Origin: an uncultured Gemmatimonadales bacterium
GTDB lineage: Bacteria; Gemmatimonadota; Gemmatimonadetes; Gemmatimonadales; GWC2-71-9
Length of the DNA: 64,000 bases
Direction of reading: 5' to 3'
NCBI GenBank assembly: GCA_963798915.1
Contig: CAWCVB010000014.1
Span: 3,565 to 67,564, forward strand
Shown: positions 1-64,000 of the stretch, one piece after another
Layout of the letters: each line of letters opens with the position of its first letter
Numbering within the stretch: the first letter of the stretch is position 1
Notes under the pieces: generated by a model
Database searches by the model: none
Told to the model about the DNA's origin: nothing
What the model saw: the letters and a program-made list of their open reading frames with translations, nothing else
Position numbers and translations under genes: made by a program

Positions 1-901
1 CAATGGCGGCGCGGTGCACTTCACCGGTCTCGATCAGCTGGTCCATGACCTGCTTGACCAGATTGATGGGAATGGCAAAGCCGTAGCCGGAGTAGTACCC
101 GGTCTCGCTGGCGATGGCCGAGTTGATGCCGATGGCCTCACCCTGGACGTTGACCAGCGGCCCGCCCGAGTTGCCGGGATTGATCGCAGCGTCAGTCTGG
201 ATGAAGTCCGAGATGCTCAGGTTGGATTGATTGAGCCCCTGGAGCCGCCGGCCCTTGGCGCTGACGATGCCGCTGGTGACCGAGAAGGTCAGCTTGTCAC
301 CCAGCGGATTGCCGATGGCCAGGACCCACTCGCCCACCCGCTCATTGTCGCTGTTGCCCAGGGCAATGGGCTTGAGGTCCTTGGCGTCGATCTTGAGCAC
401 CGCCACGTCGGTGTTGGCGTCGGTGCCGACCACTTTGGCGACGAACTCGCGCTCATCCTGCAGCCGCACGGTCACCTTGTCGGCGCCGGCCACGACATGA
501 TTGTTCGTGACGATGTATCCGTCTGCTGAGACGATGAATCCCGAGCCGGTGCCCTGTTCCAGGCGCGGCCCGCTATCAGTCGGGAAGTTGAAGAAGCGCC
601 GGAATTCCCGCGGCACCTGCGGACCCCGGACCATTTCCGTGTGCTGCGACCTGACGTAGACAACACTGGGCACGACGGCCTGGGCCACCGCGGCAAACGC
701 GTTGCTCAGGTCGGCGAGCGGCCGGGCTTCCGGGATGGACGGCGGTGCGACCGGAGTAATCGCTCCGGCGCTCGCCTGCGCCAGCTCCTGGGCGGATCCC
801 CGGGTGGGAAGGTCGAGCAGCCCGGCAAACAGCAATCCGAGCGCAAAGGCGAGCGCCACCAGCCCGCCGAATTTCAGCCAGTTCTGTGATCGTACGGACA
901 T
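1..901 (-). CDS. HtrA/DegP-family periplasmic serine protease, N-terminal ~300 codons (3' end lies beyond the window start)
   Basis: Hand translation of the reverse strand from ATG at 901-899 gives MSVRSQNWLKFGGLVALAFALGLLFAG (signal/anchor). Trypsin-fold motifs follow: TNNHVV (His), DVAVLKI (Asp), GNSGGPLVN (Ser). It is missing from the ORF track because it runs off the edge. Confidence 0.9.
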   Translation of the reverse strand, partial: MSVRSQNWLKFGGLVALAFALGLLFAGLLDLPTRGSAQELAQASAGAITPVAPPSIPEARPLADLSNAFAAVAQAVVPSVVYVRSQHTEMVRGPQVPREFRRFFNFPTDSGPRLEQGTGSGFIVSADGYIVTNNHVVAGADKVTVRLQDEREFVAKVVGTDANTDVAVLKIDAKDLKPIALGNSDNERVGEWVLAIGNPLGDKLTFSVTSGIVSAKGRRLQGLNQSNLSISDFIQTDAAINPGNSGGPLVNVQGEAIGINSAIASETGYYSGYGFAIPINLVKQVMDQLIETGEVHRAAI

Positions 902-1008
902 GCGTCAGCCACCTGTTCCTGCGGCGAAGGTGAAAGGTCACGCCCCGCGAGGGGGACTTTCAATTTAATGGGGATGCGCGCCTGCCGTTTCGCGTCGCAT
1001 CCGTGCCA

Positions 1009-2673
1009 TTACGGAGTCGAGTCGTTGAGTCCCAGTACCCGGACGCCCTGATCGAACACGATATCCACCGGGATGCCGGCAGAGGTGAGCCGGTCCAGGT
1101 CGCCCTGAAGCCGGGGGCCAATCGCTCCATAGGTCTTCATGTACTGTTTGACGCCCTCGTAATCTCCGTTGCCCTGGAGGCGAAGGATCGTGGCCGAGAG
1201 CGAGTCGGTGGCGAGCCGCATGCGATCGGGATTGACCCGATAGGTTCCGCTCGCCGAATCGCGGGTAAACGCACCCAGCTCCTGGTAGAAGTTGAAGCGC
1301 GCGATGTTGGCCCGCCCGTGCGCGTCGGCACCCCCAAAGCGGACTGAGCGAAAGATGCTGGCCAGGAAAGTCACATAATTGTCAAGCAGCTTCGCGTCGG
1401 GCAGTTCGCCCATCGAATCAAGGGCGGTAATCATGTAGAGCCCCAGCACGTCCGCCTTGCCCTCTTCCAGCGCGCCGGCCTGTTCCTTCAGCGCCGCACG
1501 CACCGTGCCGGAATGATTGATCGTGTTCTTGATGCCGAGTCCATGCGCCACTTCGTGGAACATGGTGTTCTGGAAGAACGCGTTGAAGGAAATATTGCCC
1601 TGCTGGTCCGCGCTGATCAGCTTGTTGGCGATCGGCATCAGGATGCGGTCAAACTTGGCGCGCATCGCGTTCTTGAGCTGGAGCCTGCGCGTCCCCTTTT
1701 CCAGCTGGACCTGCTCGTCGTTCGGCAGGTTGATCGCGATGGTCTTGGCACCGGCATTGGCCTGCCCGGCGTAGAAGACGGCGTCGTACGCATTCAGGTC
1801 CGAATCGGTGCCCGGCTTCTCCCGGTGGTATTCTGGCTCGACCGGCAGGCCGCGTTGAAGCCGCGGCAGGAGTGCGGCGTAGCGCGCAAGGCGCCGGCTC
1901 CAGTCGCGATCCTTGAGGAGAACGTAGGCCTCATGGGCCGCCTTGTAGCCGAAGAGCGCGTCCTCATAGGTCTCGATCGGGCCGATGACGAGGTCAATCG
2001 CATTGTCCTTCATGTCGAGCCAGGCCATGTCACTGGCGCGATAGTCGTCGTGCTCGAGCGCGTCGGCCCGGAGCCGGAGGTAGCGCTTCAGCCCGGGATC
2101 CTGCGCCAGCTGGGCCGACTGCCGGAGCAGGGCCGCCGCTCGCGCGGTCGGCGCTGCATAGGCCTCATGGTAAGGCACCGTCTCGAGCCCGCCGCTGGAA
2201 TCCCGCCGGACCAGGGTGTAGAGGCCGCGGAGGGCGGCACCATGATCATTGGCGCGGCGTGCAGCGCTGTCGAATTCGGCCTTGGTCATGTCCGGCGGAT
2301 AGAAGCGCGCCCCGTCGGGCTTTGGCCCGACCCCCGGCATCAATGGACGATTCTCGTCGAGACGATTCCAGGGACCGTAGTTGATCTCGGTGAGGCGGCG
2401 GAGCGACGGATCCTGGACGGCGCCCAGGACGCTGTCAGCAGGCCCCGCCGTTTGCAGCCAGTAGATGCTGTCCATCTGCTCGGCCGCAGCGATGAGCAGG
2501 GGAATCATCTGGCGCTGGCTGTCGGAGAGCTGCGAAAGGTCGGCGGTGAGCGGCACCGTGTCGTACTGCGCGAGCAGGCTGTCCGAGGTGGTCATGGGCG
2601 CGGCGGCCTGCTTGTCGCTGGACGAGCAGGCCGCCGTCCCGGCGAGCAGCAGGGCGGCGGCGATACGGCGCAT
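1009..2673 (-). CDS. Lipoprotein zinc metallopeptidase, DPP III (M49)-like with pentapeptide HExxH motif
   Basis: 554-aa ORF. Lipobox LLLAGTAAC. Motifs FHEVAHGLG and downstream EEGKAD resemble the HExxH/EExKAD variant of family M49. Confidence 0.65.
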   Translation of the reverse strand: MRRIAAALLLAGTAACSSSDKQAAAPMTTSDSLLAQYDTVPLTADLSQLSDSQRQMIPLLIAAAEQMDSIYWLQTAGPADSVLGAVQDPSLRRLTEINYGPWNRLDENRPLMPGVGPKPDGARFYPPDMTKAEFDSAARRANDHGAALRGLYTLVRRDSSGGLETVPYHEAYAAPTARAAALLRQSAQLAQDPGLKRYLRLRADALEHDDYRASDMAWLDMKDNAIDLVIGPIETYEDALFGYKAAHEAYVLLKDRDWSRRLARYAALLPRLQRGLPVEPEYHREKPGTDSDLNAYDAVFYAGQANAGAKTIAINLPNDEQVQLEKGTRRLQLKNAMRAKFDRILMPIANKLISADQQGNISFNAFFQNTMFHEVAHGLGIKNTINHSGTVRAALKEQAGALEEGKADVLGLYMITALDSMGELPDAKLLDNYVTFLASIFRSVRFGGADAHGRANIARFNFYQELGAFTRDSASGTYRVNPDRMRLATDSLSATILRLQGNGDYEGVKQYMKTYGAIGPRLQGDLDRLTSAGIPVDIVFDQGVRVLGLNDSTP

Positions 2674-2700
2674 GGAGGCTCCGGGGCTGGGGCGGGTGCC

Positions 2701-2918
2701 AAGGGCGGTCTGAGACCGCCCCGATGATCTGACTCGCTCGGTTGAGGCTGGGGGCGGTCTGAGACCGCCCCGGTGATCTGACTCGCCCGGTTGAGGCTGG
2801 GGGCGGTCTGAGACCGCCCCGGTGATCTGACTCGCCCGGTTGAGGCTGGGGGCGGTCTGAGACCGCCCCGGTGATCTGACTCGCCCGGTTGAGGCTGGGG
2901 GCGGTCTGAGACCGCCCC
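2701..2918. repeat. 49-bp tandem repeat, about 4.4 copies, each carrying the hairpin GGGGCGGTC-TGA-GACCGCCCC
   Basis: The GCGGTC motif recurs at 2705, 2754, 2803, 2852 and 2901, an exact 49-bp period. The leftmost copy is slightly degenerate. The last hairpin abuts the dnaK stop codon (2919-2921). Confidence 0.95.
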
Positions 2919-4955
<2,037 letters not shown>

Positions 4956-5010
4956 TTTGCAGGCAACCACCATACCGTATATATCTGCCACTTTGGCAGG
5001 GAAATGGCAG

Positions 5011-5322
5011 TCAGGGCCATGCCTGTCGCTGGTTCCAGACCTCGCGCGACGCCGTTGCCCTGCCACCGAAGCGCCGCGTGAACTCTTCCCGGAGGCCGGG
5101 CGCATGCTCGGCGAGATATCGCTCCAGGTTGGCACGAGAGGCCATCAGGTATCGGGTTCGAAAGGTGGTGGCGTCCAGCGCGGCGAAATCGGCGGCCGTG
5201 AAGAGGCCTGTGGCCAGCACGTCGGGGATGTGTTCCTGGCGCATCCAGTCCGCAAACTCGTCGCCGGTCTCCGGATCGTGGAGGCGGACGGTGACTTCGT
5301 AGGAGACGAGGTTGGCGGGCAT
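5011..5322 (-). CDS. Small conserved protein, DUF4286-like
   Basis: Internal ATG at 5322 gives 103 aa: MPANLVSYEVTVRL...EFADWMRQEHIPDVLATGLF. This pattern is typical of DUF4286. The upstream part of the listed ORF is repeat-derived. Confidence 0.6.
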   Translation of the reverse strand: MPANLVSYEVTVRLHDPETGDEFADWMRQEHIPDVLATGLFTAADFAALDATTFRTRYLMASRANLERYLAEHAPGLREEFTRRFGGRATASREVWNQRQAWP

Positions 5323-5336
5323 GGATGGATTGTAAT

Positions 5337-5488
5337 GGGTCGCGGGTCGCGGGTCGCGGGTCCCTGGTCGCGGGGAACGCTGGGCTGTCTCTCCGTCTCG
5401 CCGTCTCGCCGCCGCGCAGTCGCGCCGTCGAGCCGCCCATCCAGCCCATCTAGCCCATCCAGCCCGTCCCGCCCATCTTGCACCCATT
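5337..5488. repeat. Composite short-tandem-repeat block: (GGGTCGC)x3, (CGTCTCGC)x2, (CCCATCCAG)-type nonamers x5
   Basis: Read directly from the sequence. It fills nearly the whole divergent spacer between the DUF4286-like and M61 genes. Confidence 0.9.
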
Positions 5489-5508
5489 CATCCCGAACGG
5501 AGCCACCG

Positions 5509-7335
5509 ATGCTGTTGCTGTTGCTCGCCACGATGCAGGCGGACACGGTTCGCTACGACATCCGCTTTCCCAGTGCGGTCCATCACGAAGCCGAGGTTAC
5601 GGTCACCTTTCCGGCCACCAGCGCGGATACGCTTGCCGTCTGGATGAGCCGCTCGTCTCCCGGCCGCTACGCGCTGCACGAGTTCGCCAAGAATGTCTAT
5701 TCGGTGCGAGCGGAGGACCTGACGGGGGAAGCGCTCTCCGTGGTGCAGCCGGATCCCTATCACTGGCTGGTCGTGTCCGGGCGTGGCCCCGTGGTCTTTC
5801 ACTACACCCTGTTCGGGGACCGGGCCGACGGAACCTACAGCGCGATCGATCCGTCGCATGCCCACCTCAACATGCCGGCGACCTTCGCCTTTGCGCCGAC
5901 GCTTGCGTCGGCACCCATCGCGGCCCGGTTCAACCCGCCACCGGGCAGCCACTGGCGGATTGCGACCCAGCTCCTGCCAGGTGGCGACAGCACGCGCTAC
6001 CTCGCCCCCGACCTGCAGTACTTCATGGACAGCCCCACTGAACTGTCCGATTTCACCCTTCGCTCCTGGACGGTGCCCAACCCGGCCGGCGGCAGCTACA
6101 CCATGCGCCTGGCGCTCCACCACCAGGGAACCGACGCCGAGGCCGATGCGTATGTCGAGCGCATCAAGAGGGTCGTCGGGGAGGAAATCGGGGTTTTTGG
6201 TGAGCCGGCTCCCTATGACGGCGGGACGTATACGTTCATCGCGGACTACCTGCCATGGGCGTCCGGTGACGGCATGGAGCACCGCAATTCCACGATTATT
6301 TCCAGCAGCAGCAGCCTGGCGCAGAATCCCATGGGGCTGCTGAGCACGATGTCGCACGAATTCTTCCACTCCTGGAACATGGAACGGATCCGTTCGGCCC
6401 AGATCGAGCCGTTCGACCTGCTTCACTCCGACCCGAGCGACGCTCTCTGGTTCGGCGAAGGGTTCACCAACTATTTCGACGCGCTGTTCATTCGACGGGC
6501 GGGCCTGTCGGACGACGAGACGTACCTGGGCCGACTTGCGGGGCAGGTGGATGCGCTGGTGCACACCCCGGCGCGGCGCTATCGCACCCCGATGGGCGCC
6601 AGTCTGGAAGCACCCTTCGTCGACGCCGCCACCTCGATCGATCCCAACAATTTCGGCAACACCTTCCTCTCGTACTACACCTGGGGCGCCGCCTTGGCGA
6701 CCGGGCTCGACCTCACGCTGCGAGGCCGCTATCCCGGCAAGTCGCTCGACGGTTTCATGCGCCTCATGTGGCGCCGGTTCGGCCGCAATGAGCGGCCCTT
6801 CGTGATCAGGCAACCCTACACGGTGGACGATATCCAGCGTACCCTCGGCGAATACGTGGGCGACCCGGCGTTCGCGGCCGACTTCTTCCGCCGCTATGTG
6901 CACGGCAGCGACGCCCCGGATTTTGCGGTGCTGCTGGCGCAGGCCGGTGTCCTGCTGCGACAGGCCCATCCGAACGAGGCCTGGCTGGGCCAGCCACGCA
7001 TGCGGTATGACAGCGCCGGAGCCGAAGTCATGAGCTCGTCCATGCTCGGCACTCCGCTGTACCAGGCCGGCGTCGATCGTGGCGACCGCATTCGCAGCAT
7101 CGGCGGCGTTGCGATTACGTCGGACAGTGCCTGGGATGCAGCCGGAGCTGCCCACCGGCCTGGCGACACCGTGCCGATCGTGTTCGACCAGCTGGGCGTT
7201 ACCCGGCACGGCCACATCACCTTCGCGGCAGATCCCCGGCTCGAGGCGGTGACGTTCGAATCGGTGGGCCAGACGCTGACTGATGCCGAACGGGCATTCC
7301 GGGCCAGCTGGCTGGGGAGCAAGGCGGGGAAATGA
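5509..7335 (+). CDS. M61 family glycyl aminopeptidase with C-terminal PDZ-like domain
   Basis: HEFFHSWNMERIR (HExxH) with a downstream WFGEGFTNY motif, and a C-terminal GDRIRSIGGV PDZ-like segment. Start set at ATG 5509. The longer listed ORF (4942) runs antisense through the neighbouring gene and the repeats. Confidence 0.8.
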   Translation: MLLLLLATMQADTVRYDIRFPSAVHHEAEVTVTFPATSADTLAVWMSRSSPGRYALHEFAKNVYSVRAEDLTGEALSVVQPDPYHWLVVSGRGPVVFHYTLFGDRADGTYSAIDPSHAHLNMPATFAFAPTLASAPIAARFNPPPGSHWRIATQLLPGGDSTRYLAPDLQYFMDSPTELSDFTLRSWTVPNPAGGSYTMRLALHHQGTDAEADAYVERIKRVVGEEIGVFGEPAPYDGGTYTFIADYLPWASGDGMEHRNSTIISSSSSLAQNPMGLLSTMSHEFFHSWNMERIRSAQIEPFDLLHSDPSDALWFGEGFTNYFDALFIRRAGLSDDETYLGRLAGQVDALVHTPARRYRTPMGASLEAPFVDAATSIDPNNFGNTFLSYYTWGAALATGLDLTLRGRYPGKSLDGFMRLMWRRFGRNERPFVIRQPYTVDDIQRTLGEYVGDPAFAADFFRRYVHGSDAPDFAVLLAQAGVLLRQAHPNEAWLGQPRMRYDSAGAEVMSSSMLGTPLYQAGVDRGDRIRSIGGVAITSDSAWDAAGAAHRPGDTVPIVFDQLGVTRHGHITFAADPRLEAVTFESVGQTLTDAERAFRASWLGSKAGK

Positions 7336-7347
7336 TGGTCGTCGCTC

Positions 7348-7369
7348 GTCGAGGGTCGAGGGTCGAGCG
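7348..7369. repeat. (GGGTCGA)x3 heptamer array
   Basis: gtcgagggtcgagggtcgagcg lies between the M61 stop and the S10 start. Confidence 0.8.
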
Positions 7370-7420
7370 AATCGGGCCGATCGTCGATTCACTGTTCGCC
7401 TGTGATCAAGGAGCCTGGGC

Positions 7421-8974
7421 ATGAACCAGAAATACCGTATGGTCGGCTGGCTGTTCCTGCTCGGCCTGTCGCCTTCTGTTCTCTTGGCCCAGCGTGAGTC
7501 CCAAAGCGCAAAGCCGGATTCTGCTGCAGCGCATACGACCGCCGCCGATTCGCTCAAGCTGGCAGAGATCGCCAGCCGGCCCGCCGTCATCACGCATCAC
7601 AGCATGCAGCTGAACGGGAAGCGCCTCGACTACACAGCGACGACGGGCATGCTGGCGATCCGGGATGAGAAGACTGGTGCCTCCGAGGGGTACATGTTCT
7701 TCGTGGCATACACCCAGGATGGCGCGCCGGAGCGCGGCAAGCGGCCCATCACCTTTGTGTTCAATGGTGGGCCGGGGTCCTCCACGGTGTGGCTGCACAT
7801 GGGGGCGTTCGGGCCCAGGCGAGTCAAGCTGCTGCCGAGCGGCGAGGCACCCCCGCCGCCCTACTCCTATGAAGACAATCCCTACACCCTGCTGGACCAG
7901 AGCGACCTGGTTTTTCTCGACCCGGTCGGCACCGGCTACAGCAGGCCGGCCAATCCGAAGCTCGGATCGAAGTTCTGGGGGGTCAACGAGGACATTGCGT
8001 CGGTTGGTGAATTCATCCGATCGTATCTCACGACCTACGAACGGTGGGCCTCACCCAAGTTCCTCGCCGGTGAGAGCTACGGCACCACGCGTGCCGCTGG
8101 CCTGACGGGATACCTCGCGGATCAGGGCATCGCCTTCAACGGCATCACCCTGATCTCGACGATTCTCGACTTCGGTCTCGATGAGGGTGACAACGCGGCC
8201 ATCTATTACCTCCCGTCCTACGCCGCGATTGCGTGGTACCATAAGCGACTCCCGCCGGATCTGCAGGCGATGACATTGGCGCAGGTCACCGACAGGGCCG
8301 AGCGCTGGGCGGGAACCTCGTACCGGCTCGCCCTGGCCAGAGGCTACGAGCTGAACGACGCGGAGCGGCGGGTCGTGGTGGATACGCTGGCCCGATTTAC
8401 CGGACTGTCCCCGACCATCGTGGACCAGAACAACCTGCGGATTTCGCTGGGGCTGTTTGACACCGAACTGCTGCGGGAGCAACGGTTGACGGTGGGCCGT
8501 CTCGACGGTCGCTTCACCGCCTTCAGCATGAACAACGCCTCACAGCGGCCGGCGTTTGACCCCAGCATGTCGAATATTCGTCTCTCCTACACTCCCGTGC
8601 TGAATGATTACGTGCGGCGCGAGCTCAACTATCACGACGATATGCGGTACTACATCCTGGGCGGCGGGGTGGATCGTTGGAGCCCGCAGCACGAAGGCGG
8701 CCCCACGGACGTGACCCCGTCCCTGGAAGCCGCCTATGCCCAGAACCCGCACATGAAACTCTTCGTGGCGATGGGCTATTACGACACGGCGACGCCCTAC
8801 TATGCGGTGGAATACACCTTGTCGCATCTGGCGATCGGGCCCCAGGCACGCAGCAACATTACGACTGCCTACTACGCTGCCGGCCACATGATGTACATCG
8901 ATGACGCTTCCATGAAACAATTCCGGGCGGACCTGGGGACCTGGATGGGTGGGGCGCTGAGCGCCCAGCGCTGA
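7421..8974 (+). CDS. Secreted serine carboxypeptidase, peptidase S10 family
   Basis: Signal peptide (LFLLGLSPSVLLAQ). Motifs NGGPGSSTVWLHMG and the catalytic-serine motif AGESYGT. Confidence 0.8.
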   Translation: MNQKYRMVGWLFLLGLSPSVLLAQRESQSAKPDSAAAHTTAADSLKLAEIASRPAVITHHSMQLNGKRLDYTATTGMLAIRDEKTGASEGYMFFVAYTQDGAPERGKRPITFVFNGGPGSSTVWLHMGAFGPRRVKLLPSGEAPPPPYSYEDNPYTLLDQSDLVFLDPVGTGYSRPANPKLGSKFWGVNEDIASVGEFIRSYLTTYERWASPKFLAGESYGTTRAAGLTGYLADQGIAFNGITLISTILDFGLDEGDNAAIYYLPSYAAIAWYHKRLPPDLQAMTLAQVTDRAERWAGTSYRLALARGYELNDAERRVVVDTLARFTGLSPTIVDQNNLRISLGLFDTELLREQRLTVGRLDGRFTAFSMNNASQRPAFDPSMSNIRLSYTPVLNDYVRRELNYHDDMRYYILGGGVDRWSPQHEGGPTDVTPSLEAAYAQNPHMKLFVAMGYYDTATPYYAVEYTLSHLAIGPQARSNITTAYYAAGHMMYIDDASMKQFRADLGTWMGGALSAQR

Positions 8975-9063
8975 ACCGCCGTAACGTCATCGCACGGGCC
9001 AGCCGCCGGCGGGATCGCCCTCCAGGCGGCCCGCCGACAGCGGACCACCCGTGATGCGCTGAC

Positions 9064-10896
9064 TCATTTCACGATGATGTCTTGCGACCATGTCGGCGGG
9101 AGGCCCGCGATGCCGGCCGTGAGCCGGTAGGTGCCGGTGGCCGCCGGCGCAAATGCGAAGTCGCTCGTTTCACCCACGCTGACGACAGCCCTGGCGGGCA
9201 CGTTGACCGCGAGGGCCGGTGGCAGGTCGGCACCGTCCTTTGCGAGCGCCTGCCAGGTCACCGGTGTGCCCTCGCGCTGGAGCGTATAGGCGACCGGGCC
9301 GGCCAGTCCCATGTTGATGAACCGGAAGCGATGACTCGTGCCCCGGACCAGATGGAGCGGCAGCGAGCTGACCGAGTCGCCGTTGATCAGCAGGTAGGGC
9401 GGAATATGTGGAGTGCCGTGCGGGCTATCCCAGCCTGCGATGAATGCATGATCCGTCGCCGGGTCATAGCGCATGCCCGGTTCCAGAACGATCATCGGTC
9501 CATAGAGTCCCGAACTGAGCTGGTCGATGTCGTTGAGGTGCGTATGATAGATGAATGTGCCGGCCCGGGGCCCCAGCAGCCGGACGGCCAGGGACTGCCC
9601 TGGCGGGATCACGGGCGCCACCCGTGAGCTGGTCCCACTCCACCCGCTCACACCGTCCGAATAACTATCGTCCAGTTCCAGCCCATGCCAGTGGACCGAG
9701 GTCGCTTCTGACAATCGGTTGATCACGGTGACCGTCATCGGCACACCGCGTGTCAGGATCAGCATGCCGCTCGTCCTGGGGAGCGTGTCGAGCTTCTGCA
9801 TCCGGCTACCGGACCCCACGGTAAACTCTCGTGTGTGCAGGGCGTGTCCGCGCTGGGGCCCTTCGTCCACGAACACGATCGCGCTGTCGGTGGCGACGGG
9901 GAGGTTCGCGAGGGCTCGTGGCCGCGCCGAGATGCCCAGCACCAGGCCGACCATGTGGTCACTCATGCCGCCCGCATGCGCCGGCCATTCGAGCGCATTC
10001 TCCGGCGCAATGTGAAAGGCGAGATGGCAATGGAAGAGCCAATTCCCGGGGTTGGGTGCGGCCCATGTCATGCTCATGGTGCTGAACGGCCGCATCTGCC
10101 GGGTCACAATCAACGGCTGCCGGTCGCTGGCAATGGCCGTATCGGCCGCCAGCCCGCCGCTGGCACCAACCCTGAAGTAGAAGCCATGCATGTGCATCGG
10201 GTGGGCGCGGTCACTGGCATTGACGATACGCCATTGCACCGTATCTCCCACAACGGTCTCAATCCGCTCAGTCCACGGCCAGGTACGACCGTTGATCGCG
10301 AGCACATTGCGGCCGCCGAGGGCCGTCGTATCCGCCTGGCTCCAGATATTCATGACGAACACCCGGTCCGCCTGGTGGTTGGCCGCCGTGTCCACGATGA
10401 ATGCACCCGCCAGCTGCTGTTGCTCCGTGCTGTCGGGATTCTCGACGCCGGGCGTCGCGCCGTAGATGTAGGTGCCAGGCGCTCCCGCACTGAACGTGAA
10501 GGTCCGCGTGGACCCAGGCGGCACCAGCGCTGGCGTCAGGCTGCCGAGCGGATGCCCGGCAAGTCCGACCACCTGAAGCGTGGAGTCGGGGAGCGTGTTT
10601 CGGACGCTCACCTGGAGTACGGTACCCGGTGGGACCCGGATGAGCGGCGCGGGCACCGCCGGCGCCCGGCCCTCCTCGGCGAAGACTGGTACGTCCACGA
10701 ACGACCCGCCAGCCCGCTCGGGATACCAGCGCGCCATCGTGACGACCAGCCGGAGCGAGAGCGTGTCGCCGTGAAGCTGGCCCGCCGGCGCGCGGTTGTC
10801 ATTTGGCTGCACCACCGGCAGGGCGTCGTGAGGGGAAGGAGCAGCGAGCGGAAGCACACCGATGGCCAGGAGGAAACGAAGGCGCAGGCGTGACAT
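9064..10896 (-). CDS. Multicopper oxidase
   Basis: Copper-ligand motifs HWHGLE, HTHLND, HPMHMHG, HCHLAFH. Signal peptide from the internal ATG at 10896 (MSRLRLRFLLAIGVLPLAA). Confidence 0.85.
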   Translation of the reverse strand: MSRLRLRFLLAIGVLPLAAPSPHDALPVVQPNDNRAPAGQLHGDTLSLRLVVTMARWYPERAGGSFVDVPVFAEEGRAPAVPAPLIRVPPGTVLQVSVRNTLPDSTLQVVGLAGHPLGSLTPALVPPGSTRTFTFSAGAPGTYIYGATPGVENPDSTEQQQLAGAFIVDTAANHQADRVFVMNIWSQADTTALGGRNVLAINGRTWPWTERIETVVGDTVQWRIVNASDRAHPMHMHGFYFRVGASGGLAADTAIASDRQPLIVTRQMRPFSTMSMTWAAPNPGNWLFHCHLAFHIAPENALEWPAHAGGMSDHMVGLVLGISARPRALANLPVATDSAIVFVDEGPQRGHALHTREFTVGSGSRMQKLDTLPRTSGMLILTRGVPMTVTVINRLSEATSVHWHGLELDDSYSDGVSGWSGTSSRVAPVIPPGQSLAVRLLGPRAGTFIYHTHLNDIDQLSSGLYGPMIVLEPGMRYDPATDHAFIAGWDSPHGTPHIPPYLLINGDSVSSLPLHLVRGTSHRFRFINMGLAGPVAYTLQREGTPVTWQALAKDGADLPPALAVNVPARAVVSVGETSDFAFAPAATGTYRLTAGIAGLPPTWSQDIIVK

Positions 10897-10958
10897 GGGA
10901 GCCCTCGGGCAAGGCCCGATGTGGGTGGCAACGCGCCCGCTTGGGCGCAGGGTAACAC

Positions 10959-11984
10959 TCAGTTCAAGGCAATGGTTTCGGCAGCGGCATCCAGCTCGGC
11001 GAGACATGCACGCTTGGTGTCCACGTCCATCTGGGCGACTTCAAATCCGTTCCGGGCCAGGTCGGCAAGCCCGGCCAGTGACACGCCCATCGCGGAGGCC
11101 GCCAGGTATTCATCCGTGAGCGAGTTGCCAAAGCAAAACGGATCATCGGTGCTGAGGGTACAGCGTACCCCGGCAGCGAGCAGTCGAGGCAGGGGATGCT
11201 CGGTGAGCGAGGGCACCACGCCAAGTTTCAGGTTGCTGATCGGACAGGTATCGCAGGTGACATCGCGCTGCAGGAGGAGATCCACCACTGCCGGATCCTC
11301 GATAGCGCGGATGCCATGCTGCACCCGACGAACTCCCAGGTGCTCGATCACCTCTCGAACGCGCTCGGCGCCGGTCAACTCTCCGGCATGCGCCTTGGTG
11401 ACCTTGCCGGCGTCGGCCACACGTCGCCAGACTGGCGCAGTCCACGGCTCGAGCGGCCAGCTTTCGACGCCATGCAGGTCCACGCCGGCGAGGTGCTCCC
11501 AGCTGTGGAGCGAGTCAATCACCGGCGCCAGTTCCGGCGTGTAGTCAATCCGGCGCATGGCGGCAAACACGCGCACCGTCATGCCCGTCGGCGCGGCTGA
11601 ACGAATGGCATCGAGAATGTCGCGACCATCAGTGTCGATCAGCTGCGTGATGGGCAGATGGAAGCTGGTCTCGACGTAGCGCACATTCTGCTCGGCGAGC
11701 GCCTGGAAAACCACCTGCGCGGCCTCATGGTATCGCTGGGCCGACCTGAACCAGATGGCAGCATTTTCCAGGAGTCCGGCCTCAAAGGTAGCAAAGTCGG
11801 GGTAGCGATGCTCCGTCGCCCACCAGGCCGGTGGCCCGTCCGGAAACCGGTCTGGCGCCACCGAACGCAGAAGCTCCAGCGGGAGCGCGCCTTCCATGTG
11901 GAGGTGCGTCTCGGTCTTGGGGAGACGGAGAACGAACTCGCGGAGATCCGCGGCGCTTTGTGGTAGCATATTGGACATGATCAC
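10959..11984 (-). CDS. Adenosine/adenine deaminase-like metal-dependent hydrolase
   Basis: THLHMEG (HxH), HAGE and STDDP motifs of the adenosine deaminase superfamily. It is the second ADA-type gene in the window. Confidence 0.75.
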
Positions 11985-12033
11985 CGCCCTAAGTTACGGA
12001 ACGGCCTCAGGGCCCGCCAGCGGAGGACTCAGC

Positions 12034-13299
12034 ATGCGGAAATTCCGCCCATTCATCTGCCTGCTCGCGATCACGCTCATGACCGCCCCGCTCGGGGCGC
12101 AGTCTGCCACCCTGCTGAAGCCCGCTGCGGTGTATGACGGAATGAGTGATGGCCTGCACCCCGGCTGGGCGGTCCTGGTCGCCGGGGACTCGATCGCACA
12201 GGTGGGGCCGGCAAGCGAGCTGGCCGCGGGCGCTGCTCAGGTGGTGGAGCTTCCTGGCCTCACGCTGATGCCGGGAATGATTGAGGGGCATTCGCACCTC
12301 CTGTTGCACCCGTACAACGAGGCACCGTGGGACGTGCAGGTCCTCTACGAACCGCTGGCGCTGCGTATCGCCCGCGCCACCGTGGCGGCGAAGCGGACGC
12401 TGGATGCAGGCATCACCACGACCCGTGACCTGGGCACCGAGGGCGCGGGCTACGCCGATGTCGGTCTCCGCGATGCCGTGCGCCAAGGCATCATTCCCGG
12501 CCCGCGCATCCTGGCCACCACGCGAGCCATCGTGGTAACCGGCAGTTATGGGCCGCGCGGAGCGCCGGAGCGCGACATGGCCTTCGGGGCACAGGAAGCG
12601 GACGGCGTAGACGGCCTCACCCGCGTCGTGCGCGAGCAGATCGGCAAGGGGGCGGACTGGGTGAAGCTGTACGGAGACTATGGCTGGGGTCCCGGTGGCA
12701 CGGTGCAGCCCACGTTCACGGAGGCAGAACTGAAGCTTGCCGTGGAGGTGGCCGCAAGCTCCGGCCGCTTCGTTGTGGTCCACTCCAGCAGTGCAGAGGG
12801 CATGACGCGAGCGGCCCGGGCGGGGGCGCGGACCATCGAGCATGGCGACCACGGCACGGCGGAAGCCTTCAAGCTGATGGCCGAACGGCACGTGGGTTAC
12901 TGCCCCACGCTGGCCGCCACCGAAGCGGTGGCATCCTACCGGGGATGGAAGAAGGGCACCGGGCCCGCGCCCGGCTCGGTCCAGGAGAAGCACCGGAGCT
13001 TCAAGGCGGCGCTGGCCGCCGGCGTGGCCATCTGTTTCGGCGGGGATGTGGGCGTTTTCTCCCATGGGGACAACGTGCGCGAAGCCGAGCTGATGGTGGA
13101 GTACGGCATGACTCCTGCCGCCGCGCTGCACGCGACGACCGCTGGAAACGCCGACATATTCGGGCTGGCCGACCGCGGCCGCATCAAGGCGGGCCTGCTG
13201 GCCGACCTCGTCGCCGTCGAGGGCGACCCGACCCGGGACATCAGCGCCCTCAGGCAGGTCAGGTTTGTGATGCAGGGCGGGCGGGTGGAGCGACGATAG
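12034..13299 (+). CDS. Periplasmic amidohydrolase-family enzyme
   Basis: Start at ATG 12034 after a GGAGGA SD. Signal peptide [15 protein letters not shown]. Motifs GHSHLL (HxH), VKLYGD, VVHSS, IEHGDH, FGGDVG. Confidence 0.75.
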
Positions 13300-13468
13300 G
13301 GCAGGGCGGGCGTGACGGGCAGGGCGGGCGTGACGGGCGGGAACTCAGGCACGCTCTGTCATTGCTTCGACGCGCCTGCGGCGCGTCTCGCAATGACAGT
13401 ACGGGTTTAGCTTCGCTCGCCAACTCGCCAACTCGCCAACTCGCCAACTCGCCAACTCGCCAATTCGC
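13299..13468. repeat. Composite repeat block: (GGGCAGGGCGGGCGTGAC)x2, long hairpin, (CTCGCCAA)x6.5
   Basis: 18-mers at 13299 and 13317. Hairpin CTGTCATTGC...GCAATGACAG at 13356-13399. Octamer array at 13416-13468. Confidence 0.9.
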
Positions 13469-13508
13469 CGTCTGGCCCTCCAGCCGCCGAGGCCCCTATC
13501 TTCGATCA

Positions 13509-14249
13509 ATGTTCCCGTACCACGACGAGAACCCGACCTTGGCGACGCCGGTGGCGACGATCGGCATCATCGCCGCCAACATCGTGGTCTGGATCCTGGT
13601 GCAGGGGATGGGCTCGGAGCCGGCGCTGGCCCGCTCGGTCTGTGAACTCGGGCTGGTCCCGGGCGACTTCCTCGGCCGGCTGCCCGCTGGCTACGCCGTA
13701 CCGATGGGCCGAGGCGTGGCCTGCATCCTGTCGGGCGACCGGGCCTGGTACACACCCGTCACGTCGATGTTTCTCCATGGCGGCTGGCTGCACCTCATCG
13801 GCAACATGTGGTTCCTCTGGCTGTTCGGCAACAATGTCGAAGATTCGATGGGCCGATTCCGCTACGTAGCCTTCTACCTGCTCTGCGGGTTGGCGGCCGC
13901 GTTCATGCAGCTCTTCCTGAACCCATCCAGCGGGCTGCCGATGGTGGGCGCCTCGGGGGCCATCAGCGGCGTCATGGGCGCTTATGTGCTGCTGTATCCT
14001 CGGGTGCGGGTGCATGTGCTTCTGGTGCTGGTGATCTTCATTACTCGCATCCAGCTGCCCGCCTGGGTCATGCTCGGCTACTGGTTCCTGCTGCAACTGC
14101 TCGGGGGCACCGCGTCGCTGGCAGGGCAGCAGGGCGGCGTGGCATTCTGGGCCCACGTGGGCGGGTTCGCGGCTGGCGCCGCGCTGGTCACGCTCTTCAA
14201 GGACCGGGCGCTCGTGGCCCAGCACCGCGCTTTGGCGCGCACCATGTGA
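13509..14249 (+). CDS. Rhomboid-family intramembrane serine protease
   Basis: Motifs HGGWLHLIGNMWFLWLFG, GASGAISG (catalytic Ser) and HVGGFAAG (His). Start at ATG 13509. The upstream in-frame part is repeat sequence. Confidence 0.9.
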   Translation: MFPYHDENPTLATPVATIGIIAANIVVWILVQGMGSEPALARSVCELGLVPGDFLGRLPAGYAVPMGRGVACILSGDRAWYTPVTSMFLHGGWLHLIGNMWFLWLFGNNVEDSMGRFRYVAFYLLCGLAAAFMQLFLNPSSGLPMVGASGAISGVMGAYVLLYPRVRVHVLLVLVIFITRIQLPAWVMLGYWFLLQLLGGTASLAGQQGGVAFWAHVGGFAAGAALVTLFKDRALVAQHRALARTM

Positions 14250-14263
14250 TATTACGGACATTC

Positions 14264-15265
14264 ATGACACACCTGCCGGCCGGCGCCCCCGCGCGTCCCG
14301 ATCCCCATCTCCCGGTGCACCCGCGGAATCCGGGCATGCCCCTGGAGCTCGAGTGGGTGCAGGATGTGCGCATCAACCGCAGCGCGGTGGAGCGGCGCGC
14401 CGCATCATTGGGCACCCGGCGGACGGTCAAGAAACAGTGGCAGGCCGCCTGGCTGCTCCGCGCAGTCACCCTGATGGACCTGACCACGCTTTCGGGTGAC
14501 GACACCCCGGGCCGGGTCCGTCGGCTCTGTGCCAAGGGACGTGCACCGGTCCGGGTCGACCTGCTGGACATGCTGGGCGCCACGCAGCTGCCCATCCGGG
14601 TGGCCGCCATCTGTGTCTATCACGCCATGGTCGAGACCGCCGTCGAGGCACTGGCCGGGTCCGGGATTCCTGTCGCGGCGGTATCCACCGGGTTTCCGGC
14701 TGGCCTTTCGCCCTTCAGCCAGCGCCTGGAGGAGATTGGCGCCTCGGTCGAGGCAGGGGCGGAAGAAATCGATGTCGTCATTACCCGCGCGCATGTGCTG
14801 ACCGGCAACTGGTCCGCGCTCTATGATGAGGTGCGCGCCTTTCGCGCAGCCTGCGGCGATGCCCATATCAAGACGATTCTCGCCACCGGCGAACTCGGTA
14901 CCCTCCGGAATGTCGCGCGCGCGAGCCTGGTGTGCATGATGGCAGGCGCCGATTTCATCAAGACCAGCACGGGCAAGGAGGGCACCAATGCGACGCTGCC
15001 GGTCGGCCTGGTCATGGTGCGGCAGATCCGCGAATATCTGGATCGGACGGGCTACCGGGTCGGATTCAAGCCGGCCGGTGGTATCCGCAGTGCCAAGGAT
15101 TCACTCGTCTGGCTTGGCATGATGAAGGAGGAACTGGGCGACGCCTGGCTCCGGCCCGAGCTCTTCCGCTTTGGCGCCAGCAGCCTGCTGACCGATATCG
15201 AGCGGCAGCTGGAATATTTCGCCACCGGCCGCTACTCGGCCGATTACCGCCACCCACTGGGCTGA
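14264..15265 (+). CDS. deoC: Deoxyribose-phosphate aldolase (long form)
   Basis: LMDLTTLSGDDT, EIDVVI and FIKTSTGK (Schiff-base Lys) motifs. Confidence 0.85.
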   Translation: MTHLPAGAPARPDPHLPVHPRNPGMPLELEWVQDVRINRSAVERRAASLGTRRTVKKQWQAAWLLRAVTLMDLTTLSGDDTPGRVRRLCAKGRAPVRVDLLDMLGATQLPIRVAAICVYHAMVETAVEALAGSGIPVAAVSTGFPAGLSPFSQRLEEIGASVEAGAEEIDVVITRAHVLTGNWSALYDEVRAFRAACGDAHIKTILATGELGTLRNVARASLVCMMAGADFIKTSTGKEGTNATLPVGLVMVRQIREYLDRTGYRVGFKPAGGIRSAKDSLVWLGMMKEELGDAWLRPELFRFGASSLLTDIERQLEYFATGRYSADYRHPLG

Positions 15266-15267
15266 GC

Positions 15268-17688
15268 ATGTCATCCATCGGCGAAATTTTCGAAACCATG
15301 GAATACGGGCCGGCTCCGGAAGCGGCAGCGCCCGCGCTGGAATGGATCGCGGCGCATGGGAAGGGCCTCGGCCATTTCATCAACGGCAAGTGGACTGCCG
15401 CCGGCGAATCGTTCGCGTCGGTCAACCCGGCCACGGGCAAGCCGCTTGCCCGCGTGGCCCAGGGGAGCACCAGGGACGTGAATGCGGCCGTGCGGGCCGC
15501 GCGTGCCGCACAACCGGCCTGGGAAGGGCTGGGTGGCCATGGACGCGCCCGGCACCTCTATGCGCTGGCGCGCCAGATCCAGAAGCAGGCTCGACTCTTT
15601 GCCGTGATGGAATCGCTCGACAACGGCAAGCCGATCCGCGAATCGCGCGATATCGACATTCCCCTGGTGGCCCGACACTTCTACCACCATGCCGGCTGGG
15701 CGCAGCTCATGGAACGCGAGCTGCCTGATTCGGCTCCGGTGGGAGTGGTGGGCCAGATCATACCGTGGAATTTCCCGCTGCTGATGCTTGCGTGGAAGAT
15801 TGCGCCAGCGCTCGCCATGGGGAACACGGTGGTGCTCAAGCCGGCGGAGTTCACGTCGCTCACCGCCCTGCTGTTCGCTGAAATTGCCTCGCAGGCCGGG
15901 CTGCCCCCCGGGGTGCTCAACATCGTCACGGGCGATGGCCGGACCGGCGAGGCGCTCGTGGCGCATAAGGACGTGGACAAGATCGCCTTCACCGGTTCAA
16001 CCGAAGTCGGGCGGCTGATCCGGGTTGCCACGGCGGGTAGCGGCAAGCGGCTCTCGCTCGAACTTGGCGGCAAGAGTCCCTTCATTGTCTTCGACGACGC
16101 CGACCTGGACAGTGTGGTGGAGGGCGTCGTGGACGCCATCTGGTTCAACCAGGGGCAGGTCTGCTGCGCCGGCTCGCGCATTCTGGTCCAGGAAGGCGTT
16201 GCCGCGCGGCTGGTGCAGAAGCTGCGCGCGCGCATGGAGATGCTTCGGGTGGGCGACCCGCTCGACAAGGCAGTGGACATCGGCGCCATCATTGCGCCGG
16301 TGCAACTGGAGAAGATCACCCAGCTGGTGCAGCAGGGGCGCGACGAGGGGGCCACCGTGTGGCAACCATCGTGGAGCTGCCCGACCGAAGGCTATTTCTT
16401 TCCGCCCACGCTGTTCACCGATGTGTCGCCTTCGGCCACCGTGGCGCAGGTCGAGATCTTCGGCCCTGTGGTGGTGCTGATGACGTTCCGCACCCCAGAT
16501 GAAGCCGTTGAACTGGCTAACAACACCCGGTACGGACTTGCGGCGAGCGTCTGGACTGAAAGCGTCAACCTTGCTCTCGACATCGCGCCCCGGCTCGCTG
16601 CCGGTACCGTGTGGGTCAACTGCACCAACGTGTTTGACGCGGCGGCGGGATTTGGCGGCTACCGCGAGAGCGGATTCGGGCGCGAAGGCGGACGCGAGGG
16701 GCTCATGGAGTACGTGCAGCCGCGGTGGGAGGTGGCAGGCGGGAAGTCGGGAAGACGGGACGTCAGACGGGAAGACGGGAAGGCGGGAAGACGAGAGAGC
16801 GTCAAAGGCGCGCGCATCCCGACCTCCCGTCTTCCCGCCTTCCCGCCCATTGACCGCACCGCCAAGCTCTATATCGGTGGCAAGCAGGTCCGGGCCGATG
16901 GCGGGTACAGCGATCTGGTGCGCGGTGCCGGGGGGCAGCCCGCGGGTGAAGTGGCACGCGGGAATCGCAAGGACATCCGCAATGCCGTTGAAGCGGCGCG
17001 AAAGGCCCGGGGCTGGACCACGGCCACGGCCCACAACCGGGCACAGGTGCTGTACTATGTCGCCGAGAACCTGTGGGAGCGCACTGACGAGTTTGCGGGC
17101 CGGCTGGCCCTGGCGTCCGGGGACACGATAGCGGCGCGCGCTGAAGTCGAGCTGAGCCTCCAACGTCTCTACACCTACGCCGCATGGGCCGACAAGTGGG
17201 ACGGCCATGTTCACCAGACTCCCTACCGCAACGTCACTCTGGCCATGCCCGAGGCCCTGGGGGTGGTCGGCATCAGCTGCGCGGACGACATGCCGCTGCT
17301 TGGCTTCATCTCGACTGTCTCACCCGCCATCGCCATGGGCAACCGGGTCATCGTCCTTCCCTCCGAGGTATGGCCGCTCGCGGCCACCGACCTGTACCAG
17401 GTGCTCGAAACCTCGGACGTACCGGCTGGTGTCGTGAACATCATCACCGGTCCGCACGCGGAATTGCGCCCGGTGCTGGCGGCGCACGACGACGTTGACG
17501 GGATGTGGCACTTCGGCTCGCGTGAGGGTGCCGAGGAAGTGGAGCGGCTCTCGGCTGGCAACATGAAGCGCACGTGGGTGGGGTACGGCCGGACTCGCGA
17601 CTGGCGCGACCCGGTCCAGGGTGAGGGCGTCGAGTTCCTCGAACACGCCACCCAGATCAAGAATATCTGGGTGCCCTACGGCGAATAA
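15268..17688 (+). CDS. Aldehyde dehydrogenase fused in frame to a second, truncated ALDH-like module
   Basis: Module 1 (to about 16730) has IPWNFP, LELGGKSP and NQGQVCCAGSR. Module 2 (about 16850 to the end) begins IDRTAKLYIGGK, is ALDH-like, and lacks the ELGG and Cys motifs. There is no stop and no in-frame ATG/GTG/TTG between the modules. Confidence 0.8.
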   Translation: MSSIGEIFETMEYGPAPEAAAPALEWIAAHGKGLGHFINGKWTAAGESFASVNPATGKPLARVAQGSTRDVNAAVRAARAAQPAWEGLGGHGRARHLYALARQIQKQARLFAVMESLDNGKPIRESRDIDIPLVARHFYHHAGWAQLMERELPDSAPVGVVGQIIPWNFPLLMLAWKIAPALAMGNTVVLKPAEFTSLTALLFAEIASQAGLPPGVLNIVTGDGRTGEALVAHKDVDKIAFTGSTEVGRLIRVATAGSGKRLSLELGGKSPFIVFDDADLDSVVEGVVDAIWFNQGQVCCAGSRILVQEGVAARLVQKLRARMEMLRVGDPLDKAVDIGAIIAPVQLEKITQLVQQGRDEGATVWQPSWSCPTEGYFFPPTLFTDVSPSATVAQVEIFGPVVVLMTFRTPDEAVELANNTRYGLAASVWTESVNLALDIAPRLAAGTVWVNCTNVFDAAAGFGGYRESGFGREGGREGLMEYVQPRWEVAGGKSGRRDVRREDGKAGRRESVKGARIPTSRLPAFPPIDRTAKLYIGGKQVRADGGYSDLVRGAGGQPAGEVARGNRKDIRNAVEAARKARGWTTATAHNRAQVLYYVAENLWERTDEFAGRLALASGDTIAARAEVELSLQRLYTYAAWADKWDGHVHQTPYRNVTLAMPEALGVVGISCADDMPLLGFISTVSPAIAMGNRVIVLPSEVWPLAATDLYQVLETSDVPAGVVNIITGPHAELRPVLAAHDDVDGMWHFGSREGAEEVERLSAGNMKRTWVGYGRTRDWRDPVQGEGVEFLEHATQIKNIWVPYGE
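16741..16847. repeat. Octamer-array inverted repeat (GGGAAGNC)n embedded in the ALDH linker
   Basis: gggaagtc gggaagac ... gggaagac gggaaggc gggaagac, then inverted cgtcttcccgccttcccg. A perfect 18-bp stem pairs 16776-16793 with 16828-16845. Confidence 0.9.
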
Positions 17689-17838
17689 ATGGTCGAATAC
17701 ATCACGCTGAATGCGTCGGCGGCCAGGCAGGTGATGGGCCACTGGGTGGCTCAGGTCAATCCGACCATCGCCGCGATGGTCGGCGCCGGGTTGCTACTGG
17801 CCTGGCTGGTGTGGCGAGCTTTTGTGGTGCGGCGATGA
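17689..17838 (+). CDS. Possible 49-aa single-pass membrane peptide
   Basis: The ATG overlaps the ALDH stop (TAAATG). Sequence: MVEYITLNASAARQVMGHWVAQVNPTIAAMVGAGLLLAWLVWRAFVVRR, with one hydrophobic helix. It is below the ORF-track size cutoff. Confidence 0.3.
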   Translation: MVEYITLNASAARQVMGHWVAQVNPTIAAMVGAGLLLAWLVWRAFVVRR

Positions 17839-17848
17839 CGGCCCGCGG

Positions 17849-17876
17849 GTAGGGGCGGCCCGCGGGCCGCCCCTAC
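17849..17876. terminator. Perfect 28-nt palindrome GTAGGGGCGGCCCGCGGGCCGCCCCTAC between convergent genes
   Basis: The sequence is self-complementary. It lies between the ALDH/small-ORF end and the phoU end. There is no U-tract, and it belongs to the REP-like family also seen at 57.2 kb. Confidence 0.6.
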
Positions 17877-17882
17877 CCGCCC

Positions 17883-18560
17883 CTACTCGCGCCCCTCCGC
17901 ATGATGCTTGATTGACTTGCCCTCCACCAGGAACACCACATCTTCGCCAATGTTGGTGGCAAGATCGGCCACCCGCTCGAGATTCCGGCTCACCAGCACC
18001 AGCTCCATGCCGACGCCGATGGTGTGCGGGTCTTCCATCATGTGGGTGAGCAGGATCCGGAACACCGAGCGGTGCAGCGCGTCCACCTTGTCGTCGCGAA
18101 TACAGACTTCACGGCCGGTCTTCGCATCGCTCCGGATGAAGGCCTCCAGCGCGTCCGAGAGCATCTCGCGCGCGATGCGCGCCATTTCGACCAACTCCGG
18201 CTCCGGCGTGATCGGTCGACCCTTGAGCAGCCGTTCGGTGCTCTGTGCAATGTTCACCGCATGGTCGCCTACGCGCTCGAGGTCATTGGCGATCTTGAGG
18301 GCCGAGGTGATCATCCGGAGATCGCGTGCCATGGGCTGCTGCAGTGCCAGCAGCTGAATGCACTGTTCCTCGATCTCCATCTCCATGTCATCGATCTGGC
18401 GGTCCCCGCTGACGACCTCCGCGGCCTTGGCGGCGTCGCGCTGGAGCAGTGCGTCCAGGGCCAGCGCCAGCGCGGCCTCGGCCTCCCCCGACATGGTCAG
18501 CAGGCGGACCTTGAGATGGCTCAGCTCATCGTGGAAATGGCGATGTGCGTCCGTGGTCAT
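17883..18560 (-). CDS. phoU: Phosphate-transport system regulator PhoU
   Basis: 225 aa with a duplicated helical repeat, each half carrying a ...LERVGDHA / LERVADLA motif. Confidence 0.9.
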
Positions 18561-19399
18561 CCGAATCTCCCGGTGATATACGCTTCGGTCCGCTCGTGTG
18601 CCGGTGCGGTAAAGAGCTGGTCCGTGGGTCCGTACTCGATAAGCCGGCCGTCGTCGAGGAAGGCGGTTGCGTCCGACACTCGCGCGGCCTGCTGCATGTT
18701 ATGGGTGACGATCACGATGGTGTACTCTCTTTTCAGTTCCACAATCAGCTCCTCCAGCCGCGCTGTCGAGATCGGGTCGAGCGCCGACGCCGGTTCGTCC
18801 ATGAGGAGCACGTGCGGCTGGTTGGCCAGGGCCCGCGCCACACAGAGCCGCTGCTGCTGCCCGCCGGAGAGGCTGGTGCCGGGCTCGTCCAGCCGGTCCT
18901 TGACCTCGTCCCAGAGCGCCGCCTTCCGGAGACACTGCTCCACCAGCTCCGGCATGTCCCGCCGGCCCGCGAGAGCGTTGATCGTCGGCCCGTAGGCCAC
19001 GTTCTCGAAGATGCTCTTCGGGAAGGGGTTGGGCCGCTGGAACACCATGCCGACCTGCAGGCGGAGCTCCACCAGGTCCACGTCCGGCGCAAACACCGAC
19101 CGGCCCTCCACCTTGATATCGCCCTCGTAGCGCGCACCCGGGATCAGGTCGTTGAGCCGGTTGATCGAGCGCAGGAAGGTACTCTTGCCGCAGCCTGACG
19201 GTCCGATGATGGCCGTAACGGCATTGCGCGCGATGCTGAACTCGAGTCCGTGCAAAGCTGAACGGGGTCCATAATGAAACTGGAAGTCGTGCACCGTCAC
19301 GGCGGCGGGCCCAGGCGTGGCTACCTCGCCGGCAACCCGCGGGGCCAGCGCTCCCTGCAGGTAGCCGGTCGGCCGCATCCCGGGCGTGGCGGCGTTCAT
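18557..19399 (-). CDS. pstB: Phosphate ABC transporter ATP-binding protein PstB (copy 2, N-terminal extension)
   Basis: [38 protein letters not shown] and C-terminal [10 protein letters not shown]. Confidence 0.9.
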
Positions 19400-20172
19400 C
19401 CGAACCGTCCGGTGATGTAGGCCTCGGTCTGCTGGTTGGCGGGCGTGGTGAACATCTGACGAGTCGGGCCCGATTCCACCATGGTGCCCAGGTAGAAGAA
19501 CGACGTGGTGTCACTGACCCGGGCGGCCTGCTGCAGGTTGTGGGTCACAATCACGATCGTGAACGCGTCCTTGAGGGCAAACAGCAGCTCCTCGATTCGC
19601 TGGGTTCCCTTGGGGTCGAGCGACGCGGTTGGCTCATCGAGCAGAATCACTTCCGGTTGCGGCGCAATGCTGCGGGCCAGACAGAGGCGCTGCTGCTGCC
19701 CACCGCTGAGCGCCGTGGCACTGGCCTTGAGCCGGTCCTTGACCTCGTCCCACAGCGCGGCCTGGCGCAGCGCCCGTTCGACGACCTCATCGAGCCGTCG
19801 CCCCCGCAGGCGTCCCACCTTGTTCTCGACCCGGAGCCCGGCCGCCACGTTGTCGTAGATCGACATGGTGGGAAACGGTGTGGGCTTCTGGAAGACCATG
19901 CCGACGCGGCGGCGGAGCTGCATCGCGTTGACACGGGGCTCGTAGATGTCCTCGCCGTCCAGCAGGACCCGCCCCGTGATCCAGCCGCCCTCGCTCAGCT
20001 CATGCATGCGATTGAGGGATCGCAGGAAGGTGGACTTGCCGCATCCCGACGGACCGATCAGCGCATGCACCTGGTTGGAGGGAAATCGCAGCGACACGCT
20101 CTTGACCGCGGTGAACTTGCCATACATGGCCGTGAGCCGGTCGGTCTCGATCCGCACACGCGCGTCAGCCAT
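19396..20172 (-). CDS. pstB: Phosphate ABC transporter ATP-binding protein PstB (copy 1)
   Basis: [38 protein letters not shown] and [10 protein letters not shown]. Start at ATG 20172 (MADARVRIE), overlapping the pstA stop. Confidence 0.9.
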
Positions 20173-21007
20173 GACTGCCGCCCCGGCGGATGGCAAGCCG
20201 CGCACCGATGCTGAGCAGCAGCACCACGAGGATGAGCACGAGGGCGGCCGCCCAGGCGTACTGATGCCATTGCTCGTAGGGGCCAGTCGCATATACGAAA
20301 ACCGACAGCGGAAGTGCCGCCATCGGCTCGTTGATGTTGGTCGTCAGGTACTGGCTGCCCAGCGCGGTGAACAGCAGCGGGGCGGTCTCGCCGGCGATGC
20401 GCGCGACGGACAGGAGACTGCCGGTGGCGATCCCGGGCAGCGTGGTACGGACCACGACCAGCAGGGCCGTGCGCCAGCGCGGATAGCCCAGTGCCAGCGC
20501 GGCTTCCCGCAGCGAATTGGGCACCAGCTTGATCATCTCTTCGGTGGTGCGCAGGACCATCGGGATCATCAGCAGGGCCAGCGCGACGCTCCCGGCCAGC
20601 GCCGAGAAATGCTTCTGGGTCGCAACAATCCAGGCCCAGGCAAACACCCCGATCACGATCGACGGCGTGCCGTTGAGGACGTCGGCGACGAACCGGGTGA
20701 GCCAGGTCAATCGGCTGCCGGGGTATTCGGCGCAGTAGATGCCGGCCATGATGCCGATCGGCAGCCCGATCAGCGACGCCGTCCCGACGATGATCAGCGT
20801 CCCGACGATGGCGTTGGCGACGCCGCCGCCCTGCTCACCAGCCGGCACCGGCATCCGGGTGAAGAAGTCCCAGCTCAGACTGCTGGCACCCTTGAGGAGC
20901 AGATTGAGCAGGATCAGCAGCAGTGGGAGCACGGCCACCAGTACGGCCACGGCCATGAGCGCCACCATTGCATTGCTGATCCAGCGTCGCCGGGTGCGCC
21001 GGTGCAT
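20165..21007 (-). CDS. pstA: Phosphate ABC transporter permease PstA
   Basis: 280-aa polytopic protein with an EAALALG-type EAA loop ([12 protein letters not shown]), in pst operon context. Confidence 0.9.
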
Positions 21008-22023
21008 CAGATGGCCCGGCTTCCAGCGCCCGAGCCGCGTGCCACCCGCCAGATGAGCAGTCGGGCACCGGCATTCACCAGCACCGTCACCACAAAGAGC
21101 AGCAGCGCGACATACGCCAGCGCTGCCAGGTGCATGTCGCCGACCGCCTCGGAGAATTCGTTGGCGATGGCGGCGGCCATGGTATAGCCGGGCGAAAAGA
21201 GCGAGGCCGCGATGTCATGCCGGTTGCCGATGAGCATCGTCACGGCCATGGTCTCGCCCAGCGCCCGGCCCAGTCCCAGGATGATGGCGCCGATGATGCC
21301 CGACCGGGCATAGGGCAGCACCGCCGTGCGGACCGCCTCCCATCGCGTGGCGCCCAGGGCCAGGGCTGCTTCTCGCTGGCTGTTCGGGACCGCCACCAGG
21401 ACCTCCCGGGCGACAGACATGATGTAAGGCATGATCATGATGGCCAGGATGATGCCAGCCGAAAGCATGGACGGGCCGTAAATCGGGCCCTTGAAGAACG
21501 GCAGAAAGCCGAAAAGCCGCTGGAGCAGGGGAAACACGGAGCCGCGAAGCAGCGGGATCATCACGAAGATGCCCCAGAGTCCGTAGACGACACTCGGAAT
21601 GGCGGCCAGGAGGCCGATGATGAACGCCACCGGCTCGCGCAGCCTCATTGGAGCAAATTCGGTCAGGAAGACCGCCACACCGAGTGAGAGCGGCACCGCT
21701 ATCAGCAGGGCCACGAAAGACGACATCAGCGTTCCATAAATGAGCGGCAGGGCGCCGAATTGCTCGGCTACCGGATCCCAGTCGCTCGACGTGACGAAGT
21801 CGAGCCCGAACTTGTGCATGGCCAGCGAGGAACCGGTCCAGAGCTGCCAGACCAGGAAGCAGAGGAGCACGGGGATGAGCGCTGCCGCCACCGTCAGCAG
21901 CAGCCGGAAGACCCGGTCACTGTGGCTGCGGCGCTCCAGCGAGACGCCGCTCAGTTCGGGCGCCCTGTCGATGGGACCGGTCATGGGCGGGAGTCTACCG
22001 TCGGCTGGGGAGGGGTTCGTCAC
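21007..22023 (-). CDS. pstC: Phosphate ABC transporter permease PstC
   Basis: 338-aa polytopic protein with [14 protein letters not shown], in pst operon context. The exact start is uncertain. Confidence 0.9.
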   Translation of the reverse strand: MTNPSPADGRLPPMTGPIDRAPELSGVSLERRSHSDRVFRLLLTVAAALIPVLLCFLVWQLWTGSSLAMHKFGLDFVTSSDWDPVAEQFGALPLIYGTLMSSFVALLIAVPLSLGVAVFLTEFAPMRLREPVAFIIGLLAAIPSVVYGLWGIFVMIPLLRGSVFPLLQRLFGFLPFFKGPIYGPSMLSAGIILAIMIMPYIMSVAREVLVAVPNSQREAALALGATRWEAVRTAVLPYARSGIIGAIILGLGRALGETMAVTMLIGNRHDIAASLFSPGYTMAAAIANEFSEAVGDMHLAALAYVALLLFVVTVLVNAGARLLIWRVARGSGAGSRAI

Positions 22024-22038
22024 GGATGTGTAACGAAT

Positions 22039-22089
22039 GGGTCACGGGTCACCAGTCGACCCGCGACCCGTGACCCGTGACCCGTGACC
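22039..22089. repeat. Heptamer hairpin (GGGTCAC)x2 / (GTGACCC)x3 in the pstS-pstC spacer
   Basis: gggtcacgggtcacc agtc gacccgcgacccgtgacccgtgacccgtgacc. The arms are complementary heptamer arrays. Confidence 0.85.
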
Positions 22090-22096
22090 GCTCGCC

Positions 22097-23158
22097 CTAC
22101 AGCTGCTGGAGCCGCTGCTGAATCAGCTCGATGACCGGCATCGGCAACGGCGCGTAATGCAGGTCGCTGGCCATGCGCTGGGCATCGGGCGTGATCATCC
22201 AGGCGACGAAGTTCTTGATCAGTTCGGCCTTGGCGGAGTCGGGATTCTGCGGCCTCAGCAGCAGCCAGGTGAACGACGAGATCGGGTAGGCCGCCTCCCC
22301 GGCCGCGTTGGTGATCGAGACGCGGAAGTCCGTGCCCGGCTGCAGGTTGGCGCCAGCCGCCGCAGCGGTCACGCTGTTGAGTGCCGGCTCCACGAAGTGG
22401 CCGGCGGCATTCTTGACGTCGGCGTACGGGAGACCGTTGCTGATGGCATAGATCAGCTCCACGTATCCGATCGTTCCGTCGTTCTGCTTGACCAGCTGGG
22501 TGACACCCTCGTTGCCCTTGCCACCAAGGCCCACGGGCCAATCGACCGAGGTGCCCTTGCCGACCTTGGTCTTCCATTCGGGCGACACCTTCGAGAGATA
22601 GTCGGTGAAGATGTAACTGGTGCCCGAGCCGTCTGACCGGTGGGCCACGATGATGTCCTTGTCCGGCAGCGCAATGCCAGGATTGAGGCTGGTGATTCGA
22701 CGGTCATTCCACTTGGTGATCTTGCCGAGGAAAATGTCGCCAATGGTGGCGCCATCCAGCTTGAGATGGGTCTGACCCAGCGCCGGCAGGTTGTAGGTGA
22801 CGACATCGGCGCCTAGCACCGTCGGGATATGAAGCACGTTACCCTGCACGGCGGCGATCTGCTCATCAGTCATCGGGCCGTCACTGGCGCCGAAGTCGAC
22901 GGTGCCCTCGGTGAACTGGCGGATGCCGCCGCCGGAGCCGATCGACTGATAATTGATCTTGACCCCGGCCTGCCGGGCATAGGCGTCGAACCACTTGGCA
23001 TAGATCGGGTTCGGGAAGGTGGCGCCGGCGCCGGTCAGCGCGACGCTGGACGAGCCCATCGCTGCGCTGTCCTGCGCAGCCTGGCCCGCCTCTCCCTTGC
23101 CGCCGCAGGCGGAAACGGAGAGGGCGGTAACGAGCGAAAGCAGCATCAAACGACGCAT
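22097..23158 (-). CDS. pstS: Phosphate-binding lipoprotein PstS
   Basis: Start at ATG 23158 after GGAG. Lipobox LSVSAC. Motifs GAGATFP and SDGSGTS typical of PstS. Confidence 0.9.
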   Translation of the reverse strand: MRRLMLLSLVTALSVSACGGKGEAGQAAQDSAAMGSSSVALTGAGATFPNPIYAKWFDAYARQAGVKINYQSIGSGGGIRQFTEGTVDFGASDGPMTDEQIAAVQGNVLHIPTVLGADVVTYNLPALGQTHLKLDGATIGDIFLGKITKWNDRRITSLNPGIALPDKDIIVAHRSDGSGTSYIFTDYLSKVSPEWKTKVGKGTSVDWPVGLGGKGNEGVTQLVKQNDGTIGYVELIYAISNGLPYADVKNAAGHFVEPALNSVTAAAAGANLQPGTDFRVSITNAAGEAAYPISSFTWLLLRPQNPDSAKAELIKNFVAWMITPDAQRMASDLHYAPLPMPVIELIQQRLQQL

Positions 23159-23193
23159 CGGGACTCCATGGGAACGGGAAGAATGGAACGGCA

Positions 23194-24231
23194 TCAGAAC
23201 GTGACCTGGGCTTGCAACAGACCCTGGGTGCGGGCTGCATATGCGGCCGGCGTGGGCGCACCGCCCTCAAACGTGACGTGGTCAATGTCGGCCAGCAGCC
23301 GCAGGTTGGGACTCAGCTGATAAGCCACACCGCCAATGAGCCGTGTCTGCCGGTTGTCGGCGACGTCCGTGTCGGGGTCGACATCGTCCACCCGGGCAAT
23401 GAACTGGATCGGCTGGCTGGGGAGCCGCAACACGCCGAACGCGCTGAGTACCCGGCCCTTGCGCGTGGAGAAATCAGGGAGCGCCGGCGCCGGAGGGTTG
23501 TCCTGGCGGTCACGGGTAAGCCCCGCTTCGCCGGCCAGCGTGAACAGCTTGCTCCGGTACGACAGCATGCCGATCACTCGGCTCCGGACGCCGCCGCCCG
23601 TCGGAGTGCCATACTGCCCGTACCCAGTGAGCCGCAGTCCACCCGTCTTGCTGGCATCATCCGTGGCGAGCAGGCGTCCGGACAGCCGTGCCTCCACATC
23701 CTTGCGCTTGTCGCCCGGTGCTTTTCCGTAGCCTTCGCCGTTGTAGACACCGACCTGCATGTTGACGGCATCCTTGGCCCAGGTACCATCCACCCCCAGT
23801 CCGAAGTCGCTCGAGGTGAGGTACCCGGCCCGGTCAAATACGGTGGTGCCCTGCATCCGGTAATCCCACAGCGATTCCTCATAGTCCAGCCACGGAGTAT
23901 GGATCTGCCCGAACTTGGCAGTCAGCGGGCTGCCGGCCGGCGTATAGCTCGCATACGCGTACTTGAGCCGAAGATCGAGTGAGCCATCACTGGCGCGGTG
24001 CAGGTCCGAGGTGACCCGGACACCGACGCCGCTCCCGAGGCTCCCTGTGACGTTCACGTAGGCACGGGTCACGTCAAAATTATTGCCCTGTGCCGCCGTG
24101 TCGCCCAACTGGTAGAGGTACTGGGCATAGACCACTCCGCCAACCTTGACTTGCGGGCCATCCTGCTGAGCCGCGGCCCTGCCTGACACTGCCAAGCTCG
24201 CCAAGACTGCACCAGCCAGGATACGTCGCAT
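23194..24231 (-). CDS. Outer-membrane beta-barrel porin, first gene of the pst operon (phosphate-selective OprO/P-like role inferred)
   Basis: Signal peptide MRRILAGAVLASLAVSGRAAAQ, alternating beta-strand pattern, C-terminal ...QAQVTF. It ends 35 nt upstream of pstS. Confidence 0.7.
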   Translation of the reverse strand: MRRILAGAVLASLAVSGRAAAQQDGPQVKVGGVVYAQYLYQLGDTAAQGNNFDVTRAYVNVTGSLGSGVGVRVTSDLHRASDGSLDLRLKYAYASYTPAGSPLTAKFGQIHTPWLDYEESLWDYRMQGTTVFDRAGYLTSSDFGLGVDGTWAKDAVNMQVGVYNGEGYGKAPGDKRKDVEARLSGRLLATDDASKTGGLRLTGYGQYGTPTGGGVRSRVIGMLSYRSKLFTLAGEAGLTRDRQDNPPAPALPDFSTRKGRVLSAFGVLRLPSQPIQFIARVDDVDPDTDVADNRQTRLIGGVAYQLSPNLRLLADIDHVTFEGGAPTPAAYAARTQGLLQAQVTF

Positions 24232-24324
24232 CCATGATCTCCGTGGGTTCGGGTGAGCTGAGCGCACCATGCGATCAAGCACACCAGAACGAACGGAAAA
24301 ATCCGTCACGAACAGGATGCTACC

Positions 24325-24372
24325 GTGTCACGGCGATGTAACGGACGCCTGATAGCGTCACGCTTGTGTCAC
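24325..24372. promoter_or_regulatory. Two Pho-box-like 18-bp units (7-bp direct repeats, 4-bp spacers)
   Basis: GTGTCAC-GGCG-ATGTAAC (24325-24342) and GCGTCAC-GCTT-GTGTCAC (24355-24372), in the 159-bp gap upstream of the porin-pst operon. Compare the E. coli CTGTCAT-N4-CTGTCAT. Confidence 0.45.
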
Positions 24373-24390
24373 AGGATCGTGTACATCCGG

Positions 24391-24756
24391 TCAGCGGGCG
24401 CTGTCGACCCCCTCATTGAACGGATCCCGGAACAATTCCTCACCACTGACAATCATGGTGGCCAGGGGGTGTCGGCGAAGCTGGCGCGCGAGCTGGTCGT
24501 TCAGTCCCACCAGCCGCGCGCGCTGGCCCGATGAAAGGTGCCGCTCGCTCAGCACCAGCCATAGCTGCGCCACGCCCGCGGGGTCGATGCCAGTGACCCC
24601 GTCGCAGCGAATCAACAGGTCCCGTGCCGGCTCGACGTCGGCATCGAGGCGCAGGCGCAGCGCACCGACGGCAGTGTCGTCGAGATGACCCACCAGCTGA
24701 TGCGAGCCCGCACGCGGCGCGCGACGTCGAAGGTTGAGAAAAACCGGTTCGGCCAT
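24391..24756 (-). CDS. STAS-domain protein (anti-sigma-factor-antagonist-like)
   Basis: 121 aa. The LVGHLDDTAVGALRLRLD...LIRCDGVTGIDPAGVAQLW pattern is typical of STAS/SpoIIAA-like folds. Confidence 0.55.
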   Translation of the reverse strand: MAEPVFLNLRRRAPRAGSHQLVGHLDDTAVGALRLRLDADVEPARDLLIRCDGVTGIDPAGVAQLWLVLSERHLSSGQRARLVGLNDQLARQLRRHPLATMIVSGEELFRDPFNEGVDSAR

Positions 24757-24928
24757 GGGAACAGCTTAGACGACCAACGTCACGGCCCGAACGGCCTTGT
24801 GTAACGGGCGCACGACGGCGATGGCCTGCAGTTGGCCGCCCACGTGACGCAATCGTTGCATGCGCGTCGTCGGCCTGAGACTGTTGCCCGGGAATTTCCC
24901 ACCGTCTTCCCGCGCAAAGGAACTGCGA

Positions 24929-27679
24929 ATGGTTCGAATGTTCAGTCGAGTGGCAATCGCGATCCTCCTGATGCTTGTCGCCGCTGTGCCCCAACTGGCC
25001 GCTCAGGCCTCCCGCGGGCGAATCGTCGGCCGTGTCGTCGATGCAATCCAGGGGAGTCCGATTGCAGGGGCGGAAGTCGAGCTGGTCGATGGCGGGCGCC
25101 GCCAGCTGACCGCACTGGACGGACGGTATACGCTGCCGGATGTGCCCGCCGGCCGGGCCAGCATTCGGGTGCGCATGATCGGCTACGGCAGCAAGCTGGT
25201 CAGCGGAATCGCCGTCGAGAGTGGCAAGGCGGCGGAACAGGATGTCGCGCTGGATGTCGCGGCGATCCAGCTCGAGGAGATAGCGGTGACCTCGGAAGCC
25301 GAGCGCGGTTCGGTGACGCGCGCGCTCGATGAGCAGCGCACCGCCGTCGGCATCGTGAACACGATGAGTGCCGAGCAGATCGGAAAGACGCCGGACAGCG
25401 ACGCCGGCCAGGCGATGCAGCGCGTCAGCGGCGTCACGGTGCAGGACGGCAAGTACGTGGCGGTGCGCGGGCTGGGCGAGCGCTACACCACCACGGAACT
25501 GAATGGGGCCCGGATACCCAGTCCGGACCCTGAGAAGAAGGTGGTGCCGCTGGACGTCTTTCCGTCCGGACTGCTTGCCAGCATCACTACCGCCAAGACC
25601 TTCACGCCTGACCAGTGGGGCGACTTCTCCGGCGCCCAGGTCAACCTGACCACCCGCGAATTTCCGGCCCACCGCCTGTTCAGTCTGTCAGTCTCGTCGG
25701 GCTTCAACTCGGCGGCGACCGGCCAGGACGTACTCCGGGCTCCGCGCACCGGTTCCGAGTGGCTCGGCTTTGCCGGCAGCGCGCGGGGGCTGCCCGGCCC
25801 GCTGGTGGGCGTTCGCTCGCTCCAGGGCCGAACCGACGCGGAGATCAACTCCATGATTTCCAGCTTCAGGAATGCGTGGGCGCCAGTGGCCGGCAAGGGA
25901 ACCGCCAACGGCTCGCTTTCGCTGGCTGTGGGCGGCAACGATCCGATCGCCGGGCTGGACCTGGGGTACATCGGGTCGCTGTCCTATGGATATGGCCAGG
26001 AAGTGCGGGTCGACGAGGTGCGGGCGCTGCCGAATGTCGAAGGCGACTCCCTGGTGCCGATCGATCAGTATACCGGCTCCACCGGGCGCACCTCGGTATT
26101 GTGGGGTGGCCTCTTCAACCTGACGACCCACCTGGGGTCAGCAAGCCGCATTTCGTTCAATAATTCCTACACCCGCTCGGCCGACAATGAGGCCAACCAG
26201 CTGGGAGGATTGAACGAGGAGTTTGCCACACCACTGGTGCTTTCCCGCACGACGTTCACGGCGCGCGGGGTCCGCTCCAACCAGCTGACCGGCGAACATC
26301 TCCTGGGTGAGCGCCACACCGTGGACTGGTCAGTCACCAATTCACGAGTGACCCGCGATGAGCCGGACCGCTCCGACCTCAGCTACATCGGGGCCACCGA
26401 CCCGGCGACGGGACAGCTGGTCCGGAGCCTCTGGTTCGCCGGGGAATTCTCCGCTACCAAGACCTTCTCGACGTTGTCGGAGAACGGCTGGGACTTTGCC
26501 GGCAACTATCGGCTGGCGCTCGGGTCCCTGACCAGGCCGGTAATGGTCAAGACGGGCGTGGCCCATCGGAAAGTGGATCGGGATGCCGACAGCCAGCCCT
26601 ACGATGTACAAAGCCGTGACCTGTCCGTAGCGGAGCGCTCGGTGGCGCCGTCCCAGCTGTTCGACGGAACCTACGCGATGGACGGCCGGCTGTCGCTCTT
26701 CGTGGATCAGGTGGGCGGCCAGTACACGGCGCACGACCGGATTACGGCGGGCTATGCCATGGTGGACGTGCCCCTGGGCAACCGGCTCCACGTGATCGGC
26801 GGTGGGCGCGTTGAGCACTGGGGACTGGATCTCACCTCATTTGATCGGACGCTGAGCCGGGACAGCACCGTCACGCGTCGCAACACCGACCTGCTGCCCT
26901 CGCTTGCGCTCAACTATGCGCTCAGCCCGGATCAGAACCTGCGGCTCTCCGCCAGCCGGACCCTCTCCCGTCCGGAATATCGGGAAATCACCAATGTCCA
27001 ATCCTTCAACCCGATCGACGGCACCTTCCTGTTCGGCAACACCAACCTGCAGCGCGCCCTGGTGCAGAACTACGACGCGCGGTGGGAATGGTATCCGCGA
27101 GAAGGCGAAATCCTGAGCCTTGGCGTGTTCGCGAAGCGGTTCAGCGACCCCATCGAGCGGGTCTTCGTGTTCACCTCGGGCGCTGCGGCCCTCAGCTACA
27201 TCAATGCCGAACGCGCCACCGACATCGGCGTCGAGGCCGAGGTGCGCACCCGCCTCGACGCCCTGGGACACGGACTGCGCGACCTCACGTTCTTTGCCAA
27301 TGCAACGCTGATGCGAAGCCGGATTACGCCCGGGGATTCCAGCCTGACCAGCGCCGAGCGACCGCTCGTCGGTCAGGCCGGCTATGTGGTCAACGGCGGC
27401 CTGACGTACAGCCACGACGGCTGGAGTGCGACGGCGCTCTACAATGTCGTCGGGCGGCGCGTGGCCGAGGCGGGGTTCCGCCCCTACCCGGACGTCTACG
27501 AGGAGCCCCGGCAGCTGCTGGACGTTTCGCTGGAAGTGCCCGTATTCACGGAGCTCGCGTTCAAGCTGGACGCCAGGAATCTGCTGGATGCGCGGGTGCG
27601 ATTTACCCAGGGCACCGTCGAGCGGCTGGCCTACCGGTCCGGGCGGGTGCTGAGCGTGGGTGCGCAGTGGCAGCCCTGA
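24929..27679 (+). CDS. TonB-dependent outer-membrane receptor with N-terminal carboxypeptidase-regulatory-like domain
   Basis: Signal peptide. GRIVGRVVDAIQGSPIAGAEVEL (CarboxypepD_reg-like). Plug region VRGLGERYTTTELNGARIPSPDPEKKVVPLDVFP. Long beta-barrel. Confidence 0.85.
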   Translation: MVRMFSRVAIAILLMLVAAVPQLAAQASRGRIVGRVVDAIQGSPIAGAEVELVDGGRRQLTALDGRYTLPDVPAGRASIRVRMIGYGSKLVSGIAVESGKAAEQDVALDVAAIQLEEIAVTSEAERGSVTRALDEQRTAVGIVNTMSAEQIGKTPDSDAGQAMQRVSGVTVQDGKYVAVRGLGERYTTTELNGARIPSPDPEKKVVPLDVFPSGLLASITTAKTFTPDQWGDFSGAQVNLTTREFPAHRLFSLSVSSGFNSAATGQDVLRAPRTGSEWLGFAGSARGLPGPLVGVRSLQGRTDAEINSMISSFRNAWAPVAGKGTANGSLSLAVGGNDPIAGLDLGYIGSLSYGYGQEVRVDEVRALPNVEGDSLVPIDQYTGSTGRTSVLWGGLFNLTTHLGSASRISFNNSYTRSADNEANQLGGLNEEFATPLVLSRTTFTARGVRSNQLTGEHLLGERHTVDWSVTNSRVTRDEPDRSDLSYIGATDPATGQLVRSLWFAGEFSATKTFSTLSENGWDFAGNYRLALGSLTRPVMVKTGVAHRKVDRDADSQPYDVQSRDLSVAERSVAPSQLFDGTYAMDGRLSLFVDQVGGQYTAHDRITAGYAMVDVPLGNRLHVIGGGRVEHWGLDLTSFDRTLSRDSTVTRRNTDLLPSLALNYALSPDQNLRLSASRTLSRPEYREITNVQSFNPIDGTFLFGNTNLQRALVQNYDARWEWYPREGEILSLGVFAKRFSDPIERVFVFTSGAAALSYINAERATDIGVEAEVRTRLDALGHGLRDLTFFANATLMRSRITPGDSSLTSAERPLVGQAGYVVNGGLTYSHDGWSATALYNVVGRRVAEAGFRPYPDVYEEPRQLLDVSLEVPVFTELAFKLDARNLLDARVRFTQGTVERLAYRSGRVLSVGAQWQP

Positions 27680-27765
27680 AACCGTTGACGTGACTGTGAC
27701 GCGATGATGATGGGCCCGATATGCCTGTACGGTTTCATCCAGTACCACCTTCTCTCATCGAGGAA

Positions 27766-29439
27766 ATGATGACGCTGGTTTCGCGTAAGCTCGCCGGACT
27801 CCTTGCAGTCGCCGCCATGGTGGCGGTCTCCGCCTGCAGCGACAGCACCGAGCCGACAAACAACCCCCCGGCCACACCGACCGGACTGGCGGCCCAAGTC
27901 CAGGAAGACAACACCATCGCCGTCTCATGGAACGCCTCGACGGGGGCGACCAGCTACACGCTGGAACGGTCTACGGCTGGTGGCGCTTTCACCCAGGTTG
28001 GCGGTTCCATCACGTCCACGTCGTACACCGACAGCGATGTGGAGCAGGACGTGGCCTACAGCTACCACGTGGCCGCGGTGAATGCCAACGGCACCAGCAG
28101 CTTCAGCGCCGCGGTGGATGCCTCGGTTTCGGGCCCGATGGTGGCCACCTTGGGACCCGACCCGATCACCGCGGATCGGACACTGTACGCCGACACGCTG
28201 TACACCTTGTCCGGCTACGTGAAGGTGTCCAATGGCGCGACGCTCACCATCGAGCCGGGGACCAGGATCGTCGGCGACTTTGATGTCAAGGGGAGCTCGC
28301 TCTGGATCCTGCGTGGATCGAAGATTATGGCGGAGGGCACGGCTGACGCGCCCATCGTGTTTACCTCGGCCCAGCCGGTAGGCTCGCGCAAGCCCGGCGA
28401 CTGGGGCGGCCTCATCATCATCGGCAACGGCGTCAGCAGCCGCAGCGGCACCATCTTTTCAGAAGGTCCGCAGGGGGTGACCGAGGTCTACTCCGGGGGC
28501 ACCGATTTCAACGACAACAGCGGCTCGCTCAAGTATGTGCGGGTGGAGTTCGCCGGCTACGACGTGACCGGTACCGGCCAGGAGCTCAACGCCTTCAGCT
28601 CCTATGCCGTAGGGCGGGGGACCAGGTACGAGTACCTCGAGGCGCTTGCCGGTCTCGACGACTCCTATGAATTCTTCGGCGGCGCGGTGGACGGCCGCTA
28701 CCTGCTCTCCTACGAGTCGGGCGACGACCATTTTGACTGGAGCGAAGGGTCCCACATCCGGCTCCAGAATATCGTGGCCTTCCAGAGTGTGCGCCTCACC
28801 CCCGCCGCAGGCGCCGGCTTCATTTCCTCGGATCCGGAAGGCTTCGAGGGCGACGGTTGCCCCTCGGGCGAAGCGGGCTGCGATGCGGGCAACGCCCAGA
28901 CGCCCTACGCGGTCCCCGTCATCGTCAACTTCACGGTCATTGGCCCGGGTGACGGCGTGGCACTCAGCGCCAGCGGTGACTATGGCGCGGTGATTCGCCG
29001 CGGTTCCGGCGGCTACCTGAGCCATGGCATCATTGCCCGCTGGGCCCGCCAGGGCATCAATCTCCGGGATGCGTTCACCAACACGCAGCTCGAGACCAAT
29101 GACTCGCTGAACATCGTGAATCTGCTCATGGCCGAGAACGGCGCCAATTACGACGAGGACGCCGGCGCCAACTTCGGCCAGGCGTCCAAGTTCACCACCT
29201 CGAACCACGTCGAGGACCCCGGCACCGCTGCAAGCCTGATCACCAGTCTTGCCGCGCCCAATCTGGACTGGACGCCGACCGGCTCCGCCGGGGGTGCGGT
29301 TGCGGGTGCCATCGCCATTCCGGCGGGCTACACCGCCAACTTCTTCGGTGGCACGCTCACGCCGGGCGACTACTTCGGCGCAGCCGCTCCTGGCGGTCCC
29401 AAGTGGTGGGATGGCTGGAGCTACTACGCGGCCAACTGA
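27766..29439 (+). CDS. Surface lipoprotein with fibronectin type III domain followed by a beta-helix-like region
   Basis: Lipobox MVAVSAC. FN3-like PTGLAAQVQEDNTIAVSWNASTGATSYTLERS...YSYHVAAVN. Then YTLSGYVKVSNGATLTIEPGTRIVG and GDWGGLIIIGNG. Confidence 0.7.
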   Translation: MMTLVSRKLAGLLAVAAMVAVSACSDSTEPTNNPPATPTGLAAQVQEDNTIAVSWNASTGATSYTLERSTAGGAFTQVGGSITSTSYTDSDVEQDVAYSYHVAAVNANGTSSFSAAVDASVSGPMVATLGPDPITADRTLYADTLYTLSGYVKVSNGATLTIEPGTRIVGDFDVKGSSLWILRGSKIMAEGTADAPIVFTSAQPVGSRKPGDWGGLIIIGNGVSSRSGTIFSEGPQGVTEVYSGGTDFNDNSGSLKYVRVEFAGYDVTGTGQELNAFSSYAVGRGTRYEYLEALAGLDDSYEFFGGAVDGRYLLSYESGDDHFDWSEGSHIRLQNIVAFQSVRLTPAAGAGFISSDPEGFEGDGCPSGEAGCDAGNAQTPYAVPVIVNFTVIGPGDGVALSASGDYGAVIRRGSGGYLSHGIIARWARQGINLRDAFTNTQLETNDSLNIVNLLMAENGANYDEDAGANFGQASKFTTSNHVEDPGTAASLITSLAAPNLDWTPTGSAGGAVAGAIAIPAGYTANFFGGTLTPGDYFGAAAPGGPKWWDGWSYYAAN

Positions 29440-29451
29440 TCAACCTCAATG

Positions 29452-29482
29452 CGGACGGCCGGGCACAGTGCCCGGCCGTCCG
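29452..29482. terminator. GC-rich inverted repeat CGGACGGCCGGGCAC-A-GTGCCCGGCCGTCCG
   Basis: 15-nt perfectly complementary arms, 13 nt after the stop of the FN3 lipoprotein gene. No clear U-tract. Confidence 0.5.
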
Positions 29483-29499
29483 TGCTATACAGGAGTGCA

Positions 29500-30105
29500 G
29501 TGAGAGTGCGACGAATTGCGATGGTCATGGTGACGGCGGGCTTGCTCGCCTGTGCGGCAGCCGGCTGCCGCACGGACGCGGCACGCGCTGCCGCAAGTGT
29601 CACGGTCGACAGCGCACTGAACCGTGATGAAGCATTGCGGCGCTTCCGCTCCGCGCTGCCGGCGCCTGTAGCGCTGGCGGGTGGGGCGAGCTCACGGGCT
29701 GCACTTGCAGAAGCCTGGACGGCCGGGTTGGCGGGCTCCGACACCGCCACCCTTCGCCGGCTGGTGCTCAGCCAGGCGGAGTTTGCCTGGCTGTTCTACC
29801 CGACAAGCCCGCAGGGATTGCCGCCCTATGACCTGTCGCCAGGACTGATGTGGGACATGCTGAGCCGGCAAACGGAGCGCGGGATCAACTATGAGCTGCG
29901 ACACCTGGCCGGGAAACCCTTGACCTTCGCGGCCATGGACTGTGGCGAGAAGCCGTCGATCGAAGGCGACAACCGGCTCTGGGGCCCCTGCCTGATGACA
30001 CTCGTCGTCAACCGGCACGACACGTTACGGGCCCGCCTGACCGGCCCCATCATCGAGCGCCAGGGGCGATTCAAGTTTGTCAGTTATACCAACGAGCTGG
30101 ACTGA
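29500..30105 (+). CDS. Hypothetical lipoprotein
   Basis: GTG start (29500 or 29506) after AGGAG. Lipobox GLLAC. No recognisable catalytic motif. Confidence 0.6.
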   Translation: MRVRRIAMVMVTAGLLACAAAGCRTDAARAAASVTVDSALNRDEALRRFRSALPAPVALAGGASSRAALAEAWTAGLAGSDTATLRRLVLSQAEFAWLFYPTSPQGLPPYDLSPGLMWDMLSRQTERGINYELRHLAGKPLTFAAMDCGEKPSIEGDNRLWGPCLMTLVVNRHDTLRARLTGPIIERQGRFKFVSYTNELD

Positions 30106-30107
30106 CG

Positions 30108-30671
30108 TCAGAACGCGCCGTGAAAGAGCGTGGCGGTGAGCGTCGCGATCACCTGGCCGGCCAGGACATCGCCCAGAAAGTGGACCCCGAGCACCACGCG
30201 CGAGAGCCCCACCGCGAACGCGACCAGCGTGAGCGGAACGAGAAGCACCGGGAAGGTGAGCGCCCAGGCCACCGCGACCGCCATCGCAGCGGTCGCATGG
30301 CCCGAGGGAAACGAGAATTGATCCGGGATGGCGACCAGCGGCTGATGCAGGCCGGCCGGTCGTCCCCGGAACAACGACCGCTTGAGCAGCTGCACGGCCA
30401 GGTGAGAGACGGCGAGCGTTGCGCCGGCGCGATAGGCACCATTCAGCAACGCGGGGTCAGTAGCCGGAAGCAGTACCGCCAGGACACTTGCGGCCGTGCC
30501 ACCGGAATGCGTCATGCCGGTCCAGAGCCGTCGGGTTCCCGCACCGGCGTCTGGTCGAAGCACCAGCCGAGCGGAAAGCTGGCGGTCGACTGCGCCCAGC
30601 CGGTCCAGCCAGGTGGCTGCTCTGCTCGAACGCGCGAATGTCGTCACGACACACATGATGGCGCTGGTCAA
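30108..30671 (-). CDS. PAP2-family membrane phosphatase
   Basis: All three PAP2 motifs are present: KRSLFRGRP, FPSGHA, SRVVLGVHFLGD. Confidence 0.85.
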   Translation of the reverse strand: MTSAIMCVVTTFARSSRAATWLDRLGAVDRQLSARLVLRPDAGAGTRRLWTGMTHSGGTAASVLAVLLPATDPALLNGAYRAGATLAVSHLAVQLLKRSLFRGRPAGLHQPLVAIPDQFSFPSGHATAAMAVAVAWALTFPVLLVPLTLVAFAVGLSRVVLGVHFLGDVLAGQVIATLTATLFHGAF

Positions 30672-30690
30672 CGACGTGTGGATGGCTGCC

Positions 30691-30708
30691 CGGTCACAGT
30701 TCGGTCAC
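30691..30708. promoter_or_regulatory. Pho-box-like direct repeat CGGTCAC-AGTT-CGGTCAC
   Basis: An exact 7-bp repeat with an 11-bp period in the divergent spacer between the PAP2 and GT4 genes. Confidence 0.4.
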
Positions 30709-30787
30709 AGCGCGTGACGTCCGCGGCTGACGCCGTTCCGCGACGCGGTCGTCACCGCGTCGTGACCGGGGCTCGCCAGATTCTGGC

Positions 30788-32023
30788 ATGCCTCACTTCT
30801 CCCGGTCTCCCCGAATCCTCGTCTGTACCGACACCTATCCACCGCAACTCAACGGCGTGAGCGTCGTCACCAGTCTTTCTGTTGCTGGCCTGGCGGCGCG
30901 CGGGTGGGAATGCGGGGTGGTGGGCCCACGCTACCCGGCCGAGCCGGAGCCTGGCTTCGACGCGCGCGACGACGGCGCCCGGCTTCATTACACGCTGCCG
31001 AGCATCCAGGCGCCGGTGTATCCGGACCTGCGGCTGGCGTTTCCTTGGTATCCAACCATCGCTCGCGCGATGGATTCATTTCGCCCTGACCTGGTGCACT
31101 GCGCGACGGAATTCATCATTGGCAGACTGGGACAGATCGCCGCGCGCCGGAGGAACATCCCGCTCGTGTCATCGTACCACACCGACTTTGCGCGCTACGC
31201 CGAGGCGTACGGTGCACCGGGCCTGGCGCCGGCGGTGCGGAGACACCTCGCGCGCTTCCACCGCCGAAGCCGCCGGGTCTTTACGCCGTCCTCCGCTTCC
31301 GCCAGCGATCTGGCGGCCCTGGGTGTGGAAGGAATCGAGGTCTGGGGCCGCGGCGTCGATACCACCCGCTTCCACCCGTCGCGCCGCGCGCCGGACCTGC
31401 GCGATTCGTTTGGCATGGGAAGCCGCTTCACCTTCCTGTATGTCGGACGCTTTGCGGCGGAGAAGAACGTGGAGCTGGTGCTGGACGCGTACCTGCGCGC
31501 GAGTGCCCGCGTGCCGGCCGGTGTCATGCACCTGATCCTGGCTGGTGCCGGCCCGTGCGAGCGGGTGCTGCGCGCGGTGGCTCCGAGGGGCGTGTCGTTC
31601 CTGGGTCAGTTGGACCGCACCAAGACACTGCCCGATCTGTATGCCAACGCGGATGCGTTCGTATTTGCATCGGAAACCGAAACGCTGGGCCTGGTGGTGC
31701 TCGAGGCCATGGCAAGCGGCCTGCCGGTGATTGCCACGCCCAAGGGCGGAGTGGCCGATCACCTGCGCCACGGGCTCAACGGCCTGGCGTTCCCGGCTGG
31801 CGACGCGGAGGCCTTGGCGACCTGCATGCTGGCGCTGGTCGGCGAGCCGATGAAGGTGATGCCACTGCGGGAAGGAGCACGGCGCACGGCGGAGGCGCGC
31901 AGCTGGGGCGCGGAACTCGACCAGCTGGACCGGAGCTATCGGCGAGTCGTGGAAAACAACACAGCGTCCGCGGCGCGTGGCCGGCGCCGGGGTCTGGCGC
32001 GGCTCCGCACCATCAGCTCATGA
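30788..32023 (+). CDS. Glycosyltransferase family 4 (GT-B fold)
   Basis: N-terminal RILVCTDTYPPQLNGVS and C-terminal FVFASETETLGLVVLEAMASGLPVIAT (EX7E-type). Confidence 0.85.
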   Translation: MPHFSRSPRILVCTDTYPPQLNGVSVVTSLSVAGLAARGWECGVVGPRYPAEPEPGFDARDDGARLHYTLPSIQAPVYPDLRLAFPWYPTIARAMDSFRPDLVHCATEFIIGRLGQIAARRRNIPLVSSYHTDFARYAEAYGAPGLAPAVRRHLARFHRRSRRVFTPSSASASDLAALGVEGIEVWGRGVDTTRFHPSRRAPDLRDSFGMGSRFTFLYVGRFAAEKNVELVLDAYLRASARVPAGVMHLILAGAGPCERVLRAVAPRGVSFLGQLDRTKTLPDLYANADAFVFASETETLGLVVLEAMASGLPVIATPKGGVADHLRHGLNGLAFPAGDAEALATCMLALVGEPMKVMPLREGARRTAEARSWGAELDQLDRSYRRVVENNTASAARGRRRGLARLRTISS

Positions 32024-33739
32024 GAAGGGGCGATCCGCCTGGGCGGGAAACCAGCATGTGATACTGGTACCCTGGCCCAGGTCGCTGTCAGCTGACACGC
32101 GTCCGCCATGACTCTCGACCAGATGGCGCACGATCGACAGCCCGAGCCCGGTCCCGCCTTCGCCGCGCGACCGCGAGGCGTCGACCCGGTAGAAGCGCTC
32201 GAAGATCCGGCTGAGGTGTTCACGTGCAATGCCGGCGCCGGTGTCGCGCACCTCGAGGCGCACTCCTCCCGATTCCGGCCGTGCGGACACCGTGATCGAT
32301 CCCCCCGGTGGCGTGTAGCGAAGGGCGTTGTCCAGCAGGTTGGTCAGGATCTGGCGGACTGCATCCGGATCGGCATCGAGCACGGTACCGGGCGAGATCT
32401 CCACATGCAGAGACACGTCGCCGGCCTGCGCCCGTTCGGCAAGACTCAGCCAGACGTCTCGCGCCACAGCCGCAGGGTCGACCCTGGCCACCGAGGGATG
32501 CCAGCTTCCCGACTCGATGCGCGACAGGTCCAGCAGGTCATCCACCAGGTGCTGCATGCGCCGCGCATTGCCGTGGATGATCTCCAGAAACTGCCGGGAA
32601 GTCGCCTCGTCCGGGCGGTCGACGAGGAGGGTTTCCGAGTAGCCGGAAATGGAGGTCAGCGGCGTCTTCAGTTCGTGGGAGACATTGGCGACGAAATCAC
32701 GCCGCACCGACTCCAGTCGGCGCAGTTCGGTGAGGTCGTGCATCACCAGCACCGCGCCGCCGTTCGGGAGGGCCCGTGCGGTGGCCAGGAGAATCCGCCC
32801 ATCGAGTTCGATGGTTCGCGACTGCTCCGACTCACCGCTGAGCGCTGCCTGGACCAGGTCACGTGCATCGCGGGCGCGGAACAGCTCGGGCAGGTCCGGC
32901 AGCGGCGCGTCGGGCGCGTAGCCCAGCAGCCGGCGTGCCGCGGCATTGGCCGTCGTGATCTGGCCGCGCGCGTCCGCCGCGAGCACGCCCTCGACCATCG
33001 CCTCCACCAGCGCTGACGACTCGGCCTTCTCGCGCCGCAGCTCGGTGAATCGCTCCGCCAGCTGCTGATGCATGGCGCGGAGGGAGCGAACCAGCGCGTC
33101 GATTTCTGCCACGCCCGAACGGGGGAAGCGAGGATCGGCGCCGGCGGCGATGGCCCTGGCCGCAGAGCCGAGACTGGTCAATGGACGGGAAATGCTGCGG
33201 GCTGCAATGCTGGCAATGCCCAGTCCCACGATCAGCGCCAGCAAGGCAGCGCCGCCCACGGCGAACTGGGTCTTCGTGACGATGCCGTTGACGCGTGACA
33301 GGTCCTCCGCCACCCGAAGCACACCCGAGCCATTGGGCACGGCGACATACATCAGGTCCCGGCCCACCGTGGCGCTGTGCCGCCGGGCCTGGCCGGTGCG
33401 GCCCTCCATCGCCGCGCGCACTTCGGGCCGGTCACGGTGATTCTCGATGGGCGGCAGGGGAAGGTCGGGAAAGTCGCTGTCCGCGATCACGGTGCCCTGG
33501 CCGTTGATCAGCGTGATGCGTGCGCCGGCCTGCAGGCCAAAGCGACGGATCACGGCCTGCCACTGCGCCGAGTCCGCGGGGAGCGCCTCGCGAACCAGCA
33601 GGGCCTGACGCTCCAGTGTCGTCGCGACATCCGCCTCGAGGTTGCGGCGAAGCACCCGGTCGGCGCGGTACAGCAGCACGCCAATGGTCAGTATCAGTAC
33701 GATCAGTGTGCCGATCGTGAGCCGGCGGGAAAATGTCAC
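32018..33739 (-). CDS. phoR: Sensor histidine kinase, PhoR-like
   Basis: TM/HAMP/PAS-like N-terminus, H-box FVANVSHELKTPLTSISGY, and HATPase motifs DNALRYT, VRDTGAGI, GTGLGLSIV. Adjacent to phoB. Confidence 0.8.
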   Translation of the reverse strand: MTFSRRLTIGTLIVLILTIGVLLYRADRVLRRNLEADVATTLERQALLVREALPADSAQWQAVIRRFGLQAGARITLINGQGTVIADSDFPDLPLPPIENHRDRPEVRAAMEGRTGQARRHSATVGRDLMYVAVPNGSGVLRVAEDLSRVNGIVTKTQFAVGGAALLALIVGLGIASIAARSISRPLTSLGSAARAIAAGADPRFPRSGVAEIDALVRSLRAMHQQLAERFTELRREKAESSALVEAMVEGVLAADARGQITTANAAARRLLGYAPDAPLPDLPELFRARDARDLVQAALSGESEQSRTIELDGRILLATARALPNGGAVLVMHDLTELRRLESVRRDFVANVSHELKTPLTSISGYSETLLVDRPDEATSRQFLEIIHGNARRMQHLVDDLLDLSRIESGSWHPSVARVDPAAVARDVWLSLAERAQAGDVSLHVEISPGTVLDADPDAVRQILTNLLDNALRYTPPGGSITVSARPESGGVRLEVRDTGAGIAREHLSRIFERFYRVDASRSRGEGGTGLGLSIVRHLVESHGGRVSADSDLGQGTSITCWFPAQADRPFS

Positions 33740-34440
33740 CGCGTCCGTCCCCGTTCCGCTGCGCGGAAGCGGTAGCCGAAGCCCCTGACCGTTTCGATGA
33801 GGTCGCCGCAGGCTCCCAGCTTGGTACGCAGACGCTGCACATGCATGTCCACCGTCCGGGTCTGGATCTCGGGACTTGCTTCCCAGACCGACTCGAGCAG
33901 TTGGGGCCTCGACTGCACCCGGCCCCTCCGCTCCACCAGTGTCAGGAGCAGCCGATATTCCGTGGCGGTAAGCTCGAGGTCCCGGCCATCCACCGCGACG
34001 CGGTGCGCGGACCGGTCAATGACAATGGAGTCGGCGCTCAGCGTCGATCCGGAACTCACGGCGGGCGCTGCCAGCCGACGCAAGAGCGCTGCGATCCGGA
34101 GCGCCAGTTCGGCCGGCGAGAACGGCTTGGTCAGGTAGTCATCCGCACCCAGCGACAGGCCCTTGATCCGGTCCCCCTCTTCGCGCCGTGAGGTCAGCAG
34201 AATGACACCCACATCGCGCGTTTCGTCCATGCGACGGAGCTCCTGCAGGACCTCATATCCCGACATGGTCGGGAGCATGAGATCAAGCACGACGATATCC
34301 GGCCGCTCCTCGCGCGCTGCTCGCACGGCATCAGGCCCGGTGGACGCCGTGGAGACCCGATAGCCCGCCTTGGCCAGATGGTACGCCACGAGAGCCGTGA
34401 TATCCGGCTCATCGTCAACAACCAGAATGCGATGGGTCAT
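33736..34440 (-). CDS. phoB: OmpR/PhoB-family response regulator
   Basis: ATG at 34440. ILVVDDEPDI, VLDLMLP, DDYLTKPF, and a winged-helix C-terminus VDMHVQRLRTKL...VRGFGYRF. Confidence 0.85.
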   Translation of the reverse strand: MTHRILVVDDEPDITALVAYHLAKAGYRVSTASTGPDAVRAAREERPDIVVLDLMLPTMSGYEVLQELRRMDETRDVGVILLTSRREEGDRIKGLSLGADDYLTKPFSPAELALRIAALLRRLAAPAVSSGSTLSADSIVIDRSAHRVAVDGRDLELTATEYRLLLTLVERRGRVQSRPQLLESVWEASPEIQTRTVDMHVQRLRTKLGACGDLIETVRGFGYRFRAAERGRTR

Positions 34441-34832
34441 CGAGTCCCTTGCCGTCCATTCCCGTCGGATTTTTCGCCGGATGCCGTCCGGTCGCCGGTG
34501 TGCACCCGGCTGCGTTGCAGTGCCCGGTCCCGCTCGGCCCGGAACTCGGGGTCGGCGTGCATGGCCTCGAGAATTGCTCCCAGCAGGCGGCTGGCCGGCC
34601 CCGGGTTCCGGAGCAGGCGATAGAGCACGAACCGCGCGATCGGCGTGTCCCGCACGATGCCGGAGCGCCGGAGCACCTGCAGGTGACGCGAGACGGTGGG
34701 CTGGGGCAGCTCGAGAATGATTTGAAGGTCGGATACGAAGAGTGGCGCCGCCGCCAGGCAATTGATGATGCGGAGCCTGGTGGGCTCCGCCATCGCCTGG
34801 AGCAGGTCGGGCACGGCGCTGGTGACTTGCAT
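34437..34832 (-). CDS. ArsR/SmtB-family transcriptional regulator
   Basis: ATG at 34832. LQAMAEPTRLRIINCLAAAPLFVSDLQIILELPQPTVSRHLQVLRRSGIV. Its stop forms an ATGA overlap with the phoB start. Confidence 0.85.
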   Translation of the reverse strand: MQVTSAVPDLLQAMAEPTRLRIINCLAAAPLFVSDLQIILELPQPTVSRHLQVLRRSGIVRDTPIARFVLYRLLRNPGPASRLLGAILEAMHADPEFRAERDRALQRSRVHTGDRTASGEKSDGNGRQGTR

Positions 34833-34846
34833 GCTGGACAGAAGAT

Positions 34847-34866
34847 ATATTCGCCTAGCCGAATAT
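34847..34866. promoter_or_regulatory. Inverted repeat ATATTCG-N6-CGAATAT, candidate ArsR-type operator
   Basis: Perfect 7-bp arms in the 61-bp divergent spacer between arsR and the nucleotidase gene. This is the most AT-rich spot in the region. Confidence 0.45.
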
Positions 34867-34893
34867 GAGCAAGGGCCACTATATTTGCGTCCG

Positions 34894-37800
34894 ATGCTCG
34901 CCTCATTCCTGCTTGCGGCCGCGCTGGTCGGCGCGCCTTCCACTCCCCGCGACACCGCGCACCTGGTCGTGGTCGCCACGACCGATGTCCACGGTCGCGC
35001 CTTTGCATGGGATTACACGACGGATACGCCCTTTCCGGGGGGCCTGACCAGGGTCGCAACGATTGTGGACTCGCTGCGTCGCATCTACCCTGGCCAGCTC
35101 GTGGTCGTGGATGCCGGAGACCTGATTCAGGGCGACCCGTTCGCCGCCTACTTCGCCACTGTGGCGCCACGCGACACCAATCCGGTGGTCCGGGCCATGA
35201 ACCTGGTGGGCTACGATGCCGCCACACTGGGCAATCACGAGTTCAACTGGGGCCTGGCCACCCTGGCGCGGGCGCTGCGAGGTGCTGCCTTTCCCTACGT
35301 AAGCGCCAACATCCATGGCCTCCCCCGCGACACCCTGATGCATTCGCCCTTCGTCGTCCTCGAGCGCGACAGCATCCGCGTCGGCATTGCCGGCTTCACC
35401 ACCCCCGGTGTCATGGTGTGGGATCGAACCAAGGTGCAGAACCACGTTCGTCTGGAGCGCATCCCGGCCGCTGCACGGCGAGTGCTGCCGGAACTGTCGC
35501 GCCGGTCCGACTTCCAGATTGTCCTGGTGCATAGCGGCATGGATGGGCCATCATCCTACGACAGCAGCGGCGTTGGCGCGGAGAACGTGGCCGCATCACT
35601 GGCTGGCCTTCCGTCGCCACCTGATCTCGTGGTGGTGGGGCACTCCCATCGCGAAATGCGCGATTCCGTCATTAATGGCGTGCACTTCATCCAGCCGAAG
35701 AACTGGGCCCAGAGCGTGGTGGTCGTGCACGTCACGCTGGTGCGGCAAGGCGGCGGCTGGCAACCGGTGCAGTGGCACGCCGACCTCGTGCCACTCGCCA
35801 ATGTGCCCCCCGCGGCAAGAATGGTGGCGGCGCTGCAGGGCGCGCACGACAGTGTGCGCGCATGGATTCGCCAGCCGCTGGCCCGCGCCACCGCGGCGAT
35901 GCCGGGGGCGATGGCTCGCGCCGAGCCCACGGCGGTCGTGGGCTGGATCCAGGCGGTTGAGCGGCAGCGCACCGGCGCACAGCTTGCGGCCGCCTCTGCC
36001 TTCAACCTCGACGGCGGACTGCCGGCCGGACCGGTCCGGCTCGCCGACGTCGCCAGCATCTACCCGTATGAAAACACCTTGCGGGCAGTGCGCCTTTCAG
36101 GCGAACAGTTGAAAGCCTTCCTGGAGCACAGCGCCGAGTACTACCAGGTGGACACGGCGGGAACCGTGAGGATCAATCCCGACATGCCGGGCTACAATTT
36201 CGACATGGTCGCGGGAGCGCACTACGTGATTGATCTTGCCAAGCCGGTCGGCAGCCGCATTCGCGATCTGCAGGTCGCTGGCAGGCCAGTGAAGGCCACC
36301 GATCACTTTTCCATGGCCGTGAACAGCTATCGGCAGGAGGGTGGCGGCGGCTATGCGATGCTGAAGGGCGCGCCGGTGGTGTACGACAAGGGCGAGAACA
36401 TGCGGGACCTCCTCGCGGAGGCGCTCAAGGCGCTCGGAACCATCCGACCATCCGATTATGACGACCGAAACTGGCGGATCGTGCCGGATTCGCTGCTTGC
36501 CCAGGTCAAGGCGCTCCAGCGCCAGCCCGAACCCAACGCTGAACGGCGGGTGGCCGGCGAGCGCATCCTGCTCCGGATCCTGACCACCAACGACCTGCAC
36601 GGCGCCATGCGCACGGAGACGAAGGCCTGGTCCCACGGCCGAGGGGTTGGCGGCTTTGCCGTGCTCGATGCCATGATGGACAGCGCCAGGGCGGACTGCC
36701 GCTGTGCGACGCTGCACCTCGATGCGGGCGACGAGATGCAGGGCACGCTGGAGTCGAACCTGGTCTTCGGCCGATCGGTGGTCGCTGGGCTCAACATGCT
36801 GGGCACTGATGCGGCCGCGGTCGGCAACCACGACCTTGATTGGGGCATCGACACGCTGCGCGCGCGGATGCGTCAGGCGCACTACCCATGGCTCCTCGCC
36901 AACGTCTACGACTCGGCGGCTGGTGGCCGCCCGGAGTGGGCAAGGCCCTGGGCCATGCTGCAGGCGGGGTCACTCCAGGTGGCGGTGGTGGGCTACATCA
37001 CCGGCGAGACGAAGCGGATCGTCAAGGCGGGCAATGTCGCCGGCCTGGCGTTCCCGTCGGGCGCCGCCGCCTTGCGCGGCGTGCTGGACACGGTCCACGC
37101 GCAGCATCCCGATCTGGTGGTGCTCATTGCGCATGCCGGCGCCGTGTGCGATTCGTCGGCGTGCGCCGGTGAAATCATGGACCTTGCCAGGCAGCTGCCC
37201 GCCGGTGCGGTCGATGCCATCGTCGCGGGCCACACCCACCAACTCAATGACACCAGGGCGAACGGCATTCCCATCGTGCAGGCGCGGAGCAGCGGAACCG
37301 CGCTGGGGGTGATGGACCTCGTTGCGAGCGCCCCGGGAACGACCTGGCGCACGCAGGTCCGCGACGTCTTCGCGGACGAGGTGACGGCTGACAGCGCCGA
37401 ATCCGTCCTGGTACAGCTCTCTCAGGAGCGCACCGACACCCTGGCGAGCCGCACCGTGGCGACGCTCGCCGGTCCGCTCACGCGGCGCGGCGACCAGTAT
37501 CCGCTCGGGAATCTTGTCGCCGATGCACAGCGGGAAAGCGCCGGCGCCGACGTGGCCATCATGAACAACGGGGGCATTCGCGACGATCTGGTTGGCGGCC
37601 CGGTCACCTACCGCGCGCTCTTTCAGCTGCAGCCCTTTGGCAACAACATGGTGAAGACGACCATGACCGGGCGCACCCTGCGCCAGGCACTTGAGCATGG
37701 TGTGCGCGGCGGGCGACCTCACGTACACGTCTCCGGCATCCGCGTCACCTTTGACCGTGCCGCATCGGATGGTCAGCGGATCGTGTCGGTGCTCGTCGCC

Positions 37801-38007
37801 GGCACGCCACTCCGTGACACCGCGCGTTACAGCGTGGCCGTCAATGACTTCATGTCCACGGGCGGCGATGGTTTCGACGTCTTCCGGGGACTGGACTGGC
37901 GTGCCACCGGCCTCAGCGACCTTGAAGCGGTGACGGCGTGGCTGACCCGGCAAGCGGGACCGGTGCAGGCGGACACGACGACACGCGTCCAGGCGACGAC
38001 GCCATGA
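34894..38007 (+). CDS. Two-module secreted nucleotide phosphoesterase (tandem metallophosphatase/5'-nucleotidase units, YfkN-like)
   Basis: Module 1: TTDVHGRAF, DAGDLIQGDP, GNHEFNWG. Module 2: TTNDLHGAM, DAGDEMQGT, GNHDLDWG. Each is followed by a 5'-nucleotidase C-terminal-type region. Signal peptide from ATG 34894. Confidence 0.85.
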   Translation: MLASFLLAAALVGAPSTPRDTAHLVVVATTDVHGRAFAWDYTTDTPFPGGLTRVATIVDSLRRIYPGQLVVVDAGDLIQGDPFAAYFATVAPRDTNPVVRAMNLVGYDAATLGNHEFNWGLATLARALRGAAFPYVSANIHGLPRDTLMHSPFVVLERDSIRVGIAGFTTPGVMVWDRTKVQNHVRLERIPAAARRVLPELSRRSDFQIVLVHSGMDGPSSYDSSGVGAENVAASLAGLPSPPDLVVVGHSHREMRDSVINGVHFIQPKNWAQSVVVVHVTLVRQGGGWQPVQWHADLVPLANVPPAARMVAALQGAHDSVRAWIRQPLARATAAMPGAMARAEPTAVVGWIQAVERQRTGAQLAAASAFNLDGGLPAGPVRLADVASIYPYENTLRAVRLSGEQLKAFLEHSAEYYQVDTAGTVRINPDMPGYNFDMVAGAHYVIDLAKPVGSRIRDLQVAGRPVKATDHFSMAVNSYRQEGGGGYAMLKGAPVVYDKGENMRDLLAEALKALGTIRPSDYDDRNWRIVPDSLLAQVKALQRQPEPNAERRVAGERILLRILTTNDLHGAMRTETKAWSHGRGVGGFAVLDAMMDSARADCRCATLHLDAGDEMQGTLESNLVFGRSVVAGLNMLGTDAAAVGNHDLDWGIDTLRARMRQAHYPWLLANVYDSAAGGRPEWARPWAMLQAGSLQVAVVGYITGETKRIVKAGNVAGLAFPSGAAALRGVLDTVHAQHPDLVVLIAHAGAVCDSSACAGEIMDLARQLPAGAVDAIVAGHTHQLNDTRANGIPIVQARSSGTALGVMDLVASAPGTTWRTQVRDVFADEVTADSAESVLVQLSQERTDTLASRTVATLAGPLTRRGDQYPLGNLVADAQRESAGADVAIMNNGGIRDDLVGGPVTYRALFQLQPFGNNMVKTTMTGRTLRQALEHGVRGGRPHVHVSGIRVTFDRAASDGQRIVSVLVAGTPLRDTARYSVAVNDFMSTGGDGFDVFRGLDWRATGLSDLEAVTAWLTRQAGPVQADTTTRVQATTP

Positions 38008-38036
38008 TCCTGCTTCTCCCCTCCCTGATTCGCTGA

Positions 38037-38258
38037 ATGCGCGTCTTCGTTAATGAACGGCCACTGGACGTGTCGCCAGGGGCCACGGTCCGGGACGCCG
38101 TCCGCGAGCTGGACGATGGCCTGGCGACGCAGCTGGATCACGGCGCGTACGCAACCGACGGCCGCGGCATCCGACTGGAGCCGGATGCGAGTCTTGCGGC
38201 GGGCGCGATCATCCGGGTAGTCCGCTCCGCCCGCCCGGCCGGTAATGCTGACACCTGA
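38037..38258 (+). CDS. Small ThiS/MoaD-like beta-grasp protein lacking a C-terminal Gly-Gly (tentative)
   Basis: 73 aa: MRVFVNERPLDVSPGATVRDAV...DASLAAGAIIRVV. The pattern resembles ThiS, but the tail is SARPAGNADT. It overlaps the add start by 14 nt. Confidence 0.4.
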   Translation: MRVFVNERPLDVSPGATVRDAVRELDDGLATQLDHGAYATDGRGIRLEPDASLAAGAIIRVVRSARPAGNADT

Positions 38259-39267
38259 ACTGTTGCGCCTGCTGCCCAAGGCGGAATTGCACGTGCATCT
38301 TGACGGGTCAGTGCGTCCCGAAACCATGCTGGCGCTCGCGCGGAAGGCCGGGATATCGCTGCCGGTGGGGGAGCCCGAGGCCCTGCGGGCCTACATGCGG
38401 GTGGACGATGCCCGCGACCTGGAAGAGTACCTGGCCCGGTTCGAGCTGACGATCGCGCTCCTGCAGACGCCTGAAGCGGTCGAGCAGGTCGCCTATGAAA
38501 TGTGCCAGGACGCCGCCCGGGACGGCATCTGGTACCTCGAAGTCCGCTACTGTCCGCTGCTGAGCTGCCAGGCCGGGATGGACCTGGACCAGGTCATCGC
38601 GGCCGAATGGCGCGGTCTCCAGCGCGGCGAGCGGGACTTTGACATCACCGCCCGAATCATCTGCTGTTCGCTGCGGCAATACGACCCCGCGCTCTCGCTG
38701 GCAATTGCTCGCCATGCGGTGAGCGCGCACAGCTCGGGCGTGGTGGGGTTTGACCTGGCCGGTGGCGAGGCTGGCCGTCCACCTGGGGTGCACGCCGCGG
38801 CATTCGATGCTGCCGCGGCAGGTGGGCTGGGCATTACGGTCCACGCCGGCGAGGCAGCTGGCGCAGACTCGGTGGCGGAAGCCATCTTCACCTGTCACGC
38901 AAACCGGATCGGGCACGGAACCCGGCTGTGGGAAGATGCAGCCTTGCTGGCGTACGTGCGGGACCGGCGGATCTGCGTGGAGACCAACATCACGAGCAAT
39001 ATCCAGACACGCGCCGTGGCGGATGCCGCGTCGCATCCGGTGCGGCAGTATCTCGACGCCGGGCTGAATGTGACGCTATGCACCGATAACTGGCTGATGA
39101 GCGATGTCTCCCTCAGCGGCGAGTACTACCTCGCCCACACCGCGCTCGGGTTCACCCGCGAGGAGATTCTCCGCATGATGCTGAACGGCTTTGAAAGCGC
39201 CTTTCTGGCCTGGCCGGAGCGGAGCGTGCTCATCGAGCGGGCGCGCGCGGCGCTGGGGGTCGCATGA
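38245..39267 (+). CDS. add: Adenosine deaminase
   Basis: LPKAELHVHLDGS, GFDLAGGE, HAGE, TNITSNIQT, LCTDNW. Confidence 0.9.
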   Translation: MLTPELLRLLPKAELHVHLDGSVRPETMLALARKAGISLPVGEPEALRAYMRVDDARDLEEYLARFELTIALLQTPEAVEQVAYEMCQDAARDGIWYLEVRYCPLLSCQAGMDLDQVIAAEWRGLQRGERDFDITARIICCSLRQYDPALSLAIARHAVSAHSSGVVGFDLAGGEAGRPPGVHAAAFDAAAAGGLGITVHAGEAAGADSVAEAIFTCHANRIGHGTRLWEDAALLAYVRDRRICVETNITSNIQTRAVADAASHPVRQYLDAGLNVTLCTDNWLMSDVSLSGEYYLAHTALGFTREEILRMMLNGFESAFLAWPERSVLIERARAALGVA

Positions 39268-40658
39268 GCATGCTCCTGCTGTTGCAGGCGGCGGCCGACA
39301 GCACCATGACGGCGGCCCAGCGACTGGCTGCCGCCCACGCTGATCTGTCAGTCCCCCTGGGCGAGCGACTGGTGGGCCTCCTCGGCGTGGCCGTGATGAT
39401 CGGGCTCGCCGTGCTGCTCAGCTACGACCGGCGAAAGATCCAGTGGCGTCTGGTCGGCATCGGCCTCGCGCTCCAGTTCACGTTCGGATTCATCGTCCTC
39501 AAGACCCGGCCCGGCCGGGCATTTTTTGACTTCATCGGCCGCATCGTCACTGGGCTCCTGTCCTTCCAGGAGCAGGGGGCACGCTTCGTCTTTGGCAACC
39601 TGGTGCAGAACTCAGTCCCGGTCGGGATTCCGGATGCGTCGGGCGGCCTCAACGCCAGCGCGGGGTATGTGGCCAGCACCGGGTCATTCTTCGCGTTCAA
39701 CGTGCTGCCAACGATCATCTTTTTCTGCGCCCTGATGTCGGTGCTGTATTACCTCAACATCATGCAGACGATCGTGAAGGCGATCGCCTGGGTCATGCAG
39801 AAAACGCTTGGCACATCCGGCGCCGAGACCCTTTCTGCCTCCGGCAACATCTTCCTGGGCCAGACGGAGGCGCCGCTGCTGATCAAGCCGTTCGTCGGCA
39901 CCATGACCGAGTCCGAGCTGATGACGGTCATGGTCGGAGGATTCGCCACGGTGGCGGGTGGCGTACTGGCTGCCTACGTGGGGATGCTGTCCGGCTATTT
40001 CCCCAACATCGCGAGTCACCTGCTGGCGGCCAGCGTCATGAATGCGCCCGCCGGCCTCTTCTTGTCCAAGATCATCCGGCCGGAGGTGGGCGTGCCGCTG
40101 ACCAGGGGCAAGCTCGAACTCACGATCGAGAAGACCGATACCGGGGTGATTGAAGCTGCGGCCAGTGGTGCCGCGCAGGGCGTGCAGCTGGCCATCAACG
40201 TGGGCGCCATGCTCATGGCATTTGTTGCGCTCGTGGCCATGCTCAATTTCGGCATTGGCTGGGCTGGCAGCCTCCTGGGGCATCCGGCGCTGAGCCTGCA
40301 AGGCGTCCTCGGGTACCTGCTGCGCCCGCTCGCCTGGGTCATGGGCGTTCCCTGGCATGATACCGCATATGTCGGTGGCCTCATCGGCATCAAGGCCACG
40401 CTGAACGAGTTCGTGGCCTACGCACAATTCGCAGGGGACATGGCGCACGGAGTCGCGCTGTCGTCGCGCAGCGCCGTCATCGTGACGTATGCGCTGCTCG
40501 GCTTCGCCAACTTCTCATCCATTGCGATCCAGATTGGCGGGATCGGCGGCCTTGCGCCTGAGCGCCGTGGTGAGATCGCCAGGTTTGGGCTGCGGGCGAT
40601 GATCGCGGGCAACCTTGCCGCGTTCACATCAGCCGCCATTGCGGGAGTGCTGCTGTGA
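39264..40658 (+). CDS. nupC: Concentrative nucleoside transporter (NupC/CNT family)
   Basis: Polytopic protein with FAFNVLPTIIFF and SASGNIFLGQTEAPLLIKP, characteristic of the CNT family. Lies in nucleoside-catabolism context. Confidence 0.85.
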   Translation: MSMLLLLQAAADSTMTAAQRLAAAHADLSVPLGERLVGLLGVAVMIGLAVLLSYDRRKIQWRLVGIGLALQFTFGFIVLKTRPGRAFFDFIGRIVTGLLSFQEQGARFVFGNLVQNSVPVGIPDASGGLNASAGYVASTGSFFAFNVLPTIIFFCALMSVLYYLNIMQTIVKAIAWVMQKTLGTSGAETLSASGNIFLGQTEAPLLIKPFVGTMTESELMTVMVGGFATVAGGVLAAYVGMLSGYFPNIASHLLAASVMNAPAGLFLSKIIRPEVGVPLTRGKLELTIEKTDTGVIEAAASGAAQGVQLAINVGAMLMAFVALVAMLNFGIGWAGSLLGHPALSLQGVLGYLLRPLAWVMGVPWHDTAYVGGLIGIKATLNEFVAYAQFAGDMAHGVALSSRSAVIVTYALLGFANFSSIAIQIGGIGGLAPERRGEIARFGLRAMIAGNLAAFTSAAIAGVLL

Positions 40659-41476
40659 CCGGCAGCGACGCCGTGCAGCGGGCCGTCGCCGCCCTGCGTG
40701 ATCAGCTCGGCGGTTTTGAGGCGGAAATCGCCATCGTGCTCGGTTCCGGCCTGGGTGGTTTTGCCGCCCGCGCCAGCGATTCCCACTCGGTTTCCTATCG
40801 TCATATTCCCGGATTTCCCGAGCCCACCGTGCAGGGCCACGCGGGGCAGCTGGTCGCCGGCATCATCGGTGGCCGGCGCGTGCTACTGCAAAGCGGACGA
40901 TTCCACATGTACGAGGGGCACTCCGCCGAGCTCTCGGCCCTTCCAGTCCGGGTCTTCGCCGAGCTGGGCATTGGTACGCTCGTGATCACCAACGCCGCCG
41001 GCGGAATCCGTCCGTCGTTTGCCGCGGGCACCCTGATGCTCATTACTGATCACCTGAATCTTACGGGACGAAATCCGCTCGTCGGTAATGTGCTGCCGCG
41101 CGAGGAGCGCTTTCCCGATATGACAATGGCCTATGACCTGGAGCTGCGGGCCCTGGCCCGGGCGATCGCCCAGGAGCAGGACATTGCGCTGGAAGAGGGT
41201 GTCTATGCCGGGCTTCTCGGCCCCAATTACGAGACGCCAGCGGAGGTGAGGATGCTGCGGGGGCTCGGTGCGGACGCGGTCGGCATGTCGACGGTCGTGG
41301 AAGTCATTGCTGCGCGGGCTCGCGGCATGCGATGCCTTGGCATCTCCACGGTGACCAACCTGGCAGCCGGCGTCGGCGACGACGTACTGTCGCATGCCGA
41401 GGTGATGGAAACGGCCGAGTTGGTAGAGGAAAAGCTGGGCCGGCTGGTCGAAGGGATCGTCACTCGGGCGGCCTGA
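40655..41476 (+). CDS. Purine nucleoside phosphorylase (PNP-I / PunA type)
   Basis: GSGLG, GRFHMYEG, GPNYETPAEVRMLRGLGADAVGMSTVVEV. Confidence 0.9.
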   Translation: MTGSDAVQRAVAALRDQLGGFEAEIAIVLGSGLGGFAARASDSHSVSYRHIPGFPEPTVQGHAGQLVAGIIGGRRVLLQSGRFHMYEGHSAELSALPVRVFAELGIGTLVITNAAGGIRPSFAAGTLMLITDHLNLTGRNPLVGNVLPREERFPDMTMAYDLELRALARAIAQEQDIALEEGVYAGLLGPNYETPAEVRMLRGLGADAVGMSTVVEVIAARARGMRCLGISTVTNLAAGVGDDVLSHAEVMETAELVEEKLGRLVEGIVTRAA

Positions 41477-41479
41477 GTT

Positions 41480-42265
41480 TCAGTGCGCAGATACCGAGTG
41501 GTCGAGCGGCGGATGGCCACGGCCAAGGGCGGGAGCGGCCTGCATCGCACGGGTGACATAGCGCAGCGCATCGTCCACTGCGGCAAGGAGAGGCTTGCCC
41601 AGGGCCAGGTCGGCAGTAATGGCGGCGGAGAGGGTGCACCCGGTACCATGCGCGCCCGGGATGTTGAGGCGCGGGCGCGTGAAGCGGCGCGTTCCGTCGG
41701 GCGTGACAAGTACGTCGGTGACGATGTCGCCATCGAGGTGGCCGCCCTTGACCAGCGCGGCGGACGCCCCAAGCTCGAGCAGCGCCCGGCCGGCACGTTC
41801 CATGGCGCTCGCGTCGCGCACTTCCTGGCCCAGCAGGATCTCCGCCTCTTCGAGATTCGGCGTGACCAGTGCGGCCAGCGGCAGCAGGTCGTCACGGATG
41901 ACGGTTTCGGCGGCCTTTGTGAGCAGGCGATCGCCGGACGACGCCACCATGACCGGGTCCACCACCAGGGCACCCCAGGCCTGCTCGGCGGCCACCTGCA
42001 CCACGACGCGCGCCAGCGTCTCGTCCGCCAGCATACCGGTCTTCACGGCGTCGGGCGGCAGGTCGTTGACCAGGGCCGCCAGCTGTGCCATGAGGAAGCC
42101 GGCCGGCACCGCGTGCACGGCGGACACGCCCAGCGTATTCTGCGCCGTCAATGCGGTGACAGCCGTGGTGCCGTGGACGCCGAACTGGTGGAAGGTCTTG
42201 AGGTCGGCCTGAATACCGGCGCCGCCGCCGGAGTCCGAACCGGCAATGCTCAAGGCAATCTTCAC
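41480..42265 (-). CDS. thiD: Hydroxymethylpyrimidine/phosphomethylpyrimidine kinase
   Basis: IAGSDSGGGAGIQADLKT, VKTGML, GTGCTLSAAI. Confidence 0.9.
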   Translation of the reverse strand: MKIALSIAGSDSGGGAGIQADLKTFHQFGVHGTTAVTALTAQNTLGVSAVHAVPAGFLMAQLAALVNDLPPDAVKTGMLADETLARVVVQVAAEQAWGALVVDPVMVASSGDRLLTKAAETVIRDDLLPLAALVTPNLEEAEILLGQEVRDASAMERAGRALLELGASAALVKGGHLDGDIVTDVLVTPDGTRRFTRPRLNIPGAHGTGCTLSAAITADLALGKPLLAAVDDALRYVTRAMQAAPALGRGHPPLDHSVSAH

Positions 42266-43083
42266 GGCGTCTTGACCTCCTTCGGTGCAGGCGGCATGGC
42301 CTTCAGTCTGCTCCGGAGCGACGTGAACGCCGACAGGTCGCTGCGGCCGGTCCGAACCGCGGCCCTCGCGCCCGGCACCTCATCAATGTAGCGGTCAAGG
42401 TTCTGCAACCGCTCGGACGTGGACGGGTGGGACGAGAACCAGAGCTCGACCTTGCTGGGTTCCTGCTGCTGGAGCGACTCCAGCGTCTCGAACTCTCGCT
42501 TGAGCCCCTCGGGATCGATATTGGCCCGGGTGGTGTAAACCACTGCCATCGAGTCGGCTTCCCGCTCGTCGTCGCGGGAGAACTTTGCGAAGATTGCGCC
42601 GCCGGCAATGTTCACCGCGACCGCTTCGGCGTCGCCGGGCTGGCGGCCGAGCAGGATGTAGGCGAGGGTCAGCCCCGTGTTCGCGGCGCCGACCTGTCCC
42701 ATCTGCTCGGCGGAATGGCGCAGGTCCACGTGGCCGATCTCGTGCGCCACCGCGCCGGCGAACTCGTCCCAGTGGCTGGCCCGCTCCACCAGCCCGCGGA
42801 AGACATAAATGTGGCCGCCAGGCAGGGCAAAGGCATTGACCTGGTCCGAGTTGATGACATCAAAGGTCCAGTTCAGATCCTGCCGTTGGGCCACGCGCTT
42901 CAGTGGCGCAACTGAACTGTTCAGGGCCGAGACGATGGCGCCATCGTGAATGACCGGCATGGTGCGCTCGACCTCGGCCGCCGCCTGGTCACCAGTCTGG
43001 ACTTCCTGCTGGACGCTCGGAGTACAGGCGGACAATAGCGCGAACGCAGTCAGTGCACTCGCAGGATGAAAGAAGCGCGGCAT
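42262..43083 (-). CDS. M48-family lipoprotein metalloprotease
   Basis: ATG at 43083 after GGGAG. Lipobox ALLSAC. AVAHEIGHVDLRHS (HExxH). Its stop overlaps the thiD start. Confidence 0.8.
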   Translation of the reverse strand: MPRFFHPASALTAFALLSACTPSVQQEVQTGDQAAAEVERTMPVIHDGAIVSALNSSVAPLKRVAQRQDLNWTFDVINSDQVNAFALPGGHIYVFRGLVERASHWDEFAGAVAHEIGHVDLRHSAEQMGQVGAANTGLTLAYILLGRQPGDAEAVAVNIAGGAIFAKFSRDDEREADSMAVVYTTRANIDPEGLKREFETLESLQQQEPSKVELWFSSHPSTSERLQNLDRYIDEVPGARAAVRTGRSDLSAFTSLRSRLKAMPPAPKEVKTP

Positions 43084-43849
43084 GGGCAGCTCCCTGGTTA
43101 CCATGATTCGTGACCTGCATCTCAAGCGCGGCCGGGAACGGCGTGGCCTGACGCTGGCAGAGGGCGTGCGCCTGGTCGAAGAAGCGCGCGCGGCGGGACT
43201 CGAGATCCGCGGTGCCATGGTCGGCCCGGCGCTGGAGGCGACCGCACGAGGCAAATCGCTCAAGGCGGCACTGGTTTCTGCCGGTGTCGAGATGCATGAG
43301 GTGCCCTCCGACGCGCTGCGCGAGCTGGCGGAAACGGAGCACCCACAGGGAATTATTGCGGTTATCAGCCCAACGCGCTGGAGTCTGGATCACATCACCA
43401 TGCGGACGCATGACACGGTGCTGGCTCTGGATGGCGTGCAGGACCCCGGCAATGTGGGCACGCTGGCCAGGACCGCGCTGGGCCTGGGAGCACGCGGCCT
43501 CGTGGCGTTGCCGGGCACGGCCGAACTCACCAATCCCAAGGTGCTACGCTCCGCCATGGGCGCCACGTTTCGTTTCCCGTGCGTCTCGGCAAGCATCGCT
43601 GCCTTTGCGGAATGGGCGTCTGCCCAGGACGTGCGTACATGGGTGGCCGCGGCTGATGGGGAGCCGGTTCGAGGCGCCAGCCGGCCTGACCGGCTGGCCC
43701 TGGTGGTCGGGAATGAAGGTGCCGGCGTGTCGGATACCCTGCGGGGCAGCGCGGCGCGCGCCGTGGCGATTCCGCTCAAGGACGGAGCCGAGTCGCTCAA
43801 CGTGGCCGCCGCGGCGGCCATCCTCCTGTACGAGGTGACGCGTGACTGA
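43082..43849 (+). CDS. SpoU/TrmH-family RNA 2'-O-methyltransferase
   Basis: LALDGVQDPGNVGTLART, LVVGNEGAGVS and ESLNVAAAAAILLYE motifs. An alternative start at ATG 43103 exists. Confidence 0.85.
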   Translation: MGSSLVTMIRDLHLKRGRERRGLTLAEGVRLVEEARAAGLEIRGAMVGPALEATARGKSLKAALVSAGVEMHEVPSDALRELAETEHPQGIIAVISPTRWSLDHITMRTHDTVLALDGVQDPGNVGTLARTALGLGARGLVALPGTAELTNPKVLRSAMGATFRFPCVSASIAAFAEWASAQDVRTWVAAADGEPVRGASRPDRLALVVGNEGAGVSDTLRGSAARAVAIPLKDGAESLNVAAAAAILLYEVTRD

Positions 43850-44624
43850 TCTGCCCCGCTGGTTTGCCATCCTGCTGGCTGGCGTCGTCGGGCTCGTGCT
43901 CGGCAGCTTCCTGAATGTCTGCATTGTCCGCTGGGGGGCAGAGCCCAAGCAGTCGGTGGTGCGGCCTCGCTCGCGCTGTCCCCGCTGCGGCACCACACTT
44001 CGTGCCCGGGACAACGTCCCAGTGGTGTCGTGGCTCATGCTGCGCGGCCGCTGCCATGGGTGCGGCCTCTCGATCTCATGGATGTATCCGCTGGTGGAAC
44101 TGGCCAGCGGCCTGCTGTGGGCCGGCATGGCCTGGAGACTGGGGCTGACCTTGCATGCCCTCGAAGGCGCCGTCTTCTTCTCGATTCTCCTTGGCATCGC
44201 GCTCACCGACCTTCGCAACTACATCATCCCTGACGAATTCACGCTGGGTGGGCTGGTGATCGGTCTCGGACTTGCGCTGGCAGGCGGCGTTCCGACGCTG
44301 GGCCGCGCGCTGCTCGGCGCCGCCGTCGGGTTTGGCACGCTCTGGCTGGTGGGCTGGGCCGGATCCGCGCTGTTCCGGAAAGAGGCCATGGGTGGAGGCG
44401 ATATCAAGATGATGGCGATGGTGGGCGCCTTCACCGGCTGGATGGGCGTGCTTCTCAGCATCTTCCTGGGGGCGATCATCGCCGTGCTCATCTTCATCCC
44501 GATTCTCTTCATCCGGCGGGACAAGTTGGTGCCATTCGGCATCTTTCTCGCGCTGGGCGCGGCCGTGACCTGGCTCGCAGGCGCGGACATTATCGGATGG
44601 TATCGCGGGATGGTGGGCCTGTGA
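43842..44624 (+). CDS. pilD: Prepilin peptidase (A24 family)
   Basis: CPRCG...CHGCG cysteine pairs, ALTDL and GGGDIKMMAMVGAF aspartyl-protease motifs, polytopic. Confidence 0.85.
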   Translation: MTDLPRWFAILLAGVVGLVLGSFLNVCIVRWGAEPKQSVVRPRSRCPRCGTTLRARDNVPVVSWLMLRGRCHGCGLSISWMYPLVELASGLLWAGMAWRLGLTLHALEGAVFFSILLGIALTDLRNYIIPDEFTLGGLVIGLGLALAGGVPTLGRALLGAAVGFGTLWLVGWAGSALFRKEAMGGGDIKMMAMVGAFTGWMGVLLSIFLGAIIAVLIFIPILFIRRDKLVPFGIFLALGAAVTWLAGADIIGWYRGMVGL

Positions 44625-45826
44625 GGCGGCTGGCGCTCGCGCTGCTGGTGACATGCCTGGCCTGCCGGGGCGAGCCGGCCAATCGCACGTCCGGCGAGGC
44701 GCGGCTGGCTCAGATGATGGACAGTCTGACCCCCGCGGTGGAACAGGCGGTCGGGCTCAGCTTCAAGACCCCGCCGCGCTCGGCCGTGCGCACCCGCGCC
44801 GAAGTGCGCCGCTACCTGATCAACAAGCTGGATGAGGAGTTGACCCCGCAACGGGCCGGGGGTGTGGAGGCGACCTACCATCTCCTGGGGATGATGCCCG
44901 ACAGCGTGGACCTGCGTTCGCTGCTGCTTGACCTCCTCACCGAGCAGGTCGTCGGATTCTACGACGCTGACTCGGCGATGTTCTTTGGCGTGGCTGGCGC
45001 ACCGCAGGAACAGCTCGGCGTAACCGTGGCACACGAGATGGTGCACGCGCTCCAGGGTCAGTACCTCGCCCTCGATTCGATGCTTCGCGCTCGCGGCGAC
45101 AACGATCGGGCGACAGCGGCGCAGGCCATCCTCGAGGGCCAGGCGATGGTGGCCTCGATCCAGGTCATGGCGCCCTCACATGACGTGCTGCATGATGACG
45201 CCATCTGGTCGATGCTCAAGGCGCAGACCCGCCAGGCGCAGAATACCATGCCGCAGTTTGGCGCCGCTCCGCTGGTGGTGCGCGAAGGTCTGATCTTCCC
45301 CTATGTGGAAGGCGCGCTCTTCATGCAATGGTGGGAGACTCGATCAGGTCACGCGGATACCGTCCCGTTCGGCGCGCGCATGCCTCGCTCGAGTGAGCAG
45401 ATCCTGCACCCGGACCGGTACGCCAAGGGCGACGAGCCGCTGCGGATCGGCATCGCCGCGGTGCCGGGCGACTCGGTGCTGCATGAGGACAACCTGGGCG
45501 AACTCGAGACCACGCTGCTGGGTGCAGTGCTGGCCGGGCGGAACGACCCTTCCTATGATCCGGCACTGGGCTGGGGCGGCGACCGATATCGCGTGGTCGC
45601 CACATCGGATGGGCCGGCGCTGGTCTGGTACCTGGTCTTCGATGACCCGGCGTCAGCCGCGCGATTCGATGCAGGCACCGGGGCACTGCTCCGGAAACGG
45701 CAGCGGAAGGGCTATCGGGCCGATTTCACCATGCTGGACATCAGTGGCCACCGTGCGGCACGATTCGTCATGGCGCCGGTGGCGTGGCCGGGATGGAAAG
45801 CTCTCCCGGGAGCATCTATCCCATAG
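44621..45826 (+). CDS. Lipoprotein with HExxH metalloprotease motif, family unknown
   Basis: The GTG start forms a GTGA overlap with the pilD stop. Lipobox LLVTCLAC. VAHEMVHALQ with downstream ILEGQA. Confidence 0.6.
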   Translation: MRRLALALLVTCLACRGEPANRTSGEARLAQMMDSLTPAVEQAVGLSFKTPPRSAVRTRAEVRRYLINKLDEELTPQRAGGVEATYHLLGMMPDSVDLRSLLLDLLTEQVVGFYDADSAMFFGVAGAPQEQLGVTVAHEMVHALQGQYLALDSMLRARGDNDRATAAQAILEGQAMVASIQVMAPSHDVLHDDAIWSMLKAQTRQAQNTMPQFGAAPLVVREGLIFPYVEGALFMQWWETRSGHADTVPFGARMPRSSEQILHPDRYAKGDEPLRIGIAAVPGDSVLHEDNLGELETTLLGAVLAGRNDPSYDPALGWGGDRYRVVATSDGPALVWYLVFDDPASAARFDAGTGALLRKRQRKGYRADFTMLDISGHRAARFVMAPVAWPGWKALPGASIP

Positions 45827-45830
45827 GGAT

Positions 45831-45849
45831 GCCTGGCCGAATGCCAGGC
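45831..45849. terminator. Hairpin GCCTGGC-CGAAT-GCCAGGC
   Basis: 7-bp stem starting 5 nt after the stop of the preceding gene. No U-tract. Confidence 0.4.
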
Positions 45850-45967
45850 CTCTCGCGGCCGCGGCGTCACCAGGCGCTGCCGTTCGCTCCACCCGCTTCG
45901 TTGGTATTTCCGGCCACCGCTCACCGATGCGCCCGCTGATACGGCGGCCCGCTTGCCCGAGTTTGCG

Positions 45968-45995
45968 GAGCCGCCGAGCCGCCGAGCCGCCGAGC
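45968..45995. repeat. (GAGCCGCC)x3.5 octamer array
   Basis: Read directly from the sequence. It abuts the stop of the DUF445 gene. Confidence 0.85.
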
Positions 45996-45997
45996 TC

Positions 45998-47560
45998 TCA
46001 CCGCATCAGCATGTTCACTCCGAACGCGGCTGCTCCCACGATCGCGCCGAGCAGATAGCCCAGGCGGACGATCAGGGTGAGCTCCTTCTGCGTCACGTTG
46101 CGCACAATCTCTTCCATACGCTGGGTCGAAAAGCCGCGCACCTTCTGCTCCACCATGTCCTGCACATTGAGCTGCTGCACAATGCGGGGAATTTCCTGCT
46201 GCACCCAGCCCCAGGCGGCGCGTGCGATCCCGTCCCGGAGTTTCTGCCCTGTATCGTCACTGAGCCAGCGGCCTGGGCGGCCCACCGGTCGCGAGAGCAA
46301 CCGCTCAATGACCTGCGCCACGCTGTCGCTGATCCAGCGCTGGCCCCGCTCCCCCGTAATCACCTCCCGCGCCAGTGCGACTGCGCGCTCGCGCGGGATC
46401 AGCCCGACGGCGTCGCCCCAGGTGCGCCGTTCCACCACCCCCATGAGACGGTCCGCAGCGCGCGCCACCGCATCGCGGGTGGCATCGTCACGGACCACAC
46501 GAACCAGCCAGTCACCCAGGGTAATCTCGAGCGCGTCCCGTTTCTCGGCCGTGAGCCGCTCGAATCGCTGCGCCAGCGGCATCCGGAGAAAATTGACCAC
46601 GGCGTCGTTCACGGCGCGCGTGACCTGCGCCTTCATGCCCGGTTCGGCCAGCGCCGCAGCGAACTTGTCAAATCCCTCGGCTTCGAAGCCGTCCACCAGG
46701 CGCTCGATGGTCCGATCAGTCACCACGAGCTTGGCGAGAATCCGTTCGTGCAACAGCAGGTCGCGCACCGAGTGGTCAAAGGCATCGCGCAGGGCTCGCT
46801 CGATGCGGTTACGCGCCACGGGATCGCTCAGCAGCGCGCTGAGGCGCTCGAGCGCCATCGGCAGGTAGTCGGTGATGGCGCTCTCGACCGTGCCAATGAG
46901 GCCGTGCGGCAGCCGATCCAGCAATGGCGTCTGATCGTTCGCCATCGCTTCGAGCCGCTCATGCACCCATCGCCTGAGCGTTGCCTCCAGATCGTCATGC
47001 TCCGCCAGAGTGCCGACCCACTCGCGGACTTTGGCGCTGATGCGATCGCGCCGGCCCTCGCCGAGCGCGCCGCTGATCGGCTGATCTCCCACCTGCCGGG
47101 CCACGCCATCCAGGAAATTCTGAATCAGCTGACCAAAGTCGTCCGATGCCGCCCATTTGCCCACTCGGCCGGCCACAGCTGGTGCGACGCCTGCCAGGGC
47201 GCCCTCGACGGCGACGATCAGGTCAGGGCCCAGTTCCTCGCGAAGCGGCCCGCGCTCCTTTTCCAGCAGGTTCTCGAGCACGCCACCGAGCGCGCGGGCA
47301 AAGGCCTCCTGTACCTGGGGCGCGGCGAGTCGGGCGGTCAGGTCCTCAGGCGTGAGAAGACGCTCGCCTACCGTGCGACCGATGCTCTTGGCCAGGCGTT
47401 CCTTGTTCTTGGGGATGGCACCGTGCAGCGTGAAGCGCCAGAAACCTCGGCGCTCGTAGGGATGAAACAGCATCCAGATGGCGATCGCATTGGTCACGCC
47501 GCCGGAAATCGCACCGACACCGACAGTCACGGCGCCGGCCAGAAGGAGCTGAGTGTCCAT
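45998..47560 (-). CDS. DUF445-family membrane protein
   Basis: 520 aa. N-terminal GGVTNAIAIWMLFHPY and C-terminal EEIVRNVTQKELTLIVRLGYLLGAIVG are typical of DUF445. Confidence 0.7.
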   Translation of the reverse strand: MDTQLLLAGAVTVGVGAISGGVTNAIAIWMLFHPYERRGFWRFTLHGAIPKNKERLAKSIGRTVGERLLTPEDLTARLAAPQVQEAFARALGGVLENLLEKERGPLREELGPDLIVAVEGALAGVAPAVAGRVGKWAASDDFGQLIQNFLDGVARQVGDQPISGALGEGRRDRISAKVREWVGTLAEHDDLEATLRRWVHERLEAMANDQTPLLDRLPHGLIGTVESAITDYLPMALERLSALLSDPVARNRIERALRDAFDHSVRDLLLHERILAKLVVTDRTIERLVDGFEAEGFDKFAAALAEPGMKAQVTRAVNDAVVNFLRMPLAQRFERLTAEKRDALEITLGDWLVRVVRDDATRDAVARAADRLMGVVERRTWGDAVGLIPRERAVALAREVITGERGQRWISDSVAQVIERLLSRPVGRPGRWLSDDTGQKLRDGIARAAWGWVQQEIPRIVQQLNVQDMVEQKVRGFSTQRMEEIVRNVTQKELTLIVRLGYLLGAIVGAAAFGVNMLMR

Positions 47561-47567
47561 ATGCGGT

Positions 47568-47795
47568 GGAGGATGGGCGGGATGGGCGCGATGGGCAAGA
47601 CAGGACGGGCAAGATGGGCAGGATGGGCAGGATGGGCACGTGAGCTTGTCTGACCGTCACCCCCGCGAAAGCGGGGGTCCACAACTGGCCCGTGCCTGGC
47701 GATTCATTAGGGGTGAGTCCTCATGGATTCCCGCATGCGCGGGAATGACGATTCACAAGGCACCCGCCAATCTCGCCCATCCAGCCCATCCTGCC
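47568..47795. repeat. MITE-like composite: nonamer array (GGGCAGGAT-type x8), two hairpins, inverted nonamers
   Basis: Left array at 47568-47640. Hairpins CCCCCGC-GAAA-GCGGGGG (47660-47677) and ATTCCCGC-ATGC-GCGGGAAT (47727-47746). Right inverted block GCCCATCCAGCCCATCCTGCC (47775-47795). Confidence 0.8.
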
Positions 47796-47798
47796 TCC

Positions 47799-48929
47799 CT
47801 ACTCCAGCCCCTTCCTGAACCGCACCGTCGCCACCGTGATCAAGAGCAGCGTGAAGCCGAGGAGCACCAGCGCCTGGGGCCAGAGCGCGCCCAGTCCGGT
47901 GCCCTTGAGCAGGATGCCACGCAGCACCTCCAGGAAGTAGGTGAGCGGCATGGCAGCCGCGATCCATTGCGCCACCCTGGGCATCGCGTCGATGGGAAAC
48001 ATGAACCCTGACATGAGAATGTTGGGCAGCATGTAGAAGAAGCCCAACTGGATCGCCTGGGCCTGCGTGTGCACCAGGGTGGACATGAACATGCCGACGC
48101 CAAGACTGGCGAGGATGAACGGAAAACTGAGGAGCAGGAGCAGCGGCAGACTGCCGCGAAATGGCACGTGGAACAGCAGACTGCCCAGCAGCAGGATGAC
48201 GAAGATCTGGATGTATCCCATGAGCAGGTAGGGCAGCATCTTGCCGAGCATGATGCTGCTCTTGCCGATGGGCGTGACGACGAGCTGCTCGAGGGTGCCG
48301 CGTTCCCGTTCGCGTACCACTGCCATGCTGGCAATGAGCACCATCGTGAGTGACAGCAGCACGCCGATGATTCCGGGTACAATGAACACCGCCGTCTGCA
48401 CCGCGGGGTTGTACAGCGGTCGGATGGTGATGCTGATCGGTGGCGCCCGGCCACGATTGGCCTGGACGATGGCCTGGCTGCGCACCAGCGCGGCTTGCCC
48501 CGCCGCGGCAATGGCCCCATTGGCCGCCAGTGGATCGGATGCATCCACCACGAACTGCGCCGCCGCGCCCCGGCCTCGCACCAGGTCCTCCGTGAACCGG
48601 TGCGGGATGACGAGCCCCGCGCGCGCATGGCCGGCGGCCAGTTCGCGCTCGAGTTCTGCGCGGTCGTGGACCATGCCGGCGAAGTCGAATGTCTCGGTAT
48701 TGACCAGCGCATGCGCCAGGAGCCGGCTCTCCTGTGTCTGGGATTGATCCAGGACGAGCAGTTTCTGGTGCCGCACCTCCATCTGGATTGCGTAGCCAAA
48801 CAGGACCAGCTGAAGCGCCGGGATCCCGACCATCATTGCCACAGTGAACCGGTCGCGGCGCAGCTGCGCCACTTCCTTCCAGAGCATGGGCCAGAGGGTC
48901 CAGCGCTGAAGGCGTTCGCGCATGGTCAC
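47799..48929 (-). CDS. ABC-2 type transporter permease
   Basis: 376-aa polytopic protein. Its start overlaps the stop of the ABC ATPase gene. Confidence 0.8.
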   Translation of the reverse strand: MTMRERLQRWTLWPMLWKEVAQLRRDRFTVAMMVGIPALQLVLFGYAIQMEVRHQKLLVLDQSQTQESRLLAHALVNTETFDFAGMVHDRAELERELAAGHARAGLVIPHRFTEDLVRGRGAAAQFVVDASDPLAANGAIAAAGQAALVRSQAIVQANRGRAPPISITIRPLYNPAVQTAVFIVPGIIGVLLSLTMVLIASMAVVRERERGTLEQLVVTPIGKSSIMLGKMLPYLLMGYIQIFVILLLGSLLFHVPFRGSLPLLLLLSFPFILASLGVGMFMSTLVHTQAQAIQLGFFYMLPNILMSGFMFPIDAMPRVAQWIAAAMPLTYFLEVLRGILLKGTGLGALWPQALVLLGFTLLLITVATVRFRKGLE

Positions 48930-49699
48930 GTGACGGCACCCTCGTCCTGCTGCTGCAACGAGATGAACACGTCCTCGATGCTGTCCATGCCAAACTGCTG
49001 CTTGATCTCGGCAGGCGTGCCGACGGCGATCAGCTCACCGCGCGAGAGGAGTGCCAACCGGTCGCAACGTTCCGCCTCATCCATGTAATGGGTGGTGACC
49101 AGGACCGTAAGCCCTGCGCGAGCGCGCTCGGCGATGATGCGCCAGAAATGCCTCCGGGCCGCGGGATCCACGCCGGCGGTCGGTTCATCGAGAAAAACCA
49201 GGTCGGGGCGGTGCGTTGTGGCGCAGGCCAGCGCGAGACGCTGCTTCCAGCCGCCAGAGAGTGCCCCGGCGAGCTGGCCGGCTCGGGCATCGAGGCCAAA
49301 CTCCTGCAACACTTCCTCGCGACGCTTGCGCCCCTCGGTCCCGATCACGCCATACAGCTCGCTGTAGAACCGGAGATTCTCGCGAACCGTCAGGTCTTCA
49401 TACAGCCCGAACCGCTGCGACATATAGCCGATCCGCCGGCGCACCGCCTCCGGCTCAGCCACGACGTCGATCCCCGCCACGTCCGCGCTACCCGAGGTCG
49501 GAGCAATCAACCCGGTGAGCATCCGAATGGTGGTCGTCTTGCCCGAGCCATTGGGACCCAGCAACCCGAACACTTCGCCCCGCGGAATGGTGAGACTGAG
49601 ATCCTGCACTGCGACCAGCGCTCCATACTGTTTTCGCAGGTGCTCGGTATGAACGGCGTCCACCGATTTTGCAGATTGGGCAGATTGACTGATGCTCAT
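48926..49699 (-). CDS. ABC transporter ATP-binding protein (export type)
   Basis: GPNGSGKTT, LSGGWKQRLALA, LVFLDEPTAGVD. Confidence 0.9.
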   Translation of the reverse strand: MSISQSAQSAKSVDAVHTEHLRKQYGALVAVQDLSLTIPRGEVFGLLGPNGSGKTTTIRMLTGLIAPTSGSADVAGIDVVAEPEAVRRRIGYMSQRFGLYEDLTVRENLRFYSELYGVIGTEGRKRREEVLQEFGLDARAGQLAGALSGGWKQRLALACATTHRPDLVFLDEPTAGVDPAARRHFWRIIAERARAGLTVLVTTHYMDEAERCDRLALLSRGELIAVGTPAEIKQQFGMDSIEDVFISLQQQDEGAVT

Positions 49700-50667
49700 C
49701 GCCGGTTCGTAGCTGTGGAATCTGCGTAATCGGTGGAAAAATCTGCGGACACCCAGAGGCCTGCCGGCAATGCCGAATCGAGCGCCAGGCGGACTCCGAA
49801 CAGCAGGTCGGCGCGTTCATCCTGGGTGAGGGAGACACGAGGCGTGAATTCGGCGCGGGGCTGGACGCTGGTCACGGTTGCGCCCACACCGCGGCCCTGC
49901 CAGCCATCGGGTGTGATGGTGGCGCGGGCTCCCGGCTTCACGCTGCCCAGAAGGCGCTGCGGCGCGTAGGCGCGCACGTAGCGTCGGGCCGTGTCGCCGA
50001 TGATCGCAGCCGGGGTGCCGGCCGGCAGCACCTCGCCAGGTTGGGCCGACCGCGTCAGCACCACGCCGTTCACCGGGCTTACCAGCACCAGGTCGGCCAG
50101 ACGCGATCCGGTCCCCTCGAGATCGGCGCGCGCCTGGCTCAATTCGGCCTCGGCGGCCCGGATCTGAGCCGGCCGGCTGCCGGCTTCCAGCAGTCGCAGG
50201 GCGTTGCGGGCAGCATCACGTCGCTCGGCGGCGACGCGGGCCGCCGCAGCCGCCGCGTCGTAATCGCGCTGGCTGATGACCGTATCCCTGATCAGTGCTC
50301 GCGCCCGCGCCAGTTCGGTTCCGGTCCGGGTGGCTTCTGCTTCCGCTGCCTGCAGCTCGGCCTGGGCACGGGAAATTTCCTGGGGACGAGCGCCGGCCTT
50401 GAGGTCCCGCACTGCTGCTGCCGCTTGCGCCACGCGCGCCTCGCGCGCGGCCATCTGGGAGCTTGCGTCGGCCAGGCCCAGGACCGCGACGGTATCGCCC
50501 CGTGTGACGTAGTCTCCTTCGTCGACCAGAATGCGCAGTACCCGGGCCGGCTGTTGCGGTGCGATGTCCACCTGATCCAGCTCCACGGTTCCGCGGATAA
50601 GATCGGTCTGGCCGGACGAGCAGCCTGCCAGCGCCAGCATGATGAGGATGGAACGCCCACACTTCAT
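49696..50667 (-). CDS. HlyD-family membrane-fusion lipoprotein
   Basis: ATG at 50667 after GGAGAGAG. Lipobox MLALAGC. Alanine/arginine-rich coiled-coil centre. The upstream part of the listed 465-aa ORF belongs to tetR in another frame. Confidence 0.8.
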   Translation of the reverse strand: MKCGRSILIMLALAGCSSGQTDLIRGTVELDQVDIAPQQPARVLRILVDEGDYVTRGDTVAVLGLADASSQMAAREARVAQAAAAVRDLKAGARPQEISRAQAELQAAEAEATRTGTELARARALIRDTVISQRDYDAAAAAARVAAERRDAARNALRLLEAGSRPAQIRAAEAELSQARADLEGTGSRLADLVLVSPVNGVVLTRSAQPGEVLPAGTPAAIIGDTARRYVRAYAPQRLLGSVKPGARATITPDGWQGRGVGATVTSVQPRAEFTPRVSLTQDERADLLFGVRLALDSALPAGLWVSADFSTDYADSTATNRR

Positions 50668-51325
50668 GGTCTCTCTCCGGCAGGACGGTGGTGTTCCAGC
50701 GCCGACAGGGCAAAATCGGCGGCGTGGCGGACGAAGGCGCGGCGTTTCTTCTTGCTCGGACCAGCCGGTCCATCGCCCAGCAGCGTCCCGACCACCGGCG
50801 AGGCCACGGCAAACCAGGCCACCTGCGCCACCACACTCACGGCGGCAAATGCCGGGTCCAGGTCCGGACGGAAGCGGGCGCTGGCCTGGGCCGCTTGGAT
50901 CAGCCCGCTGAGCCGGGCAAAGAGCCTGGTCAGCGTCTCGCGGACGGCCTTCTGGGCATGTTGGCCCTGATAATCCACCAGCTCGCGGGCAATGAGCCGG
51001 GCACGTGGGGCCGGTCAGGAAGATCTCGCCCTGGACCTCGACGATGGCCCGCAGCGCGACGGCAGGATCGGTGTCGGCGGATGCGCGGGACATCGCGCTG
51101 CCGTACCAGCGATTCGATCAGCCGCCGGATGACCGCCTCGTACAGCCCGGCCTTGTTCCGGTAGTAGTAGTAGATCAGGGCAGGGGAGAGGCCTGATTCC
51201 CTTCCCAGCGCCTGGATGGTTGCCGCCCGGAACCCCCGCTCGGCAAACAGCCGCTCGGCGGCGTCGAGGATGGCGGTGTCGGGCGATAGTGGAGTGGCAG
51301 GGCCCCGGAGGTGTGATATACGCAT
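50664..51325 (-). pseudogene. TetR/AcrR-family regulator split over three reading frames (two frameshifts)
   Basis: Frame 1 (51325 to about 51100): HTH ILDAAERLFAERGFRAATIQALGRESGLSPALIYYYYRNKAGLYEAV. Frame 2 (from 51093): SRASADTDPAVALRAIVEVQGEIFLT. Frame 3 (about 51020 to 50664): ARLIARELVDYQGQHAQKAVRETL... . Joined, the pieces read as one TetR protein. Confidence 0.75.
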
Positions 51326-51332
51326 GAGTTAA

Positions 51333-51348
51333 TTGAACGTTCGATCAA
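51333..51348. promoter_or_regulatory. Imperfect inverted repeat TTGAACG-TT-CGATCAA, candidate TetR operator
   Basis: It lies 8 nt upstream of the tetR start. The half-site CGATCAA recurs at 51412-51418. Confidence 0.35.
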
Positions 51349-51662
51349 GTTTTGGGCAAGGGTCGGATTTCCCGCCCGTTCGCGCGCCGCATGCGCTGGG
51401 TCGTGTTTTAACGATCAATTGCGCACTGAAACAGGAAGGCACCCTGCCCTGGCATCCGTTCGTCCGATTGCAGCTTTTCATGCGTTCTCCGTTGCGGCAG
51501 CGACCGCCCTATCAGGCACCGCCTGGCCAAGTCATTCGGCACCAAGCAATGGAAAGCAGATCATTTGTATCGGAATTGGGAAAATCCCAGTAGGACACCG
51601 GCAGACTTTTTGTCATGATAGGTGAGCGGCGTGTCCATCAGACCCGAGCCAAGGAGCCACCG

Positions 51663-51836
51663 ATGCAACCAAGCGGGATGTTACGTGCAGCAGCACGTGG
51701 CACTGAACCCAGCCGCCCGGACTCGGCGAGCGGAAGCTGGATCAGCTGGAGCCTCCCGCCGGTCTCGGAGTGGGGCCGCTTGCCCGCGTGCCGTGGTTAC
51801 CCGATCCACCGAGTTCCAAGGGGGGCTTCAGCATGA
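51663..51836 (+). CDS. Possible 57-aa leader ORF of the cassette (doubtful)
   Basis: AAGGAG lies 6 nt upstream of ATG 51663. The stop forms an ATGA overlap with the next gene's start. The Arg/Pro/Ser-rich composition could equally be spurious. Confidence 0.25.
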   Translation: MQPSGMLRAAARGTEPSRPDSASGSWISWSLPPVSEWGRLPACRGYPIHRVPRGASA

Positions 51837-52240
51837 AATGCGGCAACCTGATGTTGCTTGGGCTCGTGCTTGGAGTGATGGCTTGCGGTGAAGGGTCACC
51901 GGCGGGACCATCGGCGGTGTCGGGGTTCCCATCCGGCTCCAAGACCTCCGCCGACTCAGCAAAACACCTCCGGAAGCGAGCGATTCTCTTGGCAGAAGGA
52001 AAGTCACTGTTCCCATCGCGCAAGACCTCCATCGCATTTGACGTCGTCACGTATCCGAAGTGCCTAATAAGGTCCGGCTCAGGAACCCATGGTTACATCG
52101 CGATCTGCGTCGGCGATACAATTACCGTAACGATTGCGAGTGCGGAGTGCTCCGGCATCGGTGATACCATGGCTGTTCATGGTGCCGTCGAGATGATTGT
52201 CTCGACGAATGCATGTCAAGGGGCCGGCGCGCAACCATGA
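51833..52240 (+). CDS. Hypothetical lipoprotein (cassette gene A)
   Basis: ATG 51833 after AAGGGGGG. MKCGNLMLLGLVLGVMAC lipobox. 135 aa, several Cys, no known motif. Confidence 0.6.
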   Translation: MKCGNLMLLGLVLGVMACGEGSPAGPSAVSGFPSGSKTSADSAKHLRKRAILLAEGKSLFPSRKTSIAFDVVTYPKCLIRSGSGTHGYIAICVGDTITVTIASAECSGIGDTMAVHGAVEMIVSTNACQGAGAQP

Positions 52241-52950
52241 CCGCTGTGGCTGCGGATACAGGGCGCATTGTGTTCGTGCTCACGGATCCACGGTACGGAT
52301 CGGGGGAATTCTTCTTTAGCGGCGTATTCTCGGACACAACGCCGACCCAACAGGTCCTGATGGAGGATGGCTATGGAGACGGGGATTACGATGACAACGT
52401 ACTCGAAGTGACGATCCATGGTCATTATGATCTCTGCAGGCTCTGGACGGACTCGGTCCTGAATATCCACGAATTTCGCGACTCCTTGATCGCCGAGTGG
52501 ATGGCGACGCGGGCCGATCCACTTCGCACCGAGCGGGGAGGCCATGTTTATCGAAACCGTGTCACTGGGGAGTGGCGCTGGGCGAAAGACTCGCCAGTTG
52601 GCGGAGGCACCGCGGATGCCTGCCACATCGATTTGACTGCTCAACCGATGGCGGATGAAGATGTCATCGAGTCTTGGCACACGCATGGGTACTTCGACGG
52701 CGAGATACTTTACGACTGTAACGGCGGGACATCAGGCACCCCTATGGGGGTCGTCAATTATCGCCGGCATGGTGGAGGGAGTTTGGGCGACTGGCCTGCT
52801 ACCAATGGCATCGGATATGATGCACTTACGATTGACAGCCGGCAGGTCAATGTGCTGAGCCACTCCAAGACGAATCCAGTTGCCTTTGCGGCGAATCTAG
52901 ATCGATACTTTTGGCACGGCATTGGCCAGTGCCTGACCTTGACACCCTGA
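52237..52950 (+). CDS. Hypothetical protein with C-terminal DUF4329-like (HTHG) module (cassette gene B)
   Basis: ATGA overlap with gene A. ERGGHVYRNRVTGEWRWA...VIESWHTHGYFDGE...GGGSLGDW...GYDALTID resembles the ExGGxIY / YHTHG / S-x-x-D pattern of DUF4329. No signal peptide. Confidence 0.55.
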   Translation: MTAVAADTGRIVFVLTDPRYGSGEFFFSGVFSDTTPTQQVLMEDGYGDGDYDDNVLEVTIHGHYDLCRLWTDSVLNIHEFRDSLIAEWMATRADPLRTERGGHVYRNRVTGEWRWAKDSPVGGGTADACHIDLTAQPMADEDVIESWHTHGYFDGEILYDCNGGTSGTPMGVVNYRRHGGGSLGDWPATNGIGYDALTIDSRQVNVLSHSKTNPVAFAANLDRYFWHGIGQCLTLTP

Positions 52951-52960
52951 GGAGGCCGCT

Positions 52961-53377
52961 GTGAAGATCACCATGCTTGCAATCGCCGTTGCTGGCCTTT
53001 GGTCGGCGAGCGCCGATTCTCGGGTCGGTCAGACCTACTGCATGCCGGCTGATGCGGAAGCATCTGCGTTCTTTTATTGGGTGAAGTCGGTCGCGACCGG
53101 GACAGACAGTATCGCGGCAGCCGACCGCATTTCGTTGGGGATCCCGAATACTACGGAATCCAAGGTGTCGATTGTCACTCGGGAGTCAACTTGCCGGGAT
53201 GCAGGGGCGGCATACAGCCAAGTGCTTGACTCCGTACCCCCTGGAGGGCGATCTGTGTACGTGGTCAAGGTCAGCGCGGTTTATGTTGTGCTCGATCCAG
53301 CGGTCAGGTATGGGGAATGGTCGCAAGGCATGGTCTTTACCAGCAAGTGGGCTCTAATACAGAGGTTCGTCAACTAA
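52961..53377 (+). CDS. Hypothetical secreted protein (cassette gene C)
   Basis: GTG start after GAGGAGG. Signal peptide MKITMLAIAVAGLWSASA. 138 aa. Confidence 0.6.
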   Translation: MKITMLAIAVAGLWSASADSRVGQTYCMPADAEASAFFYWVKSVATGTDSIAAADRISLGIPNTTESKVSIVTRESTCRDAGAAYSQVLDSVPPGGRSVYVVKVSAVYVVLDPAVRYGEWSQGMVFTSKWALIQRFVN

Positions 53378-53432
53378 CGTGGGGCCGGAGCCCGCGATTT
53401 GTGGCGCACCTCAGTCGCGGATGGGGTAGGGG

Positions 53433-53996
53433 GTGCACGTGAAGGTACGACTCCTGACAGGCGTGCTTGCGGTGCTGCTCGGATTAGCAGCTTGCGGCGA
53501 TTCGACCGGCACCAACGGGGAGCCGCCGACCGTGCTCGTGACGAACAGCACCTGCGATGCCGGGCGCTGCGCCACCCTTGAAGTTCGCGCCTTCGTCTGG
53601 GCGTTTCATGTTCCGCAGATCCCAAGCGGGCTACGGGTTCTCGGGGAAGCTCCACCGGGACAGACCTGCCTCCGCTTTCCGCCATCCTGGCCGTTGCAAA
53701 TCATCGGTCCCGATACCACCGGCAAGGTGGACACAACAACCATCACCTGGACTCCTGAGAACGCGGAAGGGATCTACTTGATCGCGGTGGATAGCCTGGT
53801 TTACCACGGCGGCGGGAGCCCTGGCCAGGTCGACAGCAGTAATCAGGCGATTCCGCCGTTCGATGGCGTGGACGTAGCGAGTGTCGGGGAGACACCCATT
53901 TTCGTGCCTGCGGAAGCCAAGGGCTGGGCCGTCAGCTTCCAGAGTGCGCCACGATTCAGTGCCTCGCTCGCCAAGCAAGGCGCCTGTAAGTCATGA
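53433..53996 (+). CDS. Hypothetical lipoprotein (cassette gene D)
   Basis: GTG start after GGTAGGGGG. Lipobox LLGLAAC. 187 aa. Confidence 0.6.
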   Translation: MHVKVRLLTGVLAVLLGLAACGDSTGTNGEPPTVLVTNSTCDAGRCATLEVRAFVWAFHVPQIPSGLRVLGEAPPGQTCLRFPPSWPLQIIGPDTTGKVDTTTITWTPENAEGIYLIAVDSLVYHGGGSPGQVDSSNQAIPPFDGVDVASVGETPIFVPAEAKGWAVSFQSAPRFSASLAKQGACKS

Positions 53997-54123
53997 GTCG
54001 TGGATATCAGCTCTTGGAGCGCTGTGTGTGACGCTGCAAGCATCGGCCGAACGATCCCGGTCGGGCTGCAAGGTTGCGTCGCACCCTTCGGGTGCTCGCG
54101 ATGACAGCGCGCGGTGGGCCCCT

Positions 54124-54299
54124 CGACCCTCGACCCACGCCCCATCATCCATGACCGTACGGGCGGAGCCATGGCTCCGCCCCGACGCGACCCACGACCC
54201 ACGACCCTCGACCCACGCCCCACGCCCCACGCCCCACGCCCCATCATGCATGACCGTACGGGCGGAGCCATGGCTCTGCCCCGACGCGACCCACGACCC
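54124..54299. repeat. Two copies of a REP-like unit (78 and 99 bp) with palindrome GGGCGGAGCCATGGCTCCGCCC flanked by CGACCCN/CGCCCCA heptamers
   Basis: Copy 1 is 54124-54200 and copy 2 is 54203-54299. The copies differ by three extra CCCCACG heptamers and two substitutions. The palindrome is at 54161-54182. Confidence 0.9.
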
Positions 54300-54342
54300 T
54301 GCCTTGTCCCAACCCCCTCCGGCAGCTACTTTTAGCGGCTAT

Positions 54343-55683
54343 ATGTTTGACGAGCTTTCCCAGAAACTGACGGCCACGCTCCAGAAACTCACCGGGCGTG
54401 GCGCACTCACGGAAGACGCGGTCCGGGAAGGACTTCGCGAGATCCGGCGGGTCCTGCTCGAAGCCGATGTGAGCTTCGATCTGACCCGGGAGTTCCTGGA
54501 GCACGTCCAGCAGAAAGCGGTCGGCGAAAAAGTCCTGCAGGACGTGCGGCCCGGCCAGCAGCTGGTCAAGATCGTCTACGACGAGCTGGTGACCCTGCTG
54601 GGCGAGAAGCAGGCGCCGCTTGCCTTCGCCACGGTGCCGCCCACGGTGTTCCTGATCGTGGGGCTGCAGGGCTCGGGCAAGACCACCACGGCCGGCAAGC
54701 TGGCCCGGCGGCTCAAGGCGGAGCAGAAGGCGCCTTATCTGGTCGCCGCGGACGTGTATCGGCCCGCGGCGGCCGAGCAGCTGGCGACCCTCGCCAACCA
54801 GGTGGGTGTCGGGGTCTACACCGACCCGGCCCAGCGCGACGTGGTCGCCCTGGTCAAGAAGGGGATCGAAGAGGCGGGGAAGGCCCGGGCCCGGACGGTG
54901 CTGGTTGACACCGCCGGCCGCCTGCAAATTGACGAGCAGATGATGGATGAGCTCCGCCGCCTCAAGGAGGCAGTGAAGCCCACCGAAATCCTGCTGGTGG
55001 CCGACGGCATGACCGGCCAGGATGCGGTCCGCATTGCCCAGGGCTTTCACGAGGCGCTCGGCGTCACCGGGGTCATCCTCACCAAGATGGACGGCGATGC
55101 CCGCGGCGGCGCGGCGCTTTCCATTTACGGCGTGACCCACGCGCCCATCAAGTTCGTGGGCGTGGGCGAAAAGATGGACGGCCTCGAGGTCTTCCATCCC
55201 GACCGGATGGCGGGTCGCATCCTGCAGCAGGGCGACGTGCTCTCGCTGGTCGAGAAGGCCCAGCAGAACCTGGACGAGCGCGAGGCCGAGCGCATTGCGC
55301 GGAAGGCCGGGTCGAAGAAGGGCCTCGATCTCCAGGACTTCCTGGGCGCCATGCGGCAGATGCAGAAGCTGGGCCCGCTCAAGAATGTGCTGGGCATGTT
55401 GCCAGGCGTAAACCCGGCCATGCTGAGTGCGGCCAACGTGGATGAAAAGAAGATCAAGCACGTTGAGGCGATCGTCCTTGCGATGACGCCCGCCGAGCGG
55501 AAGGATCCCGATGTGCTGAACGGCTCACGCCGGTTGCGCATCGCCAACGGTGCCGGCCGCCCGGTGCAGGAAGTCAACCAGCTGGTGTCGCAGTTCAAGC
55601 AGATGCAGAAGTTCATGAAGATCGCGGGGAAGACCGGAGGAATGGGTGGACTGCCCTTCCGCCGTGGCGGTTTCCCCGGTTAA
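54343..55683 (+). CDS. ffh: Signal recognition particle protein Ffh
   Basis: ATG 54343 (MFDELSQKLTATLQKLTGRG), GLQGSGKTTTAGKLA, DTAGRL, TKMDGDARGGAALS, and a Met-rich M domain. The listed ORF start (53881) is a repeat-derived extension. Confidence 0.97.
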   Translation: MFDELSQKLTATLQKLTGRGALTEDAVREGLREIRRVLLEADVSFDLTREFLEHVQQKAVGEKVLQDVRPGQQLVKIVYDELVTLLGEKQAPLAFATVPPTVFLIVGLQGSGKTTTAGKLARRLKAEQKAPYLVAADVYRPAAAEQLATLANQVGVGVYTDPAQRDVVALVKKGIEEAGKARARTVLVDTAGRLQIDEQMMDELRRLKEAVKPTEILLVADGMTGQDAVRIAQGFHEALGVTGVILTKMDGDARGGAALSIYGVTHAPIKFVGVGEKMDGLEVFHPDRMAGRILQQGDVLSLVEKAQQNLDEREAERIARKAGSKKGLDLQDFLGAMRQMQKLGPLKNVLGMLPGVNPAMLSAANVDEKKIKHVEAIVLAMTPAERKDPDVLNGSRRLRIANGAGRPVQEVNQLVSQFKQMQKFMKIAGKTGGMGGLPFRRGGFPG

Positions 55684-55707
55684 CCCGCACTGACCAAGGG
55701 CAGGAAG

Positions 55708-55962
55708 ATGGCAACTCGTATTCGTCTGCGCCGCGTAGGTCGCAAGAAGCTGCCGATGTACCGCATCGTTGTCGCCGACAAGACATCGCCGCGTGATGGC
55801 CGTTTCGTCGAGATCATCGGCAGCTACGACCCGCGCGCGGAAGACGCCAAGCAGGTTACCGTGGATGTGGACAAGGCGCGCGCCTGGCTGGCCAAGGGCG
55901 CCACGCCGTCCGACACGGTGCAGTCGCTGCTCAAGCGCGCCGGCGTCACCGCCGAGGCCTGA
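55708..55962 (+). CDS. rpsP: 30S ribosomal protein S16
   Basis: [24 protein letters not shown]. Confidence 0.97.
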
Positions 55963-55963
55963 C

Positions 55964-56494
55964 GTGGCGGCCGATGCCCGCCACCTGGTGGTGGGCCGGC
56001 TGCGGAAGCCGCACGGCCTCAAGGGCGAGGTCGCGGTCTTCCCCTTGACCGACAGCCCGGCCCATGCCTTCGAGCCGGGACGGTCAGTCTGGATTCTGGA
56101 TCTGGGCGGTGAGGTGGTGGCGGGCCCGTTCCCGGTGGAGCGAAGCCGCGGGTACCATCGTGAGTGGCTGCTCAAGCTGCACGGTGTGGAGGAGCGGGAC
56201 GCTTGGGCGCCCTGGCGCGGCATGTTCATCGCCATGCCCCAGGACCAGCTGCCGCCACCTGACGAGGGCGAAGTCTACCTGCACGAACTGGCCGGATTTG
56301 CCGTTCGCAATGCCGCAGGTGACACGCTCGGCGTCGTGTCCGATGTATATGAAATGCCGGCCGGTGTCATGATCGAGGTGCAGGGTCCCAGGCGGGAGTT
56401 TCTCCTCCCCTATCGACGGGAGTTCGTCACCGCGGTCGATCGAAACGCCCGCCGGCTCACGGTGGACCCGCCGGCCGGGCTGCTGGATGAGTGA
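55964..56494 (+). CDS. rimM: 16S rRNA processing protein RimM
   Basis: GTG 55964. VVGRLRKPHGLKGEVAV and a PRC-barrel C-terminus. Canonical rpsP-rimM-trmD order. Confidence 0.85.
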   Translation: MAADARHLVVGRLRKPHGLKGEVAVFPLTDSPAHAFEPGRSVWILDLGGEVVAGPFPVERSRGYHREWLLKLHGVEERDAWAPWRGMFIAMPQDQLPPPDEGEVYLHELAGFAVRNAAGDTLGVVSDVYEMPAGVMIEVQGPRREFLLPYRREFVTAVDRNARRLTVDPPAGLLDE

Positions 56495-56507
56495 AGGTGG
56501 CCGAGTC

Positions 56508-57203
56508 ATGGCGCCGCTCCGCATCCACATCGTGACGCTCTTTCCGGAGACGCTGGCGCCGTACCTGGCGGCCAGTATTCCAGGGCGGGCGGCACAAGCC
56601 GGGCTGGTGCAATTCCGGCTGGTGCAGTTGCGGGATTTTACCCACGACCGTCACCATACCGTGGACGATTATCCCTACGGCGGTGGCGCCGGGATGGTGC
56701 TCAAGCCGGAGCCGTTCTTCGAGGCAGTTGAGTCACTGGAGCTGCGGGGCGGCCCGGTAGTCCTCCTCTCGGCGCGGGGCCAGCGCTTCGGGCACGACGA
56801 TGCGGTACGATACGCGGTGGGCACTGATCTGACGCTCCTCTGCGGGCATTATAAGGATGTGGACCAGCGGGTGGCCGACGGCCTGGCCACCGAAGAGCGC
56901 TCCATTGGCGATTTCGTGCTCTCGGGCGGCGAGCCGGCGGCGCTCTGTGTAGTGGATGCCGTGGTCCGGCTGCTGCCCGGTGCCATGGGCGACCACGAAT
57001 CGGCGAGTTCCGATTCGCACTATGACGGACTGCTGAGCCCGCCCAGTTATACCCGGCCGCCGGAATATCGTGGCCAAGCGGTGCCGCAGGTGCTGCTATC
57101 CGGTGATCACGCGCGGATCGAGGCGTGGCGCCTGGCGGAATCGGAGCGGGTGACCCGGGAGCGCCGCCCGGATCTGTGGACGCGGCACGAATCGGAACCA
57201 TAG
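56508..57203 (+). CDS. trmD: tRNA (guanine37-N1)-methyltransferase TrmD
   Basis: IHIVTLFPE, DDYPYGGGAGMVL, GHYKDVDQRV, SIGDFVLSGGE. An alternative start at 56487 exists. Confidence 0.93.
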   Translation: MAPLRIHIVTLFPETLAPYLAASIPGRAAQAGLVQFRLVQLRDFTHDRHHTVDDYPYGGGAGMVLKPEPFFEAVESLELRGGPVVLLSARGQRFGHDDAVRYAVGTDLTLLCGHYKDVDQRVADGLATEERSIGDFVLSGGEPAALCVVDAVVRLLPGAMGDHESASSDSHYDGLLSPPSYTRPPEYRGQAVPQVLLSGDHARIEAWRLAESERVTRERRPDLWTRHESEP

Positions 57204-57333
57204 GGGCGGCCCGCGGGATCACGACGGAATATTTCGATGAGCGGCGATACCGTAGGGGCGGCCCGCGGGATCACGACGGGATAGCTCGATGAGTGGCGGA
57301 TACCGTAGGGGCGGCCCGCGGGCCGCCCTTACG
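57201..57333. repeat. 52-53-bp repeat x2.5 ending in palindrome GTAGGGGCGGCCCGCGGGCCGCCCTTAC
   Basis: TAGGGGCGGCCCGCGGG occurs at 57201, 57253 and 57306. The last copy is a near-perfect 28-nt palindrome, the same family as 17849-17876. The block starts on the trmD stop codon. Confidence 0.9.
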
Positions 57334-57386
57334 GGCCGCGGGTGAGCAATGATGCGCGTATGGGAATCAATTTTGGGGGGTGTACC

Positions 57387-57734
57387 ATGGAGCGGTTGGC
57401 GGCGGCGGCCAGAGAAGGCCTGCGCACGGATATGCCGGCGTTCGAGCCGGGTGACACGGTACGCGTGATGGTCCGCGTCACGGAAGGCGAGAAGGAGCGG
57501 CTGCAGGCGTTCGAGGGTGTCGTCATCGCCAAGCGCGGCGGTGGCGTGAGCGAAAATTTTACGGTCCGGAAGGTGTCGGCCGGCGTCGGGGTGGAGCGCA
57601 TCTTCCCGATGCATAGCCCGATGCTCGCCTCAGTGGACCTGGTGCGGCGTGGCAAGGTCCGCCGGGCCAAGCTGTATTACCTTCGCCGCCTGAGCGGCAA
57701 GGCCGCACGCATCAAGGAGAAGCGCGAGCGCTGA
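57387..57734 (+). CDS. rplS: 50S ribosomal protein L19
   Basis: [35 protein letters not shown]...RRAKLYYLR. Start at ATG 57387. Confidence 0.95.
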
Positions 57735-57735
57735 G

Positions 57736-58359
57736 ATGCCCGTGGAGCCCACGATCCTCCGCGAAGCGGCGGCGTGGGCCGACGCCTGCCTCCTGGCAGG
57801 GGTGGATGAAGTCGGCCGCGGTCCACTGGCAGGTCCAGTGGTTGCCGCGGCCATTGTCTTTCCCCGAAACTTCCGCCCCATTCCCGGCGTCCGAGACAGC
57901 AAGACACTGGCCGCGGGCCAGCGCGATGAACTTGCGCTGCTCATCCGGGGTTCCGCGCTCCTGCTGGGACTCGGCGCCGCCTCCGTCCGGGAAATAGACC
58001 TGCTCAATATCCGGGTTGCCACCGCGCTGGCCATGCGGCGCGCCGTGTGCCGGATTGCGGGCCGCCTCGATCGATATCGAATCCTGGTGGACGGACTGCC
58101 ATTCAGGGAACTGGGCTATCCCCACGAGGCACTGGTGGACGGCGACGCCCACTGCTTTTCCATTGCTGCTGCCGGCATCGTGGCCAAGACCGTCCGGGAC
58201 CGGCTGATGCGGCGCCTGGCCGTGCGGTACCCGGGTTACGGCTGGGAGACCAACGTCGGTTATGGCACGCCGGAGCACCAGCTCGGGCTCTCCCGCCTGG
58301 GCCCCTGTGCGCACCATCGCCGGTCGTTTGGCCCGGTGGCACAGCTCCAGATATTCTGA
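57736..58359 (+). CDS. rnhB: Ribonuclease HII
   Basis: AGVDEVGRGPLAGPVVAAA and DSKTL motifs. It follows rplS directly. Confidence 0.9.
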   Translation: MPVEPTILREAAAWADACLLAGVDEVGRGPLAGPVVAAAIVFPRNFRPIPGVRDSKTLAAGQRDELALLIRGSALLLGLGAASVREIDLLNIRVATALAMRRAVCRIAGRLDRYRILVDGLPFRELGYPHEALVDGDAHCFSIAAAGIVAKTVRDRLMRRLAVRYPGYGWETNVGYGTPEHQLGLSRLGPCAHHRRSFGPVAQLQIF

Positions 58360-58406
58360 CGGCCGGCTGACTCCCACGCGCCGGCGGCTTCCTCACGAGG
58401 TTCTCG

Positions 58407-60842
58407 ATGCGAATCTTCCGCCGGTCCATCCTGCTTTCCGCCATCCTCGCCAGCCCGCTCGCGGCGCAGTCCAATCTTGAGCGCATGTCCAACGACCGTT
58501 ACACCCGGTCGCACGACTACGATCTGGTGCACCAGCGCATCGAACTCGCGAACATCAGCTGGGATTCCCTGACGTTCGACGGCCGGGTGGTCTCGACGCT
58601 GGTGTCGCTGCGTGCCGGTCTTGATTCGGTGGTGCTGGATGCGGGTCACCTCCTGGAAGTCGGTCAGGCCAGCGCCGGGAACGCTCGGCTCCGCACCGCG
58701 CAACACGGCGATTCGCTGGTGGTATTCCTCGCTGAACCGGCGGCGTTCGGCGACACGGTCCGCTTCACGGTCGATTACCGTGCCCACATCGAAAACGGCC
58801 AGGGTCTCACATTCAAGAAGGCCGAGACCGGACACGCCCACTATCCGCAGCAGCTCTGGAGCCAGGGCGAAGACGACAACAATCACGACTGGTTCCCGAC
58901 CTACGACTTTCCCAATGACAAGATGACCTGGGAACTGCTCGCGACGGTGCCGGCCGAGTATACCGTGGTCTCCAATGGGTCGCTGATTTCCGACACGCGC
59001 ACCGCCGCTGGCCACACGGTGCATTGGTCCCAGGCGGAGCCGTCGGCGACCTATCTGGTGTCGCTCATTGTCGCCCCGCTCGTGAAGGTCCACGACGCCT
59101 GGCATGGCAAGCCGGTGGACTACTACGTCTATCGGGAAGACAGTGCGCTGGCCATGCCGCTCTTCAAGGTCACGCCCGACATGATCCAGGTGTACTCCGA
59201 CCTGACCGGCGTCGCGTATCCCTGGGCCAAGTACGCCCAGACCACCGTGGCCGATTTCTTCGGCGGCATGGAGAATGTCAGCGCCACCACGCTGGTGGAC
59301 TGGTTGCCCGACGCGCGTGCGTACCAGGACCGGCCCTGGTTCCAGTACATCCTGATTCCGCACGAGCTGGCTCACCAGTGGTTCGGCGACGACGTGACGA
59401 CCGAGAACTGGGCCAACATGTGGCTCAATGAGGGCTTTGCCGAGTTCATGCCGGGCCAGTACTGGGGCACGCGGCTGGGCCGGCACGCTGAGGAGGACTA
59501 TTACCTGGACGAATACCGGCAATTCATGGGCATCGACCGACGGCGGCGGATGCCGGTCGCGGCACTCGGGTCGAATAACATCTATCCCCGCGGCGCGCTC
59601 ATCCTGGAAATGCTCAAGAAGCGGCTCGGGCCGGATCGCTTCTGGGCGGCGATCAACCGATACCTGACGGATCACCGATTCGAGAATGCCACCACCGACG
59701 ACCTGCGACAGGCCTTCCTCGACGCCACCGGCCAGAACCTCGACGAGTTCTGGGACCAGTGGATCTATCAGGCGGGGTATCCCGAATTCACCGTGGCACA
59801 GGCCTACGATGCCACCGCCCATCGCCTGACCCTGCACGTGACACAGACCCAGGTGGACAGCAGCAAGGCGGACAGCACCGGGCTTCGCTTCACCACGCCG
59901 GATGTATTTCGGATGCCGGTGACAATCCGCGTCACCACCGCCGCCGGAGAGCGGCTGGTGACGGCCCAGCTGGATGCGCGGGAGCAGTCGATCACCGTGG
60001 ACAGCGTCATGCGCCCGCCAACCATGGTCATCTTCGACGATGGCAACACGATCCTCAAGAAGCTGACCTTCGACCAGCCGACGGCTCAGTTGGCCGAGCA
60101 GCTCCAGCGCGATCCTGACTTGTGGAATCGCCAGTGGGTCATCGATCAGCTGGCAACGCGCACCACGGACAAGGCGGCGGCCGCCGCCCTGGCGCGCGCG
60201 GCCCGAGGCGCCGACTACTACCTGACGCGCAGCCAGGCGGTCGAAGCGCTGGATTCCTTCCCGGCCCCGCTGGCGCTCGCGCCGGTGCGCGCCGCGCTCA
60301 AGGACACCTCATCCGCGGTACGCTCCGCCGCGCTGGGTACGCTTGCTGCGCTCGACGGGGCAGAGAAGGACGCGATCAAGCTCGCCCAGGCTGCATGGCA
60401 GAAGGATTCCAGTTACCAGGTGCGCGCCGCAGCGCTGGAAACGCTGATCGCCGTGGATTCCACCCACCGCGCCGACCATATCCGCGCCGGTTTGGCGACA
60501 CCCTCATACCGTGACGATATCCAGAACAGCGCGTTCTCAGGCATGGCGCGCTATCCGGGAACCGTGCCGGCTTCGAGTATCGAGCCCCTGCTCGGCAAGC
60601 AGCAGCTTCCGTCCTTTCTCCTGGCCGCGCTCGCGCGTCGGGGCGACACCGCTGCGACGCAGATCCTGCTGAAGCACCTCGACGAGGAGCGTGCATGGGT
60701 GCGCCAATGGGTGCTGCAGGCCTTCCGAAACGGGATGCCCCACGATCAGGCGGTGCGCGCATTGCAGCCGGTGGCTGCAACGCTGACGCATGAAGATGTG
60801 AAGTCGGCGGTCCAGAAGCTTCTCGAGGCTCCGGCCCGGTGA
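58407..60842 (+). CDS. pepN: M1-family aminopeptidase N with C-terminal HEAT-like repeats
   Basis: Signal peptide, FGGMEN, HELAHQWFGDDVT...WLNEGFAEF. The C-terminal Ala/Leu-rich repeats include a VRSAAL motif. Confidence 0.85.
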   Translation: MRIFRRSILLSAILASPLAAQSNLERMSNDRYTRSHDYDLVHQRIELANISWDSLTFDGRVVSTLVSLRAGLDSVVLDAGHLLEVGQASAGNARLRTAQHGDSLVVFLAEPAAFGDTVRFTVDYRAHIENGQGLTFKKAETGHAHYPQQLWSQGEDDNNHDWFPTYDFPNDKMTWELLATVPAEYTVVSNGSLISDTRTAAGHTVHWSQAEPSATYLVSLIVAPLVKVHDAWHGKPVDYYVYREDSALAMPLFKVTPDMIQVYSDLTGVAYPWAKYAQTTVADFFGGMENVSATTLVDWLPDARAYQDRPWFQYILIPHELAHQWFGDDVTTENWANMWLNEGFAEFMPGQYWGTRLGRHAEEDYYLDEYRQFMGIDRRRRMPVAALGSNNIYPRGALILEMLKKRLGPDRFWAAINRYLTDHRFENATTDDLRQAFLDATGQNLDEFWDQWIYQAGYPEFTVAQAYDATAHRLTLHVTQTQVDSSKADSTGLRFTTPDVFRMPVTIRVTTAAGERLVTAQLDAREQSITVDSVMRPPTMVIFDDGNTILKKLTFDQPTAQLAEQLQRDPDLWNRQWVIDQLATRTTDKAAAAALARAARGADYYLTRSQAVEALDSFPAPLALAPVRAALKDTSSAVRSAALGTLAALDGAEKDAIKLAQAAWQKDSSYQVRAAALETLIAVDSTHRADHIRAGLATPSYRDDIQNSAFSGMARYPGTVPASSIEPLLGKQQLPSFLLAALARRGDTAATQILLKHLDEERAWVRQWVLQAFRNGMPHDQAVRALQPVAATLTHEDVKSAVQKLLEAPAR

Positions 60843-62236
60843 TGCGGTGGTGGCGCGGGCCGGCGCTGGTCGCCGCCATAACTGCGAGTGTGGCTGCCCG
60901 CGAGGTGGTGGCCCAGCTCCCCTCCGATGTGGCGGTCCGGACAACCGTTGACTCACTGGCCGGGGCTGCGTTGAGCGACGGGCCGGTGGCGGGCATGGTG
61001 GTCGAAGTTGTGCGCGGGGCTGATACGATCGTGAACCGCGGCTACGGGCTGGCCGACATCGCGAGCCGCCGGCCGGCTACCGACTCGACGGTGTTTCGTA
61101 TCGGGTCCATCACCAAGCAATTCACGGCTTCACTCATCATGCAGCTGGTGGAGCAGGGCAAGGTTGCCCTGGCCGACTCGCTCACCCGGTTCCTGCCCGA
61201 CTACCCCGTGCAGGGTCATGACGTCAGAGTCTTCCACCTGCTGACGCACACCTCCGGCATCAAGAGCTACACGTCGCTCGGCCCCAGGTGGTCAGCGCAC
61301 ATGGGCGAAGCCATGCCGCTGGACACGCTCATTGCCCTGTTCAAGGACGAGCCCTTTGACTTCGCGCCGGGCGCCCGCTTTCTCTATGACAACTCCGGCT
61401 ATGTGCTGCTGGGGAAGATCATCGAAGTGGTGACCGGCAAGCCCTATGCGACGTACCTCACCGAGAGTCTGCTCCGTCCGCTGGGCTTGCACCACACTCG
61501 CTACTGCCCTGACACGCCCCGGCCGCCGTCCGACGCCATGGGGTATACGCCAGGCGCCAATGGCCTCGCACCGGCACGTCCACTCAGCATGACCCAGCCA
61601 TTCGCAGCTGGCGCACTCTGCTCCACCGTGGGCGACCTGGTGCGCTGGACAGCGCTGCTGCATTCCGGCAAGGTGGTAGCGCCGGCATCATTCGCCCGGA
61701 TGACGGCACCGGTTCCACTCGACAATGGCGACACCTCAGCCTACGGATTCGGCCTGGCCGTGGGCAATCTCGACGGGCATCGCTGGATCGGGCACGGCGG
61801 CGGCATCAACGGGTTCGTGTCCCAGCTCGTGCGTTACCCGGATGATGACGTGACGATCGCCGTGCTGGTGAATTCCGAAGGCGGTGTTGCCGATGCAGTG
61901 GCGGAGAATGCGGCCCGGGCCGCCCTCGGGATTCCCATCCTCCCGCCGAAGGACCTGGCCGTGCCATCCGCCGAGCGGCAGCGACTGCTGGGAAGCTACA
62001 GCTCGGGCGGGTTCACGATTCGGGTGGTGGAACGCGACAGTCTCCTCGCCATCCAGCCCACCGGGCAGCCAGAGGTCCGGCTGCTGGCGCAGGGCGGGGG
62101 CGTCTATCTGCCCAAGCCGGCGCCAGATCAGGAAATCCGGTTTGTCGGTAACGGCGGCCATCCGGAGGCGATGACCATTTCAGTGGGAGGCCGGGTGGTT
62201 TGGACCGGTCAGCGGGTGGCCACGACCGGCGACTGA
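60839..62236 (+). CDS. Serine hydrolase, beta-lactamase/PBP4-like family
   Basis: Signal peptide, SITKQF (SxxK), YDNSGY (YxN) and a downstream HGGG motif. The GTGATG start overlaps the pepN stop. Confidence 0.8.
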   Translation: MMRWWRGPALVAAITASVAAREVVAQLPSDVAVRTTVDSLAGAALSDGPVAGMVVEVVRGADTIVNRGYGLADIASRRPATDSTVFRIGSITKQFTASLIMQLVEQGKVALADSLTRFLPDYPVQGHDVRVFHLLTHTSGIKSYTSLGPRWSAHMGEAMPLDTLIALFKDEPFDFAPGARFLYDNSGYVLLGKIIEVVTGKPYATYLTESLLRPLGLHHTRYCPDTPRPPSDAMGYTPGANGLAPARPLSMTQPFAAGALCSTVGDLVRWTALLHSGKVVAPASFARMTAPVPLDNGDTSAYGFGLAVGNLDGHRWIGHGGGINGFVSQLVRYPDDDVTIAVLVNSEGGVADAVAENAARAALGIPILPPKDLAVPSAERQRLLGSYSSGGFTIRVVERDSLLAIQPTGQPEVRLLAQGGGVYLPKPAPDQEIRFVGNGGHPEAMTISVGGRVVWTGQRVATTGD

Positions 62237-62919
62237 GGCGTCAGCAGCCACTCGGCGACCGGGGCCAGCGCCTCGGCGGCCGCAACCGGATCATCCGTGC
62301 GTGGCAGCCCGATCACGCGCGGCACACCAGAGAGCCGCTGGATGGCGGCGGCGTTGCTTCCGGTGCTGCTGTCGGGCGATGACGGTGGGGTGAGGAGCGT
62401 CGCGACCACCGGTACCGCGGCCAGCTCCAGCGCGCCCAGGGTGAGGAGCATGTGATTGAGCGTGCCGCGGCGATCGCAGCCGACCACGATGGCACGGGCG
62501 TCGAGCCCCTGGGCAACATCCACCAGGCACCACTCCCAGGTAAACGGCGAGAGCAGCCCGCTCGCCCCTTCCACCAGCAGCAGGTCGCAGCGCGACGCAT
62601 AGCGCTCAATGCTGAGCAGCGTCTCATCGAAGTCGAGAGAGACGCCGGCCCGTTCGGCGGCGAGCGCGGGCGCCAGCTCGTCGGGAAAGCGGTACAGCGC
62701 CTCGAGCGGCGCCTCCTGGCCGGTGGCCCGGGCCAGGATCACGCCGTCCTCGTGCTCGCGGCCCTCATCGCTGCATCCGGTTTCCACCAGCTTGATGGCG
62801 CGGACATCCCGGCCCGCGCGCCGCAGTGCGCGACTGAGTGCAGCCGTGACCCAGGTCTTGCCGACTTCGGTGTCGGTGCCGGTCACGATCACGACATTGC
62901 TGCGGCGCGTCTCACTCAT
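62209..62919 (-). CDS. bioD: Dethiobiotin synthetase
   Basis: ATG 62919. VIVTGTDTEVGKTWVTAAL (P-loop), LLVEGASGL. Confidence 0.85.
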   Translation of the reverse strand: MSETRRSNVVIVTGTDTEVGKTWVTAALSRALRRAGRDVRAIKLVETGCSDEGREHEDGVILARATGQEAPLEALYRFPDELAPALAAERAGVSLDFDETLLSIERYASRCDLLLVEGASGLLSPFTWEWCLVDVAQGLDARAIVVGCDRRGTLNHMLLTLGALELAAVPVVATLLTPPSSPDSSTGSNAAAIQRLSGVPRVIGLPRTDDPVAAAEALAPVAEWLLTPQSPVVATR

Positions 62920-64000
62920 GGGATGCTCCAAAGAGGGTCTGGCAGCTCTCCACCAGGGTGTCGGCCAGGAAGTCGAGTTCCGAGTGGGTGATGGTGATTG
63001 GTGGGACCAGCATGACGACGTCATCGCTGGCGATCAGGAACACGCCCCGCTGGCGCGCTGCGGCGCAGACCCGACGCGCACGTGCGTCGCCCGGCTCGCC
63101 ACCGGGCGACCCCTCGACCTGGACACCCGCCACCAACCCGTACTGGCGAATTGCCGCCACGCCCGGCGCGGCGGCCACGCGCTCCAGCACGGTGGAAAAG
63201 TATTCGGCATGTCCGGGCAGTCGTTCCAGGAGGCCGGTGCGATCAAAGATGTCGAGCGTGGCCAGCGCCGCGCTGGCTGCCAGCTGGTTTCCGCTGAAAC
63301 TGTAGCCATGCGCAAACAGCACGTCCGCTCCATCCACGAAGCGATCATGAATCCGGTCGGTCGCGAGCACGGCACCCATGGGCAGGTAGCCACCCGTCAA
63401 GCCGTTGGAAAGGCAGAGCAGGTCGGGCGTGATCCGTTCCTTTTCGCACGCAAACATGGCGGCCGAGCGCCCGAAGCCGATTGCGGTCTCATCGGCAATG
63501 AGGAATGTGCCGGCCGCGCTGGCACGCTCCCGCACTCGGGCGGCGAAGCCATGTGGCTGGGTGCGGACGCCTGCCGGCAGCTGCACGCCCGGCTCCAGAA
63601 TCACGGCCGCGAGCCGGCTGCGCTCCCGCTCGAGCAGTTGCAGGAACTCATCCGGGGAGCCAGCCTCGAGCATGCCCAGCGAGCGGTCGCCCAGGGAACC
63701 ATGCGCCGCGCCCGCCAGCCGCAGGAAGCGGGTCCGCTCGCGATCGTCCGGGTCCTGGCTCCGCTGCCAGAACTCGCCAGCCATCTGCAGCGCCGCGCGA
63801 ACGGCGGTTGAACCATCGTCAGTGTAGAACACCCGGCACAGACCGTCCGGCGCCCGTTCAGCCAGGCGATGAGCCAGCGTCACGGCTGGCACGCTTGCGT
63901 GGCCGTGGAATGTGGAGTGGGCGATCCGGGAGAGCTGCTCGCGAATGGCCTCGTCGATCTCGGGCCGGGAGTGCCCCAGCAGGTTGCACCAGCGGGAACT
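62912..64000 (-). CDS. bioA: Adenosylmethionine-8-amino-7-oxononanoate aminotransferase BioA, partial (5' end beyond window), with Asn at the PLP-lysine position
   Basis: The frame stays open to position 64000 (SSRWCNLLGHSRPEIDEAIREQL...). DDGSTAV, IADETAIGFGRS and HGYSFSGN match BioA. The CL-S-N-G-LTGG segment replaces the canonical GKALTGG/SKGLTGG. Confidence 0.85.
   Translation of the reverse strand, partial: SSRWCNLLGHSRPEIDEAIREQLSRIAHSTFHGHASVPAVTLAHRLAERAPDGLCRVFYTDDGSTAVRAALQMAGEFWQRSQDPDDRERTRFLRLAGAAHGSLGDRSLGMLEAGSPDEFLQLLERERSRLAAVILEPGVQLPAGVRTQPHGFAARVRERASAAGTFLIADETAIGFGRSAAMFACEKERITPDLLCLSNGLTGGYLPMGAVLATDRIHDRFVDGADVLFAHGYSFSGNQLAASAALATLDIFDRTGLLERLPGHAEYFSTVLERVAAAPGVAAIRQYGLVAGVQVEGSPGGEPGDARARRVCAAARQRGVFLIASDDVVMLVPPITITHSELDFLADTLVESCQTLFGASHE

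Follow-up and report, generated by a model that had tools for sequence, protein, structure and literature searches.

What kind of repeat occupies the spacers between the genes of this uncultured Gemmatimonadales bacterium, and what sets its arrays in inverted order? The original prediction, made from the window (the whole 64-kb stretch of DNA analysed here), described 7-, 8- and 9-nt tandem arrays as a genome-wide intergenic style outside the cyanobacteria. The arrays themselves are real: each of those listed was found where it had been placed, by TRF and in the sequence (Table 1). With TRF calls restricted to periods of 6-11, at least 2.7 copies and a score of at least 40, we count 13 tandem arrays in the window; 100 dinucleotide-preserving shuffles gave 0.11±0.34 (maximum 2), which puts the excess over chance at about 100-fold. 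Their units are almost exclusively 7, 8 or 9 nt long, with 62, 45 and 35 arrays of these periods in the window and related loci, against seven of period 6 and four of period 10. Every array of the window is intergenic except the pair at 16740/16817, and the same preference appears by period: 51 non-coding arrays against one coding-through for period 7, 34 against six for period 8, and 23 against seven for period 9, despite the fact that 9-mers stay in frame.

Table 1. Repeat elements of the window, with their position, strand, setting and the basis of the call.
Element	Position	Strand	Setting and details	Basis
Larger-unit array, 49-bp unit x4.4, 98% identical	2703..2918	-	Hairpin GGGGCGGTCTCAGACCGCCCC in each unit; fills spacer from dnaK stop to M49 peptidase start	TRF, sequence
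Imperfect long hairpin of degenerate heptamers	4872..4956	-	Spacer from DUF4286 stop to dnaK start (dnaK leader region); RNA fold -68.2 kcal/mol, z=-4.34, 0/200 shuffles as good	Sequence
(GGGTCGC)x5.4 heptamer array	5337..5374	+	G-rich on + strand; end lies 14 nt from start of DUF4286 gene (5011-5322, minus strand)	TRF, sequence
Degenerate 8-mer array (GTCTCGCC/CCGTCGCG)x5.4	5387..5435	+	C-rich, central in spacer 5323-5508; not complementary to 5337 array	TRF
(GCCCATCYN)x4.8 9-mer array (GCCCATCCA)	5435..5477	+	C-rich on sense strand; end lies 31 nt upstream of M61 peptidase ATG (5509)	TRF
(GGTCGAG)x2.9	7348..7367	+	G-rich, 13 nt past M61 stop codon (7335); no complementary partner	TRF, sequence
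18-mer (GGGCAGGGCGGGCGTGAC)x2.2	13299..13341	+	G-rich, from last base of amidohydrolase stop codon	TRF, sequence, Pfam
(CTCGCCAA)x6.8	13416..13469	+	C-rich, upstream of rhomboid gene (domain in downstream part of ORF 12945-14249, Pfam); not complementary to 13299 array; MITE-like palindrome 13345-13405 between the two	TRF, sequence
Inverted pair (CGGGAAGA)x6.2 (16740-16793) / (TCCCGCCT)x3.9 (16817-16847)	16740..16847	+		TRF, pair census
Heptamer hairpin (GGTCACG)4...(GTGACCC)2 on sense strand	22036..22092	-	In window orientation (GGGTCAC)2...(GTGACCC)3 at 22039-22090; fills pstS-pstC intercistronic spacer of pstSCAB-phoU operon (PBP_like_2, BPD_transp_1, PhoU); fold -43.2 kcal/mol, z=-4.70, 0/200 shuffles as good	Sequence, Pfam
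(GAGCCGCC)x3.5, perfect copies	45968..45995	+	Abuts stop codon of DUF445 gene (45998-47560, minus strand); convergent spacer	TRF, sequence, Pfam
Inverted 9-mer pair	47570..47797	-	(GGATGGGC-type 9-mer)x8 at 47570-47638 faces (GCCCATCCA)x2.3 at 47775-47795; sense (minus) order: ABC-2 permease stop, (TGGATGGGC)2.3, 135-nt centre with MITE-like hairpins, (GCCCATCYY)8 ending 10 nt before DUF445 ATG	TRF, sequence, regex, fold energies
C-rich heptamer arrays (CGACCCA/CGCCCCA)n with palindrome GGGCGGAGCCATGGCTCCGCCC	54118..54299	+	Palindrome itself duplicated as 99-bp unit x1.8; upstream of true ffh start (~54350; marked by MFDELSQKL... in ORF translation)	TRF, sequence
Larger-unit array, 52-bp unit x2.5	57193..57322	+	Between trmD and rplS; ends in palindrome GGGGCGGCCCGCGGGCCGCCC	TRF, sequence, Pfam (tRNA_m1G_MT)

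The statement that arrays fill almost all spacers above about 60 bp went too far. Arrays occur in 11 of the 17 window spacers of about 70 bp or more and take up 8-88% of those that bear them; the six array-free spacers include one of 335 bp. Spacers that contain a gene 3' end carry arrays in ten of 13 cases, divergent ones in one of four, and the arrays lie mostly after stop codons, less in promoters or the 5' part of coding sequences. The flanking genes (dnaK, ffh, pstS, trmD, peptidases) have housekeeping roles and do not belong to the surface or contingency class. Related units do recur at distant loci, as had been claimed: the GGGTCNN unit at 5337, 7353, 22039/22056 and 54123-54299, and the GCCCATCYN unit at 5436 and 47572-47636. 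The suspected inflation of reading frames is also borne out, the ffh, rhomboid and M61 ORFs extending upstream across arrays. The pair at 16740-16847, which had been listed among the spacer arrays, lies inside an uninterrupted 918-aa ORF in the window, where, read through in frame, it links a complete and a partial aldehyde-dehydrogenase domain (Aldedh) by about 36 aa; one stop-free GC3 frame runs across both sides. In two relatives, L006 and L011, each aldehyde-dehydrogenase half is a gene of its own, and the spacer that divides the two genes bears an array. The whole window gave no match at gathering score to any curated Rfam covariance model, and a scan of it for tRNA and tmRNA genes found none.

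The spacer that drew attention in the first place, 5323-5508, is atypical. It is divergent and holds three direct, non-complementary arrays; the inverted blocks described at 5337-5488 are not present, and the fold is no better than that of shuffles (z=+0.38). Its (GGGTCGC)5 matches the G3N1-7 x4 motif. The position orthologous to this array has a different unit in each species (L001-L005, L081) and is the variable part of the spacer. On the DUF4286 side, a TACAAT sequence stands 7-8 nt ahead of the ATG, and the gene may have a leaderless start. The GCCCATCYN array upstream of the M61 gene is conserved in register among seven species, with a mean column identity of 86% where the gene itself has 77-86%, its distance to the M61 ATG is always 31-33 nt, and the unit consists of a conserved core with variable last positions. 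Judged from this alignment, we take the array to belong, as a conserved element, to the leader or promoter of M61. The spacer as a whole could be a decayed or atypical case of an array element in a divergent promoter region, where the GCCCATCYN array would have turned into that leader or promoter element.

How the arrays are arranged elsewhere was assessed in a census of pairs and polarity covering the window and 160 related loci. Pairs of arrays with related units are inverted in 28 cases and direct in one, so that the claim of inverted blocks around a central palindrome stands as far as inverted pairing is strongly non-random; at 54118-54299 and 13299-13469 the arrays do flank palindromes but are not reverse complements of each other. 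The purine-rich arm is the 5' one in 27 of the 28 inverted pairs, which fold at -30 to -175 kcal/mol. Many arrays are unpaired. Read on the purine-rich strand, 28 of 44 arrays start between -4 and +10 nt from a coding stop codon, against four of 18 on the pyrimidine-rich strand, and every array that precedes M61, DUF445, ffh, rhomboid or DUF4286 has the C-rich strand as its sense strand. Among the 23 pairs with classifiable flanks, 14 lie between co-directional, six between convergent and three between divergent genes, so that a gene reads into 20 of the 23. These classes come from a frame-aware six-frame test, which replaced GC3 calls that had given six 'divergent' cases, several of them co-directional by Pfam and synteny.

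Is this polarity simply a property of hairpins in the phylum? Ordinary hairpins of the same genomes are unbiased (32:30), which rules out inheritance of the array polarity from a phylum-wide hairpin type, and because these hairpins lack polarity, the arrays are not simply a random sample of expanded terminator hairpins. The array pairs have no T-runs, and so are not the GC-rich hairpins followed by a U/T tract that define canonical intrinsic terminators. Terminators of that canonical kind (hairpin plus T-run) are themselves not enriched at window positions 1-20000, with 5 found against 8.8±3.3 expected. A comparison of G·U with A·C pairs in 15 oriented elements gave 28 sense against 41 antisense G·U pairs, and since the transcribed strand is not preferred, this test gives no sign of selection at the RNA level. 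By eye, no unit variants mirrored between the arms, as compensatory change would leave them, were seen in L006 and L011.

The arrays might have been restricted to the window, an outcome named in advance as a refutation, but related loci carry them too. They are present in 28 of 52 Gemmatimonadota loci, dense in the five to six closest relatives and patchy within the phylum, which bears out a lineage-wide style; their density is 9.9 per 100 kb in Gemmatimonadota loci, against none in 151 kb of GC-matched loci from outside the phylum. The closest relative of the M61 protein in genome and metagenome scans is 80% identical. Within the lineage the units turn over in concert. L006 and L011, at 85-88% DNA identity, have kept the flanks and in many cases the apex of the hairpin, and at four of seven compared spacers the unit differs in every copy; three paired elements are among these four, and their units have changed on both arms. 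The orthologous spacer upstream of M61 forms a hairpin with a different unit in L001, L004, L006, L011 and L081, retained at only 55-64% protein identity with its sequence wholly replaced. Behind the M61 stop codon, relatives likewise carry other units, in L004 an inverted pair (CGGACGAGG)4/(GTCCGTCCT)5.6. Elements with a common unit have unrelated centres and lengths, and single units recur within a genome, as GGCGACA does at four to five sites in L011.

To which known systems can these elements be compared? STRR sequences are reportedly the short tandemly repeated repetitive heptamers that Mazel and colleagues described from heterocystous cyanobacteria in 1990. Common to both are tandem heptamers scattered in intergenic DNA, with several unit families per genome. 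The hosts differ, heterocystous cyanobacteria in one case and a Gemmatimonadales bacterium in the other, and literal membership fails, since the heptamers of STRR1-3 (CCCCAGT, TTGGTCA, CAACAGT) are nowhere found in tandem. Enterobacterial REP/BIME elements, imperfect palindromes some 35 bp long, occur between cistrons and in 3' regions, stabilise upstream mRNA (malE-malF) and are mobilised by RAYT transposases. Like them, the present elements are intergenic hairpins that follow stop codons and lie at intercistronic junctions downstream of ABC-transporter binding-protein genes (here pstS-pstC), but REP sequences are palindromes of conserved sequence that come with RAYT, whereas we find tandem arrays whose unit and centre differ by locus. 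REP/BIME elements probably come closest to the way in which the pairs might act.

The closest relatives in architecture have already been described, which disposes of the claim of an undescribed family or combination: inverted heptamer pairs with the same polarity are known from Xanthomonas, with 70-75 convergent inverted array pairs per genome (Rehm et al. 2015, PLoS One, PMC4692102). The Xanthomonas arrays are 89-93% intergenic, overlap stop codons and obey a strand rule; both the GGGAATC arrays of Xanthomonas and the GGGGA(C/T)T arrays of Nostoc and Anabaena have their G-rich strand as the coding strand immediately after ORFs and as the non-coding strand immediately before them (PMC4692102). 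Arrays of this type are under-represented between divergent genes, have no link to IS elements or phase-variable genes, and keep their genomic positions in related species while differing in length and sequence; inverted pairs are few in Anabaena (PMC4692102). They have in common with ours the intergenic bias, the convergent pairs and the G-rich coding strand after stops or non-coding strand before starts. The genomes of Rehm et al. (2015), however, have one dominant unit, picked for study as capable of forming a G-quadruplex (G4), whereas Gemmatimonadota have many units of 7, 8 and 9 nt per genome, G4-incapable in most lineages, and the replacement of units on both arms between close species, found here, was not reported there. 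Neither GGGAATC nor GGGGAYT is in tandem in the window. The arrays are a multi-unit variant, in a new lineage, of the repeat type known from Xanthomonas and Nostoc.

More broadly, the arrays fall in the class of long simple-sequence repeats with units of 5-11 nt, heptamers commonest, defined by Mrázek, Guo & Shah (2007, PNAS; as summarised in PMC4679880 and PMC4692102): they are longer than expected by chance, 7-mers lead, 7- and 8-mers are mainly non-coding, and the period spectrum matches this heptamer-dominated class (PMC4679880). By these summaries, such repeats are sporadic across phyla, those with units that are not a multiple of three are absent from coding DNA, and polymerase slippage was proposed as their origin (PMC4679880); the repeat-rich taxa given there are Burkholderia, cyanobacteria, Actinobacteria and Xanthomonas, with Gemmatimonadota unlisted (PMC4679880, PMC4692102). 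Inverted pairing, polarity and abutment on stop codons, all seen here, are not addressed in that survey as it is summarised. The direct repeats of the heptamer TAACTGA in Beggiatoaceae, cyanobacteria and Bacteroidetes (MacGregor 2015, PMC4679880) are similarly intergenic heptamer arrays oriented to the downstream start codon, and a pyrimidine-poor/-rich strand rule has been discussed for the 5' UTR; they consist of a single unit, in 169 direct sets against one indirect, and end 1 nt upstream of start codons (PMC4679880), whereas the Gemmatimonadota pairs are mainly inverted and lie at stop codons. Literature searches for repeats in Gemmatimonadota and for later functional work on GGGAATC arrays returned nothing relevant.

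What could generate these elements and keep them in place? We tentatively favour slippage-generated long simple-sequence repeats that are retained as gene-end stem-loops and evolve in concert, a reading to which we give a probability of roughly 0.45. Repeats with units of 7-9 nt would arise and turn over by replication slippage in the non-coding DNA of a subset of Gemmatimonadota. The typical element is a convergent pair, with a G- or purine-rich array at, or a few bases from, the stop codon of the inward-reading gene and a complementary C- or pyrimidine-rich array further into the spacer; when single-stranded, the pair folds into a long, near-perfect stem-loop. Such a stem-loop may be what selection retains, as RNA or DNA, as a mark of the 3' ends of genes and of the junctions between cistrons, in a genome that lacks hairpin-plus-U-tract terminators, and might act as a U-tract-independent terminator or attenuator and protect 3' ends in the manner of E. 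coli REP/BIME hairpins, for example at pstS-pstC. The likeness of the arms would result from concerted evolution, in which slippage homogenises the units within each arm, and selection for pairing or intra-strand template switching does so between arms; once this coupling is lost, the arms would drift into non-complementary arrays that still keep the order of purine then pyrimidine. Three pairs and the spacer 5323-5508 sit in divergent spacers, where the end of a transcript is not expected, and this counts against the explanation, as do the many unpaired arrays, the G·U pairs that show no preference for the transcribed strand and the unit variants that are not mirrored between arms. The hairpin model also leaves the polarity of the arrays unexplained.

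A retained function may not be needed at all. The arrays could be a non-adaptive by-product of a lineage-specific replication or repair machinery that makes duplications of 7-9 nt frequent, growing under weak selection until bounded by a stop codon on one side and a promoter or ribosome-binding site on the other; template switching would make the inverted partners, and a polar generating process, for which expansion promoted by R-loops of the G-rich, ribosome-free RNA just past the stop codon is a candidate, would give the polarity. The rapid turnover of units at conserved sites, G·U pairs without strand bias, unit variants that are not mirrored between arms, exact abutment on stop codons, a polarity specific to the arrays, the patchy spread within the phylum and the toleration of an array pair within the ORF at 16740-16847 all agree with this, and the narrow period of 7-9 nt suggests an enzymatic footprint, as Mrázek and co-authors are summarised to have proposed (PMC4679880). 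It is, however, difficult to reconcile with the persistence of a hairpin at the M61-upstream spacer through complete replacement of its sequence, with a GCCCATCYN array conserved in register at least as strongly as the gene next to it, or with the depletion of in-frame 9-mers from coding DNA, and without selection the 28:1 inverted excess needs an efficient dedicated pathway. On this evidence a wholly functionless origin seems unlikely, if a serious contender.

A more specific hypothesis starts from the polarity. The array pairs might be traces of a polar process, coupled to gene ends, by which repeats are generated and long hairpins are continually built and rebuilt de novo at gene boundaries. 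Expansion would start where ribosomes are released from the mRNA, for instance through R-loops of the G-rich naked RNA, intra-strand template switching would then copy out the partner arm, and genome-specific unit families would be homogenised across loci. We regard this as a long shot. If true, it would explain both the polarity common to Gemmatimonadota, Xanthomonas and Nostoc and the unpolarised ordinary hairpins, and the process would be a self-renewing source of terminator or insulator structures.

It is improbable that the arrays are instead series of target sites at which a trans-acting factor covers about 7-9 nt of single-stranded nucleic acid at a time. C-rich arrays could, on this hypothesis, serve as Rho loading (rut) sites, masked or exposed by pairing with the G-rich arm, or pyrimidine-rich leaders could bind cold-shock-domain proteins, unit families co-evolving with the factor. 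The reuse of genome-typical unit families at unrelated centres (GGGTCNN and GCCCATCYN here, GGCGACA in L011) fits, as do the arrays that precede M61, DUF445, ffh and rhomboid, C-rich on the sense strand, and the GCCCATCYN array with its conserved core, variable last positions and fixed distance to the ATG; the idea of a CspB heptamer footprint has been raised before (PMC4679880). Against it, many units with periods of 7, 8 and 9 nt occur together in one genome and differ between species that are 85-88% identical, and no candidate factor was identified. Binding to duplex DNA is unlikely, as the period of 7-9 nt is not the helical repeat.

Still less probable as a general account is the G-quadruplex, in which at least four G-tracts, on the non-template strand upstream or the coding strand downstream of genes, would give rise to G4 DNA or RNA and thereby modulate transcription or translation, a proposal already made for GGGAATC of Xanthomonas and GGGGAYT of Nostoc. 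In the clade of the window, GGG/CCC occurs in 16 of 34 array units and 12 arrays match G3N1-7 x4, and the strand rule equals that of Rehm et al. (2015; PMC4692102). G4-capable arrays, however, number none of 19 in L006 and L011 together and three of 40 in other Gemmatimonadota, and units such as ACGAGAT, CGATAGA, GGCGACA and AAAGAGAG have the same architecture, polarity and position; G4 capability is therefore not the common denominator, and as a general explanation it is largely refuted by the G4-incapable arrays. Finally, mobile, RAYT-dependent palindromes of REP/BIME or MITE type that spread as copies, or contingency loci for phase variation, are hardly credible: the elements are intergenic and palindromic, with recurring related units and MITE-like palindromes within some array pairs, but the RAYT partner that the original prediction had in mind is not matched by any transposase or RAYT-like domain in a Pfam scan of the 30 window ORFs, elements built on a common unit are unrelated in centre and length and are therefore not copies of one sequence, the neighbours are housekeeping genes, most arrays follow stop codons rather than lie in promoters or 5' coding parts, and Rehm et al. 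(2015) also saw no link to IS elements or phase-variable genes (PMC4692102).

In practical terms, arrays of this kind inflate ORF calls in high-GC genomes (ffh, rhomboid, M61) and may fuse neighbouring genes, as in the aldehyde-dehydrogenase pair. Intergenic heptamer arrays have reportedly been known in cyanobacteria since the work of Mazel and colleagues in 1990. In Xanthomonas and other bacteria they have been known since 2007-2015, and the only specific functional proposal, as presented in PMC4692102, is the G-quadruplex. Gemmatimonadota now provide a third, unrelated phylum with the same architecture, strand polarity and stop-codon abutment. As they share this architecture with mostly non-quadruplex units, G4 is removed as the common explanation, and the hairpin, or whatever process builds it, becomes the focus. 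The phylum also offers two natural experiments in this respect: pairs of species, about 86% identical, whose conserved sites have a replaced unit in both arms, and polarised array hairpins beside unpolarised ordinary hairpins in the same genomes.

The tandem arrays of the window are real and far above chance expectation, with the qualifications that follow. TRF recovers every array listed in the original prediction at its predicted position, and at a period of 6-11, with minima of 2.7 copies and a score of 40, the window contains 13 arrays, against 0.11±0.34 (maximum 2) in 100 dinucleotide-preserving shuffles. With gene boundaries set by GC3 frame analysis and Pfam, arrays are found in 11 of the 17 spacers of at least about 70 bp and are absent from 6 of the 17, so the claim that nearly every spacer is filled with them is too strong. 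Among spacers with a gene 3' end, 10 of 13 hold arrays, as does one of the four divergent spacers, namely the spacer originally singled out. Scans of the window for tRNA and Rfam matches returned none.

Array-bearing spacers, individual elements and neighbouring features (positions refer to the window unless a relative's locus is named)
Feature	Position	Description
Array-bearing spacer		dnaK/DUF4286
Array-bearing spacer		M61/S10 peptidase
Array-bearing spacer		amidohydrolase/rhomboid
Array-bearing spacer		pstS/pstC
Array-bearing spacer		convergent, adjoining DUF445
Array-bearing spacer		ABC-2/DUF445
Array-bearing region		upstream of ffh
Larger-unit array	2703-2918	49-bp tandem units (x4.4, 98% identity), each with GC hairpin, filling whole spacer from dnaK stop to M49 peptidase start
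Larger-unit array	57193-57322	52-bp tandem units (x2.5), each with GC hairpin, filling whole spacer between trmD and rplS
Recurring palindrome	17857-17888	convergent ALDH/phoU spacer
dnaK-leader hairpin	4872-4956 (minus)	long, degenerate heptamers
Spacer originally singled out	5323-5508	between DUF4286 (5011-5322, minus) and M61 peptidase (5509-7335, plus)
Second GCCCATCYN site	47572-47636	10 nt 5' of DUF445 start
M61-upstream 3' arm	L006 9886-9930; L011 9909-9945; L007 ~2260-2275	last unit merges into TCGTATAYT
MITE-like palindromes	13345-13405; 47655-47750	centres of array pairs
MITE-like palindromes	L003 1944-2050; L005 5400-5480; L081 2500-2660	centres of array pairs
Long ALDH ORF	14932-17688	918 aa, uninterrupted
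Inverted 8-mer arrays	16740-16847	encode ALDH linker
Split ALDH gene	L006 13771-15709	two overlapping frames
Lower-GC block	51326-53996	GC 0.59 vs 0.66; includes array-free spacer of 335 bp
ORFs of lower-GC block	51770-52240; 52213-52950; 52961-53377; 53433-53996	consecutive

Nor are the arrays restricted to the window. Exact-sequence look-ups of DnaK, M61 and L19 from the window matched no record. A scan of species-representative genomes with the M61 protein groups the window with uncultured Gemmatimonadales, the nearest matches (80% identical) being the loci L001-L004, and also L081 from a metagenome scan. The 160 loci that we compared include many from Gemmatimonadota and, as controls, loci from Sphingomonas, Pontibacter, Terriglobia and other lineages. 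Counting periods of 7-9 and at least 3 copies, array density per 100 kb is 9.9 in Gemmatimonadota loci (at least one array in 28 of 52), 2.2 in other phyla, 17 in the window and 57 in the short contigs from its nearest relatives; GC-matched loci from outside Gemmatimonadota have none in 151 kb. The style is therefore lineage-wide albeit patchy, and no peculiarity of the window. At low density the phenomenon reaches other phyla. Arrays of 7-9-nt units occur in a few such loci, including Pontibacter virosus (L078), with the near-complementary 9-mers ATCAGGATT/AATCCTGTA, and a member of Blastocatellia (L045).

Pooled over the window and the 160 loci, the arrays follow a common architecture. Periods of 7, 8 and 9 nt (62, 45 and 35 arrays) prevail over 6, 10 and 11 nt (7, 4 and 2). 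Of arrays with related units at most 300 bp apart, 28 pairs are reverse complements and one is direct, and the inverted pairs are predicted to fold as long stems (in the window, z against shuffles is -4.7 for the pstS-pstC element and -4.3 for the dnaK-leader element). On either strand read, 27 of the 28 pairs have purine/G-rich sequence in the 5' arm and pyrimidine/C-rich sequence in the 3' arm, and neighbouring arrays with non-complementary units keep the purine-then-pyrimidine order (16 versus 2). Non-tandem perfect hairpins (stem at least 10) from these Gemmatimonadota loci show no polarity (32 versus 30), so it is a property of tandem-array elements specifically. In the purine-rich sense, 28 of 44 arrays start -4 to +10 nt from a coding stop codon, against 4 of 18 in the opposite sense. 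Where flanks, checked with Pfam and synteny, could be classified, pairs are co-directional (14), convergent (6) or divergent (3). The 7-mers are non-coding in 51 cases and coding in 1, the in-frame 9-mers in 23 and 7.

The units change quickly between L006 and L011, loci of a close species pair with 85-88% DNA identity across about 20 kb of synteny. In the seven orthologous spacers compared, the flanks are conserved, as often is the hairpin apex (e.g. GGCGGT...TTCCGC). No copy of the unit is shared by the two genomes in four of these spacers, including both arms of their three paired elements (GCGAAGG versus GCGACGG, ACGAGAT versus CGATAGA, ATACGAG versus GGCGACA, GACGGAG versus GAGGGCG); one spacer is identical in both genomes. 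This pattern of replacement is one of concerted evolution within the array and between the arms. Certain unit families are favoured in each genome, such as GGCGACA at 4-5 sites of L011, or GGGTCNN and GCCCATCYN in the window's clade. These are reused where the centres are unrelated, so that elements sharing a unit do not represent copies of a single mobile sequence.

The spacer originally singled out is atypical among array-bearing spacers: it is divergent, carries three direct arrays without mutual complementarity, and has a predicted fold no more stable than shuffled sequence (z=+0.38). We compared it across seven species whose M61 genes share 77-86% DNA identity. The unit of the DUF4286-side array differs from species to species (GGGTCGC, CGGCTNGA, GTCGCAG, GTCAAGC or CTCGGCGG), and in L001, L004 and L081 this array has a complementary partner with which it forms a hairpin. 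The 80 nt adjoining M61 are conserved in register (86% mean column identity) and comprise four to five GCCCATCYN units followed by CCATTCCCATCCCGAACGGAG, the array ending 31-33 nt before the M61 ATG in every species. This stretch is a cis-element under constraint, either promoter or leader, and no hypervariable repeat. In L006, L011 and L007, the TCGTATAYT that follows the 3' arm upstream of M61 is conserved and holds a -10-like box, TATAYT, some 30 nt from the ATG; repeat unit and neighbouring unique sequence are alike, which would fit seeding of the array from that sequence. On the other side, TACAAT is kept on the sense strand 7-8 nt 5' of the DUF4286 ATG in the window (5323-5336) and in L001, L002 and L081, and no Shine-Dalgarno sequence precedes the ATG at these positions. 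The DUF4286 mRNA may be leaderless, in which case the variable heptamer array would sit in the -35/upstream promoter region.

Several further elements accompany the arrays. Each 49-bp unit carries the hairpin GGGGCGGTCTCAGACCGCCCC, so that about five tandem stem-loops are stacked 3' of dnaK. The palindrome GGGGCGGCCCGCGGG is present by half in each 52-bp copy, whole in the last copy only, and recurs as GGGTAGGGGCGGCCCGCGGGCCGCCCCTACCC in the ALDH/phoU spacer. Upstream of the dnaK-leader hairpin lie a TATATAC box and a small hairpin directly after the DUF4286 stop; no CIRCE-like inverted repeat was seen around this hairpin, which could be a heat-shock regulatory structure. The MITE-like palindromes have ends resembling GTCATTGC...GCAATGAC or GTCAYYCCCGCGAAAGCGGG...CCCGCATGCGCGGGAATGAC, and their occurrence suggests that array-hairpin loops may serve as insertion sites for small mobile palindromes. 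The long ALDH ORF encodes a complete aldehyde-dehydrogenase domain and a second, partial one, joined by a linker of about 36 aa; the corresponding first gene of L006 and L011 stops at EYL-TGA, and an array-bearing spacer and a separate second gene follow. The window ORF reflects either a lost stop codon, i.e. gene fusion through the repeat element, or a sequencing error. In L006, a long-read MAG, both frames of the split ALDH gene match Aldedh, and an assembly frameshift error probably accounts for the split; such MAGs call for care when ORFs are used for classification. The lower-GC block, whose four listed ORFs have no Pfam match, may be acquired DNA.

The window arrays most likely belong to the class of 5-11-nt long simple-sequence repeats (Mrázek et al. 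2007), for which the summary in PMC4679880 gives heptamers as dominant and slippage as the proposed generator. The nearest system in the literature, reported by Rehm et al. 2015 (PMC4692102), comprises GGGAATC / GGGGAYT arrays in Xanthomonas and Nostoc, which are 89-93% intergenic, form 70-75 convergent inverted pairs per Xanthomonas genome, and were left by their authors without an assigned function. The two systems share the intergenic bias, the convergent inverted pairs, the under-representation between divergent genes, sites kept between related species as length and sequence change, and the lack of a link to IS elements. In both, the G-rich strand is the coding strand right after or overlapping the stop and the non-coding strand right before the start. 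The predicted STRR-like system outside cyanobacteria stands as an analogy, whereas the inverted-array architecture, believed undescribed, is already present in Rehm et al. 2015. New here are the phylum, the many 7-9-nt units per genome in place of a single one, units mostly unable to form G4, the documented concerted replacement on both arms, and a polarity which ordinary hairpins do not show.

What could be the function of the paired arrays? We propose, with a probability of about 0.45, that the convergent pair is retained as a gene-end or intercistronic stem-loop; our confidence in the descriptive part of this explanation is much higher than in the functional part. Slippage would generate the arrays, and a convergent pair would be kept as a stem-loop marking gene ends and intercistronic junctions, where it might both protect 3' ends and serve as a U-tract-independent terminator or attenuator, comparable to REP/BIME hairpins. 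Such a function would fit the pstS-pstC junction, filled by one array element, the hairpin-plus-T-run terminators, which are not enriched (5 versus 8.8±3.3 expected in window 1-20000), and the 20 of 23 pairs into which a gene reads. Against it stand arm imperfections that do not favour G·U in the transcript (28 on the sense strand, 41 on the antisense strand), unit variants that are not mirrored between the arms, and the presence of some pairs in divergent spacers. The hairpin model also does not explain the polarity.

The main rival holds that a polar mutational process produces the arrays without any adaptive role; we consider it plausible, but less likely than the stem-loop explanation. A trans-acting single-strand binder, either Rho on the C-rich arms or Csp-like proteins, is possible. 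Phase variation is an unlikely role because the neighbours are housekeeping genes and the arrays are positioned 3' of stop codons, and an origin from REP/RAYT or MITE elements is not supported, no such domain being found among the 30 window ORFs scanned and the element centres being unrelated. G-quadruplex formation fails as a general explanation: the share of G4-capable arrays is 12 of 34 in the window's clade, but 0 of 19 for L006/L011 and 3 of 40 in other Gemmatimonadota, all with identical architecture. The results narrow the hypotheses on array function and offer clean natural contrasts.

Follow-up and report, generated by a model that had tools for sequence, protein, structure and literature searches.

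Judged from its sequence, the open reading frame (ORF) at 15268-17688 of the window (the whole 64,000-nucleotide stretch of Gemmatimonadales DNA analysed here) is a single polypeptide and an ordinary bacterial ALDH16, neither a chimera nor a pseudogene. The two-module organization of this aldehyde dehydrogenase family is already known. What is unusual is the DNA encoding the linker between the two modules, which in a clade of soil bacteria is a hairpin of octamer arrays that is translated straight through. We know of no report of such a hairpin array in the ALDH16 family. The features discussed below are the following, with positions counted along the window:

14264-15265, + strand: deoC (deoxyribose-phosphate aldolase; Pfam DeoC, E 5.3e-16), separated from the ALDH16 start by 2 nt
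15268-17688, + strand: ALDH16-family aldehyde dehydrogenase ORF, 806 aa, by homology to PDB 6MVR; no internal stop
15268-16713, + strand: module 1, catalytic ALDH, aa 1-482 (Pfam Aldedh), with the conserved end anchor GFGREGGREGLMEY
16714-16848, + strand: interdomain linker, 45 codons, aa 483-527, VQPRWEVAGGKSGRRDVRREDGKAGRRESVKGARIPTSRLPAFPP, between flanking anchors conserved in 79/79 loci
16738-16800, + strand: 5′ purine-rich arm, an imperfect CGGGAAGA octamer array of ~6 units (Tandem Repeats Finder (TRF), repeat search, base composition)
16801-16816, + strand: hairpin loop or spacer, 16 nt (MFE and centroid structures)
16817-16848, + strand: 3′ pyrimidine-rich arm, an inverted octamer array of TCCCGCCT/TCTTCCCG (TRF, arm pairs, perfect 18-bp stem)
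16849-17685, + strand: module 2, Rossmann-like non-catalytic ALDH16 C-terminal domain, aa 528-806 (Pfam, 6MVR, AlphaFold/Foldseek)
17845-17880, no strand assigned: perfect 18+18 palindrome, 100% complementary, between the ALDH16 stop and the convergent phoU stop
17883-18560, - strand: phoU (PhoU Pfam match)

ALDH16 enzymes are defined by two modules, a complete ALDH and a C-terminal, non-catalytic Rossmann-like domain (PMC8160307, PMC12041015). Membership of the window ORF in this family is established by the collinear match of its residues 3-805 to residues 3-766 of Loktanella ALDH16 (PDB 6MVR; 989 bits, E 1.1e-296). Module 1 is a full Pfam Aldedh domain (E 1.8e-199; aa 44-486, covering profile positions 3-459 of 461), as the initial annotation of the 806-codon ORF had already concluded from the motifs ELGGKSP and GQVCCAG. 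Together with PWNFPL, these motifs align with those of 6MVR that hold Asn165, Glu261, and Cys295, named as the catalytic residues of bacterial ALDH16 (PMC12041015). Like the bacterial enzyme, the window protein keeps the Asn, Glu, and Cys motifs (PMC8160307, PMC12041015), and from these it is predicted to be catalytically competent. A second Aldedh match, within the last 280 aa, is partial and reaches only from profile position 12 to 234 of 461, which is the NAD-binding half, in agreement with the earlier description of an ALDH-like but non-catalytic second module of about that size. Module 2 also aligns with residues 499-766 of 6MVR (domain E 1.4e-87) and has at least 100 invariant columns among 16 homologues. 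The AlphaFold model, which starts 44 residues before the end of module 1 and includes the linker and all of module 2, gives module 2 a pLDDT of mostly 80-95, with 6MVU, 6MVS, and 6MVR as its best Foldseek matches; the low pLDDT of model residues 1-44 stems from their truncated context and is no evidence of disorder. A further trait of the ALDH16 family is a dimer imitating the tetramer of classical ALDHs. The arrangement of ALDH, linker, and Rossmann-like domain of ~270 aa is shared by the window protein, the Loktanella sp. enzyme (PDB 6MVR/6MVS/6MVT/6MVU), and human ALDH16A1. The window linker is however 45 aa long, compared with ~23 aa in Loktanella, and its coding DNA is a hairpin-forming octamer array. 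The exact 806-aa sequence has no record in public assemblies.

Both arms of this hairpin are tandem arrays. Over 16740-16793, Tandem Repeats Finder detects a period of 8 with 6.2 copies and 78% matches (unit CGGGAAGA), and over 16817-16847 the period is again 8, with 3.9 copies of TCCCGCCT, the inverse of the 5′ array. The inverted-repeat arm pairs include 27 nt at 93% and 22 nt at 95%, and the 18-bp stem previously proposed between 16776-16793 and 16828-16845 is perfect to the base. When folded as RNA, the segment 16725-16860 reaches -75.7 kcal/mol, against a mean of -54.3 (sd 4.2) for shuffled sequences (z -5.16), and none of 200 shuffles is as stable. With up to two mismatches, GGGAAGACGGGAAG occurs seven times in the window where 0.49 occurrences are expected, six of them inside the linker element, while the CGGGAAGA unit is found only in the linker within the 64 kb of genome at hand. 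The 5′ arm is nearly devoid of T (2 per 63 nt) and the 3′ arm, whose end coincides with the last linker codon, of A (1 per 32 nt), and for this reason the element is open in all three sense frames. The view that an intergenic-type repeat is translated in frame here, encoding most of the linker, is borne out by an ORF without any stop. Read in frame, the 8-nt unit yields a 24-nt (8-aa) periodicity, and the resulting peptide has a Gly/Arg/Lys/Asp-rich part followed by a Pro/Ser/Arg/Leu-rich part, with an AlphaFold pLDDT of 28-36.

An Rfam scan of the whole window returned no family at the gathering threshold; below it, only generic miRNA-hairpin matches appear over 16730-16874, on both strands, and these miRNA-precursor matches simply reflect a generic long hairpin. 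Scanning 15000-18200 for consensus promoters and terminators gave no site. The 3′ arm is followed by CCCATTGACCGC rather than by a U-tract, so the element lacks the makings of an intrinsic (Rho-independent) terminator, and neither terminal inverted repeats (TIR) nor target-site duplications (TSD) are evident at it by inspection. As to the start codons from which module 2 might be made separately, the initial annotation saw none; this is correct between the array and module 2, but not immediately upstream of the array, where an ATG (16705) and two GTG codons (16714 and 16732) occur in frame. Separate expression of module 2 was nonetheless rejected, given that these codons precede the whole linker and that module 1 has no stop.

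Which then is older, the fusion of the modules or the repeat between them? In all 79 related loci, drawn from at least eight phyla (among them Gemmatimonadota, Bacteroidota, Chloroflexota, Myxococcota, Acidobacteriota, and Proteobacteria), both modules lie in one frame without a stop. Their linkers range in length from 26 to 88 aa and defy alignment across phyla, and most are non-repetitive and unrelated in sequence. Strong linker hairpins (z < -3.4) are almost confined to the Gemmatimonadales, namely to loci L002, L004, L008, L011, L012, L014, L025, L026, L029, and L052 and the window, while z is near 0 in other phyla. The hairpin loci fall within a 13-taxon NJ clade of moderate support (bootstrap 53%, with subclades at 77% and 67%), the placement of the array-bearing loci L032, L044, L036, L015, and L029 in the tree being insecure. 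Contigs of 0.5-2.8 Mb, such as CAWHFW010000005.1, CAWCRS010000007.1, and CAWIXT010000006.1, supplied the loci. In three members of the clade (L003, L001, and L010) the hairpin is lost or degraded and module 2 is still conserved, which makes the hairpin dispensable. These comparisons establish that the two-module fusion is ancient and the hairpin clade-restricted. Since the fusion is older than the repeat, the element must have entered, or expanded within, a pre-existing linker.

Within the Gemmatimonadales, the period of the linker arrays is exactly 8 in all cases, and the unit itself varies between species (CGGGAAGA, GGTCGGAC, GGGCGGAC, GGCGGGAC, AAGGCGGT, and others). Paired arms are made of the same unit or of units 1 nt apart. 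Perfect stems reach 32 bp, and near-perfect stems of 20-32 bp remain where the flanking protein has diverged by ~30%. The elements of the window and of its closest relative, L002, can be aligned, which suggests shared ancestry. In L002 the array is also present once more within module 2, where it replaces the same length of sequence, and this is best described as conversion-like copying. Analogous linker arrays are present in at least 12 further assemblies, and a heptamer hairpin in the ALDH16 linker of Roseilinea (L078) is regarded as an independent acquisition. Every array-bearing ALDH16 locus examined is in frame.

Dispersed intergenic relatives of the element exist, as do further in-frame cases. 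The 22-mer of the 3′ arm is found at 50 other metagenomic sites, none of them in ALDH16, and at 48 of these no coding ORF was found to run through the repeat, by a test that needs 50 codons or more both before and after it and leaves repeats near contig ends unscorable. A stop codon usually lies within 30 nt of an arm end, and many of the copies abut one. Eight copies come from one assembly and have related loops; outside that assembly the loops are unrelated. The genes flanking the intergenic copies are convergent in 6 cases, tandem in 11, and divergent in 2, which suggests a preference for 3′ ends, as a trend only (6 convergent vs. 2 divergent). The two in-frame copies occupy the inter-domain region of Lon and an ABC ATPase. 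A similar dispersal within the window's own genome may be extrapolated from these taxonomically unassigned metagenomes. In the window, arrays with units of 7-9 nt lie at the gene boundaries 5337-5477, 13299-13469, 22039-22089, 45968-45995, 47570-47795, and 54118-54299, often with inverted partners, and the spacers between co-directional genes run from stop to G-rich array, loop, C-rich array, and start. With a period of 8 in both arms and similar arrays at these boundaries, the likeness of the linker DNA to true intergenic spacers claimed at the outset is real. A search of the literature on Gemmatimonadota repeats, hairpins, or REP found no description of such array hairpins.

How does such an element come to lie inside a gene? 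It is on balance probable that a hairpin repeat of the post-stop type, self-homogenizing and free of stops, is being tolerated in the disordered linker of ALDH16. The linker element would belong to a class that usually starts at or beside stop codons and forms an intergenic hairpin in these genomes. As the hypervariable, disordered linker would tether the ALDH to the C-terminal pseudo-Rossmann domain, a translated repeat could serve as a simple flexible tether, its stop-free composition permitting translation and selection on module 2 holding the total element length at a multiple of three. Were the element renewed through slippage together with conversion, either arm-to-arm or ectopic, its unit would differ from one species to the next with the complementarity of the arms preserved. 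The element would then be a tolerated passenger without required function, and its arm pairing would be kept by a putative homogenization mechanism rather than by selection. Against homogenization stands the long-stem pattern, which selection acting on RNA or DNA structure would likewise produce.

Several known systems bear comparison with such a passenger. REP/BIME elements and the U-tract-less “I-shaped” terminators of high-GC bacteria are GC-rich post-stop hairpins, often located between convergent genes. The dispersed copies are likewise GC-rich hairpins just after stop codons, but they are built of octamer arrays, and the window copy is intragenic. Closer analogies may be drawn with the RPEs of Rickettsia and the STRRs of cyanobacteria. 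RPEs and other MITE-like repeats are inserted in frame in genes (PMC10969869). The element resembles them as a palindromic family whose dispersed copies are mostly non-coding but in some cases lie in frame at structurally permissive sites of unrelated, conserved proteins (ALDH16, Lon, and the ABC ATPase). An RPE is however one unique sequence of 100-150 bp, whereas the window element consists of tandem 8-nt units that vary between species and loci, belongs to another phylum, and shows neither a conserved element sequence or peptide nor transposon-like ends (no recognized TIR/TSD). STRRs are intergenic, hairpin-capable heptamer arrays, also present between co-transcribed genes, for which roles in transcript stability or translational coupling were proposed (PMC2670836). 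The arrays described here differ from these cyanobacterial intergenic heptamers in their period (8 in the linker, 7-9 elsewhere), in their hosts (Gemmatimonadota and Chloroflexota), and in that the window copy is translated. Intragenic Borg repeats reportedly have unit lengths divisible by three; they are direct only, unlike the window array with its 8-nt unit and paired inverted copy. Borg tandem repeats create intrinsically disordered protein regions (PMC9879509), and to that extent the window array resembles them as a fast-evolving tandem repeat translated into a low-complexity, disordered segment.

Could the hairpin instead have been selected as a cis-acting element, either a structure in the mRNA by which the ribosome is slowed after completing module 1 or an intragenic terminator or attenuator? 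This is unlikely, though it deserves serious consideration. A pause, which the initial annotation had suggested for ribosome or RNAP, would let module 1 fold or dimerise ahead of the emergence of module 2; an attenuator would be masked under transcription-translation coupling and act as a polarity sensor. The hairpin falls precisely on the boundary between the domains, with the 3′ arm ending near the linker end in clade members, and at -75.7 kcal/mol (z -5.2) its fold is highly stable, yet it is missing from the ALDH16 of every other phylum examined, and L003, L001, and L010 keep module 2 conserved with the hairpin lost or degraded. The intergenic relatives do occupy terminator-like positions beside stop codons, but the linker element lacks a U-tract, and the scan of 15000-18200 called no terminator-like site. 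Paired arms are kept across the clade despite the changing unit; the near-identity of the tandem units, however, points to recent turnover rather than to an old conserved structure, and unrelated proteins, too, tolerate in-frame members of the repeat family. A broader proposal, in which a selected pause site or attenuator is part of a wider, undescribed system of self-homogenizing gene-end hairpins with 7-9-nt arrays in Gemmatimonadota and some Chloroflexota, co-optable inside genes, is quite doubtful.

Phase variation, by which the gain or loss of 8 nt would switch between the full ALDH16 and an ALDH-only product, is very improbable. Eight is not divisible by three, and a simulated 8-nt loss creates a TGA at 16849-16851, right after the 3′ arm, leaving a 525-aa module-1 protein; an 8-nt gain, however, adds a junk tail of ~130 aa. 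The ATT-GAY pair from which the out-of-frame TGA arises occurs in 5/15 hairpin loci vs. 3/32 other high-GC loci, raw counts that are too weak as support. Moreover, the array-bearing loci are all in frame, no frameshifted locus was seen, and the window array is imperfect (78% matches), which implies a lower slippage rate.

The initial annotation put forward, as one reading, two adjacent genes welded by a stop-free repeat that had inserted or expanded in their spacer, the element having the same layout as the co-directional spacers of the window. It proposed to compare orthologous loci, where a fused protein with an unrelated, non-repetitive linker would speak against welding; the comparison gives one gene in 79/79 loci of at least eight phyla, mostly with just such linkers, the crystallised single-chain ALDH16 (PDB 6MVR) has the same architecture, and the hairpin is restricted to a derived clade, so that this origin is hardly credible. 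Even less weight can be given to an assembly artefact or a pseudogene: repeats and hairpins are prone to misassembly, but the independent assembly L002 has an alignable element at the same position, at least 12 others have analogues, the reading frame is unbroken, and the conservation of module 2 is strong.

The tolerated repeat thus retained as the preferred reading brings to light a class of hairpins with tandem 7-9-nt units in Gemmatimonadota, and also in Chloroflexota, which lie beside stops and are now and then retained in frame in protein linkers. Its ALDH16 copy is a natural experiment: thanks to the strong conservation of the coding sequence on both sides, this copy can be traced across species, and one can ask whether the complementarity of the arms is kept by selection or by conversion.

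The neighbourhood of the gene is itself informative. The adjacency of deoC, already noticed, is confirmed by the Pfam match 2 nt upstream, and 67/73 related loci have a deoC homologue as the next gene upstream, in the same orientation. ALDH16 probably acts together with the DeoC encoded there, and this pairing offers a testable physiological role for bacterial ALDH16. On the downstream side, the palindrome at 17845-17880 is likely the true 3′-end hairpin of the ALDH16 gene.

The open reading frame at 15268-17688 (plus strand) runs through 806 codons without a stop, and joins a catalytic aldehyde dehydrogenase (module 1, 15268-16713) to a non-catalytic, Rossmann-like C-terminal domain (module 2, 16849-17685) by way of a linker (16714-16848). 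Residues 44-486 form a complete Aldedh domain (Pfam, E 1.8e-199), while the last 280 give a second, partial Aldedh match that is limited to profile positions 12-234 of 461. The whole ORF is collinear with the chain of PDB 6MVR (aa 3-805 against 3-766, E 1.1e-296), and module 2 searched alone matches residues 499-766 of 6MVR/6MVU ("aldehyde dehydrogenase", 767 aa). These structures are of the bacterial ALDH16 of Loktanella sp., which keeps Asn165, Glu261 and Cys295 and has hexanal as a substrate (PMC8160307; PMC12041015). When the ORF is aligned to 6MVR, motifs matching these three segments are found as well. An AlphaFold model of aa 440-806 predicts module 2 confidently (pLDDT mostly 80-95) and the linker at pLDDT ~30, and its top structural matches are 6MVU, 6MVS and 6MVR. 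Judging from the 6MVR homology, the motifs and the model matches, the two-module layout is a trait of the already known ALDH16 family.

The initial annotation had proposed that two genes were welded here by a stop-free repeat, a reading that the relatives contradict. With each species represented by a single genome, at least 596 genomes proved to encode a relative of module 2, and the best 80 of these loci come from Gemmatimonadota, Bacteroidota, Chloroflexota, Myxococcota, Acidobacteriota and Proteobacteria. In every one of the 79 loci of this set with upstream DNA, the anchors GFGREGG.EG..EY (end of module 1) and IDRT.KLYIGG (start of module 2) lie in one frame with no intervening stop. Across these 79 loci the linker measures 26-88 aa and its sequence is unalignable between phyla; for the majority of phyla, its DNA shows no gain in folding stability over shuffled sequence. 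In 67 of 73 loci, from at least eight phyla, the gene directly 5' of ALDH16 and in the same orientation is deoC (14264-17688 for the pair in the window), and this conservation suggests that ALDH16 oxidises the aldehyde released by deoxyribose-phosphate aldolase.

What is peculiar to the window is the linker DNA, whose element (16738-16848) consists of a purine-rich 5' arm (2 T in 63 nt), a loop and a pyrimidine-rich 3' arm (1 A in 32 nt). Tandem Repeats Finder bears out the octamer array between the modules, imperfect as it is (16740-16793, CGGGAAGA, 6.2 copies, 78% matches), along with the inverse array downstream (16817-16847). The perfect 18-bp stem described for 16776-16793 and 16828-16845 is exact, and a repeat search pairs the arms over 27 nt at 93% and 22 nt at 95%. 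The CGGGAAGA unit has seven matches in the window against 0.49 expected, six of them inside the element, the only place of enrichment. Folded as RNA, 16725-16860 reaches -75.7 kcal/mol against -54.3 ± 4.2 for shuffles (z -5.16), with 0 of 200 shuffles equally stable. The element is open in all three sense frames, and its translation would require only a total length that is a multiple of three. The statement that module 2 lacks any start was inexact: in-frame ATG 16705, GTG 16714 and GTG 16732 lie just 5' of the array. The likeness to intergenic spacers holds, since gene boundaries of the window bear arrays of 7-9-nt units, often with inverted partners:

5337-5477, gene-boundary array
13299-13469, gene-boundary array
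22039-22089, gene-boundary array
45968-45995, gene-boundary array
47570-47795, gene-boundary array
54118-54299, gene-boundary array

Each locus has its own unit (GGGTCGC, GTCTCGCC, GCCCATCCA, CTCGCCAA, GGGTCAC, GGATGGGCA, CGACCCA). As a rule the G-rich array precedes the C-rich one; several begin at a stop codon, and in some the arrays enclose small hairpins at the centre.

Among the relatives, linkers with z below -3.4 occur almost exclusively in Gemmatimonadales, namely in the window (-4.3), its close relative L002 (the closest that shares its unit), and L004, L008, L011, L012, L014, L025, L026, L029 and L052, the most extreme value being -9.1. In each of these strongly structured linkers an 8-nt array is separated from its inverted counterpart by 20-60 nt, with perfect stems of up to 32 bp, and every Gemmatimonadales linker array has a period of exactly 8. 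The units vary by species (CGGGAAGA, GGTCGGAC, GGGCGGAC, GGCGGGAC, AAGGCGGT, GGGCGGTC, GCGGGACA and others), and within one species the arms carry identical units or units 1 nt apart. In a neighbour-joining tree the hairpin loci fall in a single 13-taxon clade (bootstrap 53%; subclades 77% and 67%), inside which the hairpin is gone in L003 and degraded in L001 and L010. An AT-rich heptamer hairpin, unrelated to the octamer element, occupies the ALDH16 linker of Roseilinea (Chloroflexota, L078; z -5.7), which implies that the linker is a permissive site, there colonised independently. The elements of the window and L002 can be aligned with each other, and L002 carries a second copy of the array, CCGGGAAGACGGGAAGGCGGGAAGTCCGGAAGTC, within module 2 (4270-4304), replacing a variable loop without change of length (GSREDGKAGSPEVD versus LASGDTIAARAEVE in the window); this looks like conversion-type copying. 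Another structured insert, a strong non-array hairpin (CCAAGCCACGCCGCG...CGCGTGTGGCTTGG, z -5.0), lies in a Pseudomonadota ALDH16 linker (L075:3911-4000).

The octamer hairpin is a dispersed family, since one assembly holds eight copies with related loops on separate contigs. The 22-mer of the 3' arm, CCCGTCTTCCCGNCTTCCCGCC, occurs in 50 metagenomic stretches, never in an ALDH16 gene (0/50). Most hairpin-forming copies among them follow a recurring order: stop, G-rich array, loop, C-rich array, and finally either the following gene or the stop of a convergent one. The first stop codon often overlaps the first unit. A flanking stop falls no more than about 30 nt from an arm end in 13 of the 22 upstream cases and in 15 of the 19 convergent ones. 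Flanking genes are convergent at six copies, tandem at 11 and divergent at two; a tRNA stands directly 5' of one copy. No coding ORF running through the repeat was found at 48 of the 50 stretches, a read-through call needing 50 or more codons with a GC3 signature on each side of the repeat, and repeats near contig ends being unscorable. The other two, GGGAAGAC-type arrays, are in frame in genuine genes, an ABC ATPase (contig L110) and a Lon protease (contig L122), in the latter between the LON_substr_bdg and AAA domains. The layout of stop, array, hairpin and inverted array, which the window's own boundary arrays share, recurs at L037:8190-8350, L078:1001-1101 and 3896-4000, L072:4843-4913 and L007:2340-2430, that is, in Chloroflexia with AT-rich heptamers and, in other Gemmatimonadales, in the deoC-aldh16 spacer and after the aldh16 stop. 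The Chloroflexia locus L037 reads TAG, (AATTACC)9, terminator hairpin, (CGTAATT)4, and in L072 the first GTAGGACG unit includes the TAG stop.

On balance we favour an origin in which a self-homogenising hairpin repeat of the post-stop type entered, or expanded in, a linker already free of constraint; selection on module 2 would keep it open, and its sole role would be that of a tether. Several observations fit this reading: the hairpin is lost within the clade and absent from other phyla, the tandem units are near-identical, implying recent turnover, L002 has a copy that resembles conversion, and other proteins carry the repeat in frame. That selection instead maintains the hairpin, to cause pausing or attenuation where the two domains meet, seems rather unlikely; this would predict the retention of long stems despite ~30% protein divergence, as is seen, and concerted evolution is not separable from it on these data. 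Phase variation through 8-nt slippage is possible in principle, a simulated loss of one unit bringing a stop right after the element, but none of the loci examined is frameshifted and the codon-pair test is weak.

The closest known DNA features are the Rickettsia palindromic elements, inserted in frame in genes (PMC10969869), and the cyanobacterial STRRs, intergenic heptamer arrays that form hairpins (PMC2670836). The linker element differs from both in its octamer-array build, its species-specific units with co-varying arms, its phylum and the long time for which it has stayed at a single orthologous position in coding sequence. Literature searched by phylum and repeat type yielded no description of such arrays in Gemmatimonadota.

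Downstream, ALDH16 faces the following genes:

17883-18560, minus strand, phoU (Pfam PhoU)
18557-19399, minus strand, putative pstB-like ORF (ABC-ATPase motifs)
19396-20292, minus strand, putative pstB-like ORF (ABC-ATPase motifs)

The three (17883-20292) would make up a phosphate-transport cluster oriented towards ALDH16, the Pfam check covering phoU only. A second repeat family is represented at 17845-17880, where the perfect palindrome GCGGGTAGGGGCGGCCCG|CGGGCCGCCCCTACCCGC separates the stop of ALDH16 from that of the convergent phoU. Its core recurs at 57198-57334, where 2.5 copies of a 52-nt tandem repeat span 57193-57322, and in metagenomic contig L109 (~7560-7600), which bears the octamer family too. 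A further 49-nt tandem repeat (2703-2918, 4.4 copies, 98% matches), with the palindrome GGGCGGTCTGAGACCGCCC, is found between two minus-strand genes.
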